A DNA stretch of 64,000 nucleotides from an uncultured Gammaproteobacteria bacterium (lineage in GTDB: Bacteria > Patescibacteriota > Microgenomatia > Levybacterales > GWA1-39-11). The position numbers were made by a program, and so were the translations under genes. The stretch covers positions 5,383 through 69,382 of the forward strand of contig CAYOTA010000001.1 in the NCBI GenBank assembly GCA_964406795.1, written 5' to 3'. Position 1 is the stretch's first letter. Every line of letters begins with the position of its first letter. Positions 1-64,000 of the stretch are shown here, piece by piece. Below the pieces are notes generated by a model that did no database searches, had not been told where the DNA came from, and was given only the letters and a program-made list of their open reading frames with translations.

Positions 1-429
1 CTCAGTATAAATATTTGTTAAAAAAAATGAAGTAGGAAATGAAATAAATAGCAAAAGCACCCAAAAAGGGGATTTTTTAGCATTATCTATTATGAGTAAC
101 TTGTAAAAGGTTAACAGTAGAAAAAATAAGGCTAATACTGAAACAGCTGTTCCGGCAGCAGATGGATTAATAACAAAAATATTTGTAAAAGCCCAAATAG
201 TGATTGGGTAGAGAGGGAAGAACGCTTGGTCAAGCCCCCTGTACCAGTATTGGGATATTGTAAGATAATACACCCCGTCAAAATTTGCTTGAGGTATAAA
301 CCCCAAATAACCTATTCTTTGTGGAAATACATATTTCAAGCTCTCAATGTAAATAAAATAAATTCTCCACAGACTTAATATTAAAATAATAAGTAATGGA
401 ACTTTATATTTTTTGAAGAACTTTCTCAT
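1..429 (-). CDS. Polytopic membrane protein, N-terminal 143 aa only; the gene continues beyond the left window edge. Likely another GT-C-type membrane protein.
   Basis: Minus-strand reading frame runs open from an ATG at 427-429 to position 1 with no stop. It is absent from the ORF track because it is incomplete. The translation (MRKFFKKYKVPLLIILILSLWRIYF...QYWYRGLDQAFFPLYPITIWAF...) is hydrophobic with multiple TM helices. It overlaps the 3' end of the downstream GT4 gene by 26 nt in another frame. Confidence 0.4.
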   Translation of the reverse strand, partial: MRKFFKKYKVPLLIILILSLWRIYFIYIESLKYVFPQRIGYLGFIPQANFDGVYYLTISQYWYRGLDQAFFPLYPITIWAFTNIFVINPSAAGTAVSVLALFFLLLTFYKLLIIDNAKKSPFWVLLLFISFPTSFFLTNIYTE

Positions 430-1468
430 ATACTTTTATTGTACTGTCAGAGGTTTTTTTCCATGAAAATTTTTCAGCCTGTGTAAGTCCCTTTTCAGAA
501 TACTCAGAATGAATTTTCTTATTACTGCTTAGAGTGTTAATGGCATGAGATATTTCTTTTACATTTAGAGGATCCACGTAGTACCCCGCTTCTCCTGCTA
601 CTTCTGGTATGCTCCCTGCCTGAGATGTAATTACGGGACATCCACATGCTGCTGCTTCTAAAATAGGCAAGCCAAAACCTTCATATAGTGATGGGAATAC
701 AAACACTTCCGCCATATTATAAAGCTGCACTAGATCCATATCTGGGACATATCCTAAAATACGTATATCTTTGTGATCACTCGCAATCATTTGCACGTAC
801 AACAGGTCTTTGTTCCAAGGATGACTATCAACTTCGGTTTTACCAAGTGCTCCTCCAGCTAAGACAAGCGGAATATTAGAAAGAAAACAAGCATCTAGGA
901 TGTTTTTCAAGTTTTTATTAGGTGTCGCGTCCCCTACATACAGAGCAAACTTTTCAGGTAATTGATACTTTTCTTGTAAAATTTTTCGATCTATATCTGA
1001 TATTTTTATTTTTTTAAAATGATTTGCGGCAGCTAAGTGAATAGGAAATACTTTTTCTGGTTTTATTCCCATGAGCCTTACTATATCTTTCTTAGAAGAT
1101 TCGGAATCCGTAATTATTGCATCATAATTTCGTGCTAAATTCTTTTGGATAAAATACTTAATTGCTCCTTTAATTCCAATAGGAAACATTTTAGGAAATA
1201 GTAACGGTGTTAAGTCATGAATTGTAATAACGCTTTTTTTTGTTTTTGTTAAGGGTAGAGAAAGAAAAAAAGGATCAAAATAAGGATAATGGATAATATC
1301 TATATGTTTACTAAGTTTTTCACCTTGAGTAAATAATTCGTACTTATTCTCAGGATGAAAGTCTCTTAAAGCCTCAATGAGATTTTTTGTATAAAAACCT
1401 GTTCCTCTTATTTTATGAGCAAGTTTGTGCGTTGAAACAAGTGGTGAATTATCTATTCCTATAACCAT
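404..1468 (-). CDS. GT4-family glycosyltransferase (retaining, GT-B fold).
   Basis: C-terminal GT4 signature 'VFVFPSLYEGFGLPILEAAACGCPVITSQAGSIPEV' (the E-x7-E nucleotide-sugar-binding motif); the size of about 350 aa fits. Confidence 0.8.
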   Translation of the reverse strand: MVIGIDNSPLVSTHKLAHKIRGTGFYTKNLIEALRDFHPENKYELFTQGEKLSKHIDIIHYPYFDPFFLSLPLTKTKKSVITIHDLTPLLFPKMFPIGIKGAIKYFIQKNLARNYDAIITDSESSKKDIVRLMGIKPEKVFPIHLAAANHFKKIKISDIDRKILQEKYQLPEKFALYVGDATPNKNLKNILDACFLSNIPLVLAGGALGKTEVDSHPWNKDLLYVQMIASDHKDIRILGYVPDMDLVQLYNMAEVFVFPSLYEGFGLPILEAAACGCPVITSQAGSIPEVAGEAGYYVDPLNVKEISHAINTLSSNKKIHSEYSEKGLTQAEKFSWKKTSDSTIKVYEKVLQKI

Positions 1469-3107
1469 GGATTAATTGTATCACAGTACTTTTAAACAAT
1501 ACGTAGAGGACAAAAATAAAAGCGGCTGCCGTAATTAGCTTGGAAATCATTCTGACATATGTATCTTTAAATATAAGCTCCACATTTTTTTCATTTCCTT
1601 CCAGTAATACAGTTATTCTCCCTTCTTTTTCAAACATTTCGAGCTCTTTATTATTGCTGTAAGCCCTCCAGCCCGGGAAATACGCGGTATTAAAAGTAGC
1701 GGTTTGCACAGAGTTACTATCAAGCGAGAATGATTTATAAGTTGGGGTATTTTTCAAAACACGAATCTCCCCGCTTCCGCTTAATTCTGCGGCATTTGTG
1801 GCGAGAACATTTTGCAGTGGCAACCACTTTGTATTAAAACCATTTCCAATGCTGTTTGTTGCATAAATAAAATTTGGATTTGTAGTGTAATATGAATCTG
1901 TTCTGGAAAGCATATAAGGAGGTTTTGCATACCCATACGTTGATGAAATCATGACCAACACTAAACCTATATACACTAGTCTATTTTTGAATATACCAGC
2001 AAGACTACCCGCAAGAACAGCGCAGCAAAGAATAACAATACTTAATATTCTCCATGGAAACTGGAAGTAACCCATGGGTTTTATTAATTCCCAAATAAAA
2101 CTAGAATATGAAGTTACAAGAAAACTTGATATAAAAACCCATAACAAGTAAAACAAAACGTATCTTTTTTCTTTTTTAATTCTTTTCATGAGAAATGCTA
2201 GTAACACAACTCCAATCACCAATATATTTGCAAGTCCTATCTGAAATGACATTTGAGTTCCTGAACTTATACCAGAGTATCCAGATCCCCAGGATGGAAT
2301 AAGTAGCTGGAATATTTCTGGAAAGTGATCTTGGTAATTAAACGTGTTAAGACCTACAACATACTGTTTTTCAATTATTGCAGGTATAACGAATATTGCA
2401 GATAATGCAAATGCAAGAAAGAAACTACCTGAAATATACATAATTATCTTTTTAGAAAACCCATTGGATACCAAATAAAATAATACATAGGATATGAGTA
2501 ATGTGATTAACATAAGGGATAGGATATTATGTGAAAATATAACTGCAGCAAGTGAAAGTGCAAAATAAGATAGGTTCTTAAGTGTCTGTTTTTGAAGCAA
2601 AACTTCTAATAAAATTAGCGTTAGTGGAAAAAATGCTAGTGCCCATACCTCCCCTACAGATCCCCTTACGTAAATGTCTAAAAAATGGTAAGGAGCATAC
2701 GTATAAAATACAGATGTTAATAACCCGCCCCAGTTGCCAAAGTGACGTCTTCCTAGGTAAAAAGACGTAATACTACCTACTAAGGTTGCAAGAATTAGGT
2801 TTAGCTTGAAAGAGTCAATAAATGATGCTCCAAAAAGACGGAATAAGCTTGCCATGTAATTTGGTAAAGGATACACATACGTGAAAAATGGCAGTCCATA
2901 ACCATAATTAAAATGCTCTGCCCATACTGGGTACCAACTACCGTGTCTTAACGTGTTGTCAAATTCATAAAACCTAACCACATGATATTCACCGTCATGT
3001 GTAGGTGGTAGCCCATACTGAAATAATGGCAACACGGAAACAAATGCCAAAAAGACTGAGATAATTAAATATTTATATTTTGTAAATAACCCCAAATTCA
3101 TCTTCAT
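1449..3107 (-). CDS. GT-C-fold-like polytopic membrane protein, family A (YfhO/PTPS-related-like), paralog 1 of 4.
   Basis: 552 aa with more than 10 predicted TM helices. It has the N-terminal motif 'LPPTHDGEYHVVR...YGYGLPFF' and the C-terminal 'AYFPGWRAY'. Both are shared with 24664..26316, 30347..32065 and 32086..33741; the C-terminal motif also occurs in the YfhO-like proteins of this window. Confidence 0.55.
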   Translation of the reverse strand: MKMNLGLFTKYKYLIISVFLAFVSVLPLFQYGLPPTHDGEYHVVRFYEFDNTLRHGSWYPVWAEHFNYGYGLPFFTYVYPLPNYMASLFRLFGASFIDSFKLNLILATLVGSITSFYLGRRHFGNWGGLLTSVFYTYAPYHFLDIYVRGSVGEVWALAFFPLTLILLEVLLQKQTLKNLSYFALSLAAVIFSHNILSLMLITLLISYVLFYLVSNGFSKKIIMYISGSFFLAFALSAIFVIPAIIEKQYVVGLNTFNYQDHFPEIFQLLIPSWGSGYSGISSGTQMSFQIGLANILVIGVVLLAFLMKRIKKEKRYVLFYLLWVFISSFLVTSYSSFIWELIKPMGYFQFPWRILSIVILCCAVLAGSLAGIFKNRLVYIGLVLVMISSTYGYAKPPYMLSRTDSYYTTNPNFIYATNSIGNGFNTKWLPLQNVLATNAAELSGSGEIRVLKNTPTYKSFSLDSNSVQTATFNTAYFPGWRAYSNNKELEMFEKEGRITVLLEGNEKNVELIFKDTYVRMISKLITAAAFIFVLYVLFKSTVIQLIHGYRNR

Positions 3108-4881
3108 ATATTATTTTATAATTTTTTTTTAAAAACACCTTATTTATTTCTAAAAGATTTTTAACCCGCTTGTCTTTATAGGTAATTATATACTGAATTT
3201 CGCCTGCTGTAGGCAGTTTTTTGGTGTTTAAATATAAAATTCTATTCTGTGATCTTTTGGCTGGATCCCCGCCGTATAAATACACGTAGTGAGGCCTACC
3301 AATATAGGTTTTTATTCCAACAATGGATGAAGGATCGTATATCTCACCATTTGTTAGTGTTATATTCTTTTTATCGATTGTTTTTTTCATAAATTTAAAA
3401 ATACTGTAGTTTTTATAGTCAGGAATAGTTGCATATATATCATTTTTTATAACAGCGACGTTGGAAAGAGATGTAAATATAGTAAGTATAAAAAGAAAAA
3501 GTGCCGTTACTCTTAAATAAATATTTTTCTTGTATAGGTACCACAAAAAGTAAGCAGCATAAAACGACATAAACAAGTACACTAGATTGAAAAACTTATG
3601 GTTATCAAACATGTCTTGAGAGAATTTAAATAAATTAGGAATTAAAAAAATTATAAGTAAGCAAAGAAATAGTACTTTTTGTTTTTTATTTGATATAAAA
3701 AATCCTCCTATTATGGCAATTAGTGTAAAACCAATATTAATAACCCAAAATACCAAAAATCTTGGAAGAGTTAGGCTTGCATGCATGAGATAACCAGGTA
3801 AGAATTGTATATTGGTGGTTTTTGAGTCCATGTTTGGTAAAAAAAACAAGAAGGTAAAGACCATGCATGAAGCAGTAAATACAAATAATGTTTTCCATGC
3901 TCTATAAATAGATAAGTACAATGCAATAAGCAAGGCACAGGAAATAAAAATCGGCACATTCCAAAAATACATAATTGAAAGCATCAGGCCATAAAACAAT
4001 GTTAAAATTGTGTTATTTTTTTTAAATTCAATAATTTTTAAAGCTACCATGGTAAATATCAGCGTCAAAGATAGTGCAAAAATTAAATGTCTTTGATTTA
4101 TGTACACATTCAAATAAAGAAAATTACCGGCAGTATACTCACCCAAAAAACTTGAAAAGTCATATGCTTGCGTACGCCATACAGCCAACGGACTCTCACG
4201 TATAGCGCTGAAGAAGGAAAAATTGAATGGCAAAAAAAATATGACTGCTGCTAAAATTCCTATGTATTTCTTATTAAAAACTGCTTTGCCAAAATCCATC
4301 AATACAAATACTAAAGATGAAAAGGTTAAAGCAGATATCGTATTGTAAGCAACATCTATCCTTAATCCAGAGTATTCAAGAAGTCCTGCATAAAAATCGA
4401 ACATAAAATGATACGGAATATTAGAGTTTGCATAAAATGGTATTTGGAAAGGGAAGTTTACATCATTAGAAAAAGATCTAATAAAAGGAATATGCGCACC
4501 CATATCCAAGTACATATTTGTAGAAATTAAAAAATTAAAGTTATCATATGAAAAAGCTTTATTGAAAATAATGTAGAAAAATGAGAGTAATAGTAAAAAA
4601 ACAAAGTATTTTAACTTAACCGTAAATAATTCATTAAACGATAAATTTAACCGAGATGAAATGAAAAAAAAGATTAATATTATAAATAGCCATACATATA
4701 TGGAACCCTGCAGATTTGAGAGAAGGTATGATCGCAACAAGTAAATAACCGGCAGGGATACAAATGACCCCAACAGATATATGTAAGGTATGTAAAAAGA
4801 GCCTGGAAGATACTTTTTGAGTACATTAACAAGAAGAATACCGCTTAAAAATACTCCAGCAAAAATTAAAAGAATATTCAT
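3073..4881 (-). CDS. Large polytopic membrane protein (602 aa), putative GT-C-type glycosyltransferase. Family unassigned.
   Basis: The N-terminal region of about 450 aa is extremely hydrophobic and Phe/Ile/Leu-rich. A soluble C-terminal domain of about 120 aa contains 'GRPHYVYLYGGDPAKRSQNRILYL'. It sits inside the glycosylation array and is translationally coupled to its neighbours. Confidence 0.4.
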   Translation of the reverse strand: MNILLIFAGVFLSGILLVNVLKKYLPGSFYIPYIYLLGSFVSLPVIYLLRSYLLSNLQGSIYVWLFIILIFFFISSRLNLSFNELFTVKLKYFVFLLLLSFFYIIFNKAFSYDNFNFLISTNMYLDMGAHIPFIRSFSNDVNFPFQIPFYANSNIPYHFMFDFYAGLLEYSGLRIDVAYNTISALTFSSLVFVLMDFGKAVFNKKYIGILAAVIFFLPFNFSFFSAIRESPLAVWRTQAYDFSSFLGEYTAGNFLYLNVYINQRHLIFALSLTLIFTMVALKIIEFKKNNTILTLFYGLMLSIMYFWNVPIFISCALLIALYLSIYRAWKTLFVFTASCMVFTFLFFLPNMDSKTTNIQFLPGYLMHASLTLPRFLVFWVINIGFTLIAIIGGFFISNKKQKVLFLCLLIIFLIPNLFKFSQDMFDNHKFFNLVYLFMSFYAAYFLWYLYKKNIYLRVTALFLFILTIFTSLSNVAVIKNDIYATIPDYKNYSIFKFMKKTIDKKNITLTNGEIYDPSSIVGIKTYIGRPHYVYLYGGDPAKRSQNRILYLNTKKLPTAGEIQYIITYKDKRVKNLLEINKVFLKKNYKIIYEDEFGVIYKI

Positions 4882-5987
4882 ACTTTTAATACTTTTTGTA
4901 TAACTTTAAGAAAAATATATGACAAAATTGTAAAACTTACAGCAAATAGTACCTTTAATAAAACGTAATAGTAGCCTGTGTACATATATGGAATATAACT
5001 TGCTAAAAGTCCAATTGACAGGCATCCAGTAAGTATATGTAATTTTTTATTATTAATAAGTGCTACGAATGGTAGTATCCATATAAAGTACCATGGATAC
5101 ATCTCTTCCCGTACGGGAGACAAGATAAATATAATGGTCATACAAATTAGTGAGATTTTCCATATTTTATAAGTGTTAATTTTTTCTTTCTTTAAGTTTT
5201 TATAAAGCATATACCCCCACACAGGTAACAGAAATATTGTGGCAAATTTAATTAACACTGAAAACATGAATGATAAGGTTGATTGTACGTTTTTTCCTTT
5301 TATAAATAGATAAAACCCTAAGAACACAAAAAACATCATAACAATATCATTATGTCCACTCACAAATATCTCAATAATAACTAGTGGATTTAGTGCAAAG
5401 AATGCAACAGTAAATAAATTTCTGGAAATTTTATAAAGTAAGTAAACAGTCCCCAAAAAGAATATTGATACAAATATTTTAAATAAAAATAATTGCACCA
5501 CTACGCTACCAAATGAAAGATAGTATGGTATACCAGTTAAAGCAATCCACCCAGGACCATATAATGCATATTTATTGGCTGCCCGCGTATAAAGAAGCAT
5601 AGAGTCATTTATAAATTCTACAGGCATAACTAAATACGGGTTTTCAAAGTAGAAAAAAGTTACTTTTGCAGTTGCAAGGTAGTTAAAAATATCATATGAA
5701 ATAATTGCAGGGTATGATGCTATAAGAAATAAAGAGATTAAAATTAAAATACATACATCCTGTATGTCCAGTTCTTTTTTTTGTATTTTGTAAAGAACAT
5801 ATCCGTAAATTATAAAAATACCTATCACTAGTACCGTATATAAAATGGAAACAAGAAGTCTGTGAGAATATGCTATATTTGTAAAAATACTTTTATAATA
5901 AATAAAATTAGGATCAATAAACAAATAACTTAGGAGCACAAAGAAAAATATTAAAATTCCATAGATTGCAAAAAGTAATGTTTTCAT
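4878..5987 (-). CDS. DUF2029/GT87-like integral membrane mannosyltransferase-like protein.
   Basis: 369 aa and polytopic. It shares 'YD(I/F)FNY...ENPY...YGP(G/V)W(I/L)ALT(G/I)P' with 42034..43197. The pattern resembles GT87 / DUF2029 family glycosyltransferases (family assignment from memory, not searched). Confidence 0.45.
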   Translation of the reverse strand: MKTLLFAIYGILIFFFVLLSYLFIDPNFIYYKSIFTNIAYSHRLLVSILYTVLVIGIFIIYGYVLYKIQKKELDIQDVCILILISLFLIASYPAIISYDIFNYLATAKVTFFYFENPYLVMPVEFINDSMLLYTRAANKYALYGPGWIALTGIPYYLSFGSVVVQLFLFKIFVSIFFLGTVYLLYKISRNLFTVAFFALNPLVIIEIFVSGHNDIVMMFFVFLGFYLFIKGKNVQSTLSFMFSVLIKFATIFLLPVWGYMLYKNLKKEKINTYKIWKISLICMTIIFILSPVREEMYPWYFIWILPFVALINNKKLHILTGCLSIGLLASYIPYMYTGYYYVLLKVLFAVSFTILSYIFLKVIQKVLKV

Positions 5988-5989
5988 CT

Positions 5990-6508
5990 TTATCTTAGTG
6001 TTCTTATGTCTACTGCATCGTCAATTTGTTTTTTTATATTGAGCAGAAGTGGTGCTTTCTTTTCATCTTGCCATAAAAATTGGGTGGGTAATTTAGGTAA
6101 TAATTCAGTCAATAATTCTACATGTTTTAATGACGCTTCATTGTATGTTTTTTGTATCACCGAAATGTTCTTCTTAGACTCTTCTGCGGATTGTACCGAT
6201 GCATATGAATTTTTAAAATACATATTTGAGTTTTGAAGAGATTGAAGTGCTAAGGGATATTGGTCATACTCAAAAAGTATTTTTGCCTCAATTAAATACT
6301 TGTCTGCTTGAGCTAGATTGTATTTAAATTGTGCAATATCACCAAGGGTGTAAAAATACTTTGCACGGTCTAATAAGTCTGAAAGCAAATAAAGCTTATT
6401 ACCCGGCATTACACCCGGATAGGGCATGACATATGAAGACTTCGCATATACAGATGTGACACTCACAAAGAAAAAAAGAGTTATAAAAAATACAACAATT
6501 TTGCTCAT
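5990..6508 (-). CDS. Secreted or membrane-anchored hypothetical protein.
   Basis: The ORF track gives 5990..6532. An internal ATG at 6506-6508 forms an ATGA overlap with the galE stop codon. It also yields a classic signal peptide / N-terminal anchor 'MSKIVVFFITLFFFVSVTSVYAKSS'. The rest of the protein is helical and Lys/Glu-rich. No recognised domain. Confidence 0.45.
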   Translation of the reverse strand: MSKIVVFFITLFFFVSVTSVYAKSSYVMPYPGVMPGNKLYLLSDLLDRAKYFYTLGDIAQFKYNLAQADKYLIEAKILFEYDQYPLALQSLQNSNMYFKNSYASVQSAEESKKNISVIQKTYNEASLKHVELLTELLPKLPTQFLWQDEKKAPLLLNIKKQIDDAVDIRTLR

Positions 6509-7476
6509 GAATTGCCACTTCTTGTATGCCATACATATGCGCTTTCTACTATTGTTTTAAGATCGGAATATTTAGGTATAAATCCTAATTCAGAACTTAT
6601 TCTACTTGGATCAGCAATGAGTGAATCAGGATCCCCTGCTCTTCTTTGATCCAACACAATATGTAATTTCTTATTTGTTACCTTTTCAATCATATCTACT
6701 ATGTCTTTATTTGAATACCTCTTTCCGGTACCCACATTATATACGCTGCTCGTTTTCTCCTTCATCTTATCAAGTGCCAACAAATGCGCTTCTACTAAGT
6801 CTAAAACATGTATGTAGTCTCTCACGCAAGTACCATCAGGAGTATCATAATCATTTCCGTATATATGAAAGTCTTTTCCATTTTGAAGCGCTTTTAGTGC
6901 AAGGGGAATGATATGTGACTCAGGATTATGTCGCTCGCCCATTGATCCATCGAGCGCGGCCCCAGAGGCATTAAAATAACGCAATGCAGTGAAAGATATT
7001 CCGTAAATTTGGTTATACCATTTGAGTATATCCTCTACCATAAGCTTACTTACTCCATAAGGACTTGTAGGATTCTTGGGATGATCTTCCGGAATGGGAA
7101 GAGTTATGGGATTTCCATAAACAGCAGCAGTGGATGAAAAAATAAGTTTTACTTCTTTCTCTTTTATATTATCTAAAATATTGAGTGCTCCTAAAATATT
7201 GGATTCAAAATACATTCCAGGCTCTCTCATTGACTCTGCGACTGATATAAGTCCTGCAAAGTGTATTACTGCGTCAAATTTGTTATCTTTAAAAACTTTC
7301 TCAACAAATGTTTTATCAAGGAGATTACCCTCTAGGATCTGTGCTTTCGGGTCAACTGCTTCCCTATAGCCTCTCTCAAAACTATCTAAAACAATTACAG
7401 AGTCTCTACGATCCACCAAAGCTTTTACCATAAAGCTTCCAATATACCCACCGCCGCCAGTTACTAAAATATTCAT
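6505..7476 (-). CDS. galE: UDP-glucose 4-epimerase (NAD-dependent SDR).
   Basis: 'MNILVTGGGGYIGSFMVKAL' Rossmann GxxGxxG motif and the catalytic YxxxK 'YGVSKLMVEDIL'. The 'YFNASGA', 'DGTCVRDYIHVLDLVEAHL' and C-terminal 'VGTGKRYSNKDI' blocks are typical of GalE. Length is 323 aa. Confidence 0.9.
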   Translation of the reverse strand: MNILVTGGGGYIGSFMVKALVDRRDSVIVLDSFERGYREAVDPKAQILEGNLLDKTFVEKVFKDNKFDAVIHFAGLISVAESMREPGMYFESNILGALNILDNIKEKEVKLIFSSTAAVYGNPITLPIPEDHPKNPTSPYGVSKLMVEDILKWYNQIYGISFTALRYFNASGAALDGSMGERHNPESHIIPLALKALQNGKDFHIYGNDYDTPDGTCVRDYIHVLDLVEAHLLALDKMKEKTSSVYNVGTGKRYSNKDIVDMIEKVTNKKLHIVLDQRRAGDPDSLIADPSRISSELGFIPKYSDLKTIVESAYVWHTRSGNS

Positions 7477-8249
7477 ATTTTTGAACGTACGTACAATATA
7501 TATGATACAGGAAACCTAAGTGCTGAGAAAAGGGAGAATATAAACCCTGGCCACAAATCCATAAAACCTTTATGTCTTCCAAACGTCCATAAAAACCACC
7601 ATGCTGGCTTAAAAAGGAGATATGAGAAAAAGGCCCATATCTTATAACGTATTGATGCTTTTTTAAGTTCTTGGGCAATTTGATCCGATGCAAAAATATT
7701 ATATCTGCTCCATTTTGAAAGATATGCGGAAAAGTTTTTATAGGGATTATGAAGAAGCGCTTCTTTTAAATACTCAACCTCACCATCCACAACCGCTTGC
7801 TCATGAACGTCTTTTTGCGGAAGCCTTCCCTTGCCATTTTTATATAATCTAAGCGTATAGTCAGGGTATTGGCCACCTTTCATTAAAAACCTTCCTAAAA
7901 ACCAATTTTTGCGTGGAATCCAATAACCGTTAACCTTACCTACATTATTATCTATCTTTTCGAGAATCTCTTTTTTTAGTCCTGGAGACACTTTTTCATC
8001 GGCATCAAGTTGCAATATCCATGGGTACTTACAACTATCAATAGCAATTTGCTTATTGATGTGAAAATTCTTATTATTTGGCTTACTTATGACCTTGGCC
8101 CCCAACTCTCGAGCGAGTGCAGGAGTACCATCTGTGGACTCCCCATCCACTATTACTATTTCGTTAGCAAAATCTTTTAGTGAATCCAAGCACGTTTTAA
8201 TGTTTGAAGACTCATTGAATGTAGCTAGCGCAACTGATAACCTACCCAT
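7473..8249 (-). CDS. GT2-family glycosyltransferase (paralog group with 21558.. and 27232..).
   Basis: 'LSVALATFNESSNIKTCLDSL...IVIVDGESTDGT' GT-A N-terminus and the DXD motif 'LQLDADEKV'. The C-terminal 'YWIPRKNWFLG' block is shared with the two paralogs. Confidence 0.8.
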   Translation of the reverse strand: MGRLSVALATFNESSNIKTCLDSLKDFANEIVIVDGESTDGTPALARELGAKVISKPNNKNFHINKQIAIDSCKYPWILQLDADEKVSPGLKKEILEKIDNNVGKVNGYWIPRKNWFLGRFLMKGGQYPDYTLRLYKNGKGRLPQKDVHEQAVVDGEVEYLKEALLHNPYKNFSAYLSKWSRYNIFASDQIAQELKKASIRYKIWAFFSYLLFKPAWWFLWTFGRHKGFMDLWPGFIFSLFSALRFPVSYILYVRSKI

Positions 8250-8280
8250 ATGTTAATTATACATTTTAAAAACTCTTATT

Positions 8281-8916
8281 TCATGGTTTGCGCACCTTGA
8301 AAACCATTGCCATGCCTAGATTAAATCTTTTTTGAGATTCTATCTCAAAGCCTGATTTTTTTAGAAGTTTATAAAGTTTTTTAACCGTAAAGGAGTGTAG
8401 ATGGGAGTGATTCCAGACACTACCCTTACTAAGTCTCCACAAAAACCAAACCACTGAAAAAAGCAAACTTCCTGAATCGAGCTCAATTACAAGAATTCCA
8501 TTTTTTTTTAAAACTCTTTTTATTTCAGTCAAAACCAAACCCGGATCATCTACATGCTCTAGAACTTCAGTGCTAATAACTAAATCAAAGGTTTTTGTCT
8601 TGTATGAAATGCCGTGCGCGTCGCCAACCTTCAAATGCAGAGAGGGGTATTTTTTTGAACCATATTCTATTCCTTTTTCATGTATATCAATTCCATAACA
8701 CTCAGACTTAGAATATTTTCCTTTAACTTGTGACAAAAACCAACCAGACGCACAACCCACATCGAGTATTTTTTTAGGTTCCTTATCTATTTGAGATAGT
8801 ATTGCTTTTAATTTTCTGGTGTGCCAAGTTCTTTGAAAAAAATTATTTTTTACACCTCTTTGGTAGTAATCAGGAGGAACTTGCTCAATAACATCATTGT
8901 GAATATGCCGCTTCAT
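8281..8916 (-). CDS. Class I SAM-dependent methyltransferase.
   Basis: Motif I 'ILDVGCASGWF'. Motif post-I is an acidic residue followed by 'YGIDIHE'. The 'LVISTEVLEHVDDP' block is typical of UbiE/SmtA-like MTases. Substrate unknown; possibly sugar O-methylation given the context. Confidence 0.75.
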   Translation of the reverse strand: MKRHIHNDVIEQVPPDYYQRGVKNNFFQRTWHTRKLKAILSQIDKEPKKILDVGCASGWFLSQVKGKYSKSECYGIDIHEKGIEYGSKKYPSLHLKVGDAHGISYKTKTFDLVISTEVLEHVDDPGLVLTEIKRVLKKNGILVIELDSGSLLFSVVWFLWRLSKGSVWNHSHLHSFTVKKLYKLLKKSGFEIESQKRFNLGMAMVFKVRKP

Positions 8917-8997
8917 TTTAATGTGGTTAGTATATCATTATTCAAATTAACTTGAAACGTAGATATAAAACGAGATTTACCTACATTTGTGGATAGC

Positions 8998-10512
8998 TTA
9001 TCTTGCTCTTTGCTGAACTTTAATTCCTCCTTTGATTACCTTTTCTTTCACAACCTTCCCGTCATTTTGACGTATCTTAAGCCAATCTTTTACACGCCCT
9101 TCATACCCAGGGTCAGGTTCAATAATTACATAAAATAAATCCTTAGCTTCCTTGGATGGAATATAACCATACTGTTTTATCCCATACCAAGAGAACAAGT
9201 ACTGATATGGATAATCATGAACAGCGGGAGTATAAACAATATAATTAAACTTCCTTCCATTTGCGTCCTTATAGATATAATCAAGTACCGCCGTTTGATT
9301 CCTATAAACCGCTGCATTCCCCTCCCACAAAGGAGCTTGTATATTTTTTATGATATCCAGTGGCTTTAATAAAAATAGTAAATATAAAACTAAAACTACT
9401 ATACCAACAAGCATGTTTTTTTTGAATAAAGATTGAAGTGCAATCCCTACAAACAGTATGTATAAAACAGGCAGAGCTACTATATAATGTCCCCATATTG
9501 CTCTGTCAAATATTGACGTTCCAAATATAAATACAAAAATAATGATTACTTCAAATAAAAGAAGCCTTTTACACGCGTCTGGAATTTTTTTAAAAGATAA
9601 AATTATAATAAGTAAGATTAAAAACGCTACGCACACACCCATGATGAAGTTATTTAGTGAGACCGTTTCTGAAAACTGATTTAAGATTGTTATAAGCCTA
9701 TTTGGAATCTCAGGCAAAAATGTAGATAAAGAAATCAGTCCTTCTCCGTTTTCCTTGGGAGTAATAATTGTTTTTGACATAATAAAACCATGACGAAACT
9801 CAAATAGAATACGGGGAAGAAATGTAATAAAAAGGCCAATAAAGACGCCAAAAAAACTTAGGTTAAAAAGTTTTTTTCTGTATTGAATCAGTAGCCCAAT
9901 CATTATTCCAGTAGCAAATAAAATGCCAAACAGTATTTCTGAATCAATAGTAAGTCCAAGCAGTAAACCAAGCATTATATAGAGTAAAAATTTTCTTTTT
10001 GCCAAAAAAAGCTTTTCAAGAAGTATAAATATGCAAAGTACAAAAAATGGGGCAATATTAGGATTCCATATCTGATTAGAATAACCTATCATAACCGGAG
10101 AAAAACCCATAATGGCTGCCAAAATAATCCCAAGCATTCTTCCCCATAAAAGCTTGCCTAAAAAGTAGCTAGCTAGAACCGCACCTATCCCCACAATCAT
10201 CATAAAAAAAACAACTCCCTGGGGATTACCCTGGGAGAGCACAAACGAAGGGGTAAGTATGTAATACCACCATGGACCATAAAACAAACCACCCAACCCG
10301 GTAGTCTGCCCTATTAATGGTATGTCGCCATTTATTACGATTTCTTGTACTTTTAATAAGTCGCGCCCAACATCATATGTAAACGCATACGAGTTGGTTA
10401 AAATACCCTCAATCCGGAGAAAAACCCCAATACTAAACACGAAAAATAAAGCTATAATTGTTGCCAAACTTTCACGTGATAACTTTTTTATCTTTTTCTT
10501 TATTTTATTCAT
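8998..10512 (-). CDS. Polytopic membrane protein, family D (paralog of 44919..46496), putative GT-C-type.
   Basis: 504 aa. N-terminal loop 'YDVGRDLLKVQEIVINGDIPLIGQTTGLGGLFYGPWWYYILTP' parallels 'YDQARDVVIAGDIWKGDLKILGPNSDINGLHHGALYWYLISP' in 44919... The C-terminal 'LFYVIIEPDPGYEG' parallels 'LFLILEPSGGIPDF'. Confidence 0.45.
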   Translation of the reverse strand: MNKIKKKIKKLSRESLATIIALFFVFSIGVFLRIEGILTNSYAFTYDVGRDLLKVQEIVINGDIPLIGQTTGLGGLFYGPWWYYILTPSFVLSQGNPQGVVFFMMIVGIGAVLASYFLGKLLWGRMLGIILAAIMGFSPVMIGYSNQIWNPNIAPFFVLCIFILLEKLFLAKRKFLLYIMLGLLLGLTIDSEILFGILFATGIMIGLLIQYRKKLFNLSFFGVFIGLFITFLPRILFEFRHGFIMSKTIITPKENGEGLISLSTFLPEIPNRLITILNQFSETVSLNNFIMGVCVAFLILLIIILSFKKIPDACKRLLLFEVIIIFVFIFGTSIFDRAIWGHYIVALPVLYILFVGIALQSLFKKNMLVGIVVLVLYLLFLLKPLDIIKNIQAPLWEGNAAVYRNQTAVLDYIYKDANGRKFNYIVYTPAVHDYPYQYLFSWYGIKQYGYIPSKEAKDLFYVIIEPDPGYEGRVKDWLKIRQNDGKVVKEKVIKGGIKVQQRAR

Positions 10513-12205
10513 ATCTACTAGAAAAAATTATAGCAGGACTTCCATCAAGATAGTTTATGGTTTTTCCTATATTATCGGGTAAATCTCCGGGTCTTCCAAT
10601 AAATAAAGTTTTTTTTAAGAACTTATCCTCATCCCAGTTAATTGGTCTGAATATATACTTTTCAAATGCGGTGTGCTCTGCCGCAAACCCACCGGCTTTT
10701 GTACCACCTTCAGAAAGATATTTTTGAGGATTATATTTAGTGTAAAAAAGAAAAAACATATATGACTGGTCCAACGGAGATATATTGGTCACAATAACTT
10801 TGTCAAATTTTTTTGATTCCTCTTGAGTATATAGCACAGCCTCTTCCCATCCATATTGCCATGCTTTTGAGTAATAAAAATTCATCTGAATAAAATATTG
10901 GTGGAAATAATATGTAATATTAAATGCCATAAATCCAAAAATAATCACAAAAAAAGTATATCTTAAAATAACTTTTAATTTTGCAATTTGAATAAGTACA
11001 TATATAAATCCAATAGCAGATATTAGCTGAGGTGCTGGAAGTACATTTATAGTCCTAACAGCATGGGGAACATCTATAGTTACCGAGGCCGGAATTGGTG
11101 CAATTAGTATATATCCTAAAACAAAAAATTTATATTTTCGTTTTATAGATGAAAAAAGAAGAATATACAAACCTATCAAAATTAGTGGAATTTCAAAAAT
11201 ATACAACAACCCCATAAACGGCGGCTGGTGTCTTAATGCGTCCCCTCTATAAAATAGCCAGTTTGGTTCAAAATGAGATAAGTATCCCGACACAAAAGCC
11301 TTTACATACTCTACCCTTCTGTTATCCAGTATCATTCCTACATAGTTTTGGGCAGCCATATCTTGCTTGGCTTTTTCTTGACTTGACTCAAGCAGTCTTG
11401 TTGAATCTGAAAAAACACTTACTCCTTTGGCTCTACTAAGCGAATTTGGATTTGAAATAATATGTACAAGCATTGGTAGGATAACTATAAATCCAACAAG
11501 TACCGAGCTTACAATCCATTTCCTTGGAAGCTTAGCTAGGTCTTTGAAAAAAACACAAGTTAATAAAAGTAAAAGTAGGGGTATATATACCTTCTCACTT
11601 TGATACACATATATACTAAGACCCGCAAAAAAAGCTGAGAGAAGTAACAGTTTTGGCCGCCTTAAACCTTTAAAGAAAAATAGCAAACAAAGTAGATTAA
11701 AGGATAAGCCAATTTGAGCTTCAAAAGCTATTCTTGAAAACTGGATGTGCCAAGGAGATATCGCCAAGAAAGACATTATAACAAGAGCTAACCAGTCTTT
11801 CGAAATTTTAACATTAAGATACCCTATCCCATTTTGGAATATGGTTCTCATTAATAAAAATACAACTACAAGACTAATGCTCCCAAAAATTACTGCCGGT
11901 AAACGTACGGAAAGAACACTTAAGTCAAAAATAGGTAAAAACGGGATAATTAAATACGCATACAAAGCCGGTTTATAATCATCGAACGACTGCAACACAA
12001 TAGGAAACGATTTTCCGTATTCATCTTTCCCCGTTTGCAGTATTGAGTATGCATTGTAACCTAAAGCTACCTCATCCCAATCAGGGGATACTGGGATTTT
12101 ATCAATGTTAACAATCCTTATAAAAAATCCAAGCACTAAAATTATAGAAAATAACGCCCAAACAAGCTTCCCATTATTCGCAAATTTTTTAATACTATTT
12201 TTCAT
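10505..12205 (-). CDS. GT39/GT83 (PMT/ArnT-like) polyprenol-phosphate-sugar-dependent glycosyltransferase, tandem paralog 1 of 3.
   Basis: First extracytoplasmic loop carries the family DE motif in 'PDWDEVALGYNAYSILQTGKDEYGKSFP...SFDDYKPALYAY'. More than 10 TM helices. C-terminal soluble domain with 'YMFFLFYTKYNPQKY'. Confidence 0.7.
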   Translation of the reverse strand: MKNSIKKFANNGKLVWALFSIILVLGFFIRIVNIDKIPVSPDWDEVALGYNAYSILQTGKDEYGKSFPIVLQSFDDYKPALYAYLIIPFLPIFDLSVLSVRLPAVIFGSISLVVVFLLMRTIFQNGIGYLNVKISKDWLALVIMSFLAISPWHIQFSRIAFEAQIGLSFNLLCLLFFFKGLRRPKLLLLSAFFAGLSIYVYQSEKVYIPLLLLLLTCVFFKDLAKLPRKWIVSSVLVGFIVILPMLVHIISNPNSLSRAKGVSVFSDSTRLLESSQEKAKQDMAAQNYVGMILDNRRVEYVKAFVSGYLSHFEPNWLFYRGDALRHQPPFMGLLYIFEIPLILIGLYILLFSSIKRKYKFFVLGYILIAPIPASVTIDVPHAVRTINVLPAPQLISAIGFIYVLIQIAKLKVILRYTFFVIIFGFMAFNITYYFHQYFIQMNFYYSKAWQYGWEEAVLYTQEESKKFDKVIVTNISPLDQSYMFFLFYTKYNPQKYLSEGGTKAGGFAAEHTAFEKYIFRPINWDEDKFLKKTLFIGRPGDLPDNIGKTINYLDGSPAIIFSSRYE

Positions 12206-13862
12206 AAGCTACAAGTGCCGCCTTTCCATCTGGTAAGTAAAATGTTTTTACTTTTTTTGCACCTTCAGGAAATTTATCTGCAGTATTTATATAAAGATCT
12301 CCCAGCAAGGGTTCTGGAAATTCATCTGCAAAAACATATTTACCCAATTTATTTACATGCACAAACCCTAGCGCCTCCCTTTCAATTGTGGCGTTTTTTA
12401 AAAGAAATTGTGGCGGATATTTTCCATAAAATAAGACATACATATATGGTCTGCCTAAATCTTTTGTAAAGTATATATTTTTATACTTATTTTTGTTTTG
12501 TTCACTAAATCGTATCGCATCTTTATAACCATACTGCCATTCAGACGCATATTTAATAGGATAGTGAGTAAAATAATTATGAACAAAATATATGAAGCAA
12601 ACAAAAATTAACACACATAGTGCACCTATAAATCCTCTTTTCAAGAAGATATTGGCAGCTTTTATATTACTGAGGGTAGTTATAATTCCATAGGCAACAA
12701 GTATTTGAAACATAGGCAGTGTTGTCTCAATTCTTAGTGCATGAGGGGTTTCTCGAGCCGTTGCTGCAGGAACAATTCCCAACAAAAGCCATAATGGCAC
12801 AAGTACCCAGACTCCCTCCCGCCTTCTTATGAGCATAATAACTCCAATTATAAGAAATGGTAATTCCCAAATATACATTTGACCAACATCCTGAATAGAA
12901 AATTTTGGATTTCCATCTCCTTTTATGAACAAGAACGCAGGATTAAAATGATCTAAATAATGAGACATATACTCAACTCCATAAGCAAATCTTCTGTTAT
13001 ATATAAGTTTTGAAATAAAGTTATTGTCTACATTTTCAGATTCTTTATTTACTCGCTCAATTACTTTAATATCTGAGAAAATATTTACTTCCTCATATCG
13101 TAACTTAGCTTGCGGAGTTATAGAAAATAGTGCCAGGGGAATAAGTAAGAGAATTGGAATTATGGAGCTTAAGATTACTAACTTCCACTTTTTCAACAAG
13201 ATCTTATATCTTAAACATATAAGTACAATACCTAATAATGGTAAAAACACGCGGGATGTATTAAAGGTATTCATCGCCACGACGAAACTCAATAAAGAAA
13301 AAATAAGATATCGCACATTTTTAGCCTCACGAGTTGAGAGTAAAAAAATAAAAACACCAAGTATTATAAAAAATGTTGCTACATTTGCTTCAAAGGCCGC
13401 TCTGGAAAGCAAAATATGCCAGGGTGAAATTGCAACAAGAAACGATGTTAATAATGCATAGTGTTTTTTTTGCTTTGATTGGAAAAAAATTTCACACACA
13501 AGAAAGTAAGTAACTATAACGCTCAACACTCCGAATAGTGCTGATACAAATCTTGTTGAAAATTCAGTAAGACCAAATATCCAAACAGGTATAACTGATA
13601 AAAATGCATAAACTGGCGGTTTAAAGTCTCCAAACGATTCTAGAAACGTAAATGGAATTTGGCCAAATTCATCTTTTCCCGTTAAGCCAATTGTATATGC
13701 GTTGTATCCCCATGAAACTTCATCCCAAGTTAATGACGGGGGATTTGTTGATAGATTAAAAAATCTCAACATAATTCCTAGCATTACGATAGCTACGAAA
13801 CAAAGTATGAAATAGTTGTTAGTTATCTTTTCCCACATAGTATTTAAAAACCGGATCTCCAT
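12195..13862 (-). CDS. GT39/GT83 (PMT/ArnT-like) membrane glycosyltransferase, tandem paralog 2 of 3.
   Basis: 'LTWDEVSWGYNAYTIGLTGKDEFGQ...SFGDFKPPVYAF' and the C-terminal 'YMYVLFYGKYPPQF'. Overlaps neighbouring genes by 11 and 44 nt. Confidence 0.7.
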   Translation of the reverse strand: MEIRFLNTMWEKITNNYFILCFVAIVMLGIMLRFFNLSTNPPSLTWDEVSWGYNAYTIGLTGKDEFGQIPFTFLESFGDFKPPVYAFLSVIPVWIFGLTEFSTRFVSALFGVLSVIVTYFLVCEIFFQSKQKKHYALLTSFLVAISPWHILLSRAAFEANVATFFIILGVFIFLLSTREAKNVRYLIFSLLSFVVAMNTFNTSRVFLPLLGIVLICLRYKILLKKWKLVILSSIIPILLLIPLALFSITPQAKLRYEEVNIFSDIKVIERVNKESENVDNNFISKLIYNRRFAYGVEYMSHYLDHFNPAFLFIKGDGNPKFSIQDVGQMYIWELPFLIIGVIMLIRRREGVWVLVPLWLLLGIVPAATARETPHALRIETTLPMFQILVAYGIITTLSNIKAANIFLKRGFIGALCVLIFVCFIYFVHNYFTHYPIKYASEWQYGYKDAIRFSEQNKNKYKNIYFTKDLGRPYMYVLFYGKYPPQFLLKNATIEREALGFVHVNKLGKYVFADEFPEPLLGDLYINTADKFPEGAKKVKTFYLPDGKAALVAYEK

Positions 13863-15429
13863 TGGGTAGCCTAATTAAGTCATCTGTATCATTAAAATTT
13901 TGTGTATCAAAATAAACAGTTTCAGGATTTTCCTTCTCAGTACTTAAATTCTCTACAAACTTATATCTACCAAACTGCTTCACATATTTAAAACCTTCAT
14001 AGCTTGTTGGATAATATAAAACTTCATCTCTAAAAGTAATAGGATCATACTTATTGTAAAACAAATAATAAATATATGGAAATTCATACGGTCCTTGGAC
14101 CATAACTTTTTTATTTGGATATGTGTTTGAAATTTCAACCATTTCTTTATATCCATATCTCCAAAACTGTGCTCTATGATATGGCTGGTGAATGAAATAC
14201 AAATTCAAAAAGTATATGACATTTATAATAAATAAAATAAATAATCCGACAAAAAAGATTTTTCCAAATATATTTCTGTGTAAGTACTCAAATAGTGACC
14301 ATGCACCATATCCTGAAATAAGAGCAAAAAGCGGCATAAGCATAAACAAGCGAGTAGAATTGGGCGCATCCAAGGTTAGTGCGGAGGGAATAGGTGCAAA
14401 AAGAAGCCACACTATAAGCAAGGATATGCGCCTCTCTCTGTAATAAAAAAGAGAAACAGAACCAACAACCAATAATAACGCATCAAAAACATATAAATTT
14501 CCAAAACCATTTATATTGTGGACTAATTTTTCTCCTCCACGATCGAAAAGAAATACAGGTGAAAATGAAAGTAGATAATTTTGAAGAATCTGATAAGGTA
14601 CTCCCAAGTATTTTGTGTGTATCTTATCGAATAAAATTGGGTTTTCAATTGTATCTTTCTTAAAATTCTCCACTCTGCTGTAAATGATATCTTTGCTTGA
14701 AAATACTGTTGTAGTCGAGAATTTATTAGATCCTGCACTCAAATTAGAGTAACCTGAAATTAATAAAAGCACCCCAAACGGAACTAACAAATATGTCAAT
14801 TTCTTTCCTAGTCTCTTCCCATAAATAATGCAATATGCAAACAAAAAAAGTGGCGAAAAGATAATATATGAATGATAGGTAAAAAGCGTCAAACCAAAAA
14901 ACAGTCCAGCAATAATTGGGAAATAAATAGTATTTTTCTTATCTGTAGAATGAATAAGAAACAGCAAACCTGCTAAAAAAAGCGTTGTAGCTAGATTAAC
15001 CTCATATGCCGCTCTTGAAAAATAAATACTCCATGGAGAAACTGCAAAAAATAATGCTGCAAATAATCCTACAGCTTTTTTATTAAAAAGTCGGAATGCA
15101 ATATAGTAAATAAGTACAATTCCTACTATTCCCGCAAAAATACTAGGAATTCTTGTGGATAATTCAGAAAGACCCAGAACTGCGATTGGAAAAACTGCTA
15201 GGTATGAATAGACTGGAAGCTTCCAGTCACCGAAAGATTCAAGTGACAAAGGTAGAAATTTTCCATGTTCATCCGCACCCGTAAGCAAAATTGAGTATGC
15301 GTTGTATCCTAATGCGGCTTCGTCAATATTAAGGGCGGGGGGTAATGTGTTAAGGAATATTGTACGCAGGAAAAGACCAAGCAATACTAGTAATAAAATC
15401 GGCAAATGCGCAAAAACTCTTGATTTCAT
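13819..15429 (-). CDS. GT39/GT83 (PMT/ArnT-like) membrane glycosyltransferase, tandem paralog 3 of 3.
   Basis: 'LNIDEAALGYNAYSILLTGADEHGKFLPLSLESFGDWKLPVYSY' and the C-terminal 'YIYYLFYNKYDPITF'. Confidence 0.7.
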   Translation of the reverse strand: MKSRVFAHLPILLLVLLGLFLRTIFLNTLPPALNIDEAALGYNAYSILLTGADEHGKFLPLSLESFGDWKLPVYSYLAVFPIAVLGLSELSTRIPSIFAGIVGIVLIYYIAFRLFNKKAVGLFAALFFAVSPWSIYFSRAAYEVNLATTLFLAGLLFLIHSTDKKNTIYFPIIAGLFFGLTLFTYHSYIIFSPLFLFAYCIIYGKRLGKKLTYLLVPFGVLLLISGYSNLSAGSNKFSTTTVFSSKDIIYSRVENFKKDTIENPILFDKIHTKYLGVPYQILQNYLLSFSPVFLFDRGGEKLVHNINGFGNLYVFDALLLVVGSVSLFYYRERRISLLIVWLLFAPIPSALTLDAPNSTRLFMLMPLFALISGYGAWSLFEYLHRNIFGKIFFVGLFILFIINVIYFLNLYFIHQPYHRAQFWRYGYKEMVEISNTYPNKKVMVQGPYEFPYIYYLFYNKYDPITFRDEVLYYPTSYEGFKYVKQFGRYKFVENLSTEKENPETVYFDTQNFNDTDDLIRLPNGDPVFKYYVGKDN

Positions 15430-15481
15430 GGAAAAATCTAATTCTTAATAATTGTACCACAGAAGAATTTTGTCGTGATAA

Positions 15482-16195
15482 CTAATTAACAAATCTATAT
15501 TTAATCAAAGTCCAAAGGGCAATAGTACCATCTCGGATTGTATGAAGCTTTTTACCATCTGCATAACCGCGAGGTTTTGTTTTAATATCGACTTCATGAA
15601 TTTTTATTTTTTTCTTCAATATCTTTGCCGTTATTTCTGGCTCAAAATCAAACGAACGAGATTTTAAGCGTACTCCCTTAAGCACATCTTTATCAAATGA
15701 TTTATAGCACGTTTCCATATCTGTTATATGAGCTCCATATAAAATTGATGTAAGAAAACTTAAAAATTTATTACCAAAAAAGTGAACGAGAAGCGGCGTC
15801 CTATTTTTACCAAAGAAAACGGGTTTGGTTCTGAGACGGGTTCCATATACTACTCTGAATTTCTTTTCAACAATTGGATTAATAAGTTTAGGAATATCTT
15901 GTGGATTATATTCTAAATCAGCATCTTGAATAATAAGAATGTCACCAGATGCGGCTCGTAATCCCGTTATGACTGCTGCTCCTTTTCCTCTGTTTTTTTT
16001 ATGATCTAATACGGTAACATGTTTTTTATCTTTTTGAAATTCTTTTATTAATGAAAGCGTTCCATCTTTTGAACCATCATCAACAATTATTACCTCTTTT
16101 TCAATCTTTCCTAAATCTAAATTATCAACACGCAAGAGAAGCTCTGCTATTGTTTTTTCTTCATTATACGCAGGAATAATTATGCTTAATTTCAT
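15482..16195 (-). CDS. GT2 polyprenol-monophosphate sugar synthase (DPM1/GtrB/CsbB/ArnC-like).
   Basis: 'MKLSIIIPAYNEEKTI...VIIVDDGSKDGT', 'IIQDADLEYNPQDIPKL' and a size of 237 aa are characteristic of the Dol-P/Und-P sugar synthase subfamily of GT2. Confidence 0.8.
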   Translation of the reverse strand: MKLSIIIPAYNEEKTIAELLLRVDNLDLGKIEKEVIIVDDGSKDGTLSLIKEFQKDKKHVTVLDHKKNRGKGAAVITGLRAASGDILIIQDADLEYNPQDIPKLINPIVEKKFRVVYGTRLRTKPVFFGKNRTPLLVHFFGNKFLSFLTSILYGAHITDMETCYKSFDKDVLKGVRLKSRSFDFEPEITAKILKKKIKIHEVDIKTKPRGYADGKKLHTIRDGTIALWTLIKYRFVN

Positions 16196-16197
16196 GT

Positions 16198-17145
16198 TTA
16201 TAAATACTTTGAGAGTATCTGATCATCTGATAAAACAAACTCTTTTTTTTGTATTTTTCGATGTCTCATTATATCAGGCAGTCGAAGAATAGCAAGATAA
16301 AAACCTTTCAAAAAAACCGTATCTCTCTTTAGAATTGAGCGTAGTAAGTAGTATGGCATGTAAAAAACGTGACTTAACAATAAGTTAATATCTGTAATAT
16401 TTTTCCAGATAAATGTAAATTGATTTCGCATAGCATATGACTGAATAATTGAGTCCTTATAGTGTTTTTTAATAGAACCTTTAGAGTGAATATGCGTAAC
16501 AATACTTTTGTTTTCAAATAGTATTTTATACCCCATCTTTTGTGCTCTATACGAAAGATCTATATCTTCCCAATAGAATGGATTATATAACGAATCAAAT
16601 CCTCCTAATTTTTTGAAAATGTCGGCCCGTACCGCACTGCTGCCTCCTGACACCCAAAATGTGTTACTTCTATCAACTTCTCCTTTTCTGTGTATAAGAA
16701 ACCCTTTGTACCATCGCGCAAGTCCTCTTCCTCTCAATACCGTATTGTCTCCCTCTATACTCCTGTCCATAGCTGCCACACCAAACACTTGAGAGTCAGC
16801 AAAGTGAGACAACAGAGGTGCCAAAAAATTCTTTTCCGGAGATACATCTGTGTTTAGTAAAACAAGAATATCTGCATTTGATTTTAAAGCAGCTCGGTCA
16901 ACATTGGAGGAAAATCCTAAGTTTTTTTCATGTAACTGTAAATTAATTTTAGTTTTATATTTTTTTTGTATAAGAGGTATAAATTTTTCTAGTGCATTTT
17001 GGTCTTCTTTCTTTGACCCATCGTCTACAATAGTAAGTTGAATTTCTTTGTATGGTGCGCATGCATCCAAAACGCTTGCAAGATTTTGCTCAACCAAATC
17101 AGACCCATTATAGTTTGGGATAATAACCTCTAGTTTCATATACAT
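16198..17145 (-). CDS. GT2-family glycosyltransferase.
   Basis: 'LEVIIPNYNGSDLVEQNLASVL...TIVDDGSKKED...VLLNTDV' GT-A fold signature. 315 aa. Confidence 0.75.
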   Translation of the reverse strand: MYMKLEVIIPNYNGSDLVEQNLASVLDACAPYKEIQLTIVDDGSKKEDQNALEKFIPLIQKKYKTKINLQLHEKNLGFSSNVDRAALKSNADILVLLNTDVSPEKNFLAPLLSHFADSQVFGVAAMDRSIEGDNTVLRGRGLARWYKGFLIHRKGEVDRSNTFWVSGGSSAVRADIFKKLGGFDSLYNPFYWEDIDLSYRAQKMGYKILFENKSIVTHIHSKGSIKKHYKDSIIQSYAMRNQFTFIWKNITDINLLLSHVFYMPYYLLRSILKRDTVFLKGFYLAILRLPDIMRHRKIQKKEFVLSDDQILSKYL

Positions 17146-19392
17146 TTATAACAAGCTCGCCGTCATAGTAACAGTGTGTTTACCGGCAGGTACTTTTATT
17201 CCCCTAAATGCTATATTAATAGGAACAATTTCTGCCTCTTTCCCATCAATTGTAGCACGGAAAGAAGGATAATACACATCAGTCAGAATAAGAAATCCAA
17301 CTCCTTTATTTACTGTTTCTATCTCAACTTTGCTTGAAGTATACTTTGCAATTCTTGCAGTTCCAGATGAGTATTTTCCAACAGCTTCTTTATTTAATGC
17401 GACTGCCACGTTTTCTAAACTAACTTTTTGTATTAACTTTGCTGCCTCTTGTTCATCCTTGACCACTATTATTTCGCTTATAAAATACGCTCTTGGTAAA
17501 ACATTATTATTTTTGTAAATTTTTGTAATCCCTTCCTCGTATACTTTTTGCAATTTTTGACTTTTAATCTCGTCGATAGATAATACATATTTAACATTTA
17601 AGAAATCTAAGATTTCTGAATTTATATTCCGTGGCCTGATTGTTCTATTAAATCCGAATGGTTCATCTATAGAACTATCTGAACGCTCGTTTGAAGCAAT
17701 TAATTTTCCATAGTTCTTTACAAATAGGGGATCGTATCCTTCTATGGATTGTATTCTGTAAGCTGATGAAAAATTTGGAATAAGAATCCTGTCGTCAGTA
17801 GTTGCAATTCTAAATATGGTTTTATCATTTTGTAAAAATTTTGTAATGCTTGTTTCCGGGTATAAGTACTCTTGACTTACAAATGGTGTATATTTCCAAG
17901 CAAACCTAATTAAATCAAGTGCAGTAAAAGCAAGAATTAAATAAATTAAAATGAAAGTATATTTTTTCTGCACTTTACAATATAGAAAGGCCATAGCAGA
18001 GATCAAAACAAATATAAATGTTGGGAGCTTTAAATTGTTCCTGGATATTAGGGCATCTTGAGCTGTGGGATAAAGTTGAATCCATAAATAACTTGCAAGC
18101 CATAGAGTAATAAATAATACTGTAGTAACCGCAACGGGAATTATAATTCTAGACTTTTTTTTCATGAAATGATCGAATCCTAAAGCGGACAGTACACTTA
18201 ATGAAAAGGAAATTAAGACCAGCAGCCGGGTAGGCTGCGCCGTTGAGATAAATGGAATTTTTAATTGAAACGGGAGTAAAGATATTGGGTTTTGCAAAAC
18301 AAATATAAAACAAAAAATGAGTGTGATTAAATAAAATAAAGTTTTTTTATCCCGTCTAAATAGTAATGCATATAAAGCGAATAATAACCCTCCAATGCCA
18401 ATGTAGCCCACAAATTCTCCATAATGAAATACGCCATAATAATTAAGAGTGGAAGGGTTTCCAAAGAAGTCAGGGGACACAAATTGTATTAAGTTCTGAA
18501 ACGGAATGAACCATCCCTCTATAAGATATGACTGATCATTAGATCTTCCGGATAAATCTATAAACTGAAGTGTTGGTGCCCACTGAACTGATGTAACAGT
18601 AATAGACAAAATGACAACAGTTAAGAATGGTAATAATTTTGAAAACTTTCTACCATATGTAAACCACAATGCAAACATATAAATAATTACAAAAAATATA
18701 ACATAAAAGAACGATTGAAGATGGCCTGCAAAAAATGAACTACATATGGAAAAAAGTAGGACAAAAAACCAAATTAATTCCTTATTCTTTCCTGTACTTT
18801 CAAGAATCCTTTTGACTGCAATTAACATAAGTGGCAGCCACAAAACTGTATGCCCTATATTGCCCCACTCCAACCATGATATAAAGAACCCTGAGAAAAT
18901 CCATGAAACAGTACCTAAAACGACTGCAGGAGGTGATAAGCCCAAACTTTTTAAATAAAAATACATGAAAATTCCGCCCAACACCATTTGAAGCATAATA
19001 AAAATAGACCAGGATATAGAAAATGGATTTATGAACAATAAAATGTTTAAAGGATAAAACACACCAGACTGAAAATTAGCTAATAACGGTTTTCCAGACA
19101 TTTCATAAATATTCCAGATAGGAATATAGCCACTTTTTAATGACTCTATTGCTAATTCTTTCCATATGTATTGCTGCCTAACTGGATCTGTAATAATGAA
19201 ATTTTTATAAGGAATTCCATTTGGGTAATCATTTACATAAAGATCTCTAAATGGATGATATAGGCCTACGATCGTATCTGCAGGAATTGGTAATTTTCCA
19301 TATAACAAAAATGGGTAAAAAAACAATACTACTAAAAAAAGAACAAGACCTAAATAAAGTGAATCCTTTCGTTTTAAAAAATTTTTTATCAT
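17146..19392 (-). CDS. YfhO-family GT-C membrane glycosyltransferase-like protein, paralog 1 of 3.
   Basis: 748 aa. Carries 'GYIPIWNIYEMSGKPLLANFQSGVFYPLN' near the N-terminus and 'TDVYYPSFRATIDGKEAEIVPINIAFRGIKVP' near the C-terminus; both are shared with 22304.. and 37054... Multi-TM protein with a C-terminal extracytoplasmic domain, as in Bacillus YfhO. Confidence 0.6.
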   Translation of the reverse strand: MIKNFLKRKDSLYLGLVLFLVVLFFYPFLLYGKLPIPADTIVGLYHPFRDLYVNDYPNGIPYKNFIITDPVRQQYIWKELAIESLKSGYIPIWNIYEMSGKPLLANFQSGVFYPLNILLFINPFSISWSIFIMLQMVLGGIFMYFYLKSLGLSPPAVVLGTVSWIFSGFFISWLEWGNIGHTVLWLPLMLIAVKRILESTGKNKELIWFFVLLFSICSSFFAGHLQSFFYVIFFVIIYMFALWFTYGRKFSKLLPFLTVVILSITVTSVQWAPTLQFIDLSGRSNDQSYLIEGWFIPFQNLIQFVSPDFFGNPSTLNYYGVFHYGEFVGYIGIGGLLFALYALLFRRDKKTLFYLITLIFCFIFVLQNPISLLPFQLKIPFISTAQPTRLLVLISFSLSVLSALGFDHFMKKKSRIIIPVAVTTVLFITLWLASYLWIQLYPTAQDALISRNNLKLPTFIFVLISAMAFLYCKVQKKYTFILIYLILAFTALDLIRFAWKYTPFVSQEYLYPETSITKFLQNDKTIFRIATTDDRILIPNFSSAYRIQSIEGYDPLFVKNYGKLIASNERSDSSIDEPFGFNRTIRPRNINSEILDFLNVKYVLSIDEIKSQKLQKVYEEGITKIYKNNNVLPRAYFISEIIVVKDEQEAAKLIQKVSLENVAVALNKEAVGKYSSGTARIAKYTSSKVEIETVNKGVGFLILTDVYYPSFRATIDGKEAEIVPINIAFRGIKVPAGKHTVTMTASLL

Positions 19393-20465
19393 ATCATGGT
19401 TAATTCACTTAATTGTTTTTCAAAATTCTTTAATGAAAAAAATTCTGCGCGTTTTATTGCATTTTTGGACTGACTACGTAACTCAACTTTGGAATTTATT
19501 AATATAAGTGTTACTTCAATTAGCTCTGCTATAGTATTCCAAAGTAAACCATCTACCCCATCCGTTACTATCTCTCTCTGTCCTCCTGCATTAATTACAA
19601 CAGGGACTGCCCCCGCACCCATTGCCTCCACTGTAGATATACCAAAGTGTTCAGCTAATTCTGGGTTCGCATCAAGATCTTCCCCAAAACCCGACGCATG
19701 CCAATATATTTTTGCAAGTGAATAAAGTTCCCACAAATCTTTATTTGATTTATTAATTTCAAATTCAACTGGATATTTCTCAGCTATTTTTTTTAGTTTT
19801 TCAAATTCAACCTCATCTTCTTTTTTTACACTTATGGCCATAATTAGCTTCCATTTTAAAAGCCCCTGATCAATCATTTGTTTAAATGCATTTACCATCA
19901 TATGCTGCTTCTTAAAGTCAGAGGCATTACCAACTGTTTTATCCATTACTCTAAAACGCCCCACATGAAGTATGACATTTTCTTTCTTTTCTTTTTTAGC
20001 ATGCAACTCTACGGGAGGATACAAAACATGTGTTGATACTCCAAATGTTTTATCAATATAATTCTTTGTATATTTAGAATTACAAAAAATTTTATTCACC
20101 CTCTTTAGCTTTAATCTGTCAATAAATGAAAGTCTTACATTTGGCAATGGACGCTGAACATGCATAAATAACTGTGAGGATACGATAGGTATACTCCCAT
20201 CACTTAAAAAGATGATTGCATCATATCTTTGAGTAGTCTTTAGTTTTGAGAACAGAGAAGATTTAGGGGTGAAAATATTAGGCACACAAGAAATCCGCTT
20301 CAGGTCTAATGAAAATCGTATGCCCACTGCGTCTAGATCTGCTGGATTATCCCAAAACACATCTACTTTATACTTTTTGGATAATACCTGAGCCATGGTG
20401 ATCATGTATTTTTCTCCCCCACCACAGTCATCAAGATATGGGTCATAAATTCCGATTTTTTTCAT
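19389..20465 (-). CDS. GT4-like (GT-B fold) glycosyltransferase.
   Basis: C-terminal 'ISTVEAMGAGAVPVVINAGGQREIVTDGVDGLLW' donor-binding block typical of GT4. ATGA overlap with the upstream YfhO-like gene. Confidence 0.6.
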   Translation of the reverse strand: MKKIGIYDPYLDDCGGGEKYMITMAQVLSKKYKVDVFWDNPADLDAVGIRFSLDLKRISCVPNIFTPKSSLFSKLKTTQRYDAIIFLSDGSIPIVSSQLFMHVQRPLPNVRLSFIDRLKLKRVNKIFCNSKYTKNYIDKTFGVSTHVLYPPVELHAKKEKKENVILHVGRFRVMDKTVGNASDFKKQHMMVNAFKQMIDQGLLKWKLIMAISVKKEDEVEFEKLKKIAEKYPVEFEINKSNKDLWELYSLAKIYWHASGFGEDLDANPELAEHFGISTVEAMGAGAVPVVINAGGQREIVTDGVDGLLWNTIAELIEVTLILINSKVELRSQSKNAIKRAEFFSLKNFEKQLSELTMI

Positions 20466-20519
20466 AAACTAATTCTTATTCTATCAACTCTTGAATCCTA
20501 AAAAAAGCTGTGATAAAGT

Positions 20520-20771
20520 ATGCATATGCAACTCGACAGCTTTATACCTATAAATCACCCCATATTTGTATTTTTTATACTTTTCTGGTCAATTTTCTGG
20601 AAAGGCATTGCATTGTGGCGATCAGCACAAAATCACCAGAGAAACTGGTTTTTAGTTATCCTCATTATATCTTCAATGGGCATTATTGAAATCATTTACC
20701 TTTTTAGATTCGCAAAAAAGCGACTAACCTTGCAGGAAATGAAGAGATGGATTCGGCCTAGTACTAACTAA
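20520..20771 (+). CDS. Small membrane protein (83 aa), hypothetical.
   Basis: Two predicted TM helices. It is the only plus-strand ORF inside the glycosylation array and occupies an otherwise non-coding gap. Could be spurious. Confidence 0.3.
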   Translation: MHMQLDSFIPINHPIFVFFILFWSIFWKGIALWRSAQNHQRNWFLVILIISSMGIIEIIYLFRFAKKRLTLQEMKRWIRPSTN

Positions 20772-20772
20772 A

Positions 20773-20967
20773 TTAGCCCAAAAGCGCAAGTAAGCCTAAC
20801 ACAACAAAAGCTATACCAATATAACGCGTGTATTTATAGGTTAACTTACTAACCGTTATCTTTGCACCCATTTTAGAAGCTAACTTAATTTTTGCATCTA
20901 GTGCACTTTTTGGATTAATAACCATCCAAATACCTAGAATAAAAATCAATATCATAAGTAATCCCAT
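20773..20967 (-). CDS. Small 2-TM membrane protein (64 aa), hypothetical.
   Basis: 'MGLLMILIFILGIWMVINP...IGIAFVVLGLLALLG' gives two hydrophobic helices. Sits in a 1.1-kb stretch of small genes between the glycosyltransferase blocks. Confidence 0.35.
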   Translation of the reverse strand: MGLLMILIFILGIWMVINPKSALDAKIKLASKMGAKITVSKLTYKYTRYIGIAFVVLGLLALLG

Positions 20968-20974
20968 ATATTAT

Positions 20975-21526
20975 TCACCTCCCCCCATTTAATAAATTCT
21001 GAAAATTAACATTCAAGTCTTCAAAAACAATATCCTGGGGGTGAATAAGTAAGTTATCAGGGATTTTCTGTGTTACACACTCTGGGGCACTTTCTTCTAT
21101 CTGTCTTTTTATCATGTTTTCACTAATAAAGTTTTTGGCAATTGGATTTTTTTCTATATCTACTTTCATACCTTTCTTTTCTCCCGATTTCCAAATATAG
21201 GCTATCTTTCCATCAAACAAGACGTTGCCATATTGCCCACCTTCTTCTTCAGTCAATCTTAATACTCCATTCTTTATTAACACTTCCCCCTTTAAATCGT
21301 CTGTCAAAAGAGTACACTTAACGCTCCCCTTCCCACTGTATGCTTCCAGTACTAATTGAGCAGATGAAGTTAGTGATTGTTTATTTTCTAGAGAATTTGT
21401 AGACGAGACGGGAACCAGAAAATAAAGACAAATTGCGGTTAAACCGGCAAGGATTACACCAAGCAAAATGATACGTCTGTAATTTATTAAAAAGATTTTT
21501 ACTTTTTTCTCCATAACTGACCTCAT
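20975..21526 (-). CDS. N-terminally anchored hypothetical protein (183 aa).
   Basis: Single TM helix 'IILLGVILAGLTAICLYFLVPV' followed by a soluble domain. No recognised motif. Confidence 0.4.
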   Translation of the reverse strand: MRSVMEKKVKIFLINYRRIILLGVILAGLTAICLYFLVPVSSTNSLENKQSLTSSAQLVLEAYSGKGSVKCTLLTDDLKGEVLIKNGVLRLTEEEGGQYGNVLFDGKIAYIWKSGEKKGMKVDIEKNPIAKNFISENMIKRQIEESAPECVTQKIPDNLLIHPQDIVFEDLNVNFQNLLNGGR

Positions 21527-21557
21527 TGACTAATCGTACGGAGTATAACAGGATAAA

Positions 21558-22307
21558 TCAAGTCTTTCTATTTTGAAGCTCCCAAAGCTTGGCATATGTT
21601 ATAAACGCTGAGTATGATTGATATATGGACTCAATTAAACCATATGTGCCGTTTTTATATCCCTTTTGAGTAACGTATGATTTCAAAAATTCAGTAATCA
21701 TAACACGTGGAAAACGCCACCACGTCATACGAGGATGATGTGCTTTTATTCGTAATTCTGCCTCATACTTAGACCACTTATTGGTTTTTATGATCATCTG
21801 CTGCATGTTTCTGTGAGTAAAGTGATTAATGGGGGCATTTATGCGTTCAAATTGACCATCTACCGTAGGTGATTCGTGCACTATGCCATACCACTCTTTT
21901 AGCTTTTTTTTATAAAATAGCCTCTGTACAGAATCCGTTAATCCCCAATCTTTGCCAAAATAGAATGTTTTTCTTTTTATAAAGTATCCAGCAATATGAG
22001 ATAGGGGATTATATGCGCTTATAGTACCCAATGCTTCTTTCTTAAACTCCTCTGTTAGTCGCTCATCAGCATCAAGATAAAATATAAAGTCTCCCTTTGC
22101 ATACTTTGCTCCCAGGTTTCTTTGTTCAGCAAAAGAGGAAAGCTCATGTTCAAAAACCCGAGCTTTATACTTTTTAGCAATTGGTTGAGTCTTGTCTGTG
22201 GACTTTGAATCGATAATTATAATTTCATCAGCAAATCCAGACAAGGACTTTAAAGAATCTTCCAAAACCTCTTCTTCGTTATATGTAATAATAATTGCTG
22301 AAATCAT
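21558..22307 (-). CDS. GT2-family glycosyltransferase (paralog of 7473.. and 27232..).
   Basis: 'MISAIIITYNEEEVLEDSLKSLSGFADEIIIIDSKSTDKT' and the DXD motif 'YLDADERL'. The start was moved to the internal ATG at 22305-22307; this gives a 4-nt ATGA overlap with the upstream YfhO-like stop and removes an 11-aa leader (the track start was 22340). Confidence 0.75.
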   Translation of the reverse strand: MISAIIITYNEEEVLEDSLKSLSGFADEIIIIDSKSTDKTQPIAKKYKARVFEHELSSFAEQRNLGAKYAKGDFIFYLDADERLTEEFKKEALGTISAYNPLSHIAGYFIKRKTFYFGKDWGLTDSVQRLFYKKKLKEWYGIVHESPTVDGQFERINAPINHFTHRNMQQMIIKTNKWSKYEAELRIKAHHPRMTWWRFPRVMITEFLKSYVTQKGYKNGTYGLIESIYQSYSAFITYAKLWELQNRKT

Positions 22308-24676
22308 TTTATTTTTTTCTTTTTGCGCAACAAGAAGCACAAAATCACTATTCCTACTATACCAATTATAGCAGCGTACACTCCATAGCGAAAACTAATA
22401 GGATCATAAATAAAAGTAATTCTATTCGATTGGTCAGGAACAAACACGCCCCTAAATGCAAAATTTGTGCGATATATTTCTAATTCATATGGAATACCGT
22501 GCTCACCGTATACGTAAGCCTTCCAACCCGGATAGTAGACATCTGTTAAGACCAATAAAGATGCGCTATCCCGGCAAAAAACTGGAGGAACATTTGTCTG
22601 TATCTCAATTCTGTTTGGCGAGTATGACAAAATATTAGCGCTTCCAGACGCAAATTTTGTTGTATAAGTATGCTTTTTTTCAATAAATGCTGTGGTTTTT
22701 AGGTCTGTTTTTTTATCAAACATGACATTGAGAATCTTTTGTGGGTCAGACTCAATAATCACATTGTCTACCATAAATGCCCTGGGATAAGCGTTTGTGT
22801 TTTCTAAGATTTGATACTTCCCGTCATCAAACCGTAGCTTTACGGTTTTAGGGTCATATTGCCAAAAAGGAAACTCCCACACATTTTGCCCATCACTTAC
22901 TTTATGTACAAAATACTTTATACCAAGCAAGTTAGCGGCTGGTAAAAGATTTTTTGAAGCAAGCGGTATGTCAACCCCTGACCTGGCTGAATCTTGAAGA
23001 TTACCTGAATCAAGGGACGCAATAAATTGTCCAAAGCGCCTTATGTAAACCGCATCATATCCTTCTAGCATAGGTAGACCATAATACACAGACCCTTCTG
23101 CACCAAAATTTGCAAATACGCGATCATATCCGGATATTTTTTTAAATTCTTTTGTCACACCTACCTCAGGATACGCAAGAGAAATTGGCTCAAAAGGAAT
23201 CCATTTATTCACAAAGCGAAGCATATCAAATGCAATAATGATGATAAGTAGTATTGGAAAAACAAACAATAGACGTTTTCTTAAAGTGACGTGAAAAAGC
23301 AATATTACCAAAAATGCACCAAAAATAGTTGTTGGGAGACGAAGGTTAGATTTAGCAATACTAATTTTTTCAGAATCAAGCACAAAACCTCCTAAAAGCG
23401 CTCCCCACAACAAAGCAAAAATTCCAATAAAAATGAACATCTCTGTATATATTCTTTTTTTATTTTTATGTAAAAGATCTTTTAGTAAAAAGTCATACCC
23501 AAAACCTGCAAGTACTGCCAGAGAAAATGATGTGAGTATAATAATCCTACTTAAAGCGCTTGTGGATAAGACAGGAATTTTACTAGCTACTAATAAATCG
23601 AGTAATGGAGATTGAAAAGCACATAGAAGTGTTATGATTGCGGCCAACGAGAAAAACAAAATATACTTTTTCTTTATATAAAACATAGAATAAAATCCCA
23701 AGAATAAAGGCACTAGTCCTATGTATAAATTCCACTCTGCATAATGACCAAACCACGCATTTCTGGTAACAGGGTTCCCATAAAAATCTGGAGCAATGCC
23801 TGTCACAATATATGCCCACGGAATAACTTCAATTTTTTGAAAGAGAGTACTTCTAAAACTTTGAAGATATAACTCTACTGATGGGAATAATTGAGGTGCA
23901 CATAAAAGTAAACCGCAAAAAATAGTAAACGAAAGCTGAACAAAACATAATATTTTCTTTGTCGATACACATTTATATATACTGTATGCAAAAATGAAAA
24001 TCAGAAAATACAAACTCATTTGAAAATGCCCGCTAAAGAAAGATAATGGAATTGTTGCAGCCACAAGAATTAAATACCGAACGCCTCTATTTTCAAAATA
24101 TTTTTCAATTGCATATAACGTAAGTGGTATATACAAAATTGCGTAGGCGAGTGTACCATATGCCATCCATGACGTAATAAATCCACAAAACATAAATGAT
24201 AAAGATGAAATAATTGAACCTACTTTACCTACTTTTACTGACCGCATATAAAAATACATAAATAAACCTGCAAAAAGCGGTTGAAGGAGAATTAACATGC
24301 TCCACCAATTAATGAACGGGAATATAAAAAACCCAATATTAAGAGGAGATAATACTGCCGATTGGTAATTTGCTAAATGGGGAGTACCGCCAAAACTATA
24401 AGGATTCCATAGGGGAATTATTAAGTTCTTCCATGATTCAATACTAAAATATCTCCACGGATATATTTGACCAATGATATCAGGCATCGACTCATTTTTG
24501 ACAGGCGTAAAAAGCTCAGGATACGCACTCCATGGAGCAAAAAATGCTACTTGATAGTCTGATGGGAAAGGAATTAGCCCAAGTAAAAATGCAGGAAAAG
24601 CAAATAGCAGCCACACGGTAAAAATGACTACTCCAGGAAAAAACCTGGTTGTATGAATTTTTTTTATTTTCTCCAT
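22304..24676 (-). CDS. YfhO-family GT-C membrane protein, paralog 2 of 3.
   Basis: About 790 aa. Carries 'LIIPLWNPYSFGGTPHLANYQSAVLSPLN' and the C-terminal 'TDVYYPGWKAYVYGEHGIPYELEIYRTNFAFRGVFVP'. The track start was 24718; the internal ATG at 24676 (MEKIKKIH...) is more likely and shortens the overlap with 24664... Confidence 0.6.
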   Translation of the reverse strand: MEKIKKIHTTRFFPGVVIFTVWLLFAFPAFLLGLIPFPSDYQVAFFAPWSAYPELFTPVKNESMPDIIGQIYPWRYFSIESWKNLIIPLWNPYSFGGTPHLANYQSAVLSPLNIGFFIFPFINWWSMLILLQPLFAGLFMYFYMRSVKVGKVGSIISSLSFMFCGFITSWMAYGTLAYAILYIPLTLYAIEKYFENRGVRYLILVAATIPLSFFSGHFQMSLYFLIFIFAYSIYKCVSTKKILCFVQLSFTIFCGLLLCAPQLFPSVELYLQSFRSTLFQKIEVIPWAYIVTGIAPDFYGNPVTRNAWFGHYAEWNLYIGLVPLFLGFYSMFYIKKKYILFFSLAAIITLLCAFQSPLLDLLVASKIPVLSTSALSRIIILTSFSLAVLAGFGYDFLLKDLLHKNKKRIYTEMFIFIGIFALLWGALLGGFVLDSEKISIAKSNLRLPTTIFGAFLVILLFHVTLRKRLLFVFPILLIIIIAFDMLRFVNKWIPFEPISLAYPEVGVTKEFKKISGYDRVFANFGAEGSVYYGLPMLEGYDAVYIRRFGQFIASLDSGNLQDSARSGVDIPLASKNLLPAANLLGIKYFVHKVSDGQNVWEFPFWQYDPKTVKLRFDDGKYQILENTNAYPRAFMVDNVIIESDPQKILNVMFDKKTDLKTTAFIEKKHTYTTKFASGSANILSYSPNRIEIQTNVPPVFCRDSASLLVLTDVYYPGWKAYVYGEHGIPYELEIYRTNFAFRGVFVPDQSNRITFIYDPISFRYGVYAAIIGIVGIVILCFLLRKKKKIK

Positions 24677-26316
24677 TTTATTAAAATTATAATAATTGAA
24701 TATACTAGCAACACACACAAAGACACAATACTTATAGTATTTGAAAGCATACGTAATTTCGTGTCTTCAAATTTTAGGTCAATTTTATTTTTTCCTTGAG
24801 AAAGATAATAGGTAATAAGTCCACGATTTGCCTGGTCTTGAAACTCAATAGGAGTTTCTTTTCCGTTTACATACACCTTCCAGTTAGGAAAATATAATGT
24901 GTTTTCGCGTATACGTGCTTTTGGCGATTCAACTATAACATTGTATGATTTGTGATCAGTGCCATTTGATATATACTGAATTTTTCCGTTCCCATCAATT
25001 ACTTCAACTGGTGCCTTGGCTGGTCTCTCCATGAATCTAACTGACCAAATTGGCGCACTCTCACCAGTGTCTGTTGTTCCCCTGTACATAGTTGTAAAGA
25101 ATGTCTCTGGTTTTAAAAGATATCCATTTACTTGAGTGTAGTAAGGTATATAAAGCAGCATAGCAAGCAAACATATACCTACGCAGAATATATTAAGATT
25201 CCTTTTATTTTTAATATATAAGGCAGGTAATGAAGCAAGAAACGCTGACAAGAAAACAGCAACTGATAAAAATCTCCACGGGAACTGAAACTTCTGAAGT
25301 ATTGATAGTTCATTCCAGATATAATTAGAAGCTTCAAGCATCATAAAAAGTGTTCCTGCAAGAGAGATAAAAAATAAAATCGCTGTAAAACGAATGACAC
25401 CTTTTGCACGACGAACATAAAAAAGAGCCAATAACATACCTACTAGCTGCACTATCCCAATCTGTTTTGATAATAGATCTGTACCACCAAAGCTCCATCC
25501 TAAACTCACATAATCTTTCAACTCAACAAACCTGTCTTTATATTCTCCACTCCCTGTGACAATATCCCGAAGTGTGTATTTACCTTCTAAAAAAGCCGGC
25601 AATAAAAAGAACGATGAAAGACCAAGCCCGATTCCAATAAAGAAAATGTAATTAATACCCAACAAAACCTTTTTTTTTGTAAAGTATATATGAATTGCAA
25701 CATATGCTAATATTAACGGCAAAAACATTATGCTTATGGCATTATGAGACAATATGAGGCCCGCTATAGAAAAAGAAAGCAGTACAGAAAAAAGGCTATT
25801 ATTTTTCGCATTCGCTATTTTATATATAGAATAAAACACAAGCGGAACAAAAATAAATGCTGCATGCTCTCCTATGGCACCTCTGACATACAGGTCAACA
25901 AACCTGTATGGAGCATACATATACAGCACGCCCGCAACTATGGCACATTTTTCTCCGCATAAATTTCTAACCCAGAGATACATAAATACTCCGCTTAAAA
26001 TAAAAGATAATCCAAATACCATCTTCACTGAATCAACGAAAGAAAAACCGAAAACATGAATAAGGGATGCAAGGTAGGAAGGAAACGGATACAGAAACAT
26101 AAGAATTGGATGACCATAACCCCAATTTAAATTAGCGGCCCATCGTGGAACTAGATTTCCTTCAGAAAGACTAGCGTAAAAATTGGCTATACGAGCCACA
26201 TGATCCTGTCCATCATGTGTCATAGGAAGCCCGCTATGCAAAAGAGGGAAAAGAGGAATAAGTCCTAGAATGATGATTAAAATAAATCCAAAATAACGTT
26301 TTATAAATTGATTCAT
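24664..26316 (-). CDS. GT-C-like membrane protein, family A, paralog 2 of 4.
   Basis: 'LPMTHDGQDHVARI...WGYGHPILMFLYPFPSYLASL' and the C-terminal 'LYFPNWKVYVNGKETPIEF'. 550 aa. Confidence 0.55.
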   Translation of the reverse strand: MNQFIKRYFGFILIIILGLIPLFPLLHSGLPMTHDGQDHVARIANFYASLSEGNLVPRWAANLNWGYGHPILMFLYPFPSYLASLIHVFGFSFVDSVKMVFGLSFILSGVFMYLWVRNLCGEKCAIVAGVLYMYAPYRFVDLYVRGAIGEHAAFIFVPLVFYSIYKIANAKNNSLFSVLLSFSIAGLILSHNAISIMFLPLILAYVAIHIYFTKKKVLLGINYIFFIGIGLGLSSFFLLPAFLEGKYTLRDIVTGSGEYKDRFVELKDYVSLGWSFGGTDLLSKQIGIVQLVGMLLALFYVRRAKGVIRFTAILFFISLAGTLFMMLEASNYIWNELSILQKFQFPWRFLSVAVFLSAFLASLPALYIKNKRNLNIFCVGICLLAMLLYIPYYTQVNGYLLKPETFFTTMYRGTTDTGESAPIWSVRFMERPAKAPVEVIDGNGKIQYISNGTDHKSYNVIVESPKARIRENTLYFPNWKVYVNGKETPIEFQDQANRGLITYYLSQGKNKIDLKFEDTKLRMLSNTISIVSLCVLLVYSIIIILIKWRK

Positions 26317-26317
26317 A

Positions 26318-27235
26318 TTATAGGAGAGGATATGTACCTTTTCCTAATCTGCGAAAATAGTAATCTAATACACCTTTTTTTTGCCATTTCCTTCCTCTTA
26401 CTAAAAATCTCATGCTCTCTCGAAATAGAGCAATTCTTGTCCTGAAGGAAGCATATTTCATGCCAAAAAGGAGCCTATTACGCGTAATGTAATAATCATG
26501 AAGCGGAGAACCCGATCCACCTGTAGACCCCGCATTCTTATGATAAATAATAGATTTTGGAGCCAGAATTAACTTAAACTTTTGCTCGTGCATTCTCATT
26601 ACTAAATCAGCATCTTCATAGTATAGAAAGTATTCATCATGAAACCCTTTTATTTTTTCAAAAACTTCCCGTGTCGCAATAAAGCATGCTCCAGTTATAA
26701 AGTCTATATCGACTTGCTTGTCATACTGTCCACGGTCAACCTCATCCACTCCCCTATGATGACCTATTATATTTGCCCAGTCCATCTCTGCCCCCGCAAA
26801 CCAAAAGACCTTTCCTAAGTCTTCCTTTTTGTACCTGTCCTTATGAAATTCATATCCTTTTTCAAAATATATTTTTGGGCATGCCACATCTGCTTTGTGA
26901 TCCCTCAGGGCTTCTATGAGATTTAGTATAAATGACCGATTAAGCACAGTATCATTATTTAAAACAATAATATATGCTGCGCCATTTTTCAGTGCGTATT
27001 CTATACCAGTATTATTTCCGCCTGAATAACCAGTATTAACTTTATTCTCCAATAAAATAACATCCGGAAATTCTTTCTTAAACAATTCGATAGAATTGTC
27101 ATGCGACGCATTATCAACTATTACGGGTACTACTTCACATCCTTGGGGTGTGCGCACTTTTTTGAGTGAATTGATGCATTCAAAAGTGTTTTTAGCACCA
27201 TTAAAGTTAAGAACTATTACAAAGATTTTTTTCAC
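26318..27235 (-). CDS. GT2-family glycosyltransferase (rhamnosyl/galactofuranosyl-transferase-like subgroup).
   Basis: 'IFVIVLNFNGAKNTFECINSL...VIVDNASHDNS...IIVLNNDTVL' GT-A signature. 305 aa. Confidence 0.75.
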   Translation of the reverse strand: MKKIFVIVLNFNGAKNTFECINSLKKVRTPQGCEVVPVIVDNASHDNSIELFKKEFPDVILLENKVNTGYSGGNNTGIEYALKNGAAYIIVLNNDTVLNRSFILNLIEALRDHKADVACPKIYFEKGYEFHKDRYKKEDLGKVFWFAGAEMDWANIIGHHRGVDEVDRGQYDKQVDIDFITGACFIATREVFEKIKGFHDEYFLYYEDADLVMRMHEQKFKLILAPKSIIYHKNAGSTGGSGSPLHDYYITRNRLLFGMKYASFRTRIALFRESMRFLVRGRKWQKKGVLDYYFRRLGKGTYPLL

Positions 27236-28143
27236 AGATTATTTGTTTTTTTAGAGATCATATATAGCAACTTTTTAAATGGGTTTCGTGCTTCATGCTG
27301 TAAAGCTGTAAATAGCCAAAACTTACCTTGATTTTCTATACACATCATCTCCGCTGAAATCCCTTTGAGTAGTTCCTTTTCAGACTTTTCATAAAAACCT
27401 TGCTTTTCCCATACTTTGGCAAACAAAAGAAACATATAAAAAGCCTGAAGTGTGGAAAGTACTAAACCATGCAACCCATCCCGATATCCTTTTTGAAGAA
27501 AAAAAGTTTTAAAAAAATCAGAAAATGGAAGCTGGACTGCGTCAATCCACATAAATTTTTTTCCTGATTTTATTATTTCTTCTACTTCTACATCCGTATA
27601 GATATTGTTCATTCGGTTAACATATTGAGAAATGCTAGTGTAACTGTGATGCACCATAGGTTCTGATAAATGTCTTATTTCTCCTGAAACGCTAATTGGA
27701 ACATGCACTGTTGCCTTTAAAAATTTTCCCTTGCCTTTTTTAAACAATCTTAACTGATAGTCTGGCCACCACAATGAATGTCTAATCCATTTATTAAATA
27801 TGATATTTTTACGAGGGATCAAAAATCCTGAAACCTTAGGATGTTTTTCAATTTCATGCTTAATTTCCGTTATGAGTTTTGGTGTCAATCTCTCATCTGC
27901 ATCTAGTGATAGTATCCACTCATTTGACGCTTTTTCAAAACCATAATTTTTCTGCAGATCTATTTTTTGAGGATCATTGGCTTGCTTAAAAACCTTAACT
28001 CCCATTTTTTTGGCAATTTCTCCAGTTTTATCTGTTGAGGAGTTATCCACTACTATAATTTCAGAGGCAAAGTCTTGTAGGCTTTCAAGACACTCTTTAA
28101 TATTTTTTTCTTCGTTATATGCTGAGATTACTATACTTACCAT
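27232..28143 (-). CDS. GT2-family glycosyltransferase (paralog of 7473.. and 21558..).
   Basis: 'MVSIVISAYNEEKNIKECLESLQDFASEIIVVDNSSTDKT', DXD 'LSLDADERL' and 'FLIPRKNIIFNKW'. The start was moved to the ATG at 28141-28143, 1 nt downstream of the flippase stop; the track ORF started at 28227 with a 28-aa leader lacking the GT2 N-terminus. Confidence 0.75.
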   Translation of the reverse strand: MVSIVISAYNEEKNIKECLESLQDFASEIIVVDNSSTDKTGEIAKKMGVKVFKQANDPQKIDLQKNYGFEKASNEWILSLDADERLTPKLITEIKHEIEKHPKVSGFLIPRKNIIFNKWIRHSLWWPDYQLRLFKKGKGKFLKATVHVPISVSGEIRHLSEPMVHHSYTSISQYVNRMNNIYTDVEVEEIIKSGKKFMWIDAVQLPFSDFFKTFFLQKGYRDGLHGLVLSTLQAFYMFLLFAKVWEKQGFYEKSEKELLKGISAEMMCIENQGKFWLFTALQHEARNPFKKLLYMISKKTNNL

Positions 28144-28144
28144 A

Positions 28145-29620
28145 TTACTTTTCCCTTCTAATGCTTGATAATAGAAAGCTTGCAGTTTTATGAATTTCTG
28201 AACGCGCAAGAACATAAAGCATAACAAAATATACTAGCGTTGAAAAGATAACCTCAAATATAAAAAACAGTAATGTTGTGGAAAACCCTTGTATCAAAAA
28301 CACACTAGCTCCCATGACAATTGATGCGAACACCGCCGGATATACTGGTTTTATAACTGAAAAATTTACTGACTTTCTGGCTACGAAAAACACCAATACG
28401 GATGATAGAGAAATAAGAAGTGACGCAAAACCTACACCATTATACCCATACCAAAAAATAAATAGCGGAGTGATTGTCCATGTTAAAATCGTCCACATTA
28501 CCATAAAATAAAGAGTTATTCTTACTTTCCCAATAGCATTTAATATATTTGTAAGTGGTGTTGAGAGTGATGACAAAACCGTACTTGCCGCAAAGAACAT
28601 TAAAAGCATAATTGCCGGCTCCCATTTTTGATATCGCGGAATAAATGAAACTAAAGGTGGAGCAAAAAATATGATTCCTACTACTGTTGGAAAGATGCAA
28701 ACAGAAATCAAAAAAAGTGTTTTTTCTATCGCTTTTTTTAACCCTTCTTTATCATGTTGCAGTCTACTAAATGATGGAAATGTGATTTTAATAACATTAT
28801 CCATAAATAGTCGCATGGGAAGAAATGCCCACTTTTGTCCAAAACCTATATACCCTACTTGGGCTAGGGGTAATACCTTTGCCAAATACACATTAAAAAG
28901 GTCATCTTTTACTAAGGCTAGCAAACTATTTGCTTGAAATGGTACGCCAAAGGATAAGAGTCTTTTTAAAGTTGGAGTGTGCAAAGCTAAACCGATTGGC
29001 CATCTTTGAATCCAATATATAACAATAAGCCCAAGTATGCTTCTTGCCAATACTGCAATTGTAAAACTATATATCCCAAACCCTGATATTGCAAATACGA
29101 TAAGACACACGTTATATGCCAGGTTCTCAACGATTTGTGGCACAACTAACTTATGGAAATTTAAGCTTCTCTCAAGTAAAACCGTTGGGATAGTTTTTAG
29201 TGATGACGCAACAAACGAAAAAAGAAGCGCGTATAAAAGCACAAGACCAGCACTATCTATTTTATAAAAATTTGCAATTTGTGAAGCAAAAATTGTAACG
29301 GGAATTGTAACAGCTAAAACAAGTATTTGTTGTATTGTAAAAGTACTTCTGAGCTCAAGAGTAGTCGGTTCTTCTTTTTTTTGAATTAAACTTGCGGCCA
29401 AACCTATATCTTGGAAGTAATTAAGAAATACAACAACTGCGGATACGACAAAGAACACCCCAAAAGCTTCAGGACTCAAATAAAGCGTTAAAACAAAGCT
29501 GGCAATTACGGAAATTATTTGTATTATAAATGTACGGGAAACAAGCGCGAATAATCCTTTTACAGATTTTCGGGCAATCTCTTCAAATTGAGGAAGTGGT
29601 ACTATGTCAGCATCTTGCAT
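28145..29620 (-). CDS. Wzx-like polysaccharide / oligosaccharide flippase (MOP superfamily).
   Basis: 491 aa with about 12-14 TM helices. The overall architecture and the 'polysaccharide biosynthesis protein' N-terminal block 'LFALVSRTFIIQIISVIASFVLTLYLSPEAFGVFFVVSAVVVFLNYFQDIGL' fit O-unit flippases. Confidence 0.65.
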   Translation of the reverse strand: MQDADIVPLPQFEEIARKSVKGLFALVSRTFIIQIISVIASFVLTLYLSPEAFGVFFVVSAVVVFLNYFQDIGLAASLIQKKEEPTTLELRSTFTIQQILVLAVTIPVTIFASQIANFYKIDSAGLVLLYALLFSFVASSLKTIPTVLLERSLNFHKLVVPQIVENLAYNVCLIVFAISGFGIYSFTIAVLARSILGLIVIYWIQRWPIGLALHTPTLKRLLSFGVPFQANSLLALVKDDLFNVYLAKVLPLAQVGYIGFGQKWAFLPMRLFMDNVIKITFPSFSRLQHDKEGLKKAIEKTLFLISVCIFPTVVGIIFFAPPLVSFIPRYQKWEPAIMLLMFFAASTVLSSLSTPLTNILNAIGKVRITLYFMVMWTILTWTITPLFIFWYGYNGVGFASLLISLSSVLVFFVARKSVNFSVIKPVYPAVFASIVMGASVFLIQGFSTTLLFFIFEVIFSTLVYFVMLYVLARSEIHKTASFLLSSIRREK

Positions 29621-29630
29621 GAAAATAAAT

Positions 29631-30341
29631 TTAGAATCTGGAATTCTTGATATCAGACCACAATATAAAACTTTCTAAAATAGCTCGTATGACTACTCCC
29701 ACGTTTGCTCCACTCTGCTCACCGTACTTTCTTGGAAAATGAGAAACTTCAACTTGAGTAATCTTTAATTTTTTTCTGGTGGCTTTTGCTAATATTTCTG
29801 TTGTGATCATTGCGCCTTCAGAACGAAGTGGTCCAATCTTTTCCAATGCCTCTTTTTTAAACATTTTAAACCCACAATCAATATCTTTAAAATGAAACCT
29901 AAAAAATATATAGTCCCAAATTTTAAGCATATACATTAAGACATGTCTTGCAAATTTATCTTGACGTTTCTTTCTATAGCCAATTACAATATCTGAGCCG
30001 TCAATTTTTTCAATAAATTTATGTACTTCAGAAAAATCGAATTGAGCATCTCCGTCAACAAACACAATGGTGTCATACTGAGAATGTGTAAACCCCTCAC
30101 GAAGAGCCGATCCATACCCTCTATTAGGGGTGTGAGTTATAACTTTTAAGTTCTTGTGTTTCTTTTCAAGTCTTTGTGCTTCTTTAAGAGTTCCGTCCGA
30201 AGATCCGTCGTCCACCATTAATATTTCCCATTTGTCAGCGACTTGCTGGGCTATTGGAATGGCCAAGGTTACAACTTTTTCTATATTCTTTTCTTCATTC
30301 CAGAATGGGAAAAATATAGACAATTCTTTTATTTTTTTCAT
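29631..30341 (-). CDS. GT2 polyprenol-monophosphate sugar synthase (DPM1/GtrB-like).
   Basis: 'LSIFFPFWNEEKNIEKVV...ILMVDDGSSDGT', 'VFVDGDAQFD' and a size of 236 aa. Confidence 0.8.
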   Translation of the reverse strand: MKKIKELSIFFPFWNEEKNIEKVVTLAIPIAQQVADKWEILMVDDGSSDGTLKEAQRLEKKHKNLKVITHTPNRGYGSALREGFTHSQYDTIVFVDGDAQFDFSEVHKFIEKIDGSDIVIGYRKKRQDKFARHVLMYMLKIWDYIFFRFHFKDIDCGFKMFKKEALEKIGPLRSEGAMITTEILAKATRKKLKITQVEVSHFPRKYGEQSGANVGVVIRAILESFILWSDIKNSRF

Positions 30342-30346
30342 ATAGA

Positions 30347-32065
30347 TTATTTTTTACGATTATAGTGTTTCTTAAGCGTTAAAAAAGATAGTATTCCTAC
30401 TAGTATTATACTAATTCCAGTAATAATATTCCCAACTAATCTTACAGGAGTGTCGTTGAATTTGGCTTCAATTTCGTGCTTACCTACTGGAAGCGACACC
30501 TGGATCAATTTTAACTTGTTAGAATCAGAATATTCAATATCAAGCGAATTTAATGTAACATTCCACCCGGGAAAGGAGAATGTATTGATTTGGAGTATGC
30601 CAGGTTCTAGCACCTTGATGTCAAGTTTTTTATATTGTGGCTTATCAGTTATAACTTTAATATCCATACTTCCGCTTATTACCTGCGCTGTTCTGGATGC
30701 TATCTCATGTTTATCAATGTCTATTTTGGTTGTACCAATATCTGATTTCCGAGTCTGTATTCCTTTAGGTACGTATTCATATGCTAAGGAACTTGTTTCC
30801 CATCTGATTTTTTCATTGTTAGTATAAAAATTATCATTTACGTTTACAAAACGTTCAGGAGTAAATTTCCCAATACTAAGATACATTATTAGTCCTGCAA
30901 GAAGAATAGATACTGCAACTCTTATGTATATATTGGAAATAAAACTCACTACGGCACCTGTTAAAAATGCGGAAACAAAAGATGAAATGAGTAAAAATCT
31001 CCAAGGAAATTGTATATACCATAGAGGTGTAATTACATCCCACAAAGGCTTTGAAAATTTTATCATTAAAAAGATACATCCTGCAAGAAAAATAGAAAAA
31101 ATAATAATTGGAAATAACTTTGCATCCTTCTTTCGTTTGAAAAACCATACAAGCGCTAAGACAAATGAAATGAATGATGCAACTAATTGCACTTTTCCAA
31201 TTTCAAAGGATATACCGTCAAAACATCCCTGAATAGAACCACCATATCCCCAAGGTGAATCCCACAATTGGTACGTGCAGACAAAATGCAAACTATAATT
31301 TGCCAGCTCTGAAGTTAAAATATTAATAAGTGTATGTTCTCTTTCAATATATGAAGGGAGCCAAAAATAAGCTGTAAGACCAAAACCTAAGATCAGAGCA
31401 CCTAGGCTATTTTTTAAGAATTGTTGCTTATGCTTTGAGATATAGAAGAGGTAAAGTATCCATGCGAACAAAAACGGCAATGTCATTATGGCTATTAAAT
31501 TATGACTTAAAATAAGGGCACCCAAAGCCACTGCACTAATAAAAATATACGTCCAATTATTGGTTTTGTAGATTTTATATGTTGACCAAAATAATAATGG
31601 GATAAATGGAAACGTAGCAGCTTCGGCAAATGCTCCTCTGGCGTAGATATCTACTGCTCTATATGAAGCGTAGGTGTATGCAACTGAAGACAGTAACCCT
31701 CCCAATCTTCCGATGAATTGCTTGGAAAAAAGATACACGAAATAAGCTGATGAAGCAAAAACAGTTGCAAGCATTAATTTTGTTGAAACTATATAGCCAA
31801 ATCCTAAAAGGTGAAAAAATTCTCCCATATAATATGCAAATGGTGGATAAAAATTGAAAAATGGATATCCATACCCAAATCCTAGGTTTGGAACTATTCT
31901 AGGGGGAATATGAAATGAAATGAGTGAGGCATGCAAATCAAAAAGTCTTCCTATCTGCTCGTCATCATGCATAACATAAAATCCAGGATTAAATAATGGC
32001 AAAATTGCCGGAATGATAGACAAGATAATAACTAAAAATGGTGTAAACTTTAACATTTTTTTCAT
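30347..32065 (-). CDS. GT-C-like membrane protein, family A, paralog 3 of 4.
   Basis: 'GFYVMHDDEQIGRL...LGFGYGYPFFNFYPPFAYYMGE' and the C-terminal 'FSFPGWNVTLNS'. 572 aa. Confidence 0.55.
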   Translation of the reverse strand: MKKMLKFTPFLVIILSIIPAILPLFNPGFYVMHDDEQIGRLFDLHASLISFHIPPRIVPNLGFGYGYPFFNFYPPFAYYMGEFFHLLGFGYIVSTKLMLATVFASSAYFVYLFSKQFIGRLGGLLSSVAYTYASYRAVDIYARGAFAEAATFPFIPLLFWSTYKIYKTNNWTYIFISAVALGALILSHNLIAIMTLPFLFAWILYLFYISKHKQQFLKNSLGALILGFGLTAYFWLPSYIEREHTLINILTSELANYSLHFVCTYQLWDSPWGYGGSIQGCFDGISFEIGKVQLVASFISFVLALVWFFKRKKDAKLFPIIIFSIFLAGCIFLMIKFSKPLWDVITPLWYIQFPWRFLLISSFVSAFLTGAVVSFISNIYIRVAVSILLAGLIMYLSIGKFTPERFVNVNDNFYTNNEKIRWETSSLAYEYVPKGIQTRKSDIGTTKIDIDKHEIASRTAQVISGSMDIKVITDKPQYKKLDIKVLEPGILQINTFSFPGWNVTLNSLDIEYSDSNKLKLIQVSLPVGKHEIEAKFNDTPVRLVGNIITGISIILVGILSFLTLKKHYNRKK

Positions 32066-32085
32066 ATAATATTTTACTAGTTGCG

Positions 32086-33741
32086 TTATGTTTTTGAAGT
32101 CTTTGTTTTTTTAGTTAACTTTAAGAATACATAGACTCCGTATCCCATCAAACATACAAAGGCAATTAAAGAAATTATGTCAAAAAATCCCCGCAATTTT
32201 GTCTCATAAAATGTGAGCTCTATGGAATTTTGGCCAGCCGGTAATTCAAGACTCATTATGCCATATGGATTATTAAATTGTATCTCAGAGGGTCTGTCAT
32301 TTACCAATGCTTTCCAACCGGGATAATAAATTTGATTGACAGATAGTAAGCCCGCAGATGAAGACGCAGCATCAAATGTAATTTTATTTGAACTGTAAAA
32401 TAGACTACTAATGTTAAAACCGGAATTGATCTTTTCCTCATACCTTACTGTTGGGATACTAGAAACCCACAGGGGCATCAACTCCTGGGAAGATGTAGTT
32501 GTCGCTTCATTTGTGATGTAATAACTCTCTCCTCTGTTTACAAAATAATCAGGATTGGCATATGAAAATGTAAGTAAAATCGCAGAAATAACCAGTATTC
32601 CACCTAAAATTTTCCCAAACTTAGCATTTGCAATTACACCTGTTAAAAATGACATAAGAAATCCTAATGGCAGCAAGAGTGTCCATGGATAATTTATTTC
32701 AGAAAGTAACGGAAGCCTCCAAATAAACTCAGCAACAGGAAACATCATCAGAATAAATATACTAGTCAATGTCAAAAAAGATATAAATAACGTGCGAGCA
32801 AAATCTGTCGTTTTAGGAAATGTAAAGACTGACAGAACAAACCCTATAAATTGAGGGATGCCAAGGTTGTATGAAAACGGGTTAGCATCAGTTGGAGTAC
32901 CATATCCCCACGATGGAATAAATATTTTAAATACATCAACAAAATATAAATTTCTATCTGCAATGGGAATTTTTGATAACTTTATATTTTGCTTTTCATA
33001 TAAAGCAGGGAATATAAAAAATGATGACAAAACACCGCCCCATATACCAGCTGCAGCTACATACATTGCCTCTTTATACTTTTTTGCAATCAATAGAGCT
33101 GCTACAAAAAACACAGCTATTAACCCAAAATAAACAGCCGAAATATTATGCGTTAAAGCAAGTACGCCTATCATTAATGCTGTACCAAAAATTCCTATGT
33201 GCCTCTTACTAGGATTTACTATTAAAAGCATCGAGAGAAGTAAAAGCGGATACAGCGCAAATGCAACAGATTCTCCTATTGACCCTCTCACATACAGATC
33301 AACCATTCTGTAAGGGAGATACAAATATAAAACCGCGCTTATAAAACCTGCAAGCTTACTCTTCCAAAAATATGCCGACAAGACAAACATTCCAAAAAAT
33401 GAAACAAAAACGGATAGAACAAATACAGCTTTTACGCTTTCTATAAATCCAAAATTCGCCGCATGAAAAACAGTTGTTACATAATATGGAAATGGGTAAG
33501 CAAAATTAAATAATGGGTATCCGTATCCAAAATTAAGTGCCCCACTATACCTTGGGGGAAACTGTAAATCGCGAATTTCTCGAAACATCTCAGCGGCCCT
33601 CACAACTGCCCATTCCCCATCATGTGTAGGGAAATATCCTGGTTTTAAGAATGGGAAGGTGACAAAGAAACAAAGGACTAAGCCTGCTAAAATGTATAAA
33701 AATGTTGATGTAGTAAATTTAGGAAACATATTATCTTTCAA
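32086..33741 (-). CDS. GT-C-like membrane protein, family A, paralog 4 of 4.
   Basis: 'GYFPTHDGEWAVVRA...LNFGYGYPLFNFAYPFPYYVTT' and the C-terminal 'IYYPGWKALVNDRPSEIQF'. 551 aa. Confidence 0.55.
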   Translation of the reverse strand: MKDNMFPKFTTSTFLYILAGLVLCFFVTFPFLKPGYFPTHDGEWAVVRAAEMFREIRDLQFPPRYSGALNFGYGYPLFNFAYPFPYYVTTVFHAANFGFIESVKAVFVLSVFVSFFGMFVLSAYFWKSKLAGFISAVLYLYLPYRMVDLYVRGSIGESVAFALYPLLLLSMLLIVNPSKRHIGIFGTALMIGVLALTHNISAVYFGLIAVFFVAALLIAKKYKEAMYVAAAGIWGGVLSSFFIFPALYEKQNIKLSKIPIADRNLYFVDVFKIFIPSWGYGTPTDANPFSYNLGIPQFIGFVLSVFTFPKTTDFARTLFISFLTLTSIFILMMFPVAEFIWRLPLLSEINYPWTLLLPLGFLMSFLTGVIANAKFGKILGGILVISAILLTFSYANPDYFVNRGESYYITNEATTTSSQELMPLWVSSIPTVRYEEKINSGFNISSLFYSSNKITFDAASSSAGLLSVNQIYYPGWKALVNDRPSEIQFNNPYGIMSLELPAGQNSIELTFYETKLRGFFDIISLIAFVCLMGYGVYVFLKLTKKTKTSKT

Positions 33742-35404
33742 TTATTCTGTACGCTTCAGTGCCATCTGGAAAATAGATTATTTTTTGGGAAGAGGTCTCT
33801 GGTACTTCATCTGGGGCTGCAATAATAAGCGTGTTCTTCAGCTTTTGATCCTGCCCCCATTCTATTTTTCTGAATTCGTATTTACCAATTTTGCGCTCAA
33901 ATCTTGGTATCTGCCCATTTCCTGTAAAATTCCAATTTTTTTGATACCATACAGGATCAATTTTATTGTAGAAAAGATAAAAAACGTATGGCTGATCATA
34001 CTTATAAGACATGATAATTTTTTCAAACTTTTCCTCTTTTTGTTTCGCATATAAAACAGCTTCTTTGTTTCCATATTGCCAAAAGTAACCATACTCACGA
34101 GGAGTATGAATATAATATTGATGAAAATAATACAAAATGTTGAGAACAAAAGATATAAAAACTACTCCCAAAATTACATATTTGTAGTTAGCTTTCATTT
34201 TTAAAATATATGCTCCAAATATAAAGAGACCAACACCAAACCATATGTCAAAAACTGGTGCCATAATAATTGCACGCACTGGATGAGGTGCTCCAGATGA
34301 AATACTAGAAGCAAGTGGTGCCAAAAACATAAGCAACAATAAAACGCCTATCTGTTTGTTTATATTTCTTACCAAAATATATACTCCAAATAAAATAAAC
34401 GGCAATGAGAAAAGATAAAGCATACCAAAGTCTACTGCATGATGTTGCACTCCACCATCACCATATATAAATAAATAGCCAGGATTATAATGTTCTAAAT
34501 ATCCTTTAACCGCCGCAAGGATATAGACAAATCTTCTATTTTCAAATAAATACCCCAAGAGATTTCCATTAGACGCATCAAGCTCCAGTCTTTCTATAGA
34601 TTTCTGAAGCTCCGGAGTATCTCCAAAAATAGTCACCATAGATAATCTGCTTCCAGTACCACCATTAGATAGTAAAAAGCTAGAATATATCGGAATCACC
34701 AATAGTCCAAAAAGCACCAGTGAAGCAAGTGCTATATATTTACTTTTTAACAATTCTTTAAAATATAAAACAGTATATGCAAATAAAAATATAGGAACTA
34801 TAAGCCTAAAACTGTGATATGAGTACATTGATAGTATAAGTAAAATAGACGCAATGATTAGAAATTTTGGTCGTTTTAAAAATTTATACAGACATAAAAC
34901 ACCAGCTAGTAAAAAGAATAATCCTATATTTCCTTCATATGCAGCTCTTGAAAATTGCAGGCTCCATGGAGATATTGCAAATAATAATGCTGATGTTAAT
35001 GCAACTCCTGTTGAATACTTAAAAAGACTAAATTCACCATCTTTTTTATCCTTTTTTAATACTTGAACAACAAGCGCATATACAACTAGCACAGACAACG
35101 AGCCAAGAAGTGCTGAGGGAAACCTTACAGAAAATTCATTTAAACCAAAAATCACAATTGATGGAACTGTAAGATATGCGTAAAGTGGCGGCTTGTAGTC
35201 ATCAAATGAACGAATAGATAAGGGTAAAAAATTGCCGTATTCATCTTTTCCGGTTTTAAGAATCGAATAAGCGTTGTATCCATTTGATACCTCATCCCAA
35301 TTTAAGCTGGGTGGGTTTCCTGATAGATTATAGAATCTTAAAAACAATCCAATAAGAAAGATTAATCCTAATAAAAAATACTTATGTCTTGTGAAATTGC
35401 TCAT
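33731..35404 (-). CDS. GT39/GT83 (PMT/ArnT-like) membrane glycosyltransferase (paralog 4).
   Basis: 'LNWDEVSNGYNAYSILKTGKDEYGNFLPLSIRSFDDYKPPLYAY' DE-loop and the C-terminal 'YVFYLFYNKIDPVWY'. Confidence 0.7.
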   Translation of the reverse strand: MSNFTRHKYFLLGLIFLIGLFLRFYNLSGNPPSLNWDEVSNGYNAYSILKTGKDEYGNFLPLSIRSFDDYKPPLYAYLTVPSIVIFGLNEFSVRFPSALLGSLSVLVVYALVVQVLKKDKKDGEFSLFKYSTGVALTSALLFAISPWSLQFSRAAYEGNIGLFFLLAGVLCLYKFLKRPKFLIIASILLILSMYSYHSFRLIVPIFLFAYTVLYFKELLKSKYIALASLVLFGLLVIPIYSSFLLSNGGTGSRLSMVTIFGDTPELQKSIERLELDASNGNLLGYLFENRRFVYILAAVKGYLEHYNPGYLFIYGDGGVQHHAVDFGMLYLFSLPFILFGVYILVRNINKQIGVLLLLMFLAPLASSISSGAPHPVRAIIMAPVFDIWFGVGLFIFGAYILKMKANYKYVILGVVFISFVLNILYYFHQYYIHTPREYGYFWQYGNKEAVLYAKQKEEKFEKIIMSYKYDQPYVFYLFYNKIDPVWYQKNWNFTGNGQIPRFERKIGKYEFRKIEWGQDQKLKNTLIIAAPDEVPETSSQKIIYFPDGTEAYRIIER

Positions 35405-35417
35405 TATTATTATGTTG

Positions 35418-37079
35418 CTACCTGTAAACTACTCTAAAGCCTAAAGATCCGTCCTCACGATATATATTTTTATAATTCACCTGCTTACTAGGTTCAGGAC
35501 ATGTACCACGATCCACATAAATAACTCTTGTACCTTTTGGTATAGAAACACTTTCATTAACAGATGGACATTCATTTGGAACGAATACATATTTACCAAA
35601 ACCTTTAAAATCCGCATCTTTGGGTGAGCCTTCTTGTATATATGTTTTTGGATTATATTGAGAATAGAATAATACTAACGGATACCCTCCTCCGGTTTTT
35701 GTCATAATCACTTTGTCATAGTCTTCATATTTACTTGTCACATTCTGCATCATTTCAGCAAATCCATTATTTCTATACCATGTCCTATGTGTAGAACCGT
35801 GTACAAAATACTGATGTATAAAATATACTTCAGAATAGAAAACTACAGCTGATAAAAACACCAAACATATAATTTTTAACCATCTTTTATTTAAAAAATA
35901 CAGAAAAGAAATAAATCCATATGCAGTCACAAACTCAAGCATTGGAAATAAAACTATTGCTCGTTGGAAATTAGGAATATCATCTATGGTCAGTGCGGCA
36001 ACCAATGGAGAAAGTAGAATCCAAATTATAGGAATATATGACAGACGCGTTTTCTTTTGAATAAGCAAAATAAAACCCATAACTAAGAACGGTAATTCAA
36101 AAATATGAAGCAATCCCATCCTGTTTACGTCATACCAAATAGGAAGCCCACCGGAAATAAACAAAAAATCCCCACTAAAATATTCTAGATAATTTGTCAC
36201 ATAATCAAACCCAAAATTATTTAGTTTGTTATGATATATTCTGGCTTCAAGCGGTCCAACCCCCACCGTCCCATCTTCACGTAGATGCTCTTCTAATACA
36301 AGCCGTGTTTCAGGATGAGAAAACACATTTACCTGTGTAAATCTGCCCGATCCTCCTTTAACTAGGAATACTAAGGCAAATGATAGAAGACACATTGCTA
36401 AAATACCAATCACTAAAACGCTTGTAAAATATCTTTTCTTTTTAACCAGAAAATTTTTGTAGTATAGTAAAGAGGTTGCAATGACTATTAGAGGAACAAA
36501 TACACGAGGTGTGTGATACAAAAAGAAGCTGCTTGATAAAATGATTAGTGACAAAATTAATAATTTAGTACGGTACTCAATAATACTTTTAAAAAATAAC
36601 AAAAACCCAAGCAGTACAAAGAATAGAGCCACAATTGTTTCAGCACTTGCACGAGATAAAACAGTATGCCACGGAGCAATTGTCAGCAATAGTGCAGATA
36701 CAAGCGCAACTTTATTGCTTTTACTCAAATATAAACAAAGAAAGTAAAAAGGAATTATGGTAGCAATACCAAATATAGCTCCAGGAAGTCTTGTTGAGAA
36801 TTCAGTCAATCCAAATACAGCAACAGGCAAGATTGCTAAGAAGTGGTACCCAGATGGCCTATTGTCTCCAAAAATATCTACATACAGTGGTAAAAACTTA
36901 CCCTCATCTGATTTGCCAGTCTGCATGAGTGAATAGGCATTATATCCCAGGGAAGCTTCATCAATGTGAAAACCGGCAGGAGAAGTTTTCAAGTTTACGA
37001 GACGCACAACGCACGAAAAAATAATAAGTGCTGCCAAAATTAGAAGAGTTAGCTTATTTCTTTTTATTTTTTTTAGCAT
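35418..37079 (-). CDS. GT39/GT83 (PMT/ArnT-like) membrane glycosyltransferase (paralog 5).
   Basis: 'FHIDEASLGYNAYSLMQTGKSDEGKFLPLYVDIFGDNRPSGYHF' and the C-terminal 'YPLVLFYSQYNPKTY'. Confidence 0.7.
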   Translation of the reverse strand: MLKKIKRNKLTLLILAALIIFSCVVRLVNLKTSPAGFHIDEASLGYNAYSLMQTGKSDEGKFLPLYVDIFGDNRPSGYHFLAILPVAVFGLTEFSTRLPGAIFGIATIIPFYFLCLYLSKSNKVALVSALLLTIAPWHTVLSRASAETIVALFFVLLGFLLFFKSIIEYRTKLLILSLIILSSSFFLYHTPRVFVPLIVIATSLLYYKNFLVKKKRYFTSVLVIGILAMCLLSFALVFLVKGGSGRFTQVNVFSHPETRLVLEEHLREDGTVGVGPLEARIYHNKLNNFGFDYVTNYLEYFSGDFLFISGGLPIWYDVNRMGLLHIFELPFLVMGFILLIQKKTRLSYIPIIWILLSPLVAALTIDDIPNFQRAIVLFPMLEFVTAYGFISFLYFLNKRWLKIICLVFLSAVVFYSEVYFIHQYFVHGSTHRTWYRNNGFAEMMQNVTSKYEDYDKVIMTKTGGGYPLVLFYSQYNPKTYIQEGSPKDADFKGFGKYVFVPNECPSVNESVSIPKGTRVIYVDRGTCPEPSKQVNYKNIYREDGSLGFRVVYR

Positions 37080-39408
37080 AGACTTTTACAAGGGTACCAA
37101 ACAACATGGTTAATATCAAACCTACAAATGACATTAAAGACACAATCAAGCCTATCTTAAAAGATTGTGGTTCATAATTCATCTCAACTATGTGTGACCC
37201 CTTTAAAATTGGTATGGCTCTATATGTATAATTTGCACGTAAAATTGGTGTTTTAACTCCATCCACATAAGCTTCCCACCCGGGAAAATATGTATCTGAG
37301 ATAAATAACAGCTGATTAGCGTTAGACTTGGTTTCCAGCTTCACTTTATTAGGAAGATAGGATAGTAATTTTATAGTACCTGCGCTCCCAGAAGAAATAG
37401 TAAAATTATTTAGCTCATTTTCAATAATTACTGATTTTTGGATATCGAATTGTGGATCATATAACCGTTTTAAAATTTCTTTTTTGTCAGCTATTACCTC
37501 GTACTCTCCTACAAGTTTTAAGCGAGGAAGATAATCTAGATTTTCATAAATCTGCCATCCTTCCTTCTGCCATAATAGCTTGTAATCTACTTCATCAAAT
37601 GCGCTATCTACACCTAGATCATTTTTTTTATTCAGTAAATACTTTACTCCCGTCAGATCCAAAACCCTCCTCCTATAAAAGTTTTCTTTGAGTTCATTCA
37701 CCCCGTATCCTGATTTTATATCAGCAACTGTTTTAGGTAGTATGGCCGGCAAGATACCATTCCCTGAAGTAAAAAGAAACTCACCATATCTTTTACTAAA
37801 TAATGGATTATATCCTTCTGTTCCGTACATTTTTTCAATAATTTGAAACTCGGAATCTATATGCGCACTGCCGTATCCCCATACTCTATCAATACCTTGA
37901 ATTTGTTGTAACTTATTTATAACTTTGGAATTAGGATATATATAGGAACGCGGCACGAAAGAGTTAAACTTTACGAATGAATAAAATAATTCAAATACCA
38001 AAAGTGCCACTATAATAAATGAAGCAATATTTCTATTAATTCTTAAAACAATAAAAAAAGCACCCAACACAAATATTCCTGTGGGTAATATCATATTTCT
38101 TTTTGACACGGCAAGTAATGGATCTGAGATAATGAAAGCTAAGACCCACAATGCGGCAAGAATAACAGCAAAACCGCAAATAACCAAAACTAGCTTTAGT
38201 TTATTTTCTTTCTTATAGAAAAAGTTATCAAATCCAATAGCACCCAGGACACATATACAAAAACTCATAATAGACAATACACGGGTTGGAATACCAGTGG
38301 ACAAAATAGGAATTCCTACGCTATGTAAATATGCGGTAAGTGGGGAAGAAATACTTGTTATGAGTACTATTGCAGCAACTACAGAAAAAAACAATTTATA
38401 AAATGTCTGCTTAGTGACAAGAGCAAATACTGCAAATATAAATGTCCATAAGCCTACAGAAAGTGTACGCTCTAAAATTGACCCACCTTTCAAAAAGTAA
38501 TTATTTGTGGCTGGATTGCCAAAAAAATCAGGAACTAAAAACGTTACTAAACTTTCAACTGGTAACAGTCTTTCAAGTAAATCTGTATATGAATAATTTC
38601 CTCTGAGTGAAGCCGTCACAAGCTCATACAATGGAAGCAGTTGTACAAAAGATAAAAGAATACTTATTATAAATGAGCATCCAATAAGCATGTATATTTT
38701 CAAAGATCTTTTTTTGTCGGTCATGAGTTTACAGGTTACATATGCCGCAGACAAAATATAAATATACATGGTTAGCTGGATATAACCTGCTAGCGTGGAT
38801 AATCCAGAAGCCAAAATAAGAAGGATAAACCAATACCATCTATGTGTACGCAGTATTTTCTCAATCGAAAACAATACGAGAGGAAGATACGCCAGAGAAT
38901 GTCCAATATTTCCATATTCTCCCCATACTGTTAAAAATGAACAAAAGGAAAATGCAATTGAGCCAAAAAGGGAAGATAACTTTTGAAGCCCAATTACACG
39001 CAAATATAAATAAGTAAAAAACAACGCAAATACATACTGCAGGATTATGTATATGCTCCATGCCTCAATAAAAGGCAAAAGAAAGAAAATAACATTTACT
39101 GGGTACAGTGTTCCGGACTGCAAACTTGCGAAATGTGGAGTACCTGAAAAAACGTATGGGTTCCACAATGGAAATTCACCAGACTTAATAGATTCTATGG
39201 AAAAAAATTTCCAAGGATATAATTCACGCACTACATCGGCACCCTGACCTTTATGAGGAATACCAACAAATAAAGACTTATATGGCTCATAATTTGCCAT
39301 GAGTAAGTCTCCAGGAAACGGAATTAAGCCAAAAATAACAGTTTTATAAAAAAATAAAAGCGGGATAAATACAAATAAAGATCCGAACAATAAGTTCTTA
39401 AAGCTCAT
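37054..39408 (-). CDS. YfhO-family GT-C membrane protein, paralog 3 of 3.
   Basis: 784 aa. Carries 'GEFPLWNPYVFSGTPHFASLQSGTLYPVN' and the C-terminal 'SDTYFPGWEAYVDGVKTPILRANYTYRAIPI'. Confidence 0.6.
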   Translation of the reverse strand: MSFKNLLFGSLFVFIPLLFFYKTVIFGLIPFPGDLLMANYEPYKSLFVGIPHKGQGADVVRELYPWKFFSIESIKSGEFPLWNPYVFSGTPHFASLQSGTLYPVNVIFFLLPFIEAWSIYIILQYVFALFFTYLYLRVIGLQKLSSLFGSIAFSFCSFLTVWGEYGNIGHSLAYLPLVLFSIEKILRTHRWYWFILLILASGLSTLAGYIQLTMYIYILSAAYVTCKLMTDKKRSLKIYMLIGCSFIISILLSFVQLLPLYELVTASLRGNYSYTDLLERLLPVESLVTFLVPDFFGNPATNNYFLKGGSILERTLSVGLWTFIFAVFALVTKQTFYKLFFSVVAAIVLITSISSPLTAYLHSVGIPILSTGIPTRVLSIMSFCICVLGAIGFDNFFYKKENKLKLVLVICGFAVILAALWVLAFIISDPLLAVSKRNMILPTGIFVLGAFFIVLRINRNIASFIIVALLVFELFYSFVKFNSFVPRSYIYPNSKVINKLQQIQGIDRVWGYGSAHIDSEFQIIEKMYGTEGYNPLFSKRYGEFLFTSGNGILPAILPKTVADIKSGYGVNELKENFYRRRVLDLTGVKYLLNKKNDLGVDSAFDEVDYKLLWQKEGWQIYENLDYLPRLKLVGEYEVIADKKEILKRLYDPQFDIQKSVIIENELNNFTISSGSAGTIKLLSYLPNKVKLETKSNANQLLFISDTYFPGWEAYVDGVKTPILRANYTYRAIPILKGSHIVEMNYEPQSFKIGLIVSLMSFVGLILTMLFGTLVKVYAKKNKKK

Positions 39409-39410
39409 GA

Positions 39411-40955
39411 CTATGGATTAACTTTGTAAATTGAAAGATATCTATCACCATTTCCTTTTTGGTATTTTGCAATAAGTGTAAGCGGCCAATTAATAGGCGC
39501 CGATTCGGAATCGTTAAATACGTAATATACCGGGATTTCTTGAGCCATTACCTTAAGGTCTTCTGGAAGCTCTGAGGGGAGTGGATATATGCCACGTGTT
39601 TGTATGTTGGGATTTTCTCCAAGGTAAATTTCCATAGCGTTTGTAGGTAAGCTGCCGAAAGTTCCTTGTGTTGCAACGTAAATGTTGCTTTTCAAAGATT
39701 CTTTTTTAAAAAATTCAACCATCTCGGATACCCCTCCCCCAGCTGGCCAAGAATTTACATACTGGTTTCGGTCCGCTGCAGGAATTGGCGCATGGGTAAT
39801 CTTAAATATAATAAAGTAATCTGCATATATCATAAAGGATGCGGCAAGTAAGAAAATAATTACCGATATAAATACGTTTTTGAATCTTTGCATAAGAGTA
39901 TAAACGGCATATGTTCCCAAAATAAGAGCAGGAATAGTCATAAAATAGATAAATCTTGGATACAGTGTCTTTCCAAAAATCCCAAGTGCAACAAACGGTG
40001 CCATACTCCACACTAAAAGCAGTACTTTTTCCCGAAGATTTTTCCCAATAAAAAAAGCCAATACTACAAATAGTACAAAGGGAATAGTTACATAAGTTAC
40101 ATACCAGCCGCTAATCGCATTAAAGTTTCCATATAAAAACTCTAGTGGGTGTCTGATCCATTCTGAAAATGGATACACAAACAATCCATTTTTTTCATCA
40201 ATAATATAAAAGAAAGGTGAAAGTCTTAAAATAGAATACATGGAATATGCAACTGTAGCCGCCACGCCAGCATAGAATAACCACTCCAGCAACCTTCTTT
40301 TGAAGTGTGACTGCCTAAAATCAAATAATATAAGAGAGAACGGCAAGAGGTAGATTGCAAAAAAACCGGACGTTTTGGTCAATACTGCGCTACCTATTAC
40401 AACTCCGGTAAGCAGTGCAATATCCAACCGCATGTAGCGGACCAGCAGTACTTCCATGTAGAGAGACCAAACCATAGTACAGGCAACTAAAGCATCGTAC
40501 ATTGCCATGCGATCCATAACTAATGCAAAAGGAAATAGTACAAAGAATAGACCAGCAATATATCCTATTTTCTTTGATTCTAGGAGATGCCCAAAAATCT
40601 GGTTTAAGACACTTCCGGATCTTTTCTTTTTAAATAGCTCAAGTGTTAACATCATGACCCCAAGTAGGGTACCAAATCCAGCAAAAACCGAAACTAGCCG
40701 AGATGCAAATAGTGGGTCACTTACAACTCTCATGATGTTCATGGCAATCCAAATAAAAGAGGGCTGTTTTCCATCCGTTAAAGATATAAATCTCCATGCG
40801 GCATCTTGCCTTGCAATCTGAGCCCAACGTACATAGATTGCCTCATCAGTGAATAGAGGAAGACCCATGATGTTAGTAAGTCTAGTTGCAAAATAGAGGC
40901 CAAAAATAGCTAAACAGATGAGAAGCGTTGCAATACGTACCTTGTTAAAAACCAT
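39411..40955 (-). CDS. GT83/GT39 ArnT-like membrane glycosyltransferase (divergent sixth member).
   Basis: 'LPLFTDEAIYVRWAQIA' DE-loop near the first TM helix. 514 aa, polytopic. More distant from the five tandem paralogs. Confidence 0.55.
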   Translation of the reverse strand: MVFNKVRIATLLICLAIFGLYFATRLTNIMGLPLFTDEAIYVRWAQIARQDAAWRFISLTDGKQPSFIWIAMNIMRVVSDPLFASRLVSVFAGFGTLLGVMMLTLELFKKKRSGSVLNQIFGHLLESKKIGYIAGLFFVLFPFALVMDRMAMYDALVACTMVWSLYMEVLLVRYMRLDIALLTGVVIGSAVLTKTSGFFAIYLLPFSLILFDFRQSHFKRRLLEWLFYAGVAATVAYSMYSILRLSPFFYIIDEKNGLFVYPFSEWIRHPLEFLYGNFNAISGWYVTYVTIPFVLFVVLAFFIGKNLREKVLLLVWSMAPFVALGIFGKTLYPRFIYFMTIPALILGTYAVYTLMQRFKNVFISVIIFLLAASFMIYADYFIIFKITHAPIPAADRNQYVNSWPAGGGVSEMVEFFKKESLKSNIYVATQGTFGSLPTNAMEIYLGENPNIQTRGIYPLPSELPEDLKVMAQEIPVYYVFNDSESAPINWPLTLIAKYQKGNGDRYLSIYKVNP

Positions 40956-42037
40956 ATTGTTAAATTATACATGAAAGGCAGTAAAAGCAATAGATAACGT
41001 GGAAAAACCGGCGTAAAAGTTAAAAAAACTAGATAGGAAATTACCCATAATGCAATAAGAATTCTGCCGGAATACTCTATTTTCATTTTTCTGTCTCTCA
41101 TGTACTCAATAATAAAAGCTAAAAAAGCAAAGATACTTCCTATAAAACTTACCGGCCATAAAATAGTCCACTCTAAGACTTTTTGTACTCCACCAAACCA
41201 GGTATACCACTTTCCAAATAAAATCATTGGGTACACTATTCCATATGATGCTTTTACTCCTGTGGAATAAAAATGAATTATCCATTTCTGTACTCCTAAA
41301 AATCCTAAAAACGTGCCACCTTTTATAAAATACATACTATATGAAAAGAGAAAAATAAGCAGCAAAAAAACCATACTAAATAAAAATGTTTTGATCCGTT
41401 TCTTATCAAACAGGTATACCCAAACTGTAATTGGTGCAAAAATGAAAAGTGAACCCAATGGAAATTTGGTTGCCGCAAAACAACCCAGAAATATTCCAAC
41501 CAATATATATTTTTTCAGTAAAGTAAAATAAAGTGTTAGCAATAGAAACAATAAATATGTTGTATCTAAATATGGAGCACGAAGTTGAGATGTAAATAAC
41601 GGATCAAATGAAAAAAGAACAACTGGAATAAACGCCAATAACTTATTTGAAAACAATTTTAGATTCAGCAAGTAGAACACCCCAAGACATAAAATACCAA
41701 TGAGAAGGATCAACACATTTTGATTTCCAAATAGTATTTCACCAAACCCAATAATGTATTTTCCAAGTGGAGGAATTTCAGCATTTAGAAGTGCTGGATT
41801 TCCGCCTGTTATGTAATTCCAACCTGCATATGCATACAGTCCATCATCTCCTATTGAGTTTTGAGAATTAGGAACAACCCATTGGGACTGCTGATATCTT
41901 TGTGTCCAGTAGGCTGAATCAAACGGAGTTGTGTATTCTTTGGAATAGCCTACGATTATAAACAGAAGGTGTACAAAAAAAACGGCAAAAAGTATTGCAA
42001 ATAAAATTAATTTTGCGTTACGCTTAGTGTATCTCAT
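40910..42037 (-). CDS. Polytopic membrane protein (375 aa), putative GT-C-type. Family unassigned.
   Basis: 'DDGLYAYAGWNYITGGNPALLNAEIPPLGKYIIG' extracytoplasmic loop followed by about 9 TM helices. Translationally overlapped with its neighbours. Confidence 0.4.
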   Translation of the reverse strand: MRYTKRNAKLILFAILFAVFFVHLLFIIVGYSKEYTTPFDSAYWTQRYQQSQWVVPNSQNSIGDDGLYAYAGWNYITGGNPALLNAEIPPLGKYIIGFGEILFGNQNVLILLIGILCLGVFYLLNLKLFSNKLLAFIPVVLFSFDPLFTSQLRAPYLDTTYLLFLLLTLYFTLLKKYILVGIFLGCFAATKFPLGSLFIFAPITVWVYLFDKKRIKTFLFSMVFLLLIFLFSYSMYFIKGGTFLGFLGVQKWIIHFYSTGVKASYGIVYPMILFGKWYTWFGGVQKVLEWTILWPVSFIGSIFAFLAFIIEYMRDRKMKIEYSGRILIALWVISYLVFLTFTPVFPRYLLLLLPFMYNLTIWFLTRYVLQRFSSV

Positions 42038-43197
42038 GATTTTATTTTTTTATACCCAGCAAAAAGTACTGTCAAAACAATAGAAATACCTATACTCCAG
42101 AGAAGCATCTGATTTAGGATAGTAGGAATTGGGGGATCAAAATTTCCTGTATACAAAAATGGGGCATATTGAAAAAGGGCAAGAAACGAAAACACAACGG
42201 ATGGTATAAAAATATAGTAACGGGAAGACACAAGAGACGCAAATGGCACAACAAGCATAAAATACCATGGCTGAAAATTAGTTCTTTGCGCCTGAAGGAA
42301 AACTCCTACAACCATAAGTAAAATTGAAACAAGTAAAAAAATCAGTTCTTTGTTTTTTCGTTTACTAAATGGAAACCATAAAAATAAAGGCAGCAAAATA
42401 ATGGTTGCAAATTTAATGCCCGCTGAAATTAAAAGCAATATCCATGATGCATATTTTTTTTGAACGAACAATAAATATACTCCCATAAGTGTGACAGTCA
42501 TCATAACTAAATCTATATGTGCTGAAACAAGCCCTTCAATCAACACAAAAGGGCTAAGTGCAAAAAACGCAATTGCAAAAGCAGGATCAACAAGTTTTGT
42601 TTTTTGAGAAATCTTACCTATGAATATGCAGGAAATCAAATATGAAGCTAAAGCCAAAAGCTTGAACAAAATGATATTTAGTGCAAATATTCCCATTCCC
42701 AAAAACGACAGAGGAATTGTAAGCGCTAACCACACTGGACCATATGGATACGTCCTATGTGTCCAGTGCATAAATCCAAGCATAGGGTCAGATGGAAAAT
42801 CCAAGGCCTTTTTTACGTATGGATTTTCTCCGTACTCAGTTACAATTTTTGCATCAAATATATAGTTAAAAAAGTCATAAGAAAAAGCGTTATAAGAAAA
42901 GACCAGGGTTACACCAGCTAACACAACAAGAGTCCATGTGGTCTTAAGATTTACGGCTTTTTTCTTTATTAAATGCAGAGTAGTAAGATAGAGTACAAAC
43001 ATAAAAACAACAATGCTTACAAATAAATAAGTAGATACAGGTCTATTAAAATACCCAATATATTGAAAAGACCTCTGGATGTTAGTCAAAAATGAAGCAC
43101 GAGTAAGCGTTAACCCTAAGTCAACCTGAGTGAAGGAGTAAAAAAACAAGGATCCCAAAGCCAAAAGCCAGAGAAAAATAAGAACTTTTTTTAACAT
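42034..43197 (-). CDS. DUF2029/GT87-like integral membrane glycosyltransferase-like protein (paralog of 4878..5987).
   Basis: 'YDFFNYIFDAKIVTEYGENPYVKKALDFPSDPML...YPYGPVWLALTIP' parallels 4878..5987. 387 aa. Confidence 0.45.
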   Translation of the reverse strand: MLKKVLIFLWLLALGSLFFYSFTQVDLGLTLTRASFLTNIQRSFQYIGYFNRPVSTYLFVSIVVFMFVLYLTTLHLIKKKAVNLKTTWTLVVLAGVTLVFSYNAFSYDFFNYIFDAKIVTEYGENPYVKKALDFPSDPMLGFMHWTHRTYPYGPVWLALTIPLSFLGMGIFALNIILFKLLALASYLISCIFIGKISQKTKLVDPAFAIAFFALSPFVLIEGLVSAHIDLVMMTVTLMGVYLLFVQKKYASWILLLISAGIKFATIILLPLFLWFPFSKRKNKELIFLLVSILLMVVGVFLQAQRTNFQPWYFMLVVPFASLVSSRYYIFIPSVVFSFLALFQYAPFLYTGNFDPPIPTILNQMLLWSIGISIVLTVLFAGYKKIKS

Positions 43198-43200
43198 GAA

Positions 43201-43968
43201 TTAAGAATATACTTTTTTAATAATATTCCGTCTGATTCTTATTAAATCCAGCAATCCGTCAATCGAATCTTTTATGGGAGAAACGCGCCTTGTCTCAACA
43301 TATAACCAATCCACAGGTACTTCTTTAATCTTATAACCTTCTTTTGTTGCAATATATAAAAGCTCTACGTCAAAACCAGCACTTACTGATGAACGTCCTA
43401 TATTTTTAAAGCCGCCATGGATTTTTTTAATCTTTGAAAAAACAGTTTGCGCAGAATCCTTACTAAATACTTTAAATCCACACTGCGTGTCTTCTATGTC
43501 AGGCAAACCTACTACCATAGTACGCATGAAAATCATCCCGGTTCCCATAATTTTTCTTGTAAAAGGCGCGCCGGTACGGGTTTTTCGCCTGGATCCAATA
43601 ACAATGTCAAACCCCTGCTTACCGGCAGGCATGGCTTTTTGAGTGAATGATAGTAGCTTTTCAATTTCTTCAATTGGTGTTGCCTGATCCATATCAGTAA
43701 ACAAAACATAGTCGCCTGACGCTTTCAACATACCAGTAGTAACTGCCCCAGCCTTTCCTGTGTGGGAGTTTTCAAGTAATTTAAACTTAGTGTTTCCCTT
43801 TGTAAACCGTCTTACAAACTCCAAGCTCCCATCTGTAGACCCGTCATCAACCACTATGACTTCATAGCTATATTTTTGTTTTTCCAAATAATGCTCTACT
43901 TTATCAAGCGTCCCTTTTCGCAGATTGGCCAACTCGTTATATGAAGGAATTACCACGGACAATTTCAT
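43201..43968 (-). CDS. GT2 polyprenol-monophosphate sugar synthase (DPM1/GtrB-like).
   Basis: 'MKLSVVIPSYNELANL...VIVVDDGSTDGS' and 'VLFTDMDQATP'. 255 aa. Confidence 0.8.
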   Translation of the reverse strand: MKLSVVIPSYNELANLRKGTLDKVEHYLEKQKYSYEVIVVDDGSTDGSLEFVRRFTKGNTKFKLLENSHTGKAGAVTTGMLKASGDYVLFTDMDQATPIEEIEKLLSFTQKAMPAGKQGFDIVIGSRRKTRTGAPFTRKIMGTGMIFMRTMVVGLPDIEDTQCGFKVFSKDSAQTVFSKIKKIHGGFKNIGRSSVSAGFDVELLYIATKEGYKIKEVPVDWLYVETRRVSPIKDSIDGLLDLIRIRRNIIKKVYS

Positions 43969-43990
43969 TGTTTTATTATAGCAAAGTTAC

Positions 43991-44929
43991 GTGTCTTCTT
44001 TTACAAGTGGTATAATATACCACATGAAACACCAAGTACTACTTTACTATAAATATGTAGAGATTAAAAATCCTGAGCGTGTACGTGATACACAGAAAAC
44101 ACTGTGTGAAAAACTAAGTCTCAAAGGGCGCATTATTGTGTCATCAGAGGGTATCAATGGAACGCTAGAAGGAACACTGGAGAATACTGAAAAATATATA
44201 GAGAAAATGAACCAGGATTCGCTTCTAAGTGACATAAGATACAAGAAAAGTGAAGGTACCGGCGACGCATTTCCTAAGCTAAAAGTAAAAGTAAGACCAG
44301 AGATTGTAACGGCCCATTTACCAACACTCAACCCAAACAAAACAACAGGTAAATATCTGAGTGCGCAGCAGCTTCATCAATGGTATGAGGAAAAACGTGA
44401 ATTTTACATAGTGGATATGAGGAATGACTATGAATATGCATCAGGCTATTTTGAGAATTTTATACCCTCAGGTCTTCACAATTTTTTTGATATAAAAGAT
44501 GTAATTCCAAAACTTGCTCATCTAAAAAACAAGACTATAGTTACCGTGTGTACGGGTGGCGTAAGATGTGAAAAAGCTTCCGGATTCTTAGTGACAAACG
44601 GATTTAAAGATGTGTATCAGCTAAAAGATGGCATTCAAACCTACATGGAATTATTTCCAAACAAACATTTTAAAGGAAAGTTGTATGTTTTTGATAATAG
44701 ACTAACGGTGGGTTTTAATATTGACTCAAAAGACCATGTGATTGTAGGAAGCTGTAGGGATTGCGGGATTAGCTGCGACACCTATGTGAACTGTGAGTAT
44801 GACATGTGTCACCTCCACTACATTTGCTGCAATAATTGCCTAGACTCAGAAACCGGACTTGCGTTTTGTAAAGCAGAATGTAAAGAAAATTACAAAAAAT
44901 TCCAACTTCTTAAAACTGCTACTGCTTAA
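43991..44929 (+). CDS. trhO: Rhodanese-domain tRNA U34 hydroxylase (UPF0176/YceA family).
   Basis: 'YYKYVEIKNPERVRD...LSLKGRIIVSSEGINGTLEG' N-terminal domain. Rhodanese active-site loop 'VTVCTGGVRCEKASGFL'. C-terminal Cys-rich tail. 312 aa. Confidence 0.75.
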   Translation: MSSFTSGIIYHMKHQVLLYYKYVEIKNPERVRDTQKTLCEKLSLKGRIIVSSEGINGTLEGTLENTEKYIEKMNQDSLLSDIRYKKSEGTGDAFPKLKVKVRPEIVTAHLPTLNPNKTTGKYLSAQQLHQWYEEKREFYIVDMRNDYEYASGYFENFIPSGLHNFFDIKDVIPKLAHLKNKTIVTVCTGGVRCEKASGFLVTNGFKDVYQLKDGIQTYMELFPNKHFKGKLYVFDNRLTVGFNIDSKDHVIVGSCRDCGISCDTYVNCEYDMCHLHYICCNNCLDSETGLAFCKAECKENYKKFQLLKTATA

Positions 44930-46496
44930 TTATTTCGTGAACTTCTTCCATTAAAAATGGTTTATCTAGGGTTATAACACGTTTTTGAACTCTAAATTCT
45001 CCGAATTTTTCTTCCTTAATAACTTTTGAACGCGTATCTTCAAATTCCAAAATGCCTTTTACAAAAAAGTCTGGTATTCCACCACTCGGCTCTAGTATCA
45101 AAAATAAATATTTATCTGAATTTTTAAAATCTGGACTATATTTTATGTTTTCACCAAATCTGCCGTCTTGTGGATACCCCCAATAAAATGGCATATATCC
45201 ATATGTGTTTTTTCCATACGTATCAAATAAAACACTCCATGTTGTGTTTACAAACAAAGGGTTTGTGATGGTGTTAATTCTAAATGGTTTATAATTTGCT
45301 TCTTTATATATCCAGTCCAGAATTTTTGTTTCAGCACTATATATCATATCTTTTTGAACAGAAAACAAAGCCTCCCCTTTTCCTTGATTTTCAGCAAGGA
45401 GGTAAATGTTGCTAGCAACTATTATAGTTATTACTACAAACCATGGGAGCTGATTGGCAGGCTGTGCAAAAACCTTATATATATAGTAGGAAACAAGCAT
45501 ACTAAGCGGCACGGCACACCCAATAAATACAAAGTAAATATTGGTTGACCCTACAAAAAACAAAAATACAGGTGTTATAAACCAAAGTAGTAAGAAAAAT
45601 ATTCGTTTGTCTTTTAAAATAAAGATTAAAAATAAACTAACGAGTATAAACGCGTACATGAAAATATGAGAAAATCCATTACTTGATAGTATATTGTAGT
45701 ACGGCACTAAAAATAATTTTTCAGACGCACGTGATAACATCTCCCCAACCGTCTGCCCCCTGGACTCTGCGTATCCGGTAAAAAATTCCATAATACCTCT
45801 ACTTCCCCTAAAATCAAACTTAATTTCGGCTAGAATAAGTGGTGATGCCACCGCCAAAAAAACAAATGCAGATAGCAGTATGTCTACAATTTTTATTTTT
45901 CTATACACTAGTAAAATAACTAAAAATATAGCTGCCTGGTATAAAAGGAAAATTTGAAATTGAATAGATAGCGCCCAGAAAAATGCAGTAAGTAAAAGCC
46001 CCCATTTATAATTTTCTTTTACATACATCCACAAGAATAGAAATGATAATGCAATGGTTACCATAGCAAGTGAAGGGTTAGACAACCATCTACTGTATGA
46101 AATTACTTCATATGACACGGTTATTAAAAATGCCGAACTTAAAGCAATTTGAGTATTTCCAAAAATCTTTTTTGATAATACATACGTAATGGGAATTATA
46201 AGTAAACTTGCAAGAATTAAAAATAATTTTACGGCAAAAATACTGCCTTCTGAAAAAACGTAAAATGGGGAAATAAGATACCAGTAAAGTGCTCCGTGAT
46301 GAAGTCCGTTAATATCTGAATTAGGTCCCAGGATTTTTAAATCACCCTTCCAAATATCTCCTGCAATTACGACGTCCCGCGCCTGATCATATCCAAAAGT
46401 TATATCAGTAAATGAGTGAGTTCGTAATACAAATCCAAGGATAACCATCCCACAAAGAATCCAGAAGAGCTCTTTATGCAATAATTTCATTTCCAC
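44919..46496 (-). CDS. Polytopic membrane protein, family D (paralog of 8998..10512), putative GT-C-type.
   Basis: 525 aa. Shares the 'YDQARD...GPNSDINGLHHGALYWYLISP' loop and the C-terminal 'YLFLILEPSGG' with 8998... Confidence 0.45.
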   Translation of the reverse strand: MEMKLLHKELFWILCGMVILGFVLRTHSFTDITFGYDQARDVVIAGDIWKGDLKILGPNSDINGLHHGALYWYLISPFYVFSEGSIFAVKLFLILASLLIIPITYVLSKKIFGNTQIALSSAFLITVSYEVISYSRWLSNPSLAMVTIALSFLFLWMYVKENYKWGLLLTAFFWALSIQFQIFLLYQAAIFLVILLVYRKIKIVDILLSAFVFLAVASPLILAEIKFDFRGSRGIMEFFTGYAESRGQTVGEMLSRASEKLFLVPYYNILSSNGFSHIFMYAFILVSLFLIFILKDKRIFFLLLWFITPVFLFFVGSTNIYFVFIGCAVPLSMLVSYYIYKVFAQPANQLPWFVVITIIVASNIYLLAENQGKGEALFSVQKDMIYSAETKILDWIYKEANYKPFRINTITNPLFVNTTWSVLFDTYGKNTYGYMPFYWGYPQDGRFGENIKYSPDFKNSDKYLFLILEPSGGIPDFFVKGILEFEDTRSKVIKEEKFGEFRVQKRVITLDKPFLMEEVHEIIKQ

Positions 46497-46819
46497 TATC
46501 TTATATCTTTTGGTTCTGTTGGTAAAGAAGGTTTACTGGTTTGTTCTAACTCCAGCGCTATGCTATCAGCTCGCTTTCTTCTCAATTCTTCATCCATTAC
46601 TTTAACTGATATTGCTGCAACACTTACAGCAACTCCAGCCTCAGCAACCACTCCAACAAATGCAGCTACCTGAGCTTTACCGTCCTCTGCTTTTGAAATA
46701 CCAGTTGCTACCGTCCCAATTATCGCTATAACAGCAGCTGTCTCAGTAGCTAATCCCAACATTCCATAACGTCGCATTCTTCCGGGATTGTGTTTTGGTT
46801 GTAAGGCGTCTTTTTTCAT
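46496..46819 (-). CDS. Small Ala/Val-rich membrane-hairpin protein (107 aa), hypothetical.
   Basis: 'LGLATETAAVIAIIGTVATGISKAEDGKAQVAAFVGVVAEAGVAVSVAAISV' gives two amphipathic or TM helices. Composition is markedly GC- and Ala-richer than the flanking genes. Last gene of the minus-strand array, 1-nt overlap with 44919... Confidence 0.4.
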   Translation of the reverse strand: MKKDALQPKHNPGRMRRYGMLGLATETAAVIAIIGTVATGISKAEDGKAQVAAFVGVVAEAGVAVSVAAISVKVMDEELRRKRADSIALELEQTSKPSLPTEPKDIR

Positions 46820-46963
46820 GAATTACAGATTATAGCACGTTTTATTAGATTTCTTGTTTAAGAAGATAATTTTTAGTAAAATGGTAGCTCAGGGGAAACC
46901 CTGAAGATTTTGGCCCAATCGTTCCTAAAGATCGAGGGGCAAAAATAGTAGAAAGTTAATTAC

Positions 46964-47035
46964 GGCCCCATCGTCCAGCGGTTAGGACACCAGATTCTCA
47001 TTCTGGTAACCGGGATTCGATTTCCCGTGGGGTCA
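46964..47035 (+). tRNA. tRNA-Glu (anticodon CUC).
   Basis: Manual cloverleaf fold. Acceptor stem GGCCCCA/TGGGGTC with one G-U pair. D-arm GTCC-AGCGGTTA-GGAC. Anticodon stem CCAGA/TCTGG with loop TTCTCAT (U33, CTC, A37). Variable loop TAAC. T-arm CGGGA-TTCGATT-TCCCG. Discriminator A. 72 nt, no encoded CCA. Confidence 0.8.
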
Positions 47036-47210
47036 CATATCTTATAGTATTCCTACCAGACCTGTTGGGTATATTCGATTAGGTTGATAAGGCTTGCTAA
47101 ATTAAATCAAAGTCATTCGAAAATCGTTTCAAGAGCCTGTAATAGTAATATTTACCCCTCAAAAAAGGCTATTAAGCCTACGAGAAAAACACCTGAGTTA
47201 GGATTTGCGG

Positions 47211-48542
47211 TTATTTTTCAATTATTATCTCTCTTTGAGATAGAATGAATTTAGTTTTGATAAAAGATAATACTTCCAGTCGTTCTTCCGCTGTTCCAAT
47301 CTGTAAGATATGGAGGAGATAGTTTTTCATCATTTCATTCTTGTCATTTCCACTTTCCGGAATCCTATTAAATTCAGCTAAGTATCCGTCAATAAATTCC
47401 TGATGAAGTACTTGAGTTTTGAGTCTATGATAGCGTTCTATATCTTCTTGGATTTTCCTTGTGATTCCGGAGGAATTAAATTTAATAACATTTATCTTTG
47501 CGATGAGTTGTTTGATGAGATCTGCTTCCGTAATGTATGGCTCGTCACATTCAAAGTCACGAGATCTTCCACAATGATAGTATATATGTTTTACAATCCT
47601 TCCATTTAAGAGTTTTCTGTATTTCTCCTCAGCTGTAATCCCTCCCCCACATTTTCCGCATCTAAAGATCTTCTTGAATGGAAACAGTTTATTCTTATAC
47701 CCCTTATCTGGTTGTATTTGAAGATGTAGTTGGGCTTTATCAAATAATTCTTTTGTAATGAGTGCTTTATGTTTTCCTTTGTACCAAGTACCACTTCCGA
47801 TTGGAAACTCAAACTCACCATAGTAGAATGGGTTTTTGAGAGTTGCATAGACTTTACTTAAAGCAAGTCTTTTGCCAGTTCTTGATTCAAAACCAATCCT
47901 ATCAAGCCACATCTTTATTGTTCTGCCTGATTGTCCTTGGTTTGCCATTTTGTCAAATATCTGTCTTACAAAGTTTTCTCGTTCAGGGTCGACAACTATT
48001 AACTCCGTTGTTGCGGGATCTCCACTTTGATTTAGATATCCAACTGGAGCAATAGAAGGACGCCAACCCATCAGACACTTTGCTCGCATACCTCTTTGAA
48101 CATTTAAACCTTTATTGTCATTTTCAAGTTTTGCTTGGGAACATAAAATCATCAATAGGAATTTTTCATTTGGATTATTAGAGAAGCTCTGAGAGTAGGT
48201 TTGAATTTTTACTAGCTTTCCCTGATCCATAAGGTCAACTACTGATCCCAAGTCTCCAGCATTTCTTGAAAGTCTGTCCGGTGCCCACGTAAGAATCGCA
48301 TTAAATTTCTTCTGTCTTACTTCTTGGAGAAGTTCCATAAATACAGGACGAGTGCCGGAGGACTTTGCAGAGTGACTTTCTTTTTTGACTTCTTTAATCT
48401 TTAGTTCATCTCGCTTAGCAAGTGTCATCATCTCATCAATCTGAGAATCAATTGACATAGTCTGTCGCTCATCCGATTCGCTTGATTTGCGGGCATAAAG
48501 GCAGTATTCGAGTGATATCTCTGGCTTTGTGTTGTAATCCAT
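47211..48542 (-). mobile_element. Large serine recombinase (resolvase/invertase-type catalytic domain, recombinase domain and zinc ribbon), putative integrase of the adjacent mobile element.
   Basis: Catalytic motif 'CLYARKSSESDERQTMSIDSQ' (Y-R-S...Q of the serine recombinase active site). 'VFMELLQEVRQKKFNAILTWAPDRLSRN'. Cys-rich zinc ribbon 'FRCGKCGG...YYHCGRSRDFEC'. The start was moved from the track ATG (48659) to the internal ATG at 48540-48542 (MDYNTKPEISLEY...); the track's 39-aa leader is Cys/Trp-rich and atypical. The 3' end lies 175 nt from the tRNA-Glu 3' end. Confidence 0.8.
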
Positions 48543-48609
48543 TTCAGGGTAGAAGGTACCGCAGAAAGACCACGAAGTCCAGTAGGAAAATGGCTTAAAT
48601 GCTTTAACT

Positions 48610-48810
48610 TTATACCTGCTTTTTCTCTTTTCTATCCTTCCACCACACAAAACCTGCAACGACTAATAAGACAATACCAAACAAACTATGCGCCAAATGA
48701 TTAACGCCAAGTCCAATTGCCTCGTGATTTAGAGGTAAGGGATATCTGTGATCGAGTAAGAAATAAAGGCCTGCAATAATTAAAATTATAATGGTAAAAT
48801 GCTTCATCAT
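48610..48810 (-). CDS. Small membrane protein (66 aa), hypothetical.
   Basis: 'MMKHFTIIILIIAGLYFLLDHRY...IVLLVVAGFVWW' gives two hydrophobic helices. Located between the recombinase and the HxlR gene. Coding status uncertain. Confidence 0.3.
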   Translation of the reverse strand: MMKHFTIIILIIAGLYFLLDHRYPLPLNHEAIGLGVNHLAHSLFGIVLLVVAGFVWWKDRKEKKQV

Positions 48811-48817
48811 CTCACCT

Positions 48818-49150
48818 CTAATCTTTTTTTAGAAATTTATCCGCAAAGACTCGAATTTCGGCAAGTATAGGCATTATCCCATTTCCTTTTTCGGTCAGAG
48901 AGTATACGACAGATAATTTATCCACTGTTTCTTCTTGTCTTTTAATAATTCCTTGTTCTTCAAGTTTTTTAAGCCTGTTTGAGAGCGTGGTGGGATTTAC
49001 CTGAGGAAGTTCACGTTCAAGTTGTGCAAATCTTTTTTCTCCACCATCAATTGCTTGGATTATTGCAAGTGTCCAGAAATCTCCAAGCATCTTTAGTTCT
49101 TCGTTTGAACATTTTTCTTCTTTATGAATGTATTTCTTTGTCGTTGACAT
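48818..49150 (-). CDS. HxlR-family winged-helix transcriptional regulator.
   Basis: 'CSNEELKMLGDFWTLAIIQAIDGGEKRFAQLERELPQVNPTTLSNRLKKLEEQGIIKRQ' is the canonical HxlR/YodB-type HTH. 110 aa. Confidence 0.8.
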   Translation of the reverse strand: MSTTKKYIHKEEKCSNEELKMLGDFWTLAIIQAIDGGEKRFAQLERELPQVNPTTLSNRLKKLEEQGIIKRQEETVDKLSVVYSLTEKGNGIMPILAEIRVFADKFLKKD

Positions 49151-49162
49151 ACTTTAAAAATT

Positions 49163-49217
49163 GTAGTACTATAGATTTTATAGCACTATAGAATCTATAG
49201 TCTATTGTACTATAATC
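49163..49217. promoter_or_regulatory. Divergent promoter / operator region between the HxlR gene and the NmrA-like gene, with repeated TACTATAG half-sites.
   Basis: Read directly from the sequence. 'tagtactatag' 49164-49174, 'tagcactatag' 49181-49191, inverted 'tctatagtcta' 49193-49203 and 'tgtactataa' 49205-49214 lie within an 89-nt intergenic gap. Confidence 0.45.
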
Positions 49218-49239
49218 TAACCTGAAAAGAAAATTTACT

Positions 49240-49878
49240 ATGAAAATTACAGTTTTTGGAGCAACCGGAAAAACAGGCAAAGAAGTTGTTAAGCAAGCAC
49301 TTGAACTTGGATATGAGGTCAAAGCATTTGTTAGAAACCCCGAGAAAATGGATATTGCCAATGAAAAACTTACGTTAGTTAAAGGAGATGTTACAAATTC
49401 CGAAAATGTTGATCAGGCAGTTGAAGGAAGCGATGGAGTTGTAGTCGCTCTTGGTGCTTCTCCTGATATGCAAGCAGATGTCGTAATGGAAAAAGGCACA
49501 CAAAATATTATGAATGCTATGAAAAAGCATAACGTTAAGAGAATTATTGTTCAAAGCTCTTACGCCATGAGCGGTTCTCCCGAGGGAATAGCGTTTATGA
49601 AGAAAATGGGAATGGGAGAAGAACAAATTGCGATGATGAAGCCTGTCCTTGATGATAAATCAAAACAGGGAGATGCGGTAGTTAATAGTGGGCTTGAATA
49701 TACAATTGTCAGGCCGTTGATGTTAAATGATGAAGGTAAAACAGGAGAATATCGGGTAGGAGAAAATCTTGACGTTAAAGTAGGGGACGCTATTTCCCGC
49801 GCGGATGTAGCTGATTTTATGTTGAAAGATTTAACTGAAAATAAATTTGCAGGAAAGACCGTAACACTCTCTTACTGA
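49240..49878 (+). CDS. NAD(P)H-binding NmrA-like / atypical SDR protein.
   Basis: 'MKITVFGATGKTGKEVVKQALELGYEVKAFVRNPEK' Rossmann N-terminus. 212 aa. Confidence 0.75.
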   Translation: MKITVFGATGKTGKEVVKQALELGYEVKAFVRNPEKMDIANEKLTLVKGDVTNSENVDQAVEGSDGVVVALGASPDMQADVVMEKGTQNIMNAMKKHNVKRIIVQSSYAMSGSPEGIAFMKKMGMGEEQIAMMKPVLDDKSKQGDAVVNSGLEYTIVRPLMLNDEGKTGEYRVGENLDVKVGDAISRADVADFMLKDLTENKFAGKTVTLSY

Positions 49879-49893
49879 GAAAAATTTCCAAAT

Positions 49894-50502
49894 ATGACAT
49901 GGGACACTTTGGCAGATGATGCCGCAATTGAAAAAACCAAAAAAGCTCTTGAAGCAAATGGTATAAAAGTCATTATTGCTGAAAGTGGAGAAAAAGCAAA
50001 GATAGAAGTTTTAAAACTTATCCCCAAGAATGCTGAGGTAATGACTGCGACCTCAACGAGTGCTGACCAGATAGGATTATCAAAAACGCTAGATGAGTCC
50101 GGTGACTATGACTCCACTAGAAAAAAGATTATGGCATTGCCTCAATCTGAAATGCGTACACAGGCCCGGCGTATTAACGCAGCAGTTGATTATGTAGTAG
50201 GAAGCGTACATGCCCTGACAGAGGATGGACACGCAATCATTGCCTCAAACTCCGGCAGCCAGCTTGCAGCATATGTATTTTCCGCAGCACATGTTATTTG
50301 GGTGGTAGGGGCTCAGAAAATTGTCAAGAATGACGAAAAAGGCATAAAGCGCATCAGTGAGTATACTCTTCCTCTTGAGAATCAACGTATGCAACAAACG
50401 TATGGAATGGATAGCAATATCAGCAAGCTGCTTATTGTTAATAAAGAAGTAATGCCGGAAAGAATCACTGTTATTTTGGTAAAAGAAAAACTGGGATTCT
50501 AA
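49894..50502 (+). CDS. LUD-domain protein (LutC/YkgG-like).
   Basis: About 200 aa. 'AIEKTKKALEANGIKVIIAESGEKAKIEVLKLIP' and 'AAVDYVVGSVHALTEDGHAII' resemble the lactate-utilisation LUD fold. Recognition from memory, moderate. Confidence 0.5.
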   Translation: MTWDTLADDAAIEKTKKALEANGIKVIIAESGEKAKIEVLKLIPKNAEVMTATSTSADQIGLSKTLDESGDYDSTRKKIMALPQSEMRTQARRINAAVDYVVGSVHALTEDGHAIIASNSGSQLAAYVFSAAHVIWVVGAQKIVKNDEKGIKRISEYTLPLENQRMQQTYGMDSNISKLLIVNKEVMPERITVILVKEKLGF

Positions 50503-50505
50503 GTT

Positions 50506-51117
50506 ATGAAAATTGTCATCTTTGGCGCAACGGGTCCTACCGGACAACAGTTAGTAAAACAGGCCTTACAGAAAGGCCATACTGTTACAGTGCTTGCAAG
50601 AACTCCTGGAAAAATAACTGCTAAGGATAAAAATCTGATTGTTATAAAAGGAAATGCGCTTGTGTATGAAGATGTTGAAAAAGCGGTTAAAGGACAAGAC
50701 GCTGTTCTAAGTGCAATCGGAGCCAAACCTCCAAGCCGCGAAAAGGTTGTCGGTCCTGCCGTAAAGAATATTATAAAAGCCATGAACAACCACAAAGTTA
50801 ACAGATTGATTGTAGAATCAGCATTTTTTATGGATGAGGAAGTTAGAAAAGGAATATTTATCAAATTACTGAATGCAACTTTTATGAAAGGCCTGTATGA
50901 AGATAAGAAAGAACAGAATAAAATACTTCAAGAAAGTAGTGTTGATTGGACAGAAGTACGCCCTACGATGCTCACCAATGGACAGAAAACTAAATATAAA
51001 ATAGATGTTAAACCGGGTATGTTTTCTAAAATTTCCAGGGCAAATGTTGCCGACTTTATGTTAAACCAAATTAGCGATACTACTTTTGTAAAAAAAGCGG
51101 TAATAATAACCGAGTAA
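50506..51117 (+). CDS. NAD(P)H-binding NmrA-like / atypical SDR protein (second copy, diverged).
   Basis: 'MKIVIFGATGPTGQQLVKQALQKGHTVTVLARTPGK'. The C-terminal 'RANVADFMLNQ' parallels 'RADVADFMLKD' in 49240... Confidence 0.75.
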   Translation: MKIVIFGATGPTGQQLVKQALQKGHTVTVLARTPGKITAKDKNLIVIKGNALVYEDVEKAVKGQDAVLSAIGAKPPSREKVVGPAVKNIIKAMNNHKVNRLIVESAFFMDEEVRKGIFIKLLNATFMKGLYEDKKEQNKILQESSVDWTEVRPTMLTNGQKTKYKIDVKPGMFSKISRANVADFMLNQISDTTFVKKAVIITE

Positions 51118-51120
51118 CCA

Positions 51121-51507
51121 ATGGCTACACAAGAATACATACCGGGAATTTGTAATATTGGACCAGCAGAAATTGCGAGAAGAAAACGTGCGGGTTATGC
51201 TGGGCTTATTGTAAGCATTGTTCTTTTTACAGTTCTTATAGGCATTAAGGCTCATCCGGTGTGGCGCCTTTTGCTGGTATTCCCCGTTATGAGTGCGGCA
51301 AGCGGATTTCTACAGGCATATTTTCATTTTTGCGCAGGCTTCGGATTTAAAGGAGTTTATAATGTGGTAAAACCCGCAGGGAAAACCGAAACTATACAAC
51401 AAAAAGAATTCCGTACTAAAGACAGACAAAAAGCTCTTCAAATTACAGGGCTTTCAATACTTATTGGTTTGATTTTTGCCGGAGTTTTTTATTACCTTCC
51501 CCTTTAG
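51121..51507 (+). CDS. Membrane protein (128 aa), hypothetical.
   Basis: Three or four predicted TM helices ('GLIVSIVLFTVLIGI', 'LLLVFPVMSAASGFL', 'LSILIGLIFAGVFYYL'). No recognised domain. Confidence 0.45.
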   Translation: MATQEYIPGICNIGPAEIARRKRAGYAGLIVSIVLFTVLIGIKAHPVWRLLLVFPVMSAASGFLQAYFHFCAGFGFKGVYNVVKPAGKTETIQQKEFRTKDRQKALQITGLSILIGLIFAGVFYYLPL

Positions 51508-51531
51508 ATCAAATTCAATTCGGTAGTATCC

Positions 51532-51927
51532 CTAAGACTCTTCTTTTCGTTTCTCTTTTTCGTTTTTTTCCATTTTTTCACTGTTACTTCCAAAGAACTG
51601 TTTCATGGGATTTTGGTTATTGGTATGATGCGCAACAAGATTCACAAACCCTAAAATAACTCCTATTCCAACAAATAAGTAAATGATGGTAAAGACTTTT
51701 CCTAGATCAGTCTTGGGAGCAAGATCACCAAACCCAACAGTTGTCAAGGTAGTTGTGCTGAAGTAGAGCGAATCGAGCAGATTCCATTTCTCTACCTGGT
51801 GATAAAAAATTGTTCCTGAAAGCAAAATAATAAGAACAAAGAAAAACAAACCTTTGAATTCAGGGTCTTTAAAGCCCGCAAGTAGTGCCCGTATAAAACG
51901 GTATGCTGTAATAAAAAAGCTAAACAT
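51532..51927 (-). CDS. Minimal two-TM potassium channel (pore-only, about 131 aa).
   Basis: Selectivity-filter signature 'TTLTTVGFGDLAP' preceded by a pore helix and flanked by TM1 'GLFFFVLIILLSGTIFY' and TM2 'VFTIIYLFVGIGVILGFVNLV'. The start was set at the internal ATG at 51925-51927, which removes a 95-nt overlap with the MacB-like gene in the track ORF. Confidence 0.7.
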   Translation of the reverse strand: MFSFFITAYRFIRALLAGFKDPEFKGLFFFVLIILLSGTIFYHQVEKWNLLDSLYFSTTTLTTVGFGDLAPKTDLGKVFTIIYLFVGIGVILGFVNLVAHHTNNQNPMKQFFGSNSEKMEKNEKEKRKEES

Positions 51928-51931
51928 AATT

Positions 51932-53152
51932 TTATTCGTAACGCAAAGCTTCAATTGGCGAGAGTTTGGCGGCACGTTGGGCCGGATAGAGTCCAAAGCC
52001 AATGCCAACACCTGCTGAAACTCCAACTGCCAATAAAATTGAAAACGGCTGAACTATAAATGGAATATTTACTACCTGTGTGATAATAAATGCCAAAACA
52101 ATTCCAAGAACGATTCCAATACTTCCACCAACGAGTGTTAAAACGGCTGATTCTATTAAAAATTGAGTTAAAATATCCCGTCTTTTCGCGCCGATTGCCT
52201 TAAGGAGTCCAATCTCTTTTGTACGCTCGGTAACGGTTACCAGCATAATATTCATAATGCCGATACCGCCAACTAATAGAGAAATTCCGGCGATACCTGC
52301 AAGAAGCGTTGTGAGAAGACCGGTAATTGTATCAAGTGTTGCCAGAGCGTCTTTTGAACTTCGGAGAGAAAAATCAGGATCATCTCCGTCAGCTATTTTA
52401 TGGCGTTCTATAAGAAGAGTATTTATATCTTCCATAGTCTGCTCAATCAGCTTTGGGTCTTCTGCCTGTATCATAAGAGTCTGGACATGATTTTGTCCAA
52501 GCAATATTTTCATAGCAGTTGTATAGGGAATATACACTGATTTATCCGGATTTGAGAGTGGTGATCCGCCTTTTGGAGCCGCAACGCCAATAATTCGAAA
52601 GGAACGGTTGTCAAGTTTGATACTTTTCCCAACCGGTTCTGATCCCTCACCAAACAGGTCTACTGCAATATCATGTCCAATTACTGCCACTCTTGATAAT
52701 CCCTGCTCATGATCTTCTGTCAGAAACTCACCCTGTGCTATATCGATAGTTTGTATTACTTGATAAGAAGCCGCAACGCCGTGGACTGTAGTTGCAACAT
52801 CGACTCCTCCTGCCACAGCTTTTGTCGGCTTACTAACAAGCGGTGAAAGCATTGCAACATTTACTACTCTACCGCTCGATAAAATTGCCTCTCCATCTTC
52901 TGGTGTTAATGATTTTATTGAAGCAATACCTGCCCCTCCACCTTGAGAAATTGAACCTGGTATAACTACCACCAAATTTGTGCCGAATGAGGATATTTGA
53001 TTGGTGATTGTTTGTGTTGCTCCGGCGCCCAGAGAAACTATAAGAATAACCGAGGCAATACCAATAATAATCCCAAGCATGGTTAAAAGCGTCCGCAAGA
53101 CATTACTTTTAAGTGCTGTTAGGGCTGATGCTATTAGTTCACGATACGACAT
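51932..53152 (-). CDS. ABC transporter permease, MacB/FtsX family.
   Basis: 406 aa. N-terminal TM plus a large periplasmic (MacB_PCD-like) domain, followed by a C-terminal FtsX four-helix bundle 'GIGIMNIMLVTVTERTKEIGLLKAIGAKRRDIL'. Confidence 0.8.
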   Translation of the reverse strand: MSYRELIASALTALKSNVLRTLLTMLGIIIGIASVILIVSLGAGATQTITNQISSFGTNLVVVIPGSISQGGGAGIASIKSLTPEDGEAILSSGRVVNVAMLSPLVSKPTKAVAGGVDVATTVHGVAASYQVIQTIDIAQGEFLTEDHEQGLSRVAVIGHDIAVDLFGEGSEPVGKSIKLDNRSFRIIGVAAPKGGSPLSNPDKSVYIPYTTAMKILLGQNHVQTLMIQAEDPKLIEQTMEDINTLLIERHKIADGDDPDFSLRSSKDALATLDTITGLLTTLLAGIAGISLLVGGIGIMNIMLVTVTERTKEIGLLKAIGAKRRDILTQFLIESAVLTLVGGSIGIVLGIVLAFIITQVVNIPFIVQPFSILLAVGVSAGVGIGFGLYPAQRAAKLSPIEALRYE

Positions 53153-53858
53153 ATTGTTTGTTTTCCTTGTCCGAAAGAATAAGACCGTCTTTTAAACGGA
53201 TAATTCTTTTGGCAAAAGCAGCAATATCATCTTCATGGGTAATAAGCACAATGGTATGTCCATCCCTATTCAATTTTTGAAAAAAATCCATAATTTCATG
53301 AGCGGTCTTACTATCCAAATTCCCCGTCGGCTCATCAGCCAGAATGATCGCCGGATTCATAACTAGTGCTCGCGCAATTGCCACTCTTTGAATCTGTCCT
53401 CCAGAAATATGATTGGAAAGATTTTGTGCTTTTTCCTCAAGATGAACAAGCGAAAGCGCATCCATTACCCGTTTTGCTCTTTCTTCAGGTTTAATGCCTG
53501 CATACATCATAGGCCGTTCGACATTTTTAAAAACTGTCGTTCTCGGTAAGAGATTAAATGACTGAAAGACAAATCCGATTTCTTTATTTCTTATCTCTGC
53601 CAGTTCATCTTCTGAAAATTTACCGATTTCTTTCCCTTTCAAGAGAAAACTTCCTGAAGTAGGAGTATCAAGGGCCCCGACAATGTGCATAGTTGTAGAT
53701 TTCCCGCTTCCTGAGGGACCCATGATAGCCACAAAATCTCCCTCGTAAATATCAAGAGAAATTCCTTTTAAGGCTTGATATTCATTAATACCAGTAATGT
53801 AGGTCTTTGTAATCTCTTTGAGAGAGATAATAGGAGCATGGCCGTTTGTTTGTTTCAT
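53139..53858 (-). CDS. ABC transporter ATP-binding protein (MacB-type NBD).
   Basis: Walker A 'GPSGSGKST', ABC signature 'LSGGQIQRVAIARAL', Walker B 'ILADEPTGNLD' and H-loop 'IVLITHE'. Confidence 0.85.
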   Translation of the reverse strand: MKQTNGHAPIISLKEITKTYITGINEYQALKGISLDIYEGDFVAIMGPSGSGKSTTMHIVGALDTPTSGSFLLKGKEIGKFSEDELAEIRNKEIGFVFQSFNLLPRTTVFKNVERPMMYAGIKPEERAKRVMDALSLVHLEEKAQNLSNHISGGQIQRVAIARALVMNPAIILADEPTGNLDSKTAHEIMDFFQKLNRDGHTIVLITHEDDIAAFAKRIIRLKDGLILSDKENKQYVVS

Positions 53859-53864
53859 ATTTAA

Positions 53865-55193
53865 TCATTGTCCGCCGCCAAGAATTGTTGATCCTGAACG
53901 CTTGACCTGTCCATTCTGAAGCGCAGTAATAACCTCCACCCCCTCTGCCACACCTTCCAAAACTTCTGTCTTGTCAATTCCTCTAACCCCGATTTTTATG
54001 GGTATGAACTTTGGCTCTTTGGATTGAACATCATAAATTTGTACCGCCTTTCCACCTTTATATGGCTTTATCGCGCTATTTGGTACAGTTAAAACATTTT
54101 TAGCTTGATCGACCTCAATATCAACATTTGCCGTCATTGCGGGTTTAATTCTGTTATCAAAATTGAGAATTGTGACATACACATTATAAGTAACGACACC
54201 CTGATTATTTGTGCCTATTTCATCTACATTTGAAATCCGTCCATCAAAGGTCTTATCGGCAAATGCATCGAGGAAAATTTGAGCTCTCTGTCCGCTTCGC
54301 ACTTTCGGAACATCCACTTCATTTAATGACAACTTCACGGTAAAACTTTCCTGACCAGAGATAATACTTAGCACAGGGGAGGGTGGTGGCGCAGCCGCAA
54401 GTGCTAGTGAAGATACTCCAGCGTTACCTGCACCTGCGGTTGCTTTGTCTCCTACGCTGATTGAGAGATTTGCAACGGTACCAGTAGCAGTTGCTTTTAC
54501 AACTGCGTTTTGTGTTGCCTGGTAGGCAAGCCAGGCAGAATTAACCTGCGCTTTTGCTGCATTCACTGAAACATCCGCTTCTTTGTATTTTTGCTCAGCA
54601 GCCGTGAAGTTCTTTTCCGCTTGAACATGTGCTGCATCCAAAGATTGTTCTTCTAAATCTTCATAATCGTCTTTATTATCATCCTTCACTCTTTTGGCTT
54701 CTCTTGCATCAAGAAGGGTTTTTTGAGCAGTCCACATTGTTGCATCAAGTGTCTGCTTGTTCTGTTCGGCAGTCTTTTGCGCACTAAAGGTATTTTGATA
54801 GGCCGCCCATGCTGTAGCTTTTTCTTGCTCGGTTGCGGTGCTTTTTACTTTAAAAAGCTCTGTACCTACTTCTACAGGATCGCCGTTTTGCACATATATT
54901 TCCTCGACAATACCTGTGGCTGAAGACGTAATATCAACTTTGCCTCCAGTTGATACATTTCCTGTTTCTGAAACGATCTCAGTAATCGTATCGCGGGATA
55001 CGGACTCCGTTATAAATTCTGGTTGGGCATTTGAGCTTTGAATGTTTCTAAATATAAAGAAACCAACAAGTAAAACAGCAATAACAACAAAGATTTTATT
55101 CCGTAACCTTGTCTCACGAAACCAATTAATTGGCTTCCGAGCTGGCTTAAAAATTTGTTTTAATTTATTCGTAGAAAAGCTGTGCTTATCCAT
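53865..55193 (-). CDS. HlyD/MacA-type periplasmic adaptor (membrane fusion protein).
   Basis: N-terminal TM anchor. Long Ala/Gln/Lys-rich coiled-coil (residues about 120-230). C-terminal beta-barrel 'GTVTYNVYVTILNFDNRIKPAMTANVDIEV'. 442 aa. Confidence 0.75.
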   Translation of the reverse strand: MDKHSFSTNKLKQIFKPARKPINWFRETRLRNKIFVVIAVLLVGFFIFRNIQSSNAQPEFITESVSRDTITEIVSETGNVSTGGKVDITSSATGIVEEIYVQNGDPVEVGTELFKVKSTATEQEKATAWAAYQNTFSAQKTAEQNKQTLDATMWTAQKTLLDAREAKRVKDDNKDDYEDLEEQSLDAAHVQAEKNFTAAEQKYKEADVSVNAAKAQVNSAWLAYQATQNAVVKATATGTVANLSISVGDKATAGAGNAGVSSLALAAAPPPSPVLSIISGQESFTVKLSLNEVDVPKVRSGQRAQIFLDAFADKTFDGRISNVDEIGTNNQGVVTYNVYVTILNFDNRIKPAMTANVDIEVDQAKNVLTVPNSAIKPYKGGKAVQIYDVQSKEPKFIPIKIGVRGIDKTEVLEGVAEGVEVITALQNGQVKRSGSTILGGGQ

Positions 55194-55662
55194 TTTGTTC
55201 TTTCTTTAGTGTTTCAATAAGATTGGTATGAATTCTAATAAGCTCCCTGAGATCTTTTGCCGGAATTTTTGATACAAACCTTTTCATTTTTTCCATAATA
55301 TTTTTCTTCAAAATGATAAATTCTTCTTCTCCTTTTGGAGTAATGATGAGCCGGACAATTCTCCTGTCTTCTTGATCATTTATTCTATCTACTAGCCCTG
55401 CTTTTACTAAACGCTCAATGAGCTGTGTTGCGGAGGATTTAGAAAGTTGCATGAATTTAGCAAGCTCTCCAACAGTCCCATTTGGTTGATCTTTGAGAAA
55501 TTGAAGAGCGGAGAATTGAAGTATTGTCGCAATTCTTTCCTCATGAGATTCCTGAGAATAGTGCGAGATAAACTTCCCGAGCTGTATCATTGTGTTGAAT
55601 AGCTGTTCAAAATCAGATGTAGTTGTCATAACTATAAGTTTAACTGTTAAATAGTTTAACAC
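55186..55662 (-). CDS. MarR-family transcriptional regulator (likely regulator of the downstream ABC exporter).
   Basis: 'LSKSSATQLIERLVKAGLVDRINDQEDRRIVRLIITPKGEE' winged-helix HTH. The track start is a GTG at 55662. The ATG at 55627-55629 (MTTTSDFEQLF...) is more plausible because it places the palindrome at 55645-55661 upstream of the gene. Confidence 0.75.
   Translation of the reverse strand: MLNYLTVKLIVMTTTSDFEQLFNTMIQLGKFISHYSQESHEERIATILQFSALQFLKDQPNGTVGELAKFMQLSKSSATQLIERLVKAGLVDRINDQEDRRIVRLIITPKGEEEFIILKKNIMEKMKRFVSKIPAKDLRELIRIHTNLIETLKKEQNG
55645..55661. promoter_or_regulatory. Perfect 7-3-7 palindrome TGTTAAA-TAG-TTTAACA, probable MarR operator.
   Basis: Read directly. About 16 nt upstream of the MarR ATG at 55629. 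A related copy 'ataaatagttaaacacat' lies at 56045-56062, upstream of the ATG at 56029 of the next gene. Confidence 0.5.
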
Positions 55663-55702
55663 ATAAACTATACGCTGTCAAGTTCTATTGAAAATTCATT
55701 TT

Positions 55703-56062
55703 TTATTTATTCTTTTTCCAAATCTCATCTATGATGGGTAGTCCCGTAATTGAATCCATCGAAAACTCAATGCCTATTTCATAACCATTGTATTCTCTAA
55801 CGTATGCTTCATCACTTGTTTTTTGACCATGATTATAAACATCAATTGCATCCGCTTCAGATAATCCCCATTCCTCAGCATCTGTATGAAAATTCTTGGT
55901 GAATAAGTATTTTTGGCTTCTATAGAGAGTGTGTCGGGCGGACGTGTCATCGAGTTGTTTAATAGTGTGTTTTATTGCAGTCTTGAATTCGTCTGTAATC
56001 ACCTTTCCTAGATGCTCAAAGAAGTCCATATAATTAATCCTGCCATAAATAGTTAAACACAT
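55703..56062 (-). CDS. Hypothetical protein (108-119 aa).
   Basis: No recognised domain. The track start (56062) lies inside the conserved motif shared with the MarR upstream region. The ATG at 56029 (MDFFEHLGK...) has a GGCAGGA Shine-Dalgarno-like sequence 9 nt upstream and is preferred. Confidence 0.4.
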   Translation of the reverse strand: MCLTIYGRINYMDFFEHLGKVITDEFKTAIKHTIKQLDDTSARHTLYRSQKYLFTKNFHTDAEEWGLSEADAIDVYNHGQKTSDEAYVREYNGYEIGIEFSMDSITGLPIIDEIWKKNK

Positions 56063-56086
56063 AAATTAAATCATGTCAAAATTGCT

Positions 56087-56213
56087 AAAAAAGCCCCTCC
56101 ATAAAGAAGGGGCTTTGAAAATAACGGATCCGCTATTTTAATGGAGCTGAGTTTTCACTCCTTTTGCGGTGAGTGTCCCTCACAAAAAATGCCCGATGTT
56201 ATTCAGGCATTTT
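56087..56213 (-). terminator. Two tandem Rho-independent terminator-like hairpins downstream of 56234..56788.
   Basis: Hairpin 1: + strand aaaatgcc(56186-56193) / ggcatttt(56206-56213). Hairpin 2: + strand agcccct(56092-56098) / aggggct(56108-56114), followed on the transcribed minus strand by a T6 run (56087-56092). Confidence 0.55.
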
Positions 56214-56233
56214 CTGTCTTTAGATAGTAATAA

Positions 56234-56788
56234 TTACATTCCAAGATCGACAAGGATGTTTTTATTGCTATAGAAACTCGCATTGTATTGAAGTTTTAGA
56301 CCTATAGCTGTTGTTGGTACTTCAAATCCAACCCAATCTGTTTTCTTAGCATTGGCAATCAATGCTCCATCCAGACCTAAAGATCCTGCGTTTTGCATTC
56401 TCTTTCCTGTTACAGCAACTTGGTACTGATTATTGTCACTATCTATGACAAACATCTGACCCAAGGTCGTTATGTACTCTTGATTTGATCCTGTGTTCTC
56501 AATTGTCATGTTTACATCAATCCAATGATTAACCTCTGATGGTTTTGTAAATTGACCAGCAGTTGAAGTTTCTACCTTATTTACAGTCAGGATAATATCT
56601 CCCATTTGTACCTTGTCTCCAACTTTATACGTTTCTTGAGTTGGTTGATTATTTTCAGTTGTAGTTTTTGTAGCAGTAGTATCAGAATTTGATCCTACCT
56701 TTTTACTACCACTTCCCATACTTCCAATAACACCAATCACTATAATGACTAATAAAGCGATTCCTCCCCATTTAAGTAATTTCTTCAT
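56234..56788 (-). CDS. DUF4352-like secreted / N-terminally anchored protein.
   Basis: Signal/anchor 'MKKLLKWGGIALLVIIVIGVIGSMGSGS'. A Thr/Ser-rich linker. Then a beta-rich domain 'YKVGDKVQMGDIILTVNKVETS...NQYQVAVTG'. The pattern is common in mobile elements of monoderm bacteria (DUF4352 assignment from memory). Confidence 0.5.
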   Translation of the reverse strand: MKKLLKWGGIALLVIIVIGVIGSMGSGSKKVGSNSDTTATKTTTENNQPTQETYKVGDKVQMGDIILTVNKVETSTAGQFTKPSEVNHWIDVNMTIENTGSNQEYITTLGQMFVIDSDNNQYQVAVTGKRMQNAGSLGLDGALIANAKKTDWVGFEVPTTAIGLKLQYNASFYSNKNILVDLGM

Positions 56789-56923
56789 ATTCCACCTCCT
56801 TTCTTATGGCTATTGATGACATATTACTTATATTTAAGCACAAAGTCAAGGCTAAATAAAGCGTCAGACGCTATACAATTATTCTTCCATTTTAACTACC
56901 TTTATATAGTGAGAACTTACAAA

Positions 56924-57118
56924 GTGAATGAAAAATTAGGTAAGAGGATTAGGAGAGCTAGAAAAGATAGGAAAATTACCCAAGAGGAGCTAGCTGATAG
57001 GGTGGATCTCCACTACACAACCATAAGTAGGATTGAAAGAGGTATAAGTAATCCTCCCGTTCAAACTGTCAGCAAGATTGCGAAAGCGTTAAAAGTTTCT
57101 TTATCAGACCTCTTCTAG
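56924..57118 (+). CDS. XRE-family helix-turn-helix transcriptional regulator (about 64 aa).
   Basis: 'LGKRIRRARKDRKITQEELADRVDLHYTTISRIERGISNPPVQTVSKIAKALKVSLSDLF' is the canonical Cro/C1-type HTH. The track ORF starts at 56813 with a 37-aa non-HTH leader. An in-frame GTG at 56924 gives the typical length; the start is uncertain. Confidence 0.7.
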   Translation: MNEKLGKRIRRARKDRKITQEELADRVDLHYTTISRIERGISNPPVQTVSKIAKALKVSLSDLF

Positions 57119-57129
57119 CTTTTTCTAAC

Positions 57130-58653
57130 TTAGAATTTCATATCCATAGTAAAAAATGGAGTTGACATATCAACCCTCTCTCCCGCAAAATCTACGTAAA
57201 TAGGGCCACTCGGTTCGGAATTTTCCCAGTTAGTTTTGTAATATGGCCTGTCGCTTTCGATTGATTTTATTATCAATGTGGAAAATCCATCTGCTAAATC
57301 CTCGTGCTTTTCAATACCAAAATTAGTAATCTGTGAAATTAGTTCTGCTGCTCCATAGCGTGGGAATAATACTTTTCCACTTTTAATGTATGGTGTTGTA
57401 ATACTTAACCTTGCGCTCTTGTCTAGACCATTCACGCTTACCGGCTCTGCGAATAATTTCTCAACAATTAGTTGCTGAACGACTGCTAATTGGTAGGCAA
57501 CATTCTCGACAAAGATAATTGGCTGTCTTTTAAACTCTAATTGCATACGAGTGCTCATTTTTTTAATTTCATCGATTGTTTGTGGGTAAGTTAATCTCTT
57601 GTTAACAATATAAGGCAAGATGTATATCTGAAGGGTTTCACCATAGCCAACAATGTAGGCCGGGACTAGCGTTGTAAAATCTGCTGTAGTTTTCTGAGAA
57701 ATCGCCAGATCCACTCCAACAGCGAGCAACCGGGGTGGATCTTCTCTGATATCCGGAAGACTATCGTAAAACTGAATCCATTCTTTTTTTACAACCCTAT
57801 CCTCGTCAGCGATAATCTTTAGAAGATACTCGCGAAACCAAGCTGATTCATTTGGAACTTTACTTTTTAATTGTTCTATCTCAACAAGGGAAGGGAATTT
57901 TGACTTCCAGAGAATATTATTTTTATCATCAAGTAATGGATACTCGCGATATTCCCCATCCATCGTACCGTTAATCAAGCTCTCTTTGACACGCATCATT
58001 AGGGAATCTTCATGCAACATATTCCCAACGCAAATTAGTTTTGTACCACTATCTCCTATAGGAATTACCTCTCCTGTCAGCCAATTCCAAATTTTATCCC
58101 GTCCTTCCTTTGTTTTGACAGTTTCCAGATCCTCCACGTCATCAAGAACTGTTAGGTCAGGACGGTACTGCCTATGCCTTAGTCCTCGGATACTCTCACT
58201 TGCTGAAATTGCAGTTATGCGACTCCCGTACTGGGAAATAACCAAAGAGTTTGCTCTCCACTCATCAGCCACTTCACTAAATGGTCCAAAATCTTTAATG
58301 AGTAATTCATTTGATTCAAATTCCTGTTTTATGTTTGCAAGGATTTGTCTAGACAGTCCTTGAGTTTGACTTACTAACAAAATGTACTTTTTTGAAAGCA
58401 TTCCAATCATTGCCCAAATGGGATAAGAAAGTGTCGCAATGGTTGATTTTGCGGATCCACGGAAGGCTACAATTCCGACCGTCATTACGTCCTGGTCTTC
58501 AAGGAGAGCAAACATTTCTTTGTGAAAATCTGCTGTTGGGTAAAGGATGTAATGACTGAAATAGGTATGGAAAAACCAAAAAAAGCTTTTCTTAACTAGG
58601 GCTTTCCGAAAAGTTTGATCGTTTAGTATTCGATTAAATATTTCATCATTCAT
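57130..58653 (-). CDS. Phage terminase large subunit (TerL).
   Basis: ATPase Walker A 'VAFRGSAKSTIA' and Walker B 'LTVLDDVED'. C-terminal RNase-H-like nuclease beginning 'LLAVGVDLAISQKTTADFTTLV'. 507 aa. Confidence 0.7.
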   Translation of the reverse strand: MNDEIFNRILNDQTFRKALVKKSFFWFFHTYFSHYILYPTADFHKEMFALLEDQDVMTVGIVAFRGSAKSTIATLSYPIWAMIGMLSKKYILLVSQTQGLSRQILANIKQEFESNELLIKDFGPFSEVADEWRANSLVISQYGSRITAISASESIRGLRHRQYRPDLTVLDDVEDLETVKTKEGRDKIWNWLTGEVIPIGDSGTKLICVGNMLHEDSLMMRVKESLINGTMDGEYREYPLLDDKNNILWKSKFPSLVEIEQLKSKVPNESAWFREYLLKIIADEDRVVKKEWIQFYDSLPDIREDPPRLLAVGVDLAISQKTTADFTTLVPAYIVGYGETLQIYILPYIVNKRLTYPQTIDEIKKMSTRMQLEFKRQPIIFVENVAYQLAVVQQLIVEKLFAEPVSVNGLDKSARLSITTPYIKSGKVLFPRYGAAELISQITNFGIEKHEDLADGFSTLIIKSIESDRPYYKTNWENSEPSGPIYVDFAGERVDMSTPFFTMDMKF

Positions 58654-59077
58654 TTATTTTCTCCGTATCCATAACTTTTGCAGGAATTAGTGATGCCATT
58701 TCTAAAGCTTTTCTTATAAGAGCTTCCTGTTCTGGCGTTAGATCTTCATCAAGTTGCTTTGCGATTGTCATAACCTCAACTTTTGTAGTGTACTTAGGGT
58801 GGTGGTGCTTAAGCCAAAAAGTAATTGCAGTAAGGTTTTTATCCCTTATTGCACTCATAAGTTGTGACTCTGCCATGTCGTTTACTAATAGCGAACCGTC
58901 AGATATTGCTTGGTCTGTGTTTTTCGCAAATTCGATATCGTCTTTTAGCCACCTGTAATAAGTAGCTCGACTGACTCCCGATTTATCACATGCAATTTGC
59001 ACGATGGGGGTTTTTCGTAAATGCTCGATAATTTTACTTTTTTCGCCTGATTGTCTTTTCTGAATTGTTTTATCCAT
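58646..59077 (-). CDS. Putative terminase small subunit (HTH DNA-binding protein).
   Basis: 143 aa. 'IVQIACDKSGVSRATYYRWLKDDIEFAKN' HTH. It lies immediately upstream of terL with an 8-nt overlap, the usual terS-terL arrangement. Confidence 0.5.
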   Translation of the reverse strand: MDKTIQKRQSGEKSKIIEHLRKTPIVQIACDKSGVSRATYYRWLKDDIEFAKNTDQAISDGSLLVNDMAESQLMSAIRDKNLTAITFWLKHHHPKYTTKVEVMTIAKQLDEDLTPEQEALIRKALEMASLIPAKVMDTEKINE

Positions 59078-60404
59078 GAATTTTTTCTGCTTTCTGTCCT
59101 GTTAACTTTTCCCACCTTTTTATAATTACTTCGGAATAAACAGGCGATTTTTCCATCCCATAACATCGGCGATTCATTTTTGTCGAGGCGATTAATGTAC
59201 TGCCGCTTCCGGAGAAGGGTTCTACCACTAAATTGCCACGTTTTGTCAGCATTTTTATGTACGGGATTAATATCTCAATAGGTTTGGTTCCAAAAATTAC
59301 CCCTTGCCCGGAATGTTTCTCGTCGGAAGCTACGTACTCGATAAAATCGGTTGGTTGGTTTTTCTTACCCCTTTGGTACCCTTCCCAATGTGGCTTGCCT
59401 GCAATGGCGTAGAGTGCTGTTTCATACTCTTCTTGCAGTCCATCTACCTCTTCCTCTAGATTAAAGGGAATATCTTTATCCGGGGACGCGCCAACCATTG
59501 CAATATCATGCTTTGAAAAGAATTTGTATTTGGCTGAAAAACCTTGATGCCTATTGGGTAAATGCCAAACAATCATATTTTTTACTTTCCAATGTTTCTC
59601 AAGTTCTCCCCAAATGACACGAAGGTTTTTCCAATTTTCGTAGACAATTATGCTGAAATGTTCGTTTTGTACTTTTGAGATGTTAGCCATCCATTTTTCT
59701 GTAAAGTCAGGTGGTAAAACGTCTGTTTCTAAATAGCGTCTGTCTCTTTTTGCACCAAAACCAGTTACCGCATTTCCATGTTTTTTCTTTCCATTTAAGT
59801 AATCCAAAATGTAAGGGGGATCAGTAAAACACATATCGGCTTTCTCGCCATTCATTAATTTCAACATGTCTTCTTCTATGGTCGAGTCTCCACACATCAA
59901 CCGACTATCGCCCAAAGAATAGACATCACCTTTTTGGGTATTAATCTTTTGAATATTCAATTTCTGAAGTTCTTTTTCAAGATCAAATTCCTCCGGAGAG
60001 ATATCGAGCTTAAAAATATCATCAAGTTCGTCTGTTGAGAAACCAACATCTGAAAGAAATGACTCGTCAAACTTGGCAAGCAAATCCCAATCAAACTCTC
60101 CAGTATTTTTATTCAACCGCAAATTCAGCTCTTTTTCTTTCTCCAGATCGGGAATATCAACATATACTACAGGTACCGTCTTATATCCCAGTTGCTTGGC
60201 CACTTCCCATCGGAAATGACCACCTATGATGGTGTTTTTACGATCTGGCGAAGAGTTGGCTATAACCGGATCTACAAGTCCAAAGCGTAAGATGCTTTGC
60301 TTAAGTTGCTCAGTAGCCTCTTCATCATGTTTACGAGGGTTATAGTCCGCTGGTATTAAATCGTTAGTTGGAACATCAACTGTCTGGATGGATATGCTTT
60401 GCAT
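59070..60404 (-). CDS. ParB-like nuclease domain fused to a DNA N6-adenine / N4-cytosine methyltransferase (beta-class amino-MTase).
   Basis: N-terminal ParB/Srx box 'IIGGHFRWEVAKQLGYKTVPVVYVD'. Catalytic motif IV 'CFTDPPYILDY' followed by AdoMet motif I 'VVEPFSGSGSTLIAS'. The order IV then I marks beta-class N6A/N4C MTases. Confidence 0.75.
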   Translation of the reverse strand: MQSISIQTVDVPTNDLIPADYNPRKHDEEATEQLKQSILRFGLVDPVIANSSPDRKNTIIGGHFRWEVAKQLGYKTVPVVYVDIPDLEKEKELNLRLNKNTGEFDWDLLAKFDESFLSDVGFSTDELDDIFKLDISPEEFDLEKELQKLNIQKINTQKGDVYSLGDSRLMCGDSTIEEDMLKLMNGEKADMCFTDPPYILDYLNGKKKHGNAVTGFGAKRDRRYLETDVLPPDFTEKWMANISKVQNEHFSIIVYENWKNLRVIWGELEKHWKVKNMIVWHLPNRHQGFSAKYKFFSKHDIAMVGASPDKDIPFNLEEEVDGLQEEYETALYAIAGKPHWEGYQRGKKNQPTDFIEYVASDEKHSGQGVIFGTKPIEILIPYIKMLTKRGNLVVEPFSGSGSTLIASTKMNRRCYGMEKSPVYSEVIIKRWEKLTGQKAEKIHG

Positions 60405-60465
60405 AGCCTATTTATATACGAGCTTGATAAGAAGGTCATGGAAGGTTTAGAAATTCCTTAAGCTC

Positions 60466-61167
60466 TCAAATTAGATTTAGTTCACCTAGATTTCTTTTAC
60501 ATCTGGTGATTATTGTTCCCACCGATTCATCTATGCTTTTTCCTGCTTCTGATTTTTCAACTATCTTCTTGAATTCTGGATGCTCCACAAGTCTCTTATA
60601 TATAGATTTTGAGTTACCCTTTTTGATATTCAGATATAGCTCGTAAATTACGAAATCACGCTCAAAAGTTTTCCATTCACGGTTTCTTTTTCCACCTTTA
60701 TATTCAACCAGCTTCTGTTGTTCAGCCTCTATCTTTTCCCAAAGTCCATCAAAAACGTCTTCCTTTATGGTCCATGGATAAATTGTGAGGCTAACTTTGA
60801 CTGATTGTTTATCATTCAAAATACCAATTTGTTTTCCATGAGTAAATTTAATGGGGGCTTTCTTCTTGCCAAAATATATATACCACTGTAATCCAAGTTG
60901 AAATTTGTCTTTATCCTCTTTCTTTAGGTTGAATTCCTTAATGACACTATCAATAAAGCCTTCGTAGTAAATATCTTTAGCATGAGCCTTGATGCTCCAC
61001 TCGTGGTATTCCTTAGCAGTCTTGAACCCATCAGGAGGAAACAGGAGTCCTTTTGACTTCATTTCCTGCGTAAATTTATCAAACAAGAGATTAAATTTTT
61101 TTGAATTCAAAACAGCCTGAAGCGTATAGAAATCGTTTTCAAATAATATTCTTGTGTCTTTAGCCAT
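60466..61167 (-). CDS. Hypothetical protein (233 aa), unknown function.
   Basis: Lys/Glu-rich, soluble. No recognisable catalytic or DNA-binding motif. Divergent from the HNH gene. Confidence 0.4.
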   Translation of the reverse strand: MAKDTRILFENDFYTLQAVLNSKKFNLLFDKFTQEMKSKGLLFPPDGFKTAKEYHEWSIKAHAKDIYYEGFIDSVIKEFNLKKEDKDKFQLGLQWYIYFGKKKAPIKFTHGKQIGILNDKQSVKVSLTIYPWTIKEDVFDGLWEKIEAEQQKLVEYKGGKRNREWKTFERDFVIYELYLNIKKGNSKSIYKRLVEHPEFKKIVEKSEAGKSIDESVGTIITRCKRNLGELNLI

Positions 61168-61239
61168 ACAAACTACTTCTATTGTTTAGTTGAACTAAAA
61201 TATGTAAAATCATGTTAACAAATAGTAAATTCTAAAACA

Positions 61240-62853
61240 ATGAAAACAGAAGGTAAGATTCCAGAAATATCATCAATGGATGATATTGTAAAACCTCAAA
61301 AATATGGTGACGACAGAAGACCTTGGAATGAGGCATTTGTTTCCTATATGCAACAACTGGTTGAGCATCCTAATTTTGCAGGGATGCCTTCTGCGATCGA
61401 TGATGATGGGAGAATAAGATGGAATGCTCCTTCGAACAGGCCTCCAGGTAAATGGCAAGACTTAAGAGATAGACGACTTTCATGGTGGAGAAAAAAAGCA
61501 GATGAGCTAGGTATCGATCAAAATGGCAAGTGGATTTCTAAAGTGGTAAAAGTGATACATCCATTTCAAGAAAAGCCATGTCAAACTTGTGGCAGAATGA
61601 TGTCTTTAAGTTATGTTTATCCAACAAAAAATGCACTTAAAAAGATTAATACAGCATTAGGTGAAAAAGACCAAATTCAATATGATATTTTTTTGAATAT
61701 TTATGAGGTCACTCAATATCTAGAAGATAAGCTAGGGAAGGACGGATTAAATATACTTGAAAAGCTTTTTCCTCAACTTAAAGAAGTTCAGGAAAAAAAT
61801 TCAAAGGAAATTATTGAATTTTTAGCGGAGAAAATTGTACCGATGGAACCAAAAGGGATATTGAGCCCTGGCTCTATGTCAAATGCTCCAGACAGACTTG
61901 ACGGTTTTCATACATACAACTTGTGCTGTAGACATCGTCAGGACACAGGAAGGTCATCCGATAACCTAAGAACATATAGCGACGATCGTAGAGCTTTCGA
62001 ATTTTGGTGTGAAGGAGATTGGGCAGCAGCTAACTTGCTTATGACTTTAGGTACTGAAGGTATTTGTCCTGAATGTGGCCGAAAAGCCTTAATGACTGCT
62101 GATCATATCGGACCTATCTCTTTGGGTTTTACACATCGACCACGCTTCCAACCAATGTGCGGTAGTTGCAACAGTTCTAAGGGAAACCGATTGAGCCTAA
62201 AAGATGTGAAAGAATTAATCAAAGGCGAATCGCTCGGTGAAATCGTTGTATCCAGACAAATAAATAAGCTATGGAATTTAGTAAAAGGCAAAGTAAAGAC
62301 CAATGAAGAAGCGAACAAACTCAGTAAATTGTTAAGGATTAATCAACATTATTATTTACTAATTTTGAAAGAAATTTACGATCTTGGTTATCCAGATTTG
62401 TTACTTTCTTTTTTGAATCCCGAACTAGCTGATGAGAAAATTGATTTTGAAGAGTTAGATGGAACAAACTTTCAGTATAAAAAAATTAGTAAGTCAAAAA
62501 GGCAAGATACATATTCAGAAAGTAAGGCATGTAGAATGATAAGAATTGCATTTGATGCATTAGATGACTATGCCTCAAAGAATAAAAGGAATATTCATTT
62601 AGTTCCTGAGGAAATAACCAACCCATCTCATGAGAAAATTATTCAATCTCTTCCTAGTGATAGGACTAAAGGATCTTTACGTTTTGAGTTTCTAGAAATA
62701 CTCAAAAGTCCAAAAGATGGAGAAGAACGATCGGCTTTACTTCAAGTATTATTTAAGGGTGTTTATCCAAAACTAAATGATCCAAAAGATTTTTATGATG
62801 CCGTTCAAGAATACAATGACAAAGTGGGTGAGTATTTAAGTAATTCTTTTTAG
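61240..62853 (+). CDS. HNH-motif nuclease, putative type II restriction endonuclease (537 aa).
   Basis: Zinc ribbon 'CQTCGRMMS'. Canonical HNH core 'CPECGRKALMTADHIGPISLGFTHRPRFQPMCGSCNSSKGNR'. Convergent with the C5-MTase gene, with an 18-nt tail overlap. Confidence 0.55.
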   Translation: MKTEGKIPEISSMDDIVKPQKYGDDRRPWNEAFVSYMQQLVEHPNFAGMPSAIDDDGRIRWNAPSNRPPGKWQDLRDRRLSWWRKKADELGIDQNGKWISKVVKVIHPFQEKPCQTCGRMMSLSYVYPTKNALKKINTALGEKDQIQYDIFLNIYEVTQYLEDKLGKDGLNILEKLFPQLKEVQEKNSKEIIEFLAEKIVPMEPKGILSPGSMSNAPDRLDGFHTYNLCCRHRQDTGRSSDNLRTYSDDRRAFEFWCEGDWAAANLLMTLGTEGICPECGRKALMTADHIGPISLGFTHRPRFQPMCGSCNSSKGNRLSLKDVKELIKGESLGEIVVSRQINKLWNLVKGKVKTNEEANKLSKLLRINQHYYLLILKEIYDLGYPDLLLSFLNPELADEKIDFEELDGTNFQYKKISKSKRQDTYSESKACRMIRIAFDALDDYASKNKRNIHLVPEEITNPSHEKIIQSLPSDRTKGSLRFEFLEILKSPKDGEERSALLQVLFKGVYPKLNDPKDFYDAVQEYNDKVGEYLSNSF

Positions 62854-64000
62854 GAATTCTTCTGGCGATATCTTATTTCTCATTAAAGCTTGATAGTCAT
62901 TTTGGGGTTCACTTATATAATCTTTTTCACTTCCATCCTCTCCATGACCCAACGACGGTAAATCACTAAGTGCATCTTCAGCAGAAATAAATTTTGCGTT
63001 AATATCTTTAAGATCAAAGATTTTTTGAAGAGGACTAATTGCGCTGCTTCCCTCTCTTTTTCCTACCAAGACAATTCTTTTTCTTCTTTGTGGAACGGCA
63101 TACTCTTCAGTGCTAATTTTCCATATAGAAAGAGTATCTATAACGGATTCCAGAGATTCTTTAATCTCCTGGAAAAATTTGCCCTTCTCCATACTTAACA
63201 TTCCCATTACATTTTCAAATACAAATCCATCAGGTTTAAGAACCTCGACTATTTCTTTATAATTGTTAAATAGACTATTTCTTTCATCCTCTCGAGATCT
63301 TTTATTTCCCGCTGTAGAGAAACCCTGACAGGGTGGCCCACCCAGAATATAGAATGGTTTGTCTTTATGTTTTTTTCGTATCTCATTCACTTGCTTCACA
63401 AGTTCATCAAATACTGGTCTATCACGAATGTCGCCAACAACTACATTAGGGTGAATATTTTTTGCATATGTTTTTAAAAAAACTCCATCAATATCATTAG
63501 CCACAATTGACTCCCATCCTGCCCATTTAAATCCAAGCGAAAGCCCTCCTGAACCAGCAAACAAGTCAACAAAAATGCCTTTGCTGTCTATGTGTTTTGC
63601 TATTTGATATGCAAGAAGGGGTGGAACTGCATTTCCTATTTGTTTATTAATACTAGTCTTGGAACCAACAAATTCAAAATCATCAGGAAAGCTTTGTAAA
63701 CGAGCTGCTTCTCTCTGGGAAATTAAACGATGCTGATCTTTTGCATAGTGAATAAAACAGCCATTGCCAGGACGATTAAAATAAGTGCTTATTGTATATG
63801 CTGGTTTATTAGGTAGAAGTCTTCCGTAGTATGTAGAACGGCTCCCACTTCCATTCTCAAAGCCAATTCTTATTTGTTCTAGACGCTTTGATGGTATCGA
63901 AGTAGGAATATTTTTCCAGTTCCCACCTGGAGGAACATTCTTAACCATTCTTACATCTAAGTCGCTTAATTTTGCTGAGTAATGATTTTTTATCATATAG
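62836..64000 (-). CDS. DNA (cytosine-5)-methyltransferase, circularly permuted motif order, 5'-incomplete at the window edge.
   Basis: Motifs in the order IX 'AYTISTYF' - X 'NKQIGNAVPPLLA' - I 'DLFAGSGGLSLGF' - IV 'GGPPCQGFSTAG' - VI 'FVFENVMGM' - VIII 'QRRKRIVLVG'. The reading frame is open to position 64000 (no stop upstream of the ATG at 63994-63996), so the N-terminus may lie outside the window. Confidence 0.75.
   Translation of the reverse strand, partial: YMIKNHYSAKLSDLDVRMVKNVPPGGNWKNIPTSIPSKRLEQIRIGFENGSGSRSTYYGRLLPNKPAYTISTYFNRPGNGCFIHYAKDQHRLISQREAARLQSFPDDFEFVGSKTSINKQIGNAVPPLLAYQIAKHIDSKGIFVDLFAGSGGLSLGFKWAGWESIVANDIDGVFLKTYAKNIHPNVVVGDIRDRPVFDELVKQVNEIRKKHKDKPFYILGGPPCQGFSTAGNKRSREDERNSLFNNYKEIVEVLKPDGFVFENVMGMLSMEKGKFFQEIKESLESVIDTLSIWKISTEEYAVPQRRKRIVLVGKREGSSAISPLQKIFDLKDINAKFISAEDALSDLPSLGHGEDGSEKDYISEPQNDYQALMRNKISPEEFLKRIT

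Follow-up and report, generated by a model that had tools for sequence, protein, structure and literature searches.

A conserved YfhO/GT2 gene core within a large putative cell-surface glycosylation locus of a Levybacteria-type (Patescibacteria/CPR) bacterium

The catalytic subunit of the eukaryotic DPM1-DPM2-DPM3 system, of approximately 240-260 aa, has no TM helix and depends on small two-TM partners, and the mycobacterial PpgS is a short synthase without TM helices, like those of the gene cluster described here. A published framework includes a variant in which a cytoplasmic GT-A enzyme works with a separate membrane protein, a GT-C enzyme and a flippase of the Wzx type, and predicts that combinations exist (PMC8035078), offering a precedent for reading the present region as a glycosylation locus. 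In streptococci, the YfhO-family enzymes PgtC2 and PgfM1 attach sugars to disordered, Ser/Thr-rich stretches of membrane-associated proteins (PMC12041528); as YfhO-family proteins are thus also documented as protein O-glycosyltransferases, the acceptor may be other than teichoic acid. In a Saccharibacteria genome paper, dolichol-P-mannose synthases together with GT87 were read as a PIM-like pathway (PMC6031116). Family assignments, structural models and gene linkage suggest, with a probability of roughly 0.6, that a large cell-surface glycosylation locus has its conserved core in the region analysed here.

The window, a stretch of 64,000 nucleotides from an uncultivated ultra-small bacterium of the Levybacteria type (Patescibacteria/CPR), contained a 46-kb cluster of 38 genes, among them at least 16 GT-C genes and eight GT2 genes; positions 15482-27235 represent only its core (Table 1). 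The genes of the YfhO/GT2 core were all located on the minus strand except the divergent DUF5652 gene, and neighbouring genes abutted or overlapped by a few bases in an operon-like arrangement. Paralogues of the 550-aa GT-C-like protein (family B) were encoded at 1449, 30347 and 32086. The GalE assignment was well above the NCBIfam cut-off (377 against 262 bits), and the 375-aa 9-TM protein gave no Pfam, NCBIfam or PDB match. In related genomes, PMT_2-type genes were commonly found after the synthase gene, and the two GT2 genes at 26318..28227 were kept between the Wzx and GT-C genes. Profile searches of the 64-kb window detected no GtrA, priming phosphoglycosyltransferase, Wzy, LCP ligase or recognisable acceptor gene.

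Table 1. Positions of the genes and gene groups of the cluster in the window.
Feature	Position	Strand	Remarks
Distal part: GT4, PTPS_related GT-C, unclassified 13-TM protein, GT87-like protein, DUF5667, GalE, GT2, SAM methyltransferase	404..8916	-	
Four PMT_2-type GT-C genes	8998..15429	-	Downstream of first synthase
First synthase-like GT2, 237 aa, no TM helix	15482..16195	-	PF00535, E=7e-39
Cytoplasmic GT2, 315 aa, not synthase-type	16198..17145	-	PF00535/PF13641; directly downstream of YfhO1
YfhO-family GT-C 1 (YfhO1), 748 aa	17146..19392	-	PF09586, 93 bits
GT4 (GT-B fold), first gene of conserved unit	19389..20465	-	PF00534/PF13439
DUF5652 small two-TM membrane protein, 83 aa	20520..20771	+	PF18893, E=9e-22; divergent from GT4
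Two-TM ORF, 64 aa	20773..20967	-	Poorly conserved
N-terminally anchored protein, 183 aa	20975..21526	-	Poorly conserved
GT2, 260 aa, GmaR/SunS-like subfamily, not synthase-type	21558..22340	-	PF00535; downstream of YfhO2
YfhO-family GT-C 2 (YfhO2), 804 aa	22304..24718	-	PF09586, 52 bits
GT-C-like membrane protein, 550 aa, PTPS_related/YfhO-like, paralogue family B	24664..26316	-	PF10131, 52 bits; PF09586, 37 bits
Two cytoplasmic GT2 genes: 305 aa, rhamnosyltransferase-like; 331 aa, GmaR/SunS-like subfamily	26318..28227	-	
Wzx/MOP-family flippase, 491 aa	28145..29620	-	PF13440 Polysacc_synt_3, E=3e-50
Second synthase-like GT2, 236 aa, no TM helix	29631..30341	-	Directly upstream of Wzx
Four GT-C genes: two family B (PTPS_related), two family A (PMT_2)	30347..37079	-	
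YfhO-family GT-C 3 (YfhO3), 784 aa	37054..39408	-	PF09586, 125 bits
PMT_2-like GT-C (514 aa), unclassified 9-TM protein (375 aa), GT87/MptA-like GT-C (387 aa)	39411..43197	-	
Third synthase-like GT2, 255 aa, no TM helix	43201..43968	-	PfDPMS match
PMT_2-like GT-C (525 aa) and two-TM protein (107 aa)	44919..46819	-	Upstream end of cluster

The three short GT2 proteins had been proposed to be polyprenol-phosphate sugar synthases, and the homology searches agreed with this proposal. They showed 27-30% mutual identity, and the closest solved relatives of all three were PfDPMS, ArnC and GtrB. The family profile of the 237-aa protein matched PfDPMS (5mlz) over residues 1-215 (E=7e-34); the whole catalytic domain was aligned only with PfDPMS, ArnC and GtrB (E=7e-34 to 1e-25), and the matches to other GT2s covered the first approximately 110 residues only, or approximately 175 in one weak match. 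The 236-aa protein matched ArnC over residues 4-210 (E=2e-17) and PfDPMS over residues 6-208, and the 255-aa protein matched PfDPMS over residues 1-174 (E=5e-15), followed by ArnC and GtrB. The AF2 model of the 237-aa protein (pLDDT 84) retrieved only ArnC, DPMS and GtrB structures as the top 24 Foldseek matches (TMq 0.62-0.78). PgfS was the top NCBIfam match for two of the three proteins and the second for the remaining one. None of them had a TM helix, unlike CsbB and GtrB, and the 237-aa protein had no hydrophobic segment. Their sequences, and for the 237-aa protein also the predicted fold, indicated that they are polyprenyl-phosphate sugar synthase-like enzymes of the DPMS/ArnC/GtrB type.

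All three proteins of 750-800 aa previously regarded as YfhO-like exceeded the Pfam cut-off for PF09586 (28.5 bits), with pairwise identities of approximately 30% (30% over 770 aa between YfhO2 and YfhO1). The positions given earlier for YfhO1 and YfhO3 were correct, while YfhO2 begins with GTG at 24718 and its reported end at 24676 corresponds to an internal ATG. The AF2 model of YfhO1 (pLDDT 89) was GT-C-like, with a helical membrane domain of approximately 500 residues followed by a beta domain at the C-terminus (600-748), and its Foldseek matches were ArnT, AftD, STT3/PglB and EmbC. D39 of YfhO1, located in the first loop after TM1, was invariant. The domain scores and the model thus identify these proteins as predicted YfhO-family GT-C enzymes. 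The C-terminal 70 aa of YfhO3 matched the PgfM1/PgfM2 models of NCBIfam far below the cut-off.

The sequence-only reading placed a GT2 partner immediately upstream of each YfhO gene and described repeated GT2-YfhO modules, neither of which was found. As the genes lie on the minus strand, the GT2 genes at the lower coordinates (16198-17145 and 21558-22340) are downstream of their YfhO genes, and only two of the three YfhO genes have such a neighbour; YfhO3 is flanked on both sides by PMT_2-type GT-C genes. Shuffling of the eight GT2 genes among the 38 cluster genes gave p≈0.11, so that the adjacency within the window was not beyond chance. The adjoining GT2s, taken earlier for synthase partners, fell into other subfamilies. 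The 315-aa protein gave full-length NCBIfam alignments to EpsD/MftF/PgaC-type models and no meaningful PDB sequence match, and the best PDB matches of the 260-aa protein, which has paralogues at 27232 and 7473, were GmaR (E=3e-16) and SunS. No repeated modules were detected at the DNA level, and the supposed modules are ancient paralogues with non-homologous GT2 neighbours.

The actual signal was the synteny across genomes, not the adjacency in the window. The order GT4-YfhO-GT2(315 aa)-synthase was nearly invariant among 80 species-level Levybacteria-type genomes (YfhO 45-54% identical), which form one lineage, part of the conservation reflecting shared ancestry. The GT4 gene, overlapping the start of YfhO1 by 4 bp, immediately preceded the YfhO1 orthologue in 80 of 80 genomes, and the 315-aa GT2 gene was at +1 downstream in 73 of 76. 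The gene for the 237-aa synthase, the last of the unit, was the second downstream of the YfhO orthologue in 68-69 of 73 genomes, which supported the general mechanism suggested earlier, namely the use of polyprenyl-P-monosaccharides made by cytoplasmic GT2s by YfhO-type GT-C enzymes on the outside. This four-gene core and the synthase-Wzx pair were fixed, whereas genes at least three positions away varied. Most genomes had the YfhO2 orthologue one or two genes upstream of GT4.

The Wzx-like gene recognised earlier was confirmed by its Polysacc_synt_3 match; in NCBIfam the order of matches was MOP flippase, O-glycosylation flippase and TuaB, all below cut-off. The window indeed lacked a GtrA-like ORF in the profile searches, and the idea that the Wzx-like protein substitutes for GtrA gained support from 47 of 48 genomes, in which a synthase gene immediately precedes Wzx. 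Wzx may, however, be confined to the oligosaccharide pathway, its usual role. The other candidate, a single small membrane protein at 20520-20967, was resolved into two ORFs on opposite strands, those of DUF5652 and the 64-aa protein. DUF5652 was found directly upstream of GT4 on the opposite strand in 65 of 65 genome loci, and distant members of the family occurred in unrelated gene contexts. The 64-aa and 183-aa ORFs gave no significant Pfam match, and related genomes mostly had approximately 300 bp at this site with DUF5652 as the sole gene. A role of DUF5652 as a small synthase partner in the manner of DPM2/DPM3 would be speculative.

In the proposed mechanism, the three soluble GT2s would charge polyprenyl phosphate, the presumed lipid carrier, with a single sugar from a nucleotide-sugar donor at the inner face of the membrane. 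The lipid-linked sugar would then be flipped to the outer face, with the Wzx-family protein, whose gene immediately follows that of one synthase, as the leading candidate for this step, and polytopic GT-C enzymes (the three YfhO-type together with PTPS_related-, PMT_2- and GT87-type proteins) would move it onto an extracytoplasmic acceptor. The remaining GT2/GT4 enzymes and Wzx probably build a lipid-linked oligosaccharide as the most likely acceptor or scaffold; candidates for the acceptor are the glycan made by the cluster itself, surface proteins and teichoic acid.

Protein O-glycosylation of the Pgf/GtrB-PgtC2 type, in which YfhO enzymes transfer polyprenyl-P-linked sugars to Ser/Thr-rich regions of surface, membrane-anchored, pilin or S-layer proteins, is a less likely reading that deserves consideration. 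It has the precedent of PgtC2/PgfM1 in streptococci (PMC12041528), and agrees with the PgfS ranking of the synthases, the C-terminus of YfhO3, the GalE epimerase (compare PgfE in the pgf operon), the second-best match of Wzx and the numerous PMT_2/PMT-type proteins. The NCBIfam scores were nevertheless all far below the family cut-offs, such as 75 against 500 bits, no obvious gene for a Ser/Thr-rich substrate protein was found in the cluster, and the presence of five cytoplasmic GTs and Wzx suggests the additional assembly of an oligosaccharide. Elsewhere in the window, 10 kb from the cluster, a DUF4352 protein carried the sole clear S/T-rich linker.

It is improbable that the GT-C array works as a mycobacteria-like assembly line, using polyprenyl-P-sugars directly for the extracytoplasmic polymerisation of a PIM/LM/LAM- or arabinogalactan-like lipoglycan or wall polysaccharide. 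At least 16 GT-C genes and three donor synthases occur in a single cluster, but polymerisation cannot be deduced from the count of transferases alone, and the GT87 and MptA/MptB-like matches were weak (GT87, 26 bits; MptA, 58 against a cut-off of 439 bits). AftD and EmbC were among the fold matches and the Saccharibacteria pathway provides a precedent (PMC6031116), but the window had no PimA-type, inositol or decaprenyl-phosphoarabinose genes.

Doubtful, and slightly more so, is the earlier interpretation as CsbB-GtcA-YfhO-type glycosylation of lipoteichoic or wall teichoic acid. The YfhO-family membership stands, and the linkage of a synthase gene with YfhO recalls the neighbouring csbB and yfhO genes of B. 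subtilis (PMC8035078). Against the analogy, the synthases have no C-terminal TM helices of the CsbB/GtrB kind, and profile searches of the window found neither GtrA/GtcA nor an LtaS-, TagF-, TagO- or Dlt-type gene. Within the literature searched, no report tied teichoic acids or YfhO to CPR bacteria. The locus is not a strict CsbB-GtcA-YfhO system.

Mere neighbourhood in a GT-rich region inherited by descent, lacking specific GT2-YfhO pairing, would fit the chance-level adjacency in the window, the single lineage compared and the loss of the DUF5652 association in distant family members, but is very unlikely given that the core and the synthase-Wzx pair are fixed at only 45-54% protein identity while genes at least three positions away vary, and that the genes overlap or abut as in operons.

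The preferred reading, a large cell-surface glycosylation locus, can be compared with several known systems. With CsbB-GtcA-YfhO of Bacillus, Listeria and Staphylococcus it shares a YfhO-family GT-C, a nearby synthase-type GT2 and the three-step logic; it differs in the TM-less synthase, the absence of GtrA/GtcA from the window and of teichoic-acid genes nearby, and the different subfamily of the GT2 touching YfhO. The streptococcal Pgf (PgfS-PgfM1-PgfE-PgfM2) and GtrB-PgtC2 systems likewise have several YfhO-type paralogues, one GT-A synthase, an epimerase and extracytoplasmic transfer (PMC5856776, PMC12041528), and weak PgfS and PgfM1/M2 model matches were obtained here; these were far below equivalog cut-offs, the cluster has no adhesin or Ser/Thr-rich substrate gene, and it contains Wzx and many extra GT-C families. 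The mycobacterial systems, with Ppm1 and PpgS feeding PimE/GT87, MptA/B, Emb and Aft, resemble it in their large GT-C sets and in distant similarities of the GT87/MptA and AftD/Emb kind; genes for a lipoglycan anchor or an arabinose donor were not observed, and the genes here form one contiguous cluster. DPM1-DPM2-DPM3 has a similar TM-less catalytic subunit in a different domain of life. The GacJ/GacL system, a variant of the published framework (PMC8035078), shares a GT-A synthase that is cytoplasmic and has no membrane anchor of its own, an adjoining Wzx-type flippase gene, an extracytoplasmic GT-C and the polysaccharide-locus setting. No GacJ homologue was identified here, and the linked GT-C is YfhO-type in contrast to the PMT_2-type GacL, although PMT_2 genes are also plentiful in the cluster. 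Three synthases and at least 16 GT-C enzymes are present where the GacJ/GacL system has one of each, and the host is a CPR bacterium. The enzyme types are already known, and it is the combination of parts, the scale and the lineage that are new.

In the window gene calls, a single long run of minus-strand genes extended from about 404 to 46819, with just two plus-strand interruptions. Pfam and NCBIfam scans, together with all-against-all BLAST of the window proteins, identified here a glycosylation cluster of 46 kb in which 16 or more GT-C genes could be recognised. The full inventory showed that the sequence-only reading, which had placed the system at 15482-27235, had covered just the core of this cluster. 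The names carried by close homologues indicate that the source organism is of the Levybacteria type, within the Patescibacteria (CPR).

Genes of the glycosylation cluster, named by their low coordinates unless a range is given
Feature	Position	Strand	Remark
YfhO-family, three	17146 (YfhO1), 22304 (YfhO2), 37054 (YfhO3)	-	mutual identity ~30%
PTPS_related-type GT-C, four	1449, 24664, 30347, 32086	-	
PMT_2-type GT-C, five closely related	10505, 12195, 13819, 33731, 35418	-	
PMT_2-type, three looser	8998, 39411, 44919	-	
GT87-like, two	4878, 42034	-	
Unclassified polytopic, two	3073, 40910	-	13 TM and 9 TM, respectively
Short GT2s, three	15482, 29631, 43201	-	
Other GT2s, five	7473, 16198, 21558, 26318, 27232	-	
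GT4s, two	404, 19389	-	
Wzx/MOP flippase	28145	-	
GalE	6505	-	377 bits vs cut-off 262
Methyltransferase	8281	-	
DUF5652 gene	20520-20771	+	one of two plus-strand interruptions
UPF0176/rhodanese gene	43991-44929	+	only large plus-strand gene in cluster; unrelated housekeeping type

As for the two unclassified polytopic proteins, neither Pfam nor NCBIfam gave a match to the 602-aa protein (3073-4881), and for the 375-aa protein (40910-42037) Pfam, NCBIfam and the PDB all gave none. Neither a profile of the latter against the PDB nor its profile-profile comparison with YfhO gave a match. In the 375-aa family, which adjoins YfhO2 in some relatives, an Asp within an I-P-D-E-T-like loop after TM1 is invariant. 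Both proteins may represent GT-C or Wzy-like enzymes not recognised as such. A search for DNA repeats across the cluster found only short motif-coding stretches common to PMT_2 paralogues. The sole repeat at the DNA level was a 79-nt stretch, 62-75% shared among four of these paralogues (12003-12081, 13651-13729, 15251-15329 and 35223-35301), which, as read from the sequence, codes for a conserved motif of the N-terminal loop, W-D-E...G-Y-N-A-Y-S...T-G-K-D-E-Y-G; this is the likely catalytic loop. The counts of promoters and terminators between 13 and 31 kb were those in shuffled sequence, and therefore no operon boundaries could be drawn.

A large serine recombinase (47211-48659) was found directly beyond the cluster. 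The region 56800-64000 encodes an HTH regulator, a terminase-small-like 143-aa protein beside a 507-aa ORF, a ParB-N6/N4 methylase, an Alw26I-type restriction endonuclease and a C5 cytosine methylase; together with the recombinase, these genes suggest a mobile or restriction-modification region. The GC content was about 0.34 in the cluster and 0.36-0.41 at 46-60 kb, and by 62-64 kb it was down again at about 0.35. A MacB-type ABC efflux set (51932-55193, minus strand), composed of an FtsX/MacB permease, an ABC ATPase and an HlyD-like adaptor with a MarR regulator, is unrelated to the glycosylation finding. In a DUF4352 protein (56234-56788, minus strand), the N-terminal anchor is followed by the Ser/Thr-rich linker GSGSKKVGSNSDTTATKTTT, a segment of the kind modified by YfhO-type protein glycosyltransferases in streptococci.

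The three short GT2s of 237 aa (15482), 236 aa (29631) and 255 aa (43201) are predicted lipid-sugar synthases of the polyprenyl-phosphate glycosyltransferase kind, as the sequence-only reading had proposed, on the basis of profile, NCBIfam and PDB matches and, for one of them, of a structure model. Their top PDB matches were PfDPMS (5mlz), ArnC (9bhc, 8vxh, 9hwj) and GtrB (5ekp). A profile of 51 members of the synthase family matched PfDPMS over residues 1-215 (E=7e-34) and ArnC over 2-215, while the non-synthase GT2s aligned to it only over the nucleotide-binding half (the first 110 or so residues, and about 175 in one weak match). The NCBIfam models aligned over the full length of the short GT2s were only those for AglJ, PpgS, ArnC and Dol-P hexose transferase, with all matches falling below the equivalog cut-offs. 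When the AlphaFold model of the 237-aa synthase (pLDDT 84, pTM 0.83) was compared by Foldseek, the top 24 matches were all ArnC, DPMS or GtrB, and the best match to each gave a TMq of 0.75-0.78 over about 237 columns, nearly the whole query. D91-x-D93 (the DxD motif) and D159 are invariant in the family. No hydrophobic segment was found in any of the three synthases, which stop right after the catalytic domain. The C-terminal TM anchor of GtrB, ArnC, CsbB and PfDPMS is thus absent from all three, and they therefore resemble the anchor-less subgroup of such synthases, which includes DPM1 and PpgS. GacI is likewise an anchor-less synthase (PMC8035078).

The assignment of three genes to the YfhO family was confirmed by PF09586 scores of 93, 52 and 125 bits for YfhO1, YfhO2 and YfhO3, respectively, against the Pfam cut-off of 28.5. 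The proteins have 11-14 hydrophobic segments. Sequence comparison of YfhO with the PDB gave no match. In the AlphaFold (AF2) model of YfhO1 (pLDDT 89, pTM 0.89), about 500 residues form a helical membrane domain, and residues 600-748 form a C-terminal domain rich in beta structure; the best structural matches of the model, ArnT, AftD, STT3/PglB and EmbC, agreed with the GT-C fold. In GT-C enzymes, the loop that follows the first TM helix holds the catalytic acid (PMC8035078). In the corresponding loop of YfhO1, D39 is invariant within the motif P-I-P-x-D-T, and D50 and D69 are nearly invariant; the loop would be extracytoplasmic, an orientation that we infer. By family profile and, for YfhO1, modelled fold, the three YfhO proteins are thus predicted GT-C enzymes. 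Their putative donor would be a polyprenyl-phosphate-monosaccharide; the observation at hand is the gene linkage to a synthase.

The proposed arrangement of these genes in repeated GT2-YfhO modules, each with the GT2 immediately upstream, did not hold. As all these genes lie on the minus strand, the GT2s with lower coordinates, 16198 (315 aa) and 21558, are located downstream of YfhO1 and YfhO2, and YfhO3 has GT-C genes on both sides instead of a GT2 partner. With eight GT2 genes among 38, two adjacencies to YfhO arose in 11% of shuffles. The two adjacent GT2s are mutually unrelated beyond the common fold, and neither could be taken as a lipid-sugar synthase: the full-length alignments of 16198 were to models of the EpsD/MftF/PgaC type, and it had no useful PDB match, and the best solved relatives of 21558 were GmaR and SunS. 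No DNA-level repeats were present in the region, and a recent duplication of modules was rejected. The description as repeated modules is thus inaccurate with respect to adjacencies, GT2 types and DNA repeats.

Gene order in relatives gave a different picture. The scan, with one genome per species, yielded 452 relatives, and the best 80 of the 452 loci were analysed, with ORFs classed by BLAST against the window proteins; all were Levybacteria-type, with YfhO 45-54% identical. Many of the related genomes (L002, L004, L006 and others) carry the title "uncultured Gammaproteobacteria bacterium"; by gene content and by closest relatives, however, they are Levybacteria, and these titles look like placeholders. 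Among these best 80 of 452 loci, the GT4 preceded the YfhO1 orthologue in 80/80, the 315-aa-type GT2 followed it in 73/76, and the 15482-type synthase came next in 68-69/73, whereas positions three or more genes away were variable. Upstream of this four-gene unit lie YfhO2, a GmaR/SunS-like GT2, a PTPS_related GT-C, a 305-aa GT2, another GT2, Wzx and a second synthase. A synthase-type GT2 stood immediately upstream of a full-length Wzx in 47 of 48 genomes (loci L002-L081; 28145-30341 in the window), a pair whose conservation is as tight as that of the YfhO unit and which shares a conserved block with GT-C genes. In a closer contig, with YfhO 57% identical, an 11-gene order was unchanged. The synthase was far better conserved among relatives than YfhO (60-91% and 45-63% identity, respectively). 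This conserved linkage is the real signal at the locus. It suggests two units, synthase-Wzx-GT2-GT2-GT-C-YfhO2-GT2 and GT4-YfhO1-GT2-synthase-PMT_2..., separated by the divergent DUF5652 gene, and because of this gene order the functional unit was considered to be two blocks rather than GT2-YfhO pairs.

The unrecognised small membrane protein suggested earlier as a possible flippase proved real over part of its length, as a bona fide DUF5652 gene (E=9e-22) encoding 83 aa with 2 TM segments. Across loci L002-L081 and L083-L156, every locus having that interval (65/65) had DUF5652 directly upstream of, and divergent from, the GT4. In a DUF5652-anchored scan, closer relatives kept the cluster context, and about 25 of 77 loci had no cluster homologue; the neighbours in five such loci with long flanks were unrelated (MgsA, a deacetylase, PBP/Mur ligase). 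A general partnership of DUF5652 with glycosylation loci was thus unsupported outside the lineage, where distant members occur in unrelated contexts. The association is real in the Levybacteria-type lineage and not general. This constant neighbour is a candidate for the role of GacJ, and we hypothesise that it may be a partner of the anchor-less synthases.

Two variants of such systems have been described (PMC8035078): (a) a membrane-anchored GT-A with a GtrA-type flippase and a GT-C, as in CsbB-GtcA-YfhO, and (b) a cytoplasmic GT-A with a separate membrane protein, a Wzx-type flippase and a GT-C, as in GacI-GacJ-GacK-GacL. The locus encodes a cytoplasmic GT-A synthase, a Wzx-type flippase and GT-C enzymes together; it matches variant (b) in synthase and flippase and variant (a) in the YfhO transferase, and a three-step scheme was therefore proposed. 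The three soluble synthases would make polyprenyl-phosphate-sugars, these would be flipped, with Wzx as the best flippase candidate, and the GT-C enzymes would transfer the sugar outside the membrane. In addition, the five non-synthase GT2s and two GT4s probably act with Wzx to assemble a lipid-linked oligosaccharide; this would be the most economical acceptor. No priming enzyme, polymerase or ligase was found in the window.

Known acceptors of the YfhO family are teichoic acids (PMC8035078) and, via PgtC2 and PgfM1, Ser/Thr-rich disordered regions of membrane-associated proteins (PMC12041528). Protein glycosylation by the YfhO-type enzymes is a serious rival reading, as the cluster contains GalE and abundant PMT-type proteins and gave weak matches to Pgf models. 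These matches were far from the Pgf machinery, with 68-82 bits for the synthases against the PgfS equivalog cut-off of 500, and 25-29 bits, over the C-terminal 70 aa only, against the PgfM1/M2 cut-offs of 1400-1500; moreover, the cluster held no convincing Ser/Thr-rich acceptor candidate. The GT87 and MptA/B-like matches and the AftD/Emb fold matches leave room for a mycobacteria-like lipoglycan, a reading proposed for similar genes in a Saccharibacteria genome paper (PMC6031116). Teichoic-acid glycosylation found no support beyond YfhO family membership; neither LtaS nor Tag/Tar genes were present in the 64-kb window.

Levybacteria genomes are about 0.8-1.1 Mb, judging from related chromosomes. 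In the joint reading, to which we give a probability of roughly 20%, about 4-6% of the genome would be an outside-membrane glycan assembly line, in which at least 16 GT-C enzymes, three anchor-less synthases and Wzx assemble a type of complex surface polymer that is as yet undescribed for CPR, with DUF5652 as the synthases' missing small membrane partner, GacJ- or DPM3-like. If so, what these episymbionts present to hosts and phages could be determined mainly by this polymer. The very large, conserved outlay on extracytoplasmic glycosylation, in bacteria with minimal genomes that depend on cell contact, points to a surface structure of central importance to them. Surface glycosylation in CPR/Patescibacteria is essentially unexplored, as stated in a recent Saccharibacteria study (bioRxiv 10.1101/2024.11.25.624915). 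In the literature searched, we found neither a link of YfhO to CPR/Patescibacteria nor a description of such a system in a Levybacteria-type host lineage. The four genes of the conserved unit span about 5 kb, and the unit would lend itself to tests in a heterologous host.

The families of all the parts and the overall logic are already known; what is new is the combination of anchor-less synthase, Wzx and YfhO-type GT-C, how strictly this combination is conserved within one lineage, how large a set of GT-C enzymes so small a genome carries, and the host lineage. The likeness to the complete CsbB-GtcA-YfhO system was not upheld, since the synthases are without a TM anchor and, as the sequence-only reading had also noted, no GtrA/GtcA-type flippase was recognised (no PF04138 match among the window ORFs scanned). 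Combinations of variants (a) and (b) may exist (PMC8035078), and the locus would be a naturally occurring case of the "mixed" system that work on Gram-positive bacteria had predicted.

Follow-up and report, generated by a model that had tools for sequence, protein, structure and literature searches.

Tyrosine integrases classically insert at tRNA genes. Serine integrases, for their part, swap strands across a core of 2 bp without leaving a long repeat behind, and they act unidirectionally without the need for host factors. The SCCmec-type islands, which are mobilized by the large serine recombinases (LSRs) CcrAB, are cargo islands located at the 3' end of rlmH/orfX, with a mosaic cargo and a target gene that stays functional. 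Only tyrosine integrases have been known to target tDNAs, and serine integrases were stated not to do so (PMC4383910). An LSR takes the place of the tyrosine recombinase in 27 of 937 tycheposons and PICI-like elements in Prochlorococcus (bioRxiv 10.1101/2020.12.28.424599), and serine recombinases are used by some groups of satellites, such as PLE and VEIME module 3 (PMC9618062).

In the window, by which we mean the whole 64-kb stretch of DNA analyzed, an LSR gene is located next to a tRNA-Glu gene. The protein resembles the LSRs of phages (SPbeta SprA, TP901-1, phiC31, Bxb1 and A118/LI) in the combination of a Resolvase domain, a Recombinase domain and a zinc ribbon with the serine in a YxRxS motif, in its end-to-end alignment to SprA and in the position of its gene at the end of the element beside the putative att site. 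It differs from them in that a tRNA 3' end would be the target in place of a protein-coding gene, in that the hosts are Patescibacteria and in its identity of only about 25–27% to any deposited phage integrase. The tRNA and tmRNA islands of tyrosine integrases (Islander/TIGER, P4-like) share with the present island the anchor at a tRNA 3' end, an integrase gene adjoining the tRNA, cargo and defense genes, a shift in composition and a clade-specific choice of tRNA with target switching. Unlike in the Islander/TIGER islands, the recombinase here is of an unrelated family and no displaced tRNA 3' fragment was found as a distal direct repeat, a difference that a crossover at or after the discriminator would explain.

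The present island is also tRNA-linked, integrative and cargo-carrying or satellite-like with terS, as are the tycheposons and PICI-like elements of Prochlorococcus. By their description, the tycheposons are set apart by their phylum and by a hallmark deep-branching tyrosine recombinase and a replication module, neither of which was seen here, whereas the present island has a TerL and a ParB-methylase besides TerS. As in PICI, cfPICI, PLE and the marine VEIMEs, there is an integrase, regulators, one or more terminase subunits and a variable defense cargo, with no full virion set; unlike in these, no helper phage, replication module or capsid-remodeling gene was identified, and packaging is a property that we infer. 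The SCCmec islands are similar in being mosaic cargo islands that are mobilized by LSRs at the 3' end of a translation-related housekeeping gene, which is left functional, but their target is a protein gene and not a tRNA gene, and the present island has a single LSR and a terminase module.

The tRNA-Glu gene and the large serine recombinase

The first-pass annotation had placed the 3' end of an LSR gene about 175 nt downstream of a tRNA-Glu gene, and ARAGORN, Rfam and Pfam agree with this arrangement, the LSR stop codon being situated 174 nt past the end of the tRNA. The tRNA-Glu(CTC) gene (46964–47036, forward strand) is intact and is the sole tRNA gene identified by ARAGORN in the window; Rfam model RF00005 matches 46964–47035 over its full length with 60.4 bits (gathering score 29). 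In an alignment of related loci, the pairs of the T-stem and the acceptor stem co-vary with the host, locus by locus. We interpret the gene as the host target, with the T-arm plus the 3' strand of the acceptor as the putative B arm.

The LSR is encoded on the reverse strand by an ORF at 47211–48659, in which the ATG at 48542 gives a protein of 443 aa (47211–48542), equal in length to its closest homologs. All of its Pfam domains score above gathering, namely Resolvase (PF00239, residues 15–157, 1.8e-20), Recombinase (PF07508, residues 186–274, 5e-12) and Zn_ribbon_recom (PF13408, residues 288–350, 4e-8), and the protein matches PHROG 95 “integrase” (8e-60). An alignment to known large serine integrases had been suggested for this protein; it aligns to SprA of SPbeta over residues 16–375, and the motif Y16-A-R-K-S20 falls on the catalytic region of SprA. 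The resolvase domain with its nucleophilic serine is followed by the Recombinase domain and then the zinc ribbon, as in other members of the LSR family. More than 8000 homologs were found, with the top matches in MAGs of Patescibacteria.

The 3' untranslated spacer of the LSR gene (47073–47210, reverse strand) contains a terminator-like hairpin at 47166–47179 and sequence blocks that are conserved between subgroups, though no consensus structure indicative of a conserved RNA emerged from the 174 nt between the tRNA and the LSR. No recombination directionality factor was identified. A small HTH_17 gene was considered as the excisionase or directionality factor and rejected as the main reading, as it heads defense operons at varying positions.

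The junction and its recurrence in related loci

In every locus compared, the sequence is specific to the element from the base next to the tRNA onward. The putative P' arm (atatcttatagtattcctaccagacctgttgggtat, 47037–47072, forward strand) contains a register-conserved TTC at 47050–47052 and GACC at 47059–47062, and the arms of LSRs that are 41–98% identical share TTC at +14–16 and GACC(C/T)G at about +22–27 from the tRNA end. A PWM built from 16 arms gave a score of 23.9 at 47037–47072 and no more than 7.6 in the rest of the window. Across different phylum-level lineages, the tRNA to which this same arm is attached varies between Glu-CTC, Glu-TTC and Lys-TTT; unoccupied tRNA-Glu and tRNA-Lys genes have unrelated trailers without the arm motifs. 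One locus (L002) counts against the reading as a tRNA junction in that the same arm is joined to sequence other than a tRNA, with similarity to the window beginning at 47030. It was rejected as an attP form, being situated on a 550-kb contig with other defense genes in the flanks. Another locus (L089) was likewise rejected as an attP form of the present element, as it has an LSR with only 49% identity and, downstream, sequence that does not align. No circular attP form was seen; there were four viral contig fragments, all without tRNA or structural genes.

Judged from where similarity to L002 and the element-specific arms set in, the crossover probably lies at or just past the discriminator/position 74, in a zone at 47034–47040 (...GGGGTCAC/ATATC...). 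The strand exchange would in that case leave the tRNA whole, with no fragment that needs to be duplicated. The first-pass annotation had predicted that the tRNA 3' end would recur as a direct repeat, presumably beyond 64000. No such copy was found elsewhere in the window, either in a pattern search with up to three mismatches or with blastn-short, and there was no match of at least 12 nt to the 3' half of the tRNA. A repeat is not expected of a serine integrase, since LSRs use a 2-bp core and a junction at or after the discriminator spares the tRNA; the lack of a repeat together with the sharp junction is consistent with recombination between attP and attB at such a core. A GGGTC/GACCC dyad that spans the junction was dropped as a crossover marker, since it holds true for Glu targets only.

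As in other tRNA-gene genomic islands, the integrase gene adjoins an intact tRNA and the junction is at the tRNA 3' end, and this arrangement recurs among the related LSRs. A tRNA gene is located within 3 kb downstream of 41 of 59 related LSR genes, all 41 in convergent orientation (binomial p = 9e-13), compared to 5 of 54 in the upstream control (Fisher p = 2e-11); about 30% of the relatives with enough flanking sequence have no tRNA within 3 kb. The spacing between the tRNA and the LSR is the same, 175–180 nt, in fifteen loci, and the identity of the tRNA tracks the LSR clade, being Glu/Lys, Ser or Gln/Trp/Arg. The 3' end of the LSR gene overlaps an antisense tRNA in the most distant clade. 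One genome contains several copies, each at a different tRNA-Ser gene, within the same host tRNA cluster the occupied gene can be Ser(GCT) or Ser(CGA), and the tRNA belongs to a host Lys-Glu tRNA pair in two loci (L005 and L048). Two convergent LSRs are present in some relatives, and a single LSR in the present island.

Gene content and probable mobility of the island

A switch in gene content at the tRNA, proposed from the sequence at first pass, is borne out by the Pfam and PHROG annotation of both sides and by a rise in GC from 0.33–0.35 before the tRNA to 0.37–0.41 after it. The upstream side contains glycosylation genes (PMT_2, GT2, GT87 and YfhO) and a rhodanese gene. Beyond the LSR follows a first cargo block (48610–51507) for a small TM protein, an HxlR regulator, an NAD(P)H-binding oxidoreductase, a LUD-domain protein, a second NAD(P)H-binding protein and a TM protein. 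The second block (51532–55662, reverse strand) encodes a K+ channel, a MacB permease, an ABC ATPase, a HlyD-type adaptor and a MarR regulator; this variable cassette is present in L003 and partial in L002, and an MFS/RND-type cassette stands in its place in the sister genome (L011/L085). After a 119-aa ORF of no known function, a DUF4352 protein and an HTH_3 (Cro/CI-type) regulator (55703–57118) comes the conserved packaging module (57130–60404, reverse strand), which consists of TerL (57130–58653; PHROG 38, 2e-74), a TerS-like protein (58646–59077; TerS PHROGs, about 7e-7) and a ParB_N-N6/N4 DNA methylase (ParB-MTase, 59070–60404; PHROG 498 and Pfam). A conserved gene of no known function, u233 (60466–61167), which is 56% identical to u231 in L085, and a divergent promoter region occupy 60466–61231 on the reverse strand. 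The last segment (61240–63996) is a type IIS-like restriction-modification (R-M) cassette with an Alw26I-type endonuclease (RE_Alw26IDE, 61240–62853, forward strand, 4e-128) and a C5 cytosine methylase (62836–63996, reverse strand, DNA_methylase 2e-58). The endonuclease starts with the first ~10 codons of an HTH_17 “cassette-leader” gene (MKTEGKIPEI, compared to MKTDDKIPEL at the start of a 64-aa HTH_17 gene in L008), and we think that this cassette is probably inside the element, attached on the far side of the island.

The gene order suggests that at least one “cargo bay” is present between TerL and the integrase, which here accommodates a MacAB-type efflux system, MarR and HxlR regulators and oxidoreductases. 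In the relatives, the cargo is variable and mostly related to defense, with Type I R-M systems in the bay and SNF2/PLD, KAP, OLD-like and SIR2 genes flanking the module. The module is located upstream of the LSR in about 25–37 of 80 loci.

The first-pass annotation had further argued that the presence of the same genes downstream of the tRNA in related genomes would speak against an insertion. In three relatives (L001, L003 and L011), this island is indeed found beside the same tRNA, yet such a test would wrongly dismiss the element, because a conservation of the island far above that of the host flanks points to horizontal spread and is not evidence against mobility. At the DNA level, the island is 81–92% identical to that in the sister genome and the host flanks 65–74%. 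The island proteins are 86–98% identical overall (LSR 96%, TerL 98%, ParB-MTase 94%, LUD 91%; packaging module 92–98%; HTH_3 96% in L011), compared to 49–66% for the host-flank proteins. The stretch 46964–50502 is 83% identical to L011, a blastn match to the sister island covers 56720–61231 at 85%, and the collinear similarity between the two hosts, 46964–61231, is broken only by the replaced cargo at ~50.5–56.7 kb and ends at 61231. Other genomes contain unoccupied tRNA-Glu and tRNA-Lys genes or show the alternative occupancy of tRNA-Ser genes mentioned above. No empty tRNA-Glu site was found in close relatives of the present host, and a search of metagenome contigs with an exact degenerate tRNA pattern gave 0 matches.

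The shared core covers 47037–61231 and the island may run beyond 64000. Its far end (attR) was found neither in the window nor in the sister island, leaving one of the two ends in view: over the 32 kb walked from the tRNA (L085 and L090), the sister island still contained genes for defense or of unknown function, with no boundary and no GC step. Partners of the B or P' arm, inverted or direct, did not rise above chance in the window (ungapped scan against shuffles; 16-arm PWM), the best match falling inside the endonuclease coding sequence, or in L088–L091. Many of the related contigs break inside the element. The junction of a mobile element that was proposed at first pass is well supported by comparison, through the tRNA association, the arm and the contrast in identity, and the part of the proposal that invoked a tRNA 3'-end repeat is not supported.

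Alternative explanations and implications

The TerS, TerL and ParB-MTase genes are typical of the late region of phages, and one explanation is that the LSR is the ordinary integrase of a temperate prophage, complete or recently decayed, that has its own terminase and whose head and tail genes lie past 64000 or have diverged beyond recognition. This would fit with the Cro/CI-type HTH_3 regulator and with L089, in which the same module is adjacent to a LexA/CI-like S24 repressor and a collagen/Peptidase_S74 tail-fiber-like ORF follows right after the LSR. Patescibacterial phage proteins are moreover poorly annotated, and in one such phage only ~30% of the genes were annotatable (bioRxiv 10.1101/2024.03.08.584096). 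However, no portal, capsid or tail protein was matched by Pfam or PHROGs among the submitted ORFs of the window and many relatives, some of which are of unknown function. About 40 related loci had no structural genes in the surrounding ±10 kb, and the precomputed Pfam labels for 32 kb of sister-island sequence named none either. TerL is directly followed by cargo or the LSR, not by a portal gene, and the module is flanked by R-M and the other defense genes listed above. A portal, a major capsid and a tail gene contiguous with the terminase, as in a complete temperate prophage, were thus not seen, although divergent ORFs may escape detection, and we consider a prophage unlikely. What was found is the gene set of a PICI-like phage satellite, with an LSR, HTH_3, MarR and HxlR regulators and TerS plus TerL, without a structural set for the virion. 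In the absence of recognizable capsid, portal and tail genes at the module, a satellite-like island is the most likely reading, though such genes could be too divergent or farther away. It is also conceivable that, at a genuine junction, the mobile unit is smaller and consists of the LSR and adjacent cargo, with the ParB-MTase/TerS/TerL module and the R-M genes derived from separate elements in the same tRNA-anchored hotspot. The island is indeed strongly mosaic, as seen in L089, where a ParB-MTase that is at least 90% identical accompanies the 49% identical LSR, and in cassette boundaries ~140–220 nt upstream of the ParB-MTase and at 61231; about half of the loci have no terminase within 10 kb. 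Yet the two hosts are collinear across 46964–61231 save for the replaced cargo, the module points in the same direction as the LSR and lies 0–8 kb from it in ~40% of the loci in many lineages, and no second integrase intervenes between the two in the window, all of which make a smaller unit quite improbable.

Could the region instead be static and vertically inherited, with a domesticated recombinase or an unrelated resolvase or invertase next to a tRNA that has no meaning as a target? The shared gene content at the same tRNA in three relatives, the lack of an identified empty site and the missing second att site would be in line with this. Such stasis is very hard to reconcile with an island identity far above that of the flanks, with the same arm on different tRNAs in different phylum-level lineages, with the convergent, clade-specific tRNAs in 41 of 41 cases, with a complete integrase-type domain set or with multiple copies per genome and the many contigs broken within the element. 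That the tRNA is itself cargo of the element, as phages often carry tRNAs and as its constant position beside the LSR might suggest, is more improbable still. The stems of the tRNA change with the host locus as the adjoining arm stays constant, and that arm is found on Glu-CTC, Glu-TTC or Lys-TTT; the Lys-Glu pair in L005 and L048 and the alternative members occupied in tRNA clusters at the Ser loci are those of the host. Furthermore, the tRNA 3' end is where homology to L002 breaks off, and synteny of the host flank (p255/p387) begins directly beyond the tRNA in L004 and L011.

We therefore favor, with a probability of about 0.8, the interpretation that 47036/47037 is the tRNA-proximal junction of a satellite-like island placed by its own LSR at the 3' end of tRNA-Glu(CTC). 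The junction would be of the attL type (B-O-P'), and the LSR would act right at the 3' terminus of the host tRNA by recognizing the conserved T-arm/acceptor end as the left half of attB. In this reading, the LSR would belong to a Patescibacteria-wide clade in which each member is specific to the 3' end of one tRNA, and the island would most likely spread between these bacteria in borrowed virions as a packaging-competent, phage-satellite-like carrier of defense genes or other cargo. More tentatively, and with some doubt, we suggest that this is a large undescribed LSR clade with specificity for the tRNA 3' (CCA) end that mobilizes a new satellite-like family (ParB-methylase/TerS/TerL), the members of which exchange HTH_17-headed defense cassettes. 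The use of the near-universal T-arm/acceptor as half of attB would then explain the distribution across phylum-level lineages of Patescibacteria.

The pairing of tRNA-Glu and LSR recurs in dozens of ultra-small Patescibacteria genomes, despite reports that LSRs do not use tRNA genes. If such a clade exists, tRNA targeting arose independently in the serine recombinase family, and a clade locked to tRNA 3' ends would represent an independent solution for hitting a conserved and safe target without breaking the gene. Since serine integrases are unidirectional and free of host factors, tRNA-end-specific LSRs could also serve genome engineering, as candidate broad-host-range tools for integration in lineages that are uncultivated or resist genetic manipulation. 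For the Patescibacteria themselves, in which mobile elements are poorly known, such islands would be a major horizontal route for defense, R-M and efflux genes into tiny genomes.

The tRNA-Glu gene and the convergent serine recombinase

The only tRNA gene identified in the window with ARAGORN is tRNA-Glu(CTC) (46964-47036, plus strand), to which the Rfam tRNA model gave a full-length match (60.4 bits). The stop codon of a large serine recombinase (LSR; 47211-48542, minus strand) lies 174 nt downstream. Read from the ATG at 48542, the LSR is 443 amino acids long, as are its closest homologs, and contains Resolvase, Recombinase and Zn_ribbon_recom domains, each above the Pfam gathering threshold. 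It also matched PHROG 95 "integrase" (8e-60), and the SPbeta integrase SprA could be aligned with residues 16-375, including the catalytic YxRxS motif with S20. The pairing described in the first-pass annotation was thus borne out, as was the switch in gene content at the tRNA, where the GC content rises from 0.33-0.35 to 0.37-0.41. Upstream are a rhodanese and a 45-kb glycosylation supercluster (PMT_2, GT2, GT87, YfhO paralogs), and downstream follow, in order, HxlR, two NAD(P)H-binding proteins and a LUD protein, a K+ channel, MacB/ABC/HlyD efflux genes with MarR, DUF4352 and an HTH_3 regulator, TerL, a TerS-like protein and a ParB_N-DNA methylase, the conserved gene u233 of unknown function (60466-61167, minus strand), and an Alw26I-type restriction enzyme with a C5 methylase.

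The supercluster (404-46496, minus strand) is a nearly unbroken, same-strand run of about 45 kb and an unusually big fraction of a small genome. Its paralog families, with members 25-38% identical, include 5 + 4 + 2 PMT_2-like proteins of ~550 amino acids, five GT2 and three YfhO-like proteins of ~750-800 amino acids. The K+-channel ORF as listed (51532-52026, TTG start) overlaps the start of MacB (51932-53152) by ~95 nt; since homology to the corresponding sister-genome locus begins at residue 34, the true start is probably further downstream.

Target specificity and the probable attachment arm

Thousands of LSR homologs were identified, the best in MAGs of the Patescibacteria (Levyi-, Beckwith-, Gottesman-, Shapiro-, Roizman-, Woese- and Pacebacteria) and remoter ones in Parcubacteria, Saccharibacteria, Peribacteria and Gracilibacteria. 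We scanned 80 genomic loci around such homologs for tRNAs. For 59 LSR genes the sequence covered 3 kb downstream; a tRNA was present there in 41, and the nearest one was on the opposite strand in all 41 (binomial p ~9e-13), so that the 3' ends of tRNA and LSR point towards each other. On the upstream side, only 5 of 54 genes had any tRNA within 3 kb (Fisher p ~2e-11). A spacing of 175-180 nt recurs in 15 loci. Furthermore, the identity of the tRNA tracks LSR similarity: the cluster of the window's LSR is located at tRNA-Glu (CTC or TTC) apart from one tRNA-Lys, a second cluster at tRNA-Ser, and others at Gln, Trp or Arg, while the ORFs of the most divergent LSR group run into tRNA-Asn, Ala or Trp, overlapping its 3' end in antisense. 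Judging from these sequences, the LSRs behave as a family of target-specific integrases.

The interval between tRNA and LSR was aligned for 12 loci, and the trailers of all tRNAs in the loci were compared. Both the T-stem and the acceptor stem vary in step with the host tRNA, whereas from the first base past the discriminator/C74 the sequence is specific to the element subgroup. Directly after the tRNA, atatcttatagtattcctaccagacc is common to the window, its sister genome (L011) and two further loci (L001, L003), and a[at][ag]tatcg[tc]aaggttcagcgcgacccg to seven others (L005-L010, L047), at Glu-CTC, Glu-TTC or Lys-TTT alike. Counted from the end of the tRNA, TTC at +14-16 and GACC(C/T)G at about +22-27 are retained in the arms of LSRs that are only 41-98% identical; such a fixed register is what an att half-site should show. 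Where tRNA-Glu and tRNA-Lys genes of other loci are unoccupied, the sequence that trails them is unrelated, and often a terminator. [quoted passage not shown]

Several variations on this arrangement were observed. Outside the ~36-nt arm, the LSR 3' spacer (47073-47210 and homologous spacers) contains blocks that are invariant between subgroups (TTCTCGTGG, TTACAGGNTCT, TTTCGA and TTAGCAAG), possibly accessory protein sites; no conserved RNA structure was found in the aligned spacers. At L002 (11400-21329), an LSR 94% identical to that of the window has the same element-side (P') arm, but joined to GATTCGAACAGTGTATCTCTCGGGTCAC, which resembles a tRNA 3' end where neither ARAGORN nor Rfam identified a tRNA. 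Beyond it lies another defence cluster (PIF1-like helicase, 878-aa ATPase, DUF262/HNH, methylase), and the junction might reflect use of a secondary site, decay of a former tRNA or two islands in tandem. In tRNA-Ser loci (L022, L026-L030, L032, L034-L036, L053, L061, L064, L080), the trailers are of a second conserved type (...ttccatgtaat[at]t[at]a..ggt..gcta); the LSR is 0.4-8 kb away, indicating extra genes inserted between the integrase and the presumed att arm. Five loci (L049, L050, L051, L058, L084; for example L051 10001-12590) carry convergent LSR pairs only ~74 bp apart, ~47% identical to the window's LSR, beside tRNA-Ser and an arm of yet another, third type (attgacaacttggtagatacatgacc...); like CcrAB, the two may form a two-recombinase system.

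Mobility and the far end

A collinear island is located at the same tRNA in the sister genome (L011, extended as L085 and L090). Its DNA identity to the window is 81-92% over 46964-50502, 51304-51935 and 56720-61231, against 65-74% for the host genes across the tRNA; likewise, the protein identities are 96% for LSR, 98% for TerL, 94% for ParB-methylase and 91% for LUD, and 66% and 49% for two host glycosyltransferases. In several cases, one genome has two or three copies, each at a different tRNA, and the occupied member of the conserved host cluster [tRNA-Ser(GCT)][tRNA-Arg, tRNA-Ser(CGA)] differs between genomes. Together with the convergent genes and the element-specific arm, the contrast in identity supports the core of the first-pass annotation, a mobile-element junction at tRNA-Glu. 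Multi-copy examples are L026 and L034 on contig CAZIZX010000003.1, and L025 and L053 in one MAG; two or three such elements represent a high mobile-element load for genomes of ~1 Mb.

Collinearity with the sister island ends upstream of u233, within the divergent promoter region (position 61231), which gives a shared core of 47037-61231 (14.2 kb). Past this point, the window has the Alw26I-type restriction-modification pair, and the sister island and L008 a defence operon whose first gene is a 64-aa HTH_17 gene (leader regions: window 61168-61270, L008 1111-1360, L085 8988-9240). The window retains only the promoter and ~10 codons (MKTEGKIPEI) of this gene, fused to the restriction enzyme. In ~12 loci, the HTH_17 gene stands at the head of defence operons, at varying positions, and these operons differ (HsdR/HsdM, SNF2-PLD; L008, L085 and ~10 other loci). 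The varying positions make it look like a handle of exchangeable cassettes rather than the element end, and the leader looks like a conserved recombination handle for defence-cassette swapping.

The island possibly continues beyond 64000. Partners of the P' arm or of the tRNA-side (B) arm were found neither in the window nor in 32 kb of the sister island or loci L088-L091, and many contigs end within the element. An exact search of metagenome contigs with a degenerate tRNA pattern revealed no empty tRNA-Glu site. The first-pass annotation had expected a copy of the tRNA 3' end at the far end and proposed to reject the insertion if none existed, or if related genomes had the same genes there and no empty site; we consider these the wrong criteria for a serine integrase.

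A probable satellite-like island and its relatives

Clustering of all ORFs from the 80 loci identified only four gene families that travel together: LSR (78 loci), TerS-like (37), ParB-methylase (36) and TerL (25). They are always co-oriented, in the order ParB-methylase, TerS, TerL, 0-8 kb of variable cargo, LSR and tRNA. Across loci, the cargo bay and the region beyond ParB-methylase contain Type I and IIG restriction-modification systems, SNF2+PLD proteins, KAP NTPases, OLD-like ATPases, helicase-nucleases and SIR2 proteins. The nearest deposited phages are only ~25-27% identical in TerL or LSR.

The main rival is a full prophage, with structural genes that are unrecognisable or located further away. 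It is favoured by L089 (GCA_021733565.1, JAKFZD010001643.1, 4288-16454), where the same module has a LexA/CI-like S24 repressor upstream and, directly past the LSR, a 1723-aa tail-fibre-like ORF with an excisionase-like HTH, collagen repeats and Peptidase_S74. No tRNA was found there, and L089 may be a phage or an attP-like context of a related element; its ParB-methylase is at least 90% identical to that of the window and its LSR only 49%, indicating that modules are shuffled. However, searches of the window, of 32 kb of the sister island and of ORFs from many of the ~40 module-bearing loci detected no member of a portal, capsid or tail family. The recurrent packaging module and defence cargo, in loci where no structural genes were detected, lead us to read the element as a putatively packaging-competent, satellite-like cargo/defence island.

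According to PMC4383910, only tyrosine integrases were known to use tDNAs as targets, and later surveys indicate that tyrosine integrases prefer RNA genes (PMC13626063). The nearest precedent that we found is the tycheposons, in which an LSR occurs in some members (27 of 937 Prochlorococcus tycheposons and cryptic integrative elements) and terS in the PICI-like ones (bioRxiv 10.1101/2020.12.28.424599); marine satellites and PLEs also have serine recombinases (PMC9618062). A non-exhaustive literature search yielded no description of an LSR/tRNA element family in Patescibacteria, of which LSR-mining studies may include members. Genomic islands and satellites at tRNAs are already known, and the locus is, on the comparative evidence, one of these; what is new here is the putative driver, a clade of serine integrases specific to tRNA ends.

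Follow-up and report, generated by a model that had tools for sequence, protein, structure and literature searches.

A predicted three-gene type IIS restriction-modification cassette of the Alw26I/Eco31I/Esp3I family, carried as cargo by a phage-like element

What kind of system is encoded at the end of this 64,000-nt stretch of DNA (the window), where the gene of an HNH nuclease runs tail to tail into that of a C5-cytosine methyltransferase (MTase), and which of the genes around them belong to it? A first-pass annotation, made from the sequence alone, had proposed a type II restriction-modification (R-M) pair, with an adjacent 233-aa protein as a possible third component and a nearby ParB-methyltransferase as a further member of the same defence cluster. 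With a probability of roughly 90%, we read the region as a predicted intact three-gene type IIS R-M system of the Alw26I/Eco31I/Esp3I (BsaI/BsmBI/BsmAI) family, which has an Eco31I/BsaI-like gene layout and is the cargo of a variable slot. Membership in the family, integrity of the motifs and gene architecture are directly supported. The type II R-M assignment holds, as type IIS according to the family models, but the system is most probably not a pair, as a predicted gamma-class N6-adenine (m6A) MTase gene lies directly past position 64000. The three open reading frames and the convergent 3' overlap of the nuclease and MTase genes were recovered exactly where they had first been placed (Table 1).

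Table 1. Features of the R-M cassette and of the adjoining element backbone, in order of position in the window (RE, restriction endonuclease; m5C MTase, C5-cytosine methyltransferase).
Feature	Positions	Strand	Basis
ParB_N + N6/N4 DNA methyltransferase fusion, 444 aa, backbone gene	59070..60404	-	PF02195 + PF01555
233-aa orphan, first gene of backbone block, borders cargo slot, not R-M	60466..61167	-	homologue neighbourhoods
Junction and probable RE promoter region	61232..61275	.	backbone homology to sister genomes ends at 61231
Type IIS RE (predicted), Alw26I/Eco31I/Esp3I family, 537-aa ORF	61240..62853	+	PF09665, TIGR02986, PADLOC REase_II
HNH (beta-beta-alpha-metal) catalytic core, RE residues 276-320, CPEC...DH...CGSCNS...N	62065..62199	+	PF01844, PF14279
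Circularly permuted m5C MTase, 386 aa, complete, M2.Eco31I/M2.BsaI type	62836..63996	-	PF00145; M.HaeIII alignment; M2.Eco31I-type collinearity
Convergent 3' overlap of RE and m5C MTase genes, 18 nt	62836..62853	.	ORF coordinates; equal 18-nt overlap in L001, L002 and L003
MTase motif I-VIII block, residues 143-315	63052..63570	-	aligns to M.HaeIII 4-163; DLFAGSGG, GGPPCQGFS, ENV, QRRKR
MTase motif IX-X block, residues 81-138, N-terminal placement	63583..63756	-	aligns to M.HaeIII 264-322
Last 8 nt (CT ATA TGA) of N6-adenine MTase gene, body past the window	63993..64000	-	L013 extension; TGA overlaps the m5C ATG (ATGA)

The family assignment is carried by the nuclease. It matches PF09665 over residues 36-467 (E 4.3e-128; 429.1 bits, cut-off 23.1), TIGR02986 over residues 31-451 (466.7 bits, above the cut-off of 443.85) and the PADLOC REase_II model PDLC03469 over residues 25-507 (E 7e-147), so that the roughly 300 N-terminal and 200 C-terminal residues that had been called uncharacterised are largely spanned by family models. 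There are 913 homologues at E<=1e-10, many of them labelled as Alw26I/Eco31I/Esp3I family by their sources, and the sole relative found in the genome-contig scan with the RE (61% identity) is in a Ca. Saccharibacteria MAG. Identity to the E. coli Eco31I-type RE is 42% over residues 17-378, the E. coli copy being truncated and the C-terminal third thus lying outside the comparison; the E. coli Eco31I-type sequences compared here were taken from the E. coli copy in PLSDB.

Midway along its chain the RE has a single HNH (His-Me finger) site with a Cys4 zinc-binding frame. The HNH core and flanking Cys pairs seen at first pass are present (C276/C279, D288-H289 and C307/C310-N311, plus C114/C117 and C229-C230), and all of these residues are invariant in 36 homologues. 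Across the 36 aligned RE sequences 84 columns are invariant (the DH...N core and four Cys pairs are among them) and are present here by construction. Close relatives have 523-525 aa, with alignments that start at about residue 12, and residues 1-15 have pLDDT<50 in the AF2 model; translation probably begins at M13 (61276), which would give a homologue-like protein of 525 aa. Structure prediction, suggested earlier for the flanking domains, produced an AF2 model with a pLDDT of 83.6 but no significant Foldseek match in PDB by which to name their fold; a sequence search found no solved structure for any member of the RE family.

The MTase matches PF00145 (E 1.8e-58) in two stretches, and the proposed permuted, M.BssHII-like motif order is borne out by alignment with M.HaeIII, in which the IX-X block precedes the I-VIII block (Table 1), with no canonical I-to-X continuation. 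Motifs IX (residues 99-107) and X (121-126) are followed by I (DLFAGSGG, 144-151), IV (GGPPCQGFS, 219-227), VI (ENV, 261-263) and VIII (QRRKR, 303-307), the catalytic and AdoMet motifs being intact. The protein is 57% identical to, and collinear with, a 396-aa E. coli M2.Eco31I-type protein (residues 1-384 versus 8-390) whose N-terminus agrees with the published M2.Eco31I sequence, and it matches the PADLOC MTase_II model PDLC03381 (E 1e-154) with the same collinearity (1-384 versus 8-390 of 396). A further match is to positions 656-983 of a PADLOC MTase profile of 1036 residues, which seems to be of the fused m6A-m5C type; close homologues of the MTase all stand alone, at 380-410 aa. The permutation is on record for M.Alw26I, M2.Eco31I, M.Esp3I, M2.BsaI, M.BsmAI and M.BsmBI (PMC5944983) and, being a known property of the family, is expected here rather than surprising.

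This MTase had been thought to run off the window edge, but it is complete: it starts at ATG 63996, its frame stays open for one codon more, and the exact 386-aa protein is a called gene in two contigs, the source contig of 150,903 bp and the Logan contig L013. In alignment its start codon falls on the second ATG of M2.Eco31I, and M2.Eco31I shortened to this ATG retains full activity (PMC10810934).

L013 (2 kb) agrees with the window over 1889 nt, with 0 mismatches, and reaches 133 nt further. Sequence beyond 64000 had been sought to complete the MTase; it confirmed that the MTase is complete, and the extension proved to be part of a separate gene, of which 46 C-terminal codons are seen. These 46 residues closely match the C-terminus of a 564-aa N6_Mtase/Eco57I protein in L003, where the m6A/m5C gene junction is identical. 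The L003 protein has DPFCGDG followed by NPPW, and this M1-type protein shares 36-47% identity with the M1 remnants of E. coli. The m6A gene is seen in full in related loci, and here as its last 46 codons on a second, identical contig.

The layout of 26 loci that encode a relative of the RE was compared by tblastn; these were 22 viral contigs together with L001, L003, L012 and L015. The convergent, permuted m5C gene is kept in 22 of the 26 loci, and the m6A gene as well in 13. Because an m6A MTase gene adjoins ATG 63996 (L013; 13 of the 26 loci), the system is predicted to have three genes and to be Eco31I/BsaI-like. By its ORF coordinates the RE gene lies on the strand opposite to the m5C gene, and the order m6A, m5C, convergent RE is found in L001, L002, L003 and L012. 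The R-M DNA is 80-87% identical to that of L001-L003, as compared to 67% for the flanks. In a scan of 60300-64000, promoter and terminator sites were no commoner than in shuffled sequence, and 61168-61239 holds no ORF for a small HTH controller directly 5' of the RE. We note that L003 has a 73-aa HTH_3 gene at the position directly upstream of its RE.

Four other readings were weighed. It is improbable that the locus is a decaying, inactive remnant, such as an orphan MTase beside a dead nuclease, given that both visible ORFs are full length with all invariant family residues and catalytic motifs, that an identical copy occurs in a second sample, and that all three genes are intact in close relatives at 80-90% identity. 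What speaks for decay is the related E. coli copy L015, which is degraded with its RE and m6A genes both broken; the body of the m6A gene lies beyond the window, and the gene on this contig could be disrupted in the same way.

Still less probable is a system of just two genes, HNH nuclease and permuted m5C MTase, with no second methyltransferase. Two R-M genes are all that the window itself contains, and the L003 query detected no m6A homologue in nine viral loci that keep the m5C gene; against this, L013 shows an N6_Mtase/Eco57I-type C-terminus with an ATGA overlap with the m5C start, the m6A gene is present in all four of the closest loci, and an asymmetric site requires protection of both strands (PMC4659465).

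The 233-aa protein would make a three-component system if it were an R-M controller or specificity factor, and its gene is indeed adjacent and divergent, 72 nt from the RE start, and encodes a protein without known function. Its lack of a recognisable family was confirmed in Pfam, NCBIfam, PHROGs and PADLOC. Sixteen homologous clusters were found, and the 16 members of the family have no Pfam match at E<=0.01, HTH included; IMG/VR yielded no relatives, and no fold in PDB or BFVD matched the AF2 model (pLDDT 78.5, pTM 0.47). The C-terminal SVGTIITRCKR was considered as sigma-70 region 4 and rejected, as hhalign against E. coli RpoE aligned only 8 columns at 0.3% probability. The role in R-M is contradicted by the genomic neighborhoods: no counterpart was found in L001-L003 and no relative in L012, which has the same R-M, whereas in L004, L006, L008, L010 and L011 homologues lie directly upstream of a ParB_N(-MTase) gene and beside unrelated cargo. 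In sister genomes this cargo, which fills the same slot as the R-M cassette does here, includes PLD-SNF2 + MTase and SIR2-DUF87 systems and a HEPN_AbiV gene, and DNA homology to genomes lacking this R-M spans the 233-aa gene. For practical purposes the controller or specificity role is refuted. Weakest of all, and already refuted by the family membership tests, is the reading of the HNH protein as a homing endonuclease, or as another HNH enzyme unrelated to restriction, with an MTase neighbor by chance, since its matches to generic phage HNH endonucleases in PHROGs are weak and cover a core of about 50 residues only, whereas it matches RE-specific models in full length above curated cut-offs, pairs convergently with a permuted m5C MTase in 22 of 26 loci and does not group with homing endonucleases.

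For the predicted three-gene type IIS system, the steps of cleavage, site recognition and protection can be proposed from characterised family members. The RE would be monomeric, combining a recognition part with one HNH active site, would bind an asymmetric site that contains GTCTC (GGTCTC or CGTCTC may be the full form), and would nick both strands sequentially just downstream of it, at 1 and 5 nt; nicking of the two strands in sequence by one HNH site has been described (PMC3664794). Because such a site is asymmetric, two methyltransferases would protect self DNA, the permuted C5-MTase modifying the inner cytosine of the GTCTC strand and the gamma-class N6-adenine MTase past 64000 the adenine of the GAGAC strand. 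The m6A and m5C genes are probably translationally coupled via the ATGA overlap. GTCTC/GAGAC occurs 40 times in the window versus 58 expected (ratio 0.69, 7th lowest of 512 pentamers), a modest depletion that speaks weakly for a GTCTC core.

Among known systems, the closest is Eco31I of E. coli RFL31 (= EcoMI of ST131 strain EC958), with its isoschizomer system BsaI. Eco31I recognises GGTCTC and combines an m6A and an m5C MTase with an RE encoded on the other strand (PMC4659465); the likeness extends to a permuted m5C MTase (M2) and an HNH RE convergent with M2, and probably to a separate m6A MTase (M1) (PMC4659465). At the identities given above (57% and collinear for M2, 42% for the RE), the divergence is too large to assume the specificity of the window RE (GGTCTC, CGTCTC or GTCTC). 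The two also differ in setting, with a low-GC probable Patescibacteria host versus an enterobacterium or Bacillus, and a place in a phage-like element versus one beside McrBC. In Alw26I, Esp3I, BsmAI and BsmBI the m6A and m5C domains are reportedly fused in one bifunctional protein (as Bitinaite et al. are said to have described in 2002), whereas here they are separate genes joined only by the ATGA overlap. The RE family (PF09665/TIGR02986) and the permuted m5C module are common to both (PMC5944983). M.BssHII, the first circularly permuted C5-MTase to be described, has its N-terminus in the variable region (PMC5944983); the window MTase shares its IX-X-I-VIII motif order and likewise begins in the variable (TRD) region, but M.BssHII belongs to a type IIP system with a palindromic site, whereas the window MTase is directly homologous to the M2.Eco31I/M2.BsaI lineage.

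The remaining neighbors form the backbone of the element that carries the cassette. The 233-aa protein, ParB-MTase, TerS and TerL make up a conserved block that is always led by the 233-aa homologue. The ParB-MTase matches phrog_498, a typical phage ParB-methyltransferase family (E 5e-85), and had been grouped with the R-M genes in one defence cluster, from which it has to be removed, since it is 94% identical in L006, which is without this R-M. L006 has a backbone in common with the window (TerL 97.6%) and another system in the slot. The orphan itself diverges fast (56% identity versus 92-98% for its neighbors). When the window was aligned by blastn with L006 and with L004, both alignments ended at 61231, and homology to the R-M cassettes of L001-L003 starts at 61297-61302. 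The R-M cassette is thus exchangeable defence cargo, and its variable slot begins at 61232; the slot is known from one flank and so is not a proven two-sided hotspot. It resembles the defence hotspots of prophages and phage satellites (P2/P4-type, PICI cargo) in having a conserved backbone, a sharp break (61231) and unrelated defence systems beyond; it differs in its backbone, made of the four genes above, and in its CPR-type genomes.

The host element is an integrated phage-like element, and the host genome is probably of the Patescibacteria/Saccharibacteria (CPR) type. For the element, the cassette would most likely be a defence against phages or plasmids, or an addiction module. We consider it possible, though unlikely, that the four-gene block marks an undescribed family of integrated phage- or satellite-like elements, with 61231 as a dedicated defence-cargo slot and the 233-aa protein as a slot-linked, lineage-specific regulator or counter-defence/compatibility factor.

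The R-M cassette is an ordinary representative of the family that includes BsaI, BsmBI and Eco31I, and as an R-M system it brings little that is biologically new: the HNH mechanism, both strand-specific methyltransferases, the m5C permutation and the family as such have been on record since 1992-2007, and BsaI-family enzymes are in daily use for Golden Gate cloning. Its practical value is modest, as a diverged BsaI/BsmBI-family RE (42% identity to the Eco31I type) from an uncultivated low-GC lineage, which might differ in specificity, or in temperature or salt behavior. Mild novelty is limited to the orphan gene and to the slot where cargo is swapped. The locus documents that CPR-type genomes exchange whole defence cassettes, and that they do so where a phage-like element has a fixed junction.

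Sequence comparison places the 537-aa HNH protein and the C5-cytosine methyltransferase (m5C MTase) in a known restriction-modification (R-M) family, with all catalytic motifs of both proteins intact, so the first-pass annotation of a putative type II R-M system was right in kind; its coordinates for the 233-, 537- and 386-aa ORFs are also exact (listed in the table below). It had left the regions flanking the HNH core of the putative restriction endonuclease (RE) uncharacterised, whereas family models match nearly the full length: Pfam PF09665 (RE_Alw26IDE, E 4.3e-128) covers residues 36-467, PADLOC REase_II model PDLC03469 (E 7e-147) covers residues 25-507, and NCBIfam TIGR02986 ('Alw26I/Eco31I/Esp3I family type II restriction endonuclease') scores 466.7 bits, above its curated cut-off of 443.85 bits. 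Searching 5.8 billion proteins yielded 913 RE homologues at E<=1e-10, most of them with query coverage of 96-100% and many named at source as Alw26I/Eco31I/Esp3I family. Over residues 17-378 the RE is 42% identical to an Eco31I-type RE ORF from E. coli (locus L015). Among the 84 invariant columns in an alignment of 36 homologues (41-91% identity) are C114/C117, C229-C230, C276/C279, D288-H289 and C307/C310-N311; together these residues form the HNH core with its zinc-binding frame. The best-conserved stretch outside this core is residues ~209-246 (window 61840-61980), in which S209-P210-G211, P217-D218-R219-L220-D221-G222-F223-H224, C229-C230-R231 and G237-R238 are invariant; its pLDDT is <55 in the AF2 model, and it may form a loop that contacts DNA or binds metal and becomes ordered solely upon substrate binding. 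No significant Foldseek neighbour was found for the AF2 model of the RE (pLDDT 83.6), and a PDB sequence search gave no structure for the family. Because close relatives are 523-525 aa with alignments starting at about residue 12, and residues 1-15 are modelled with pLDDT <50, the RE likely starts at M13 (61276), and residues 1-12 are probably not translated.

The circular permutation proposed for the m5C MTase was confirmed, as two blocks align to M.HaeIII in swapped order (phmmer, PDB sequences): residues 143-315 match M.HaeIII 4-163 (motifs I-VIII), and residues 81-138 match M.HaeIII 264-322 (motifs IX-X). The permuted m5C MTases of Alw26I/Eco31I/Esp3I-type systems (M.Alw26I, M2.Eco31I, M.Esp3I, M2.BsaI, M.BsmAI and M.BsmBI) have their N-termini within the variable region, and therefore motifs IX-X precede I-VIII (PMC5944983); since the adjoining RE belongs to this family, the permutation is its expected signature. 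A single collinear alignment (residues 1-384, 57% identity) joins the m5C MTase to a 396-aa E. coli ORF of L015, whose N-terminus, MTKSETFMIPNHKAAKLSELDMM..., agrees with the M2.Eco31I gene in the supplement of PMC10810934; on these alignments the m5C MTase is a direct homologue of M2.Eco31I. The gene had been thought to run off the window edge, but it is complete, with its ATG at 63996, and the exact 386-aa product is the called gene on both the 150,903-bp source contig and a Logan contig (L013, identical to the window's right end). Its ATG matches the position of the second ATG of M2.Eco31I, and M2.Eco31I shortened to begin there is fully active (PMC10810934). Close homologues are all stand-alone proteins of 380-410 aa. 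The m5C MTase and RE genes are convergent, with an 18-nt 3' overlap (62836-62853).

What had been read as a two-gene pair very probably has a third gene. The window's final 8 nt on the minus strand are CT ATA TGA; in L003 (a related locus with the same R-M) the upstream gene ends in the same 8 nt, and there its TGA overlaps the MTase ATG. The Logan contig agrees with the window over 1889 nt (0 mismatches) and continues for 133 nt, encoding ELAIEILVAKSYGFTRDDFENIIDAFPKIDDIYKEDLLNSRSWSTI*, a C-terminus that closely matches the 564-aa N6_Mtase/Eco57I-domain protein of L003; the 3' end of an N6-adenine (m6A) MTase gene thus adjoins the m5C gene. The identical cassette is present in SRR13608702. 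The L003 protein has motif I (DPFCGDG) ahead of motif IV (NPPW) and shares 36-47% identity with the M1 remnants beside M2 in the E. coli locus.

The same three-gene order is found in four close loci (L001, L002, L003 and L012), in which the N6-MTase has ~565 aa, the permuted m5C MTase ~385-390 aa and the convergent RE ~525-531 aa. An IMG/VR scan added 22 loci with an RE relative (30-42% identity), and a tblastn comparison took in these together with L001, L003, L012 and L015 (26 loci). A collinear permuted m5C MTase homologue convergent with the RE is found in 22 of them, and the m6A gene is also there in 13; of the four loci lacking the m5C gene, three break off within a few hundred nt of their RE. 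This organisation agrees with the published description of Eco31I/EcoMI, in which the genes are an m6A MTase with PF02384, an m5C MTase and, on the other strand, the RE, and in which GGTCTC, the recognition site, carries methylated cytosine on one strand and methylated adenine on the other (PMC4659465). The R-M system is apparently an intact and ordinary member of a thoroughly studied family. RE relatives (31-37% identity) are found on four IMG/VR GVMAG contigs (L029, L030, L033 and L037; binned giant-virus MAGs), three of which carry a convergent permuted m5C MTase as well.

Judging from its family, the RE would act as a monomer whose one HNH site nicks both strands sequentially close to the recognition site; for Eco31I, a single HNH site and sequential strand nicking are summarised in PMC3664794 from Jakubauskas et al. 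2007 and 2008. The recognition site would be asymmetric and contain GTCTC (candidates: GTCTC, as for BsmAI/Alw26I/BcoDI; GGTCTC, as for BsaI/Eco31I; and CGTCTC, as for BsmBI/Esp3I), with one MTase per strand for protection and a predicted 1/5 cut stagger. GTCTC/GAGAC is under-represented in the window (40 observed vs 58 expected under a maximal-order Markov model; 7th lowest of 512 pentamers), a moderate depletion that would fit GTCTC as the core without settling the matter. Within the window, the plus strand has 27 GTCTC and 13 GAGAC, a strand asymmetry in addition to the depletion. In the R-M region, neither a controller protein nor a convincing promoter or terminator was found. In L003, whose R-M copy is 90% identical, a 73-aa HTH_3 gene (5911-6132) occupies the place of a controller (C) gene, directly upstream of the RE, and has no equivalent in the window, L001 or L002; regulation therefore differs between copies. 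A 198-aa LexA/CI-like repressor (LexA_DNA_bind and Peptidase_S24) is encoded directly upstream of the m6A gene in L001, L002 and L003, and a similar one may lie just past the window end.

Features of the R-M region, its surroundings and related loci (window coordinates unless a locus is named)
Feature	Position	Strand	Evidence or identity
tRNA-Glu(CTC)	46964-47036		adjoins large serine recombinase
Large serine recombinase, 482 aa	47211-48659		
TerL	57130-58653		phrog_38 E 2e-74; 97.6% identity in L006
TerS	58646-59077		92% identity in L006
ParB_N + N6_N4_Mtase fusion	59070-60404		phrog_498 E 5e-85; 94% identity in L006
233-aa orphan	60466-61167	-	ORF call
RE, 537 aa	61240-62853	+	ORF call
m5C MTase, 386 aa	62836-63996	-	ORF call
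m5C MTase motif IX	residues 99-107		RLQSFPDDF
m5C MTase motif X	residues 121-126		GNAVPP
m5C MTase motif I	residues 144-151		DLFAGSGG
m5C MTase motif IV	residues 219-227		GGPPCQGFS
m5C MTase motif VI	residues 261-263		ENV
m5C MTase motif VIII	residues 303-307		QRRKR
LexA/CI-like repressor, 198 aa	L001 7688-8284; L002 3337-3933; L003 862-1458		
R-M of L001 and L002			RE 83%, m5C 89% identical to window
R-M of L003			RE 90%, m5C 90% identical to window
R-M of L012 (Candidatus Saccharibacteria MAG)			61% identity

The adjacent 233-aa protein, described at first as lacking a recognisable motif, indeed has no family in Pfam, NCBIfam, PHROGs (best E 0.007) or PADLOC, and none of 16 homologous clusters has a Pfam match. 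Its AF2 model (pLDDT 78.5, pTM 0.47) consists largely of helices plus a single beta-hairpin, and fold searches of PDB and BFVD gave no neighbour. The suggestion that it is a third R-M component (controller or specificity factor) was rejected, as its homologues stand beside unrelated cargo, and there is no counterpart in L001-L003 and no relative in L012, all four of which carry the R-M. In five loci (L004, L006, L008, L010 and L011) the homologue precedes a ParB_N(-MTase) gene by ~60 nt on the same strand, and its divergent side holds HTH_17, a PLD-SNF2 helicase and an Eco57I-like MTase (L004 and L006), SIR2-HTH, a DUF87 ATPase and two large ORFs (L008), or HEPN_AbiV and an NTPase (L010 and L011). 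Given this constant ParB side, the varying cargo side and its absence from those four R-M loci, the 233-aa gene belongs to the backbone and borders a variable cargo slot. It is 56% identical to its orthologue in L006 (the locus with the closest backbone), though the ParB-MTase, TerS and TerL are far better conserved there (see the table); by these identities, the gene bordering the slot appears to diverge much faster than its neighbours.

The ParB-MTase had been grouped with the R-M in one defence cluster but is itself part of the backbone, in a conserved block with TerS and TerL; the order in L006 is 233-aa homologue, ParB_N(-MTase), then TerS and TerL. Window 56720-61231 aligns to L006 7952-12445 at 85% DNA identity, taking in part of a 184-aa gene, an HTH gene, TerL, TerS, the ParB-MTase and the 233-aa gene, and ending 9 nt before the RE ATG; homology to L004 (7944-9645) ends at the same base, 61231. 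This border has the look of a slot where CPR-type genomes exchange defence cargo. The R-M DNA (61297-64000) is 80-87% identical to L001-L003, as against 67% in the adjoining ParB-MTase region, and the R-M is absent altogether from L006; the cassette has therefore moved as a unit among related elements. L012 appears to be a further defence-island setting on a related element: three ORFs (8039-9918; 223 and 167 aa, TIR-like by eye, and 229 aa, GIY-YIG-like by eye) precede its R-M, and its other flank holds a serine recombinase as well as a TerL (42% identity).

The tRNA-Glu beside a large serine recombinase, together with a rise in GC from 0.33-0.35 to 0.37-0.41 across 48-60 kb, suggests an integrated element from ~47 kb to past the window end, and the R-M-carrying element probably has one of its ends here. 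Between recombinase and TerL (49240-55662) the cargo is non-phage: two NAD(P)H-binding proteins, a LUD-domain protein, an exporter of the MacB/FtsX + ABC + HlyD type and a MarR regulator; past its TerL, L006 has a similar set (MarR + HlyD-like + MFS). The window shows no capsid or portal gene. The remainder of a prophage may lie past 64000, since beyond its m6A gene L001 has the LexA/CI-like repressor and a 1255-aa protein assigned to phage family phrog_18693. The first 46.5 kb are chromosomal and appear to form a large paralogous membrane glycosyltransferase locus: 404-46496 is a long minus-strand run of ORFs, mostly 200-800 aa, and the 11 ORFs sampled (including 44919-46496) gave five PMT_2, three YfhO and one glycosyltransferase group 1. 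The host is probably a CPR bacterium, as a Ca. Saccharibacteria MAG and a protein labelled 'Patescibacteria group bacterium' are the sole named relatives.

The MTase topology that looked unusual is a textbook feature of its family, and what is novel here, only mildly so, is that cargo exchange has a fixed junction, at 61231, and that the 233-aa orphan beside it evolves fast.
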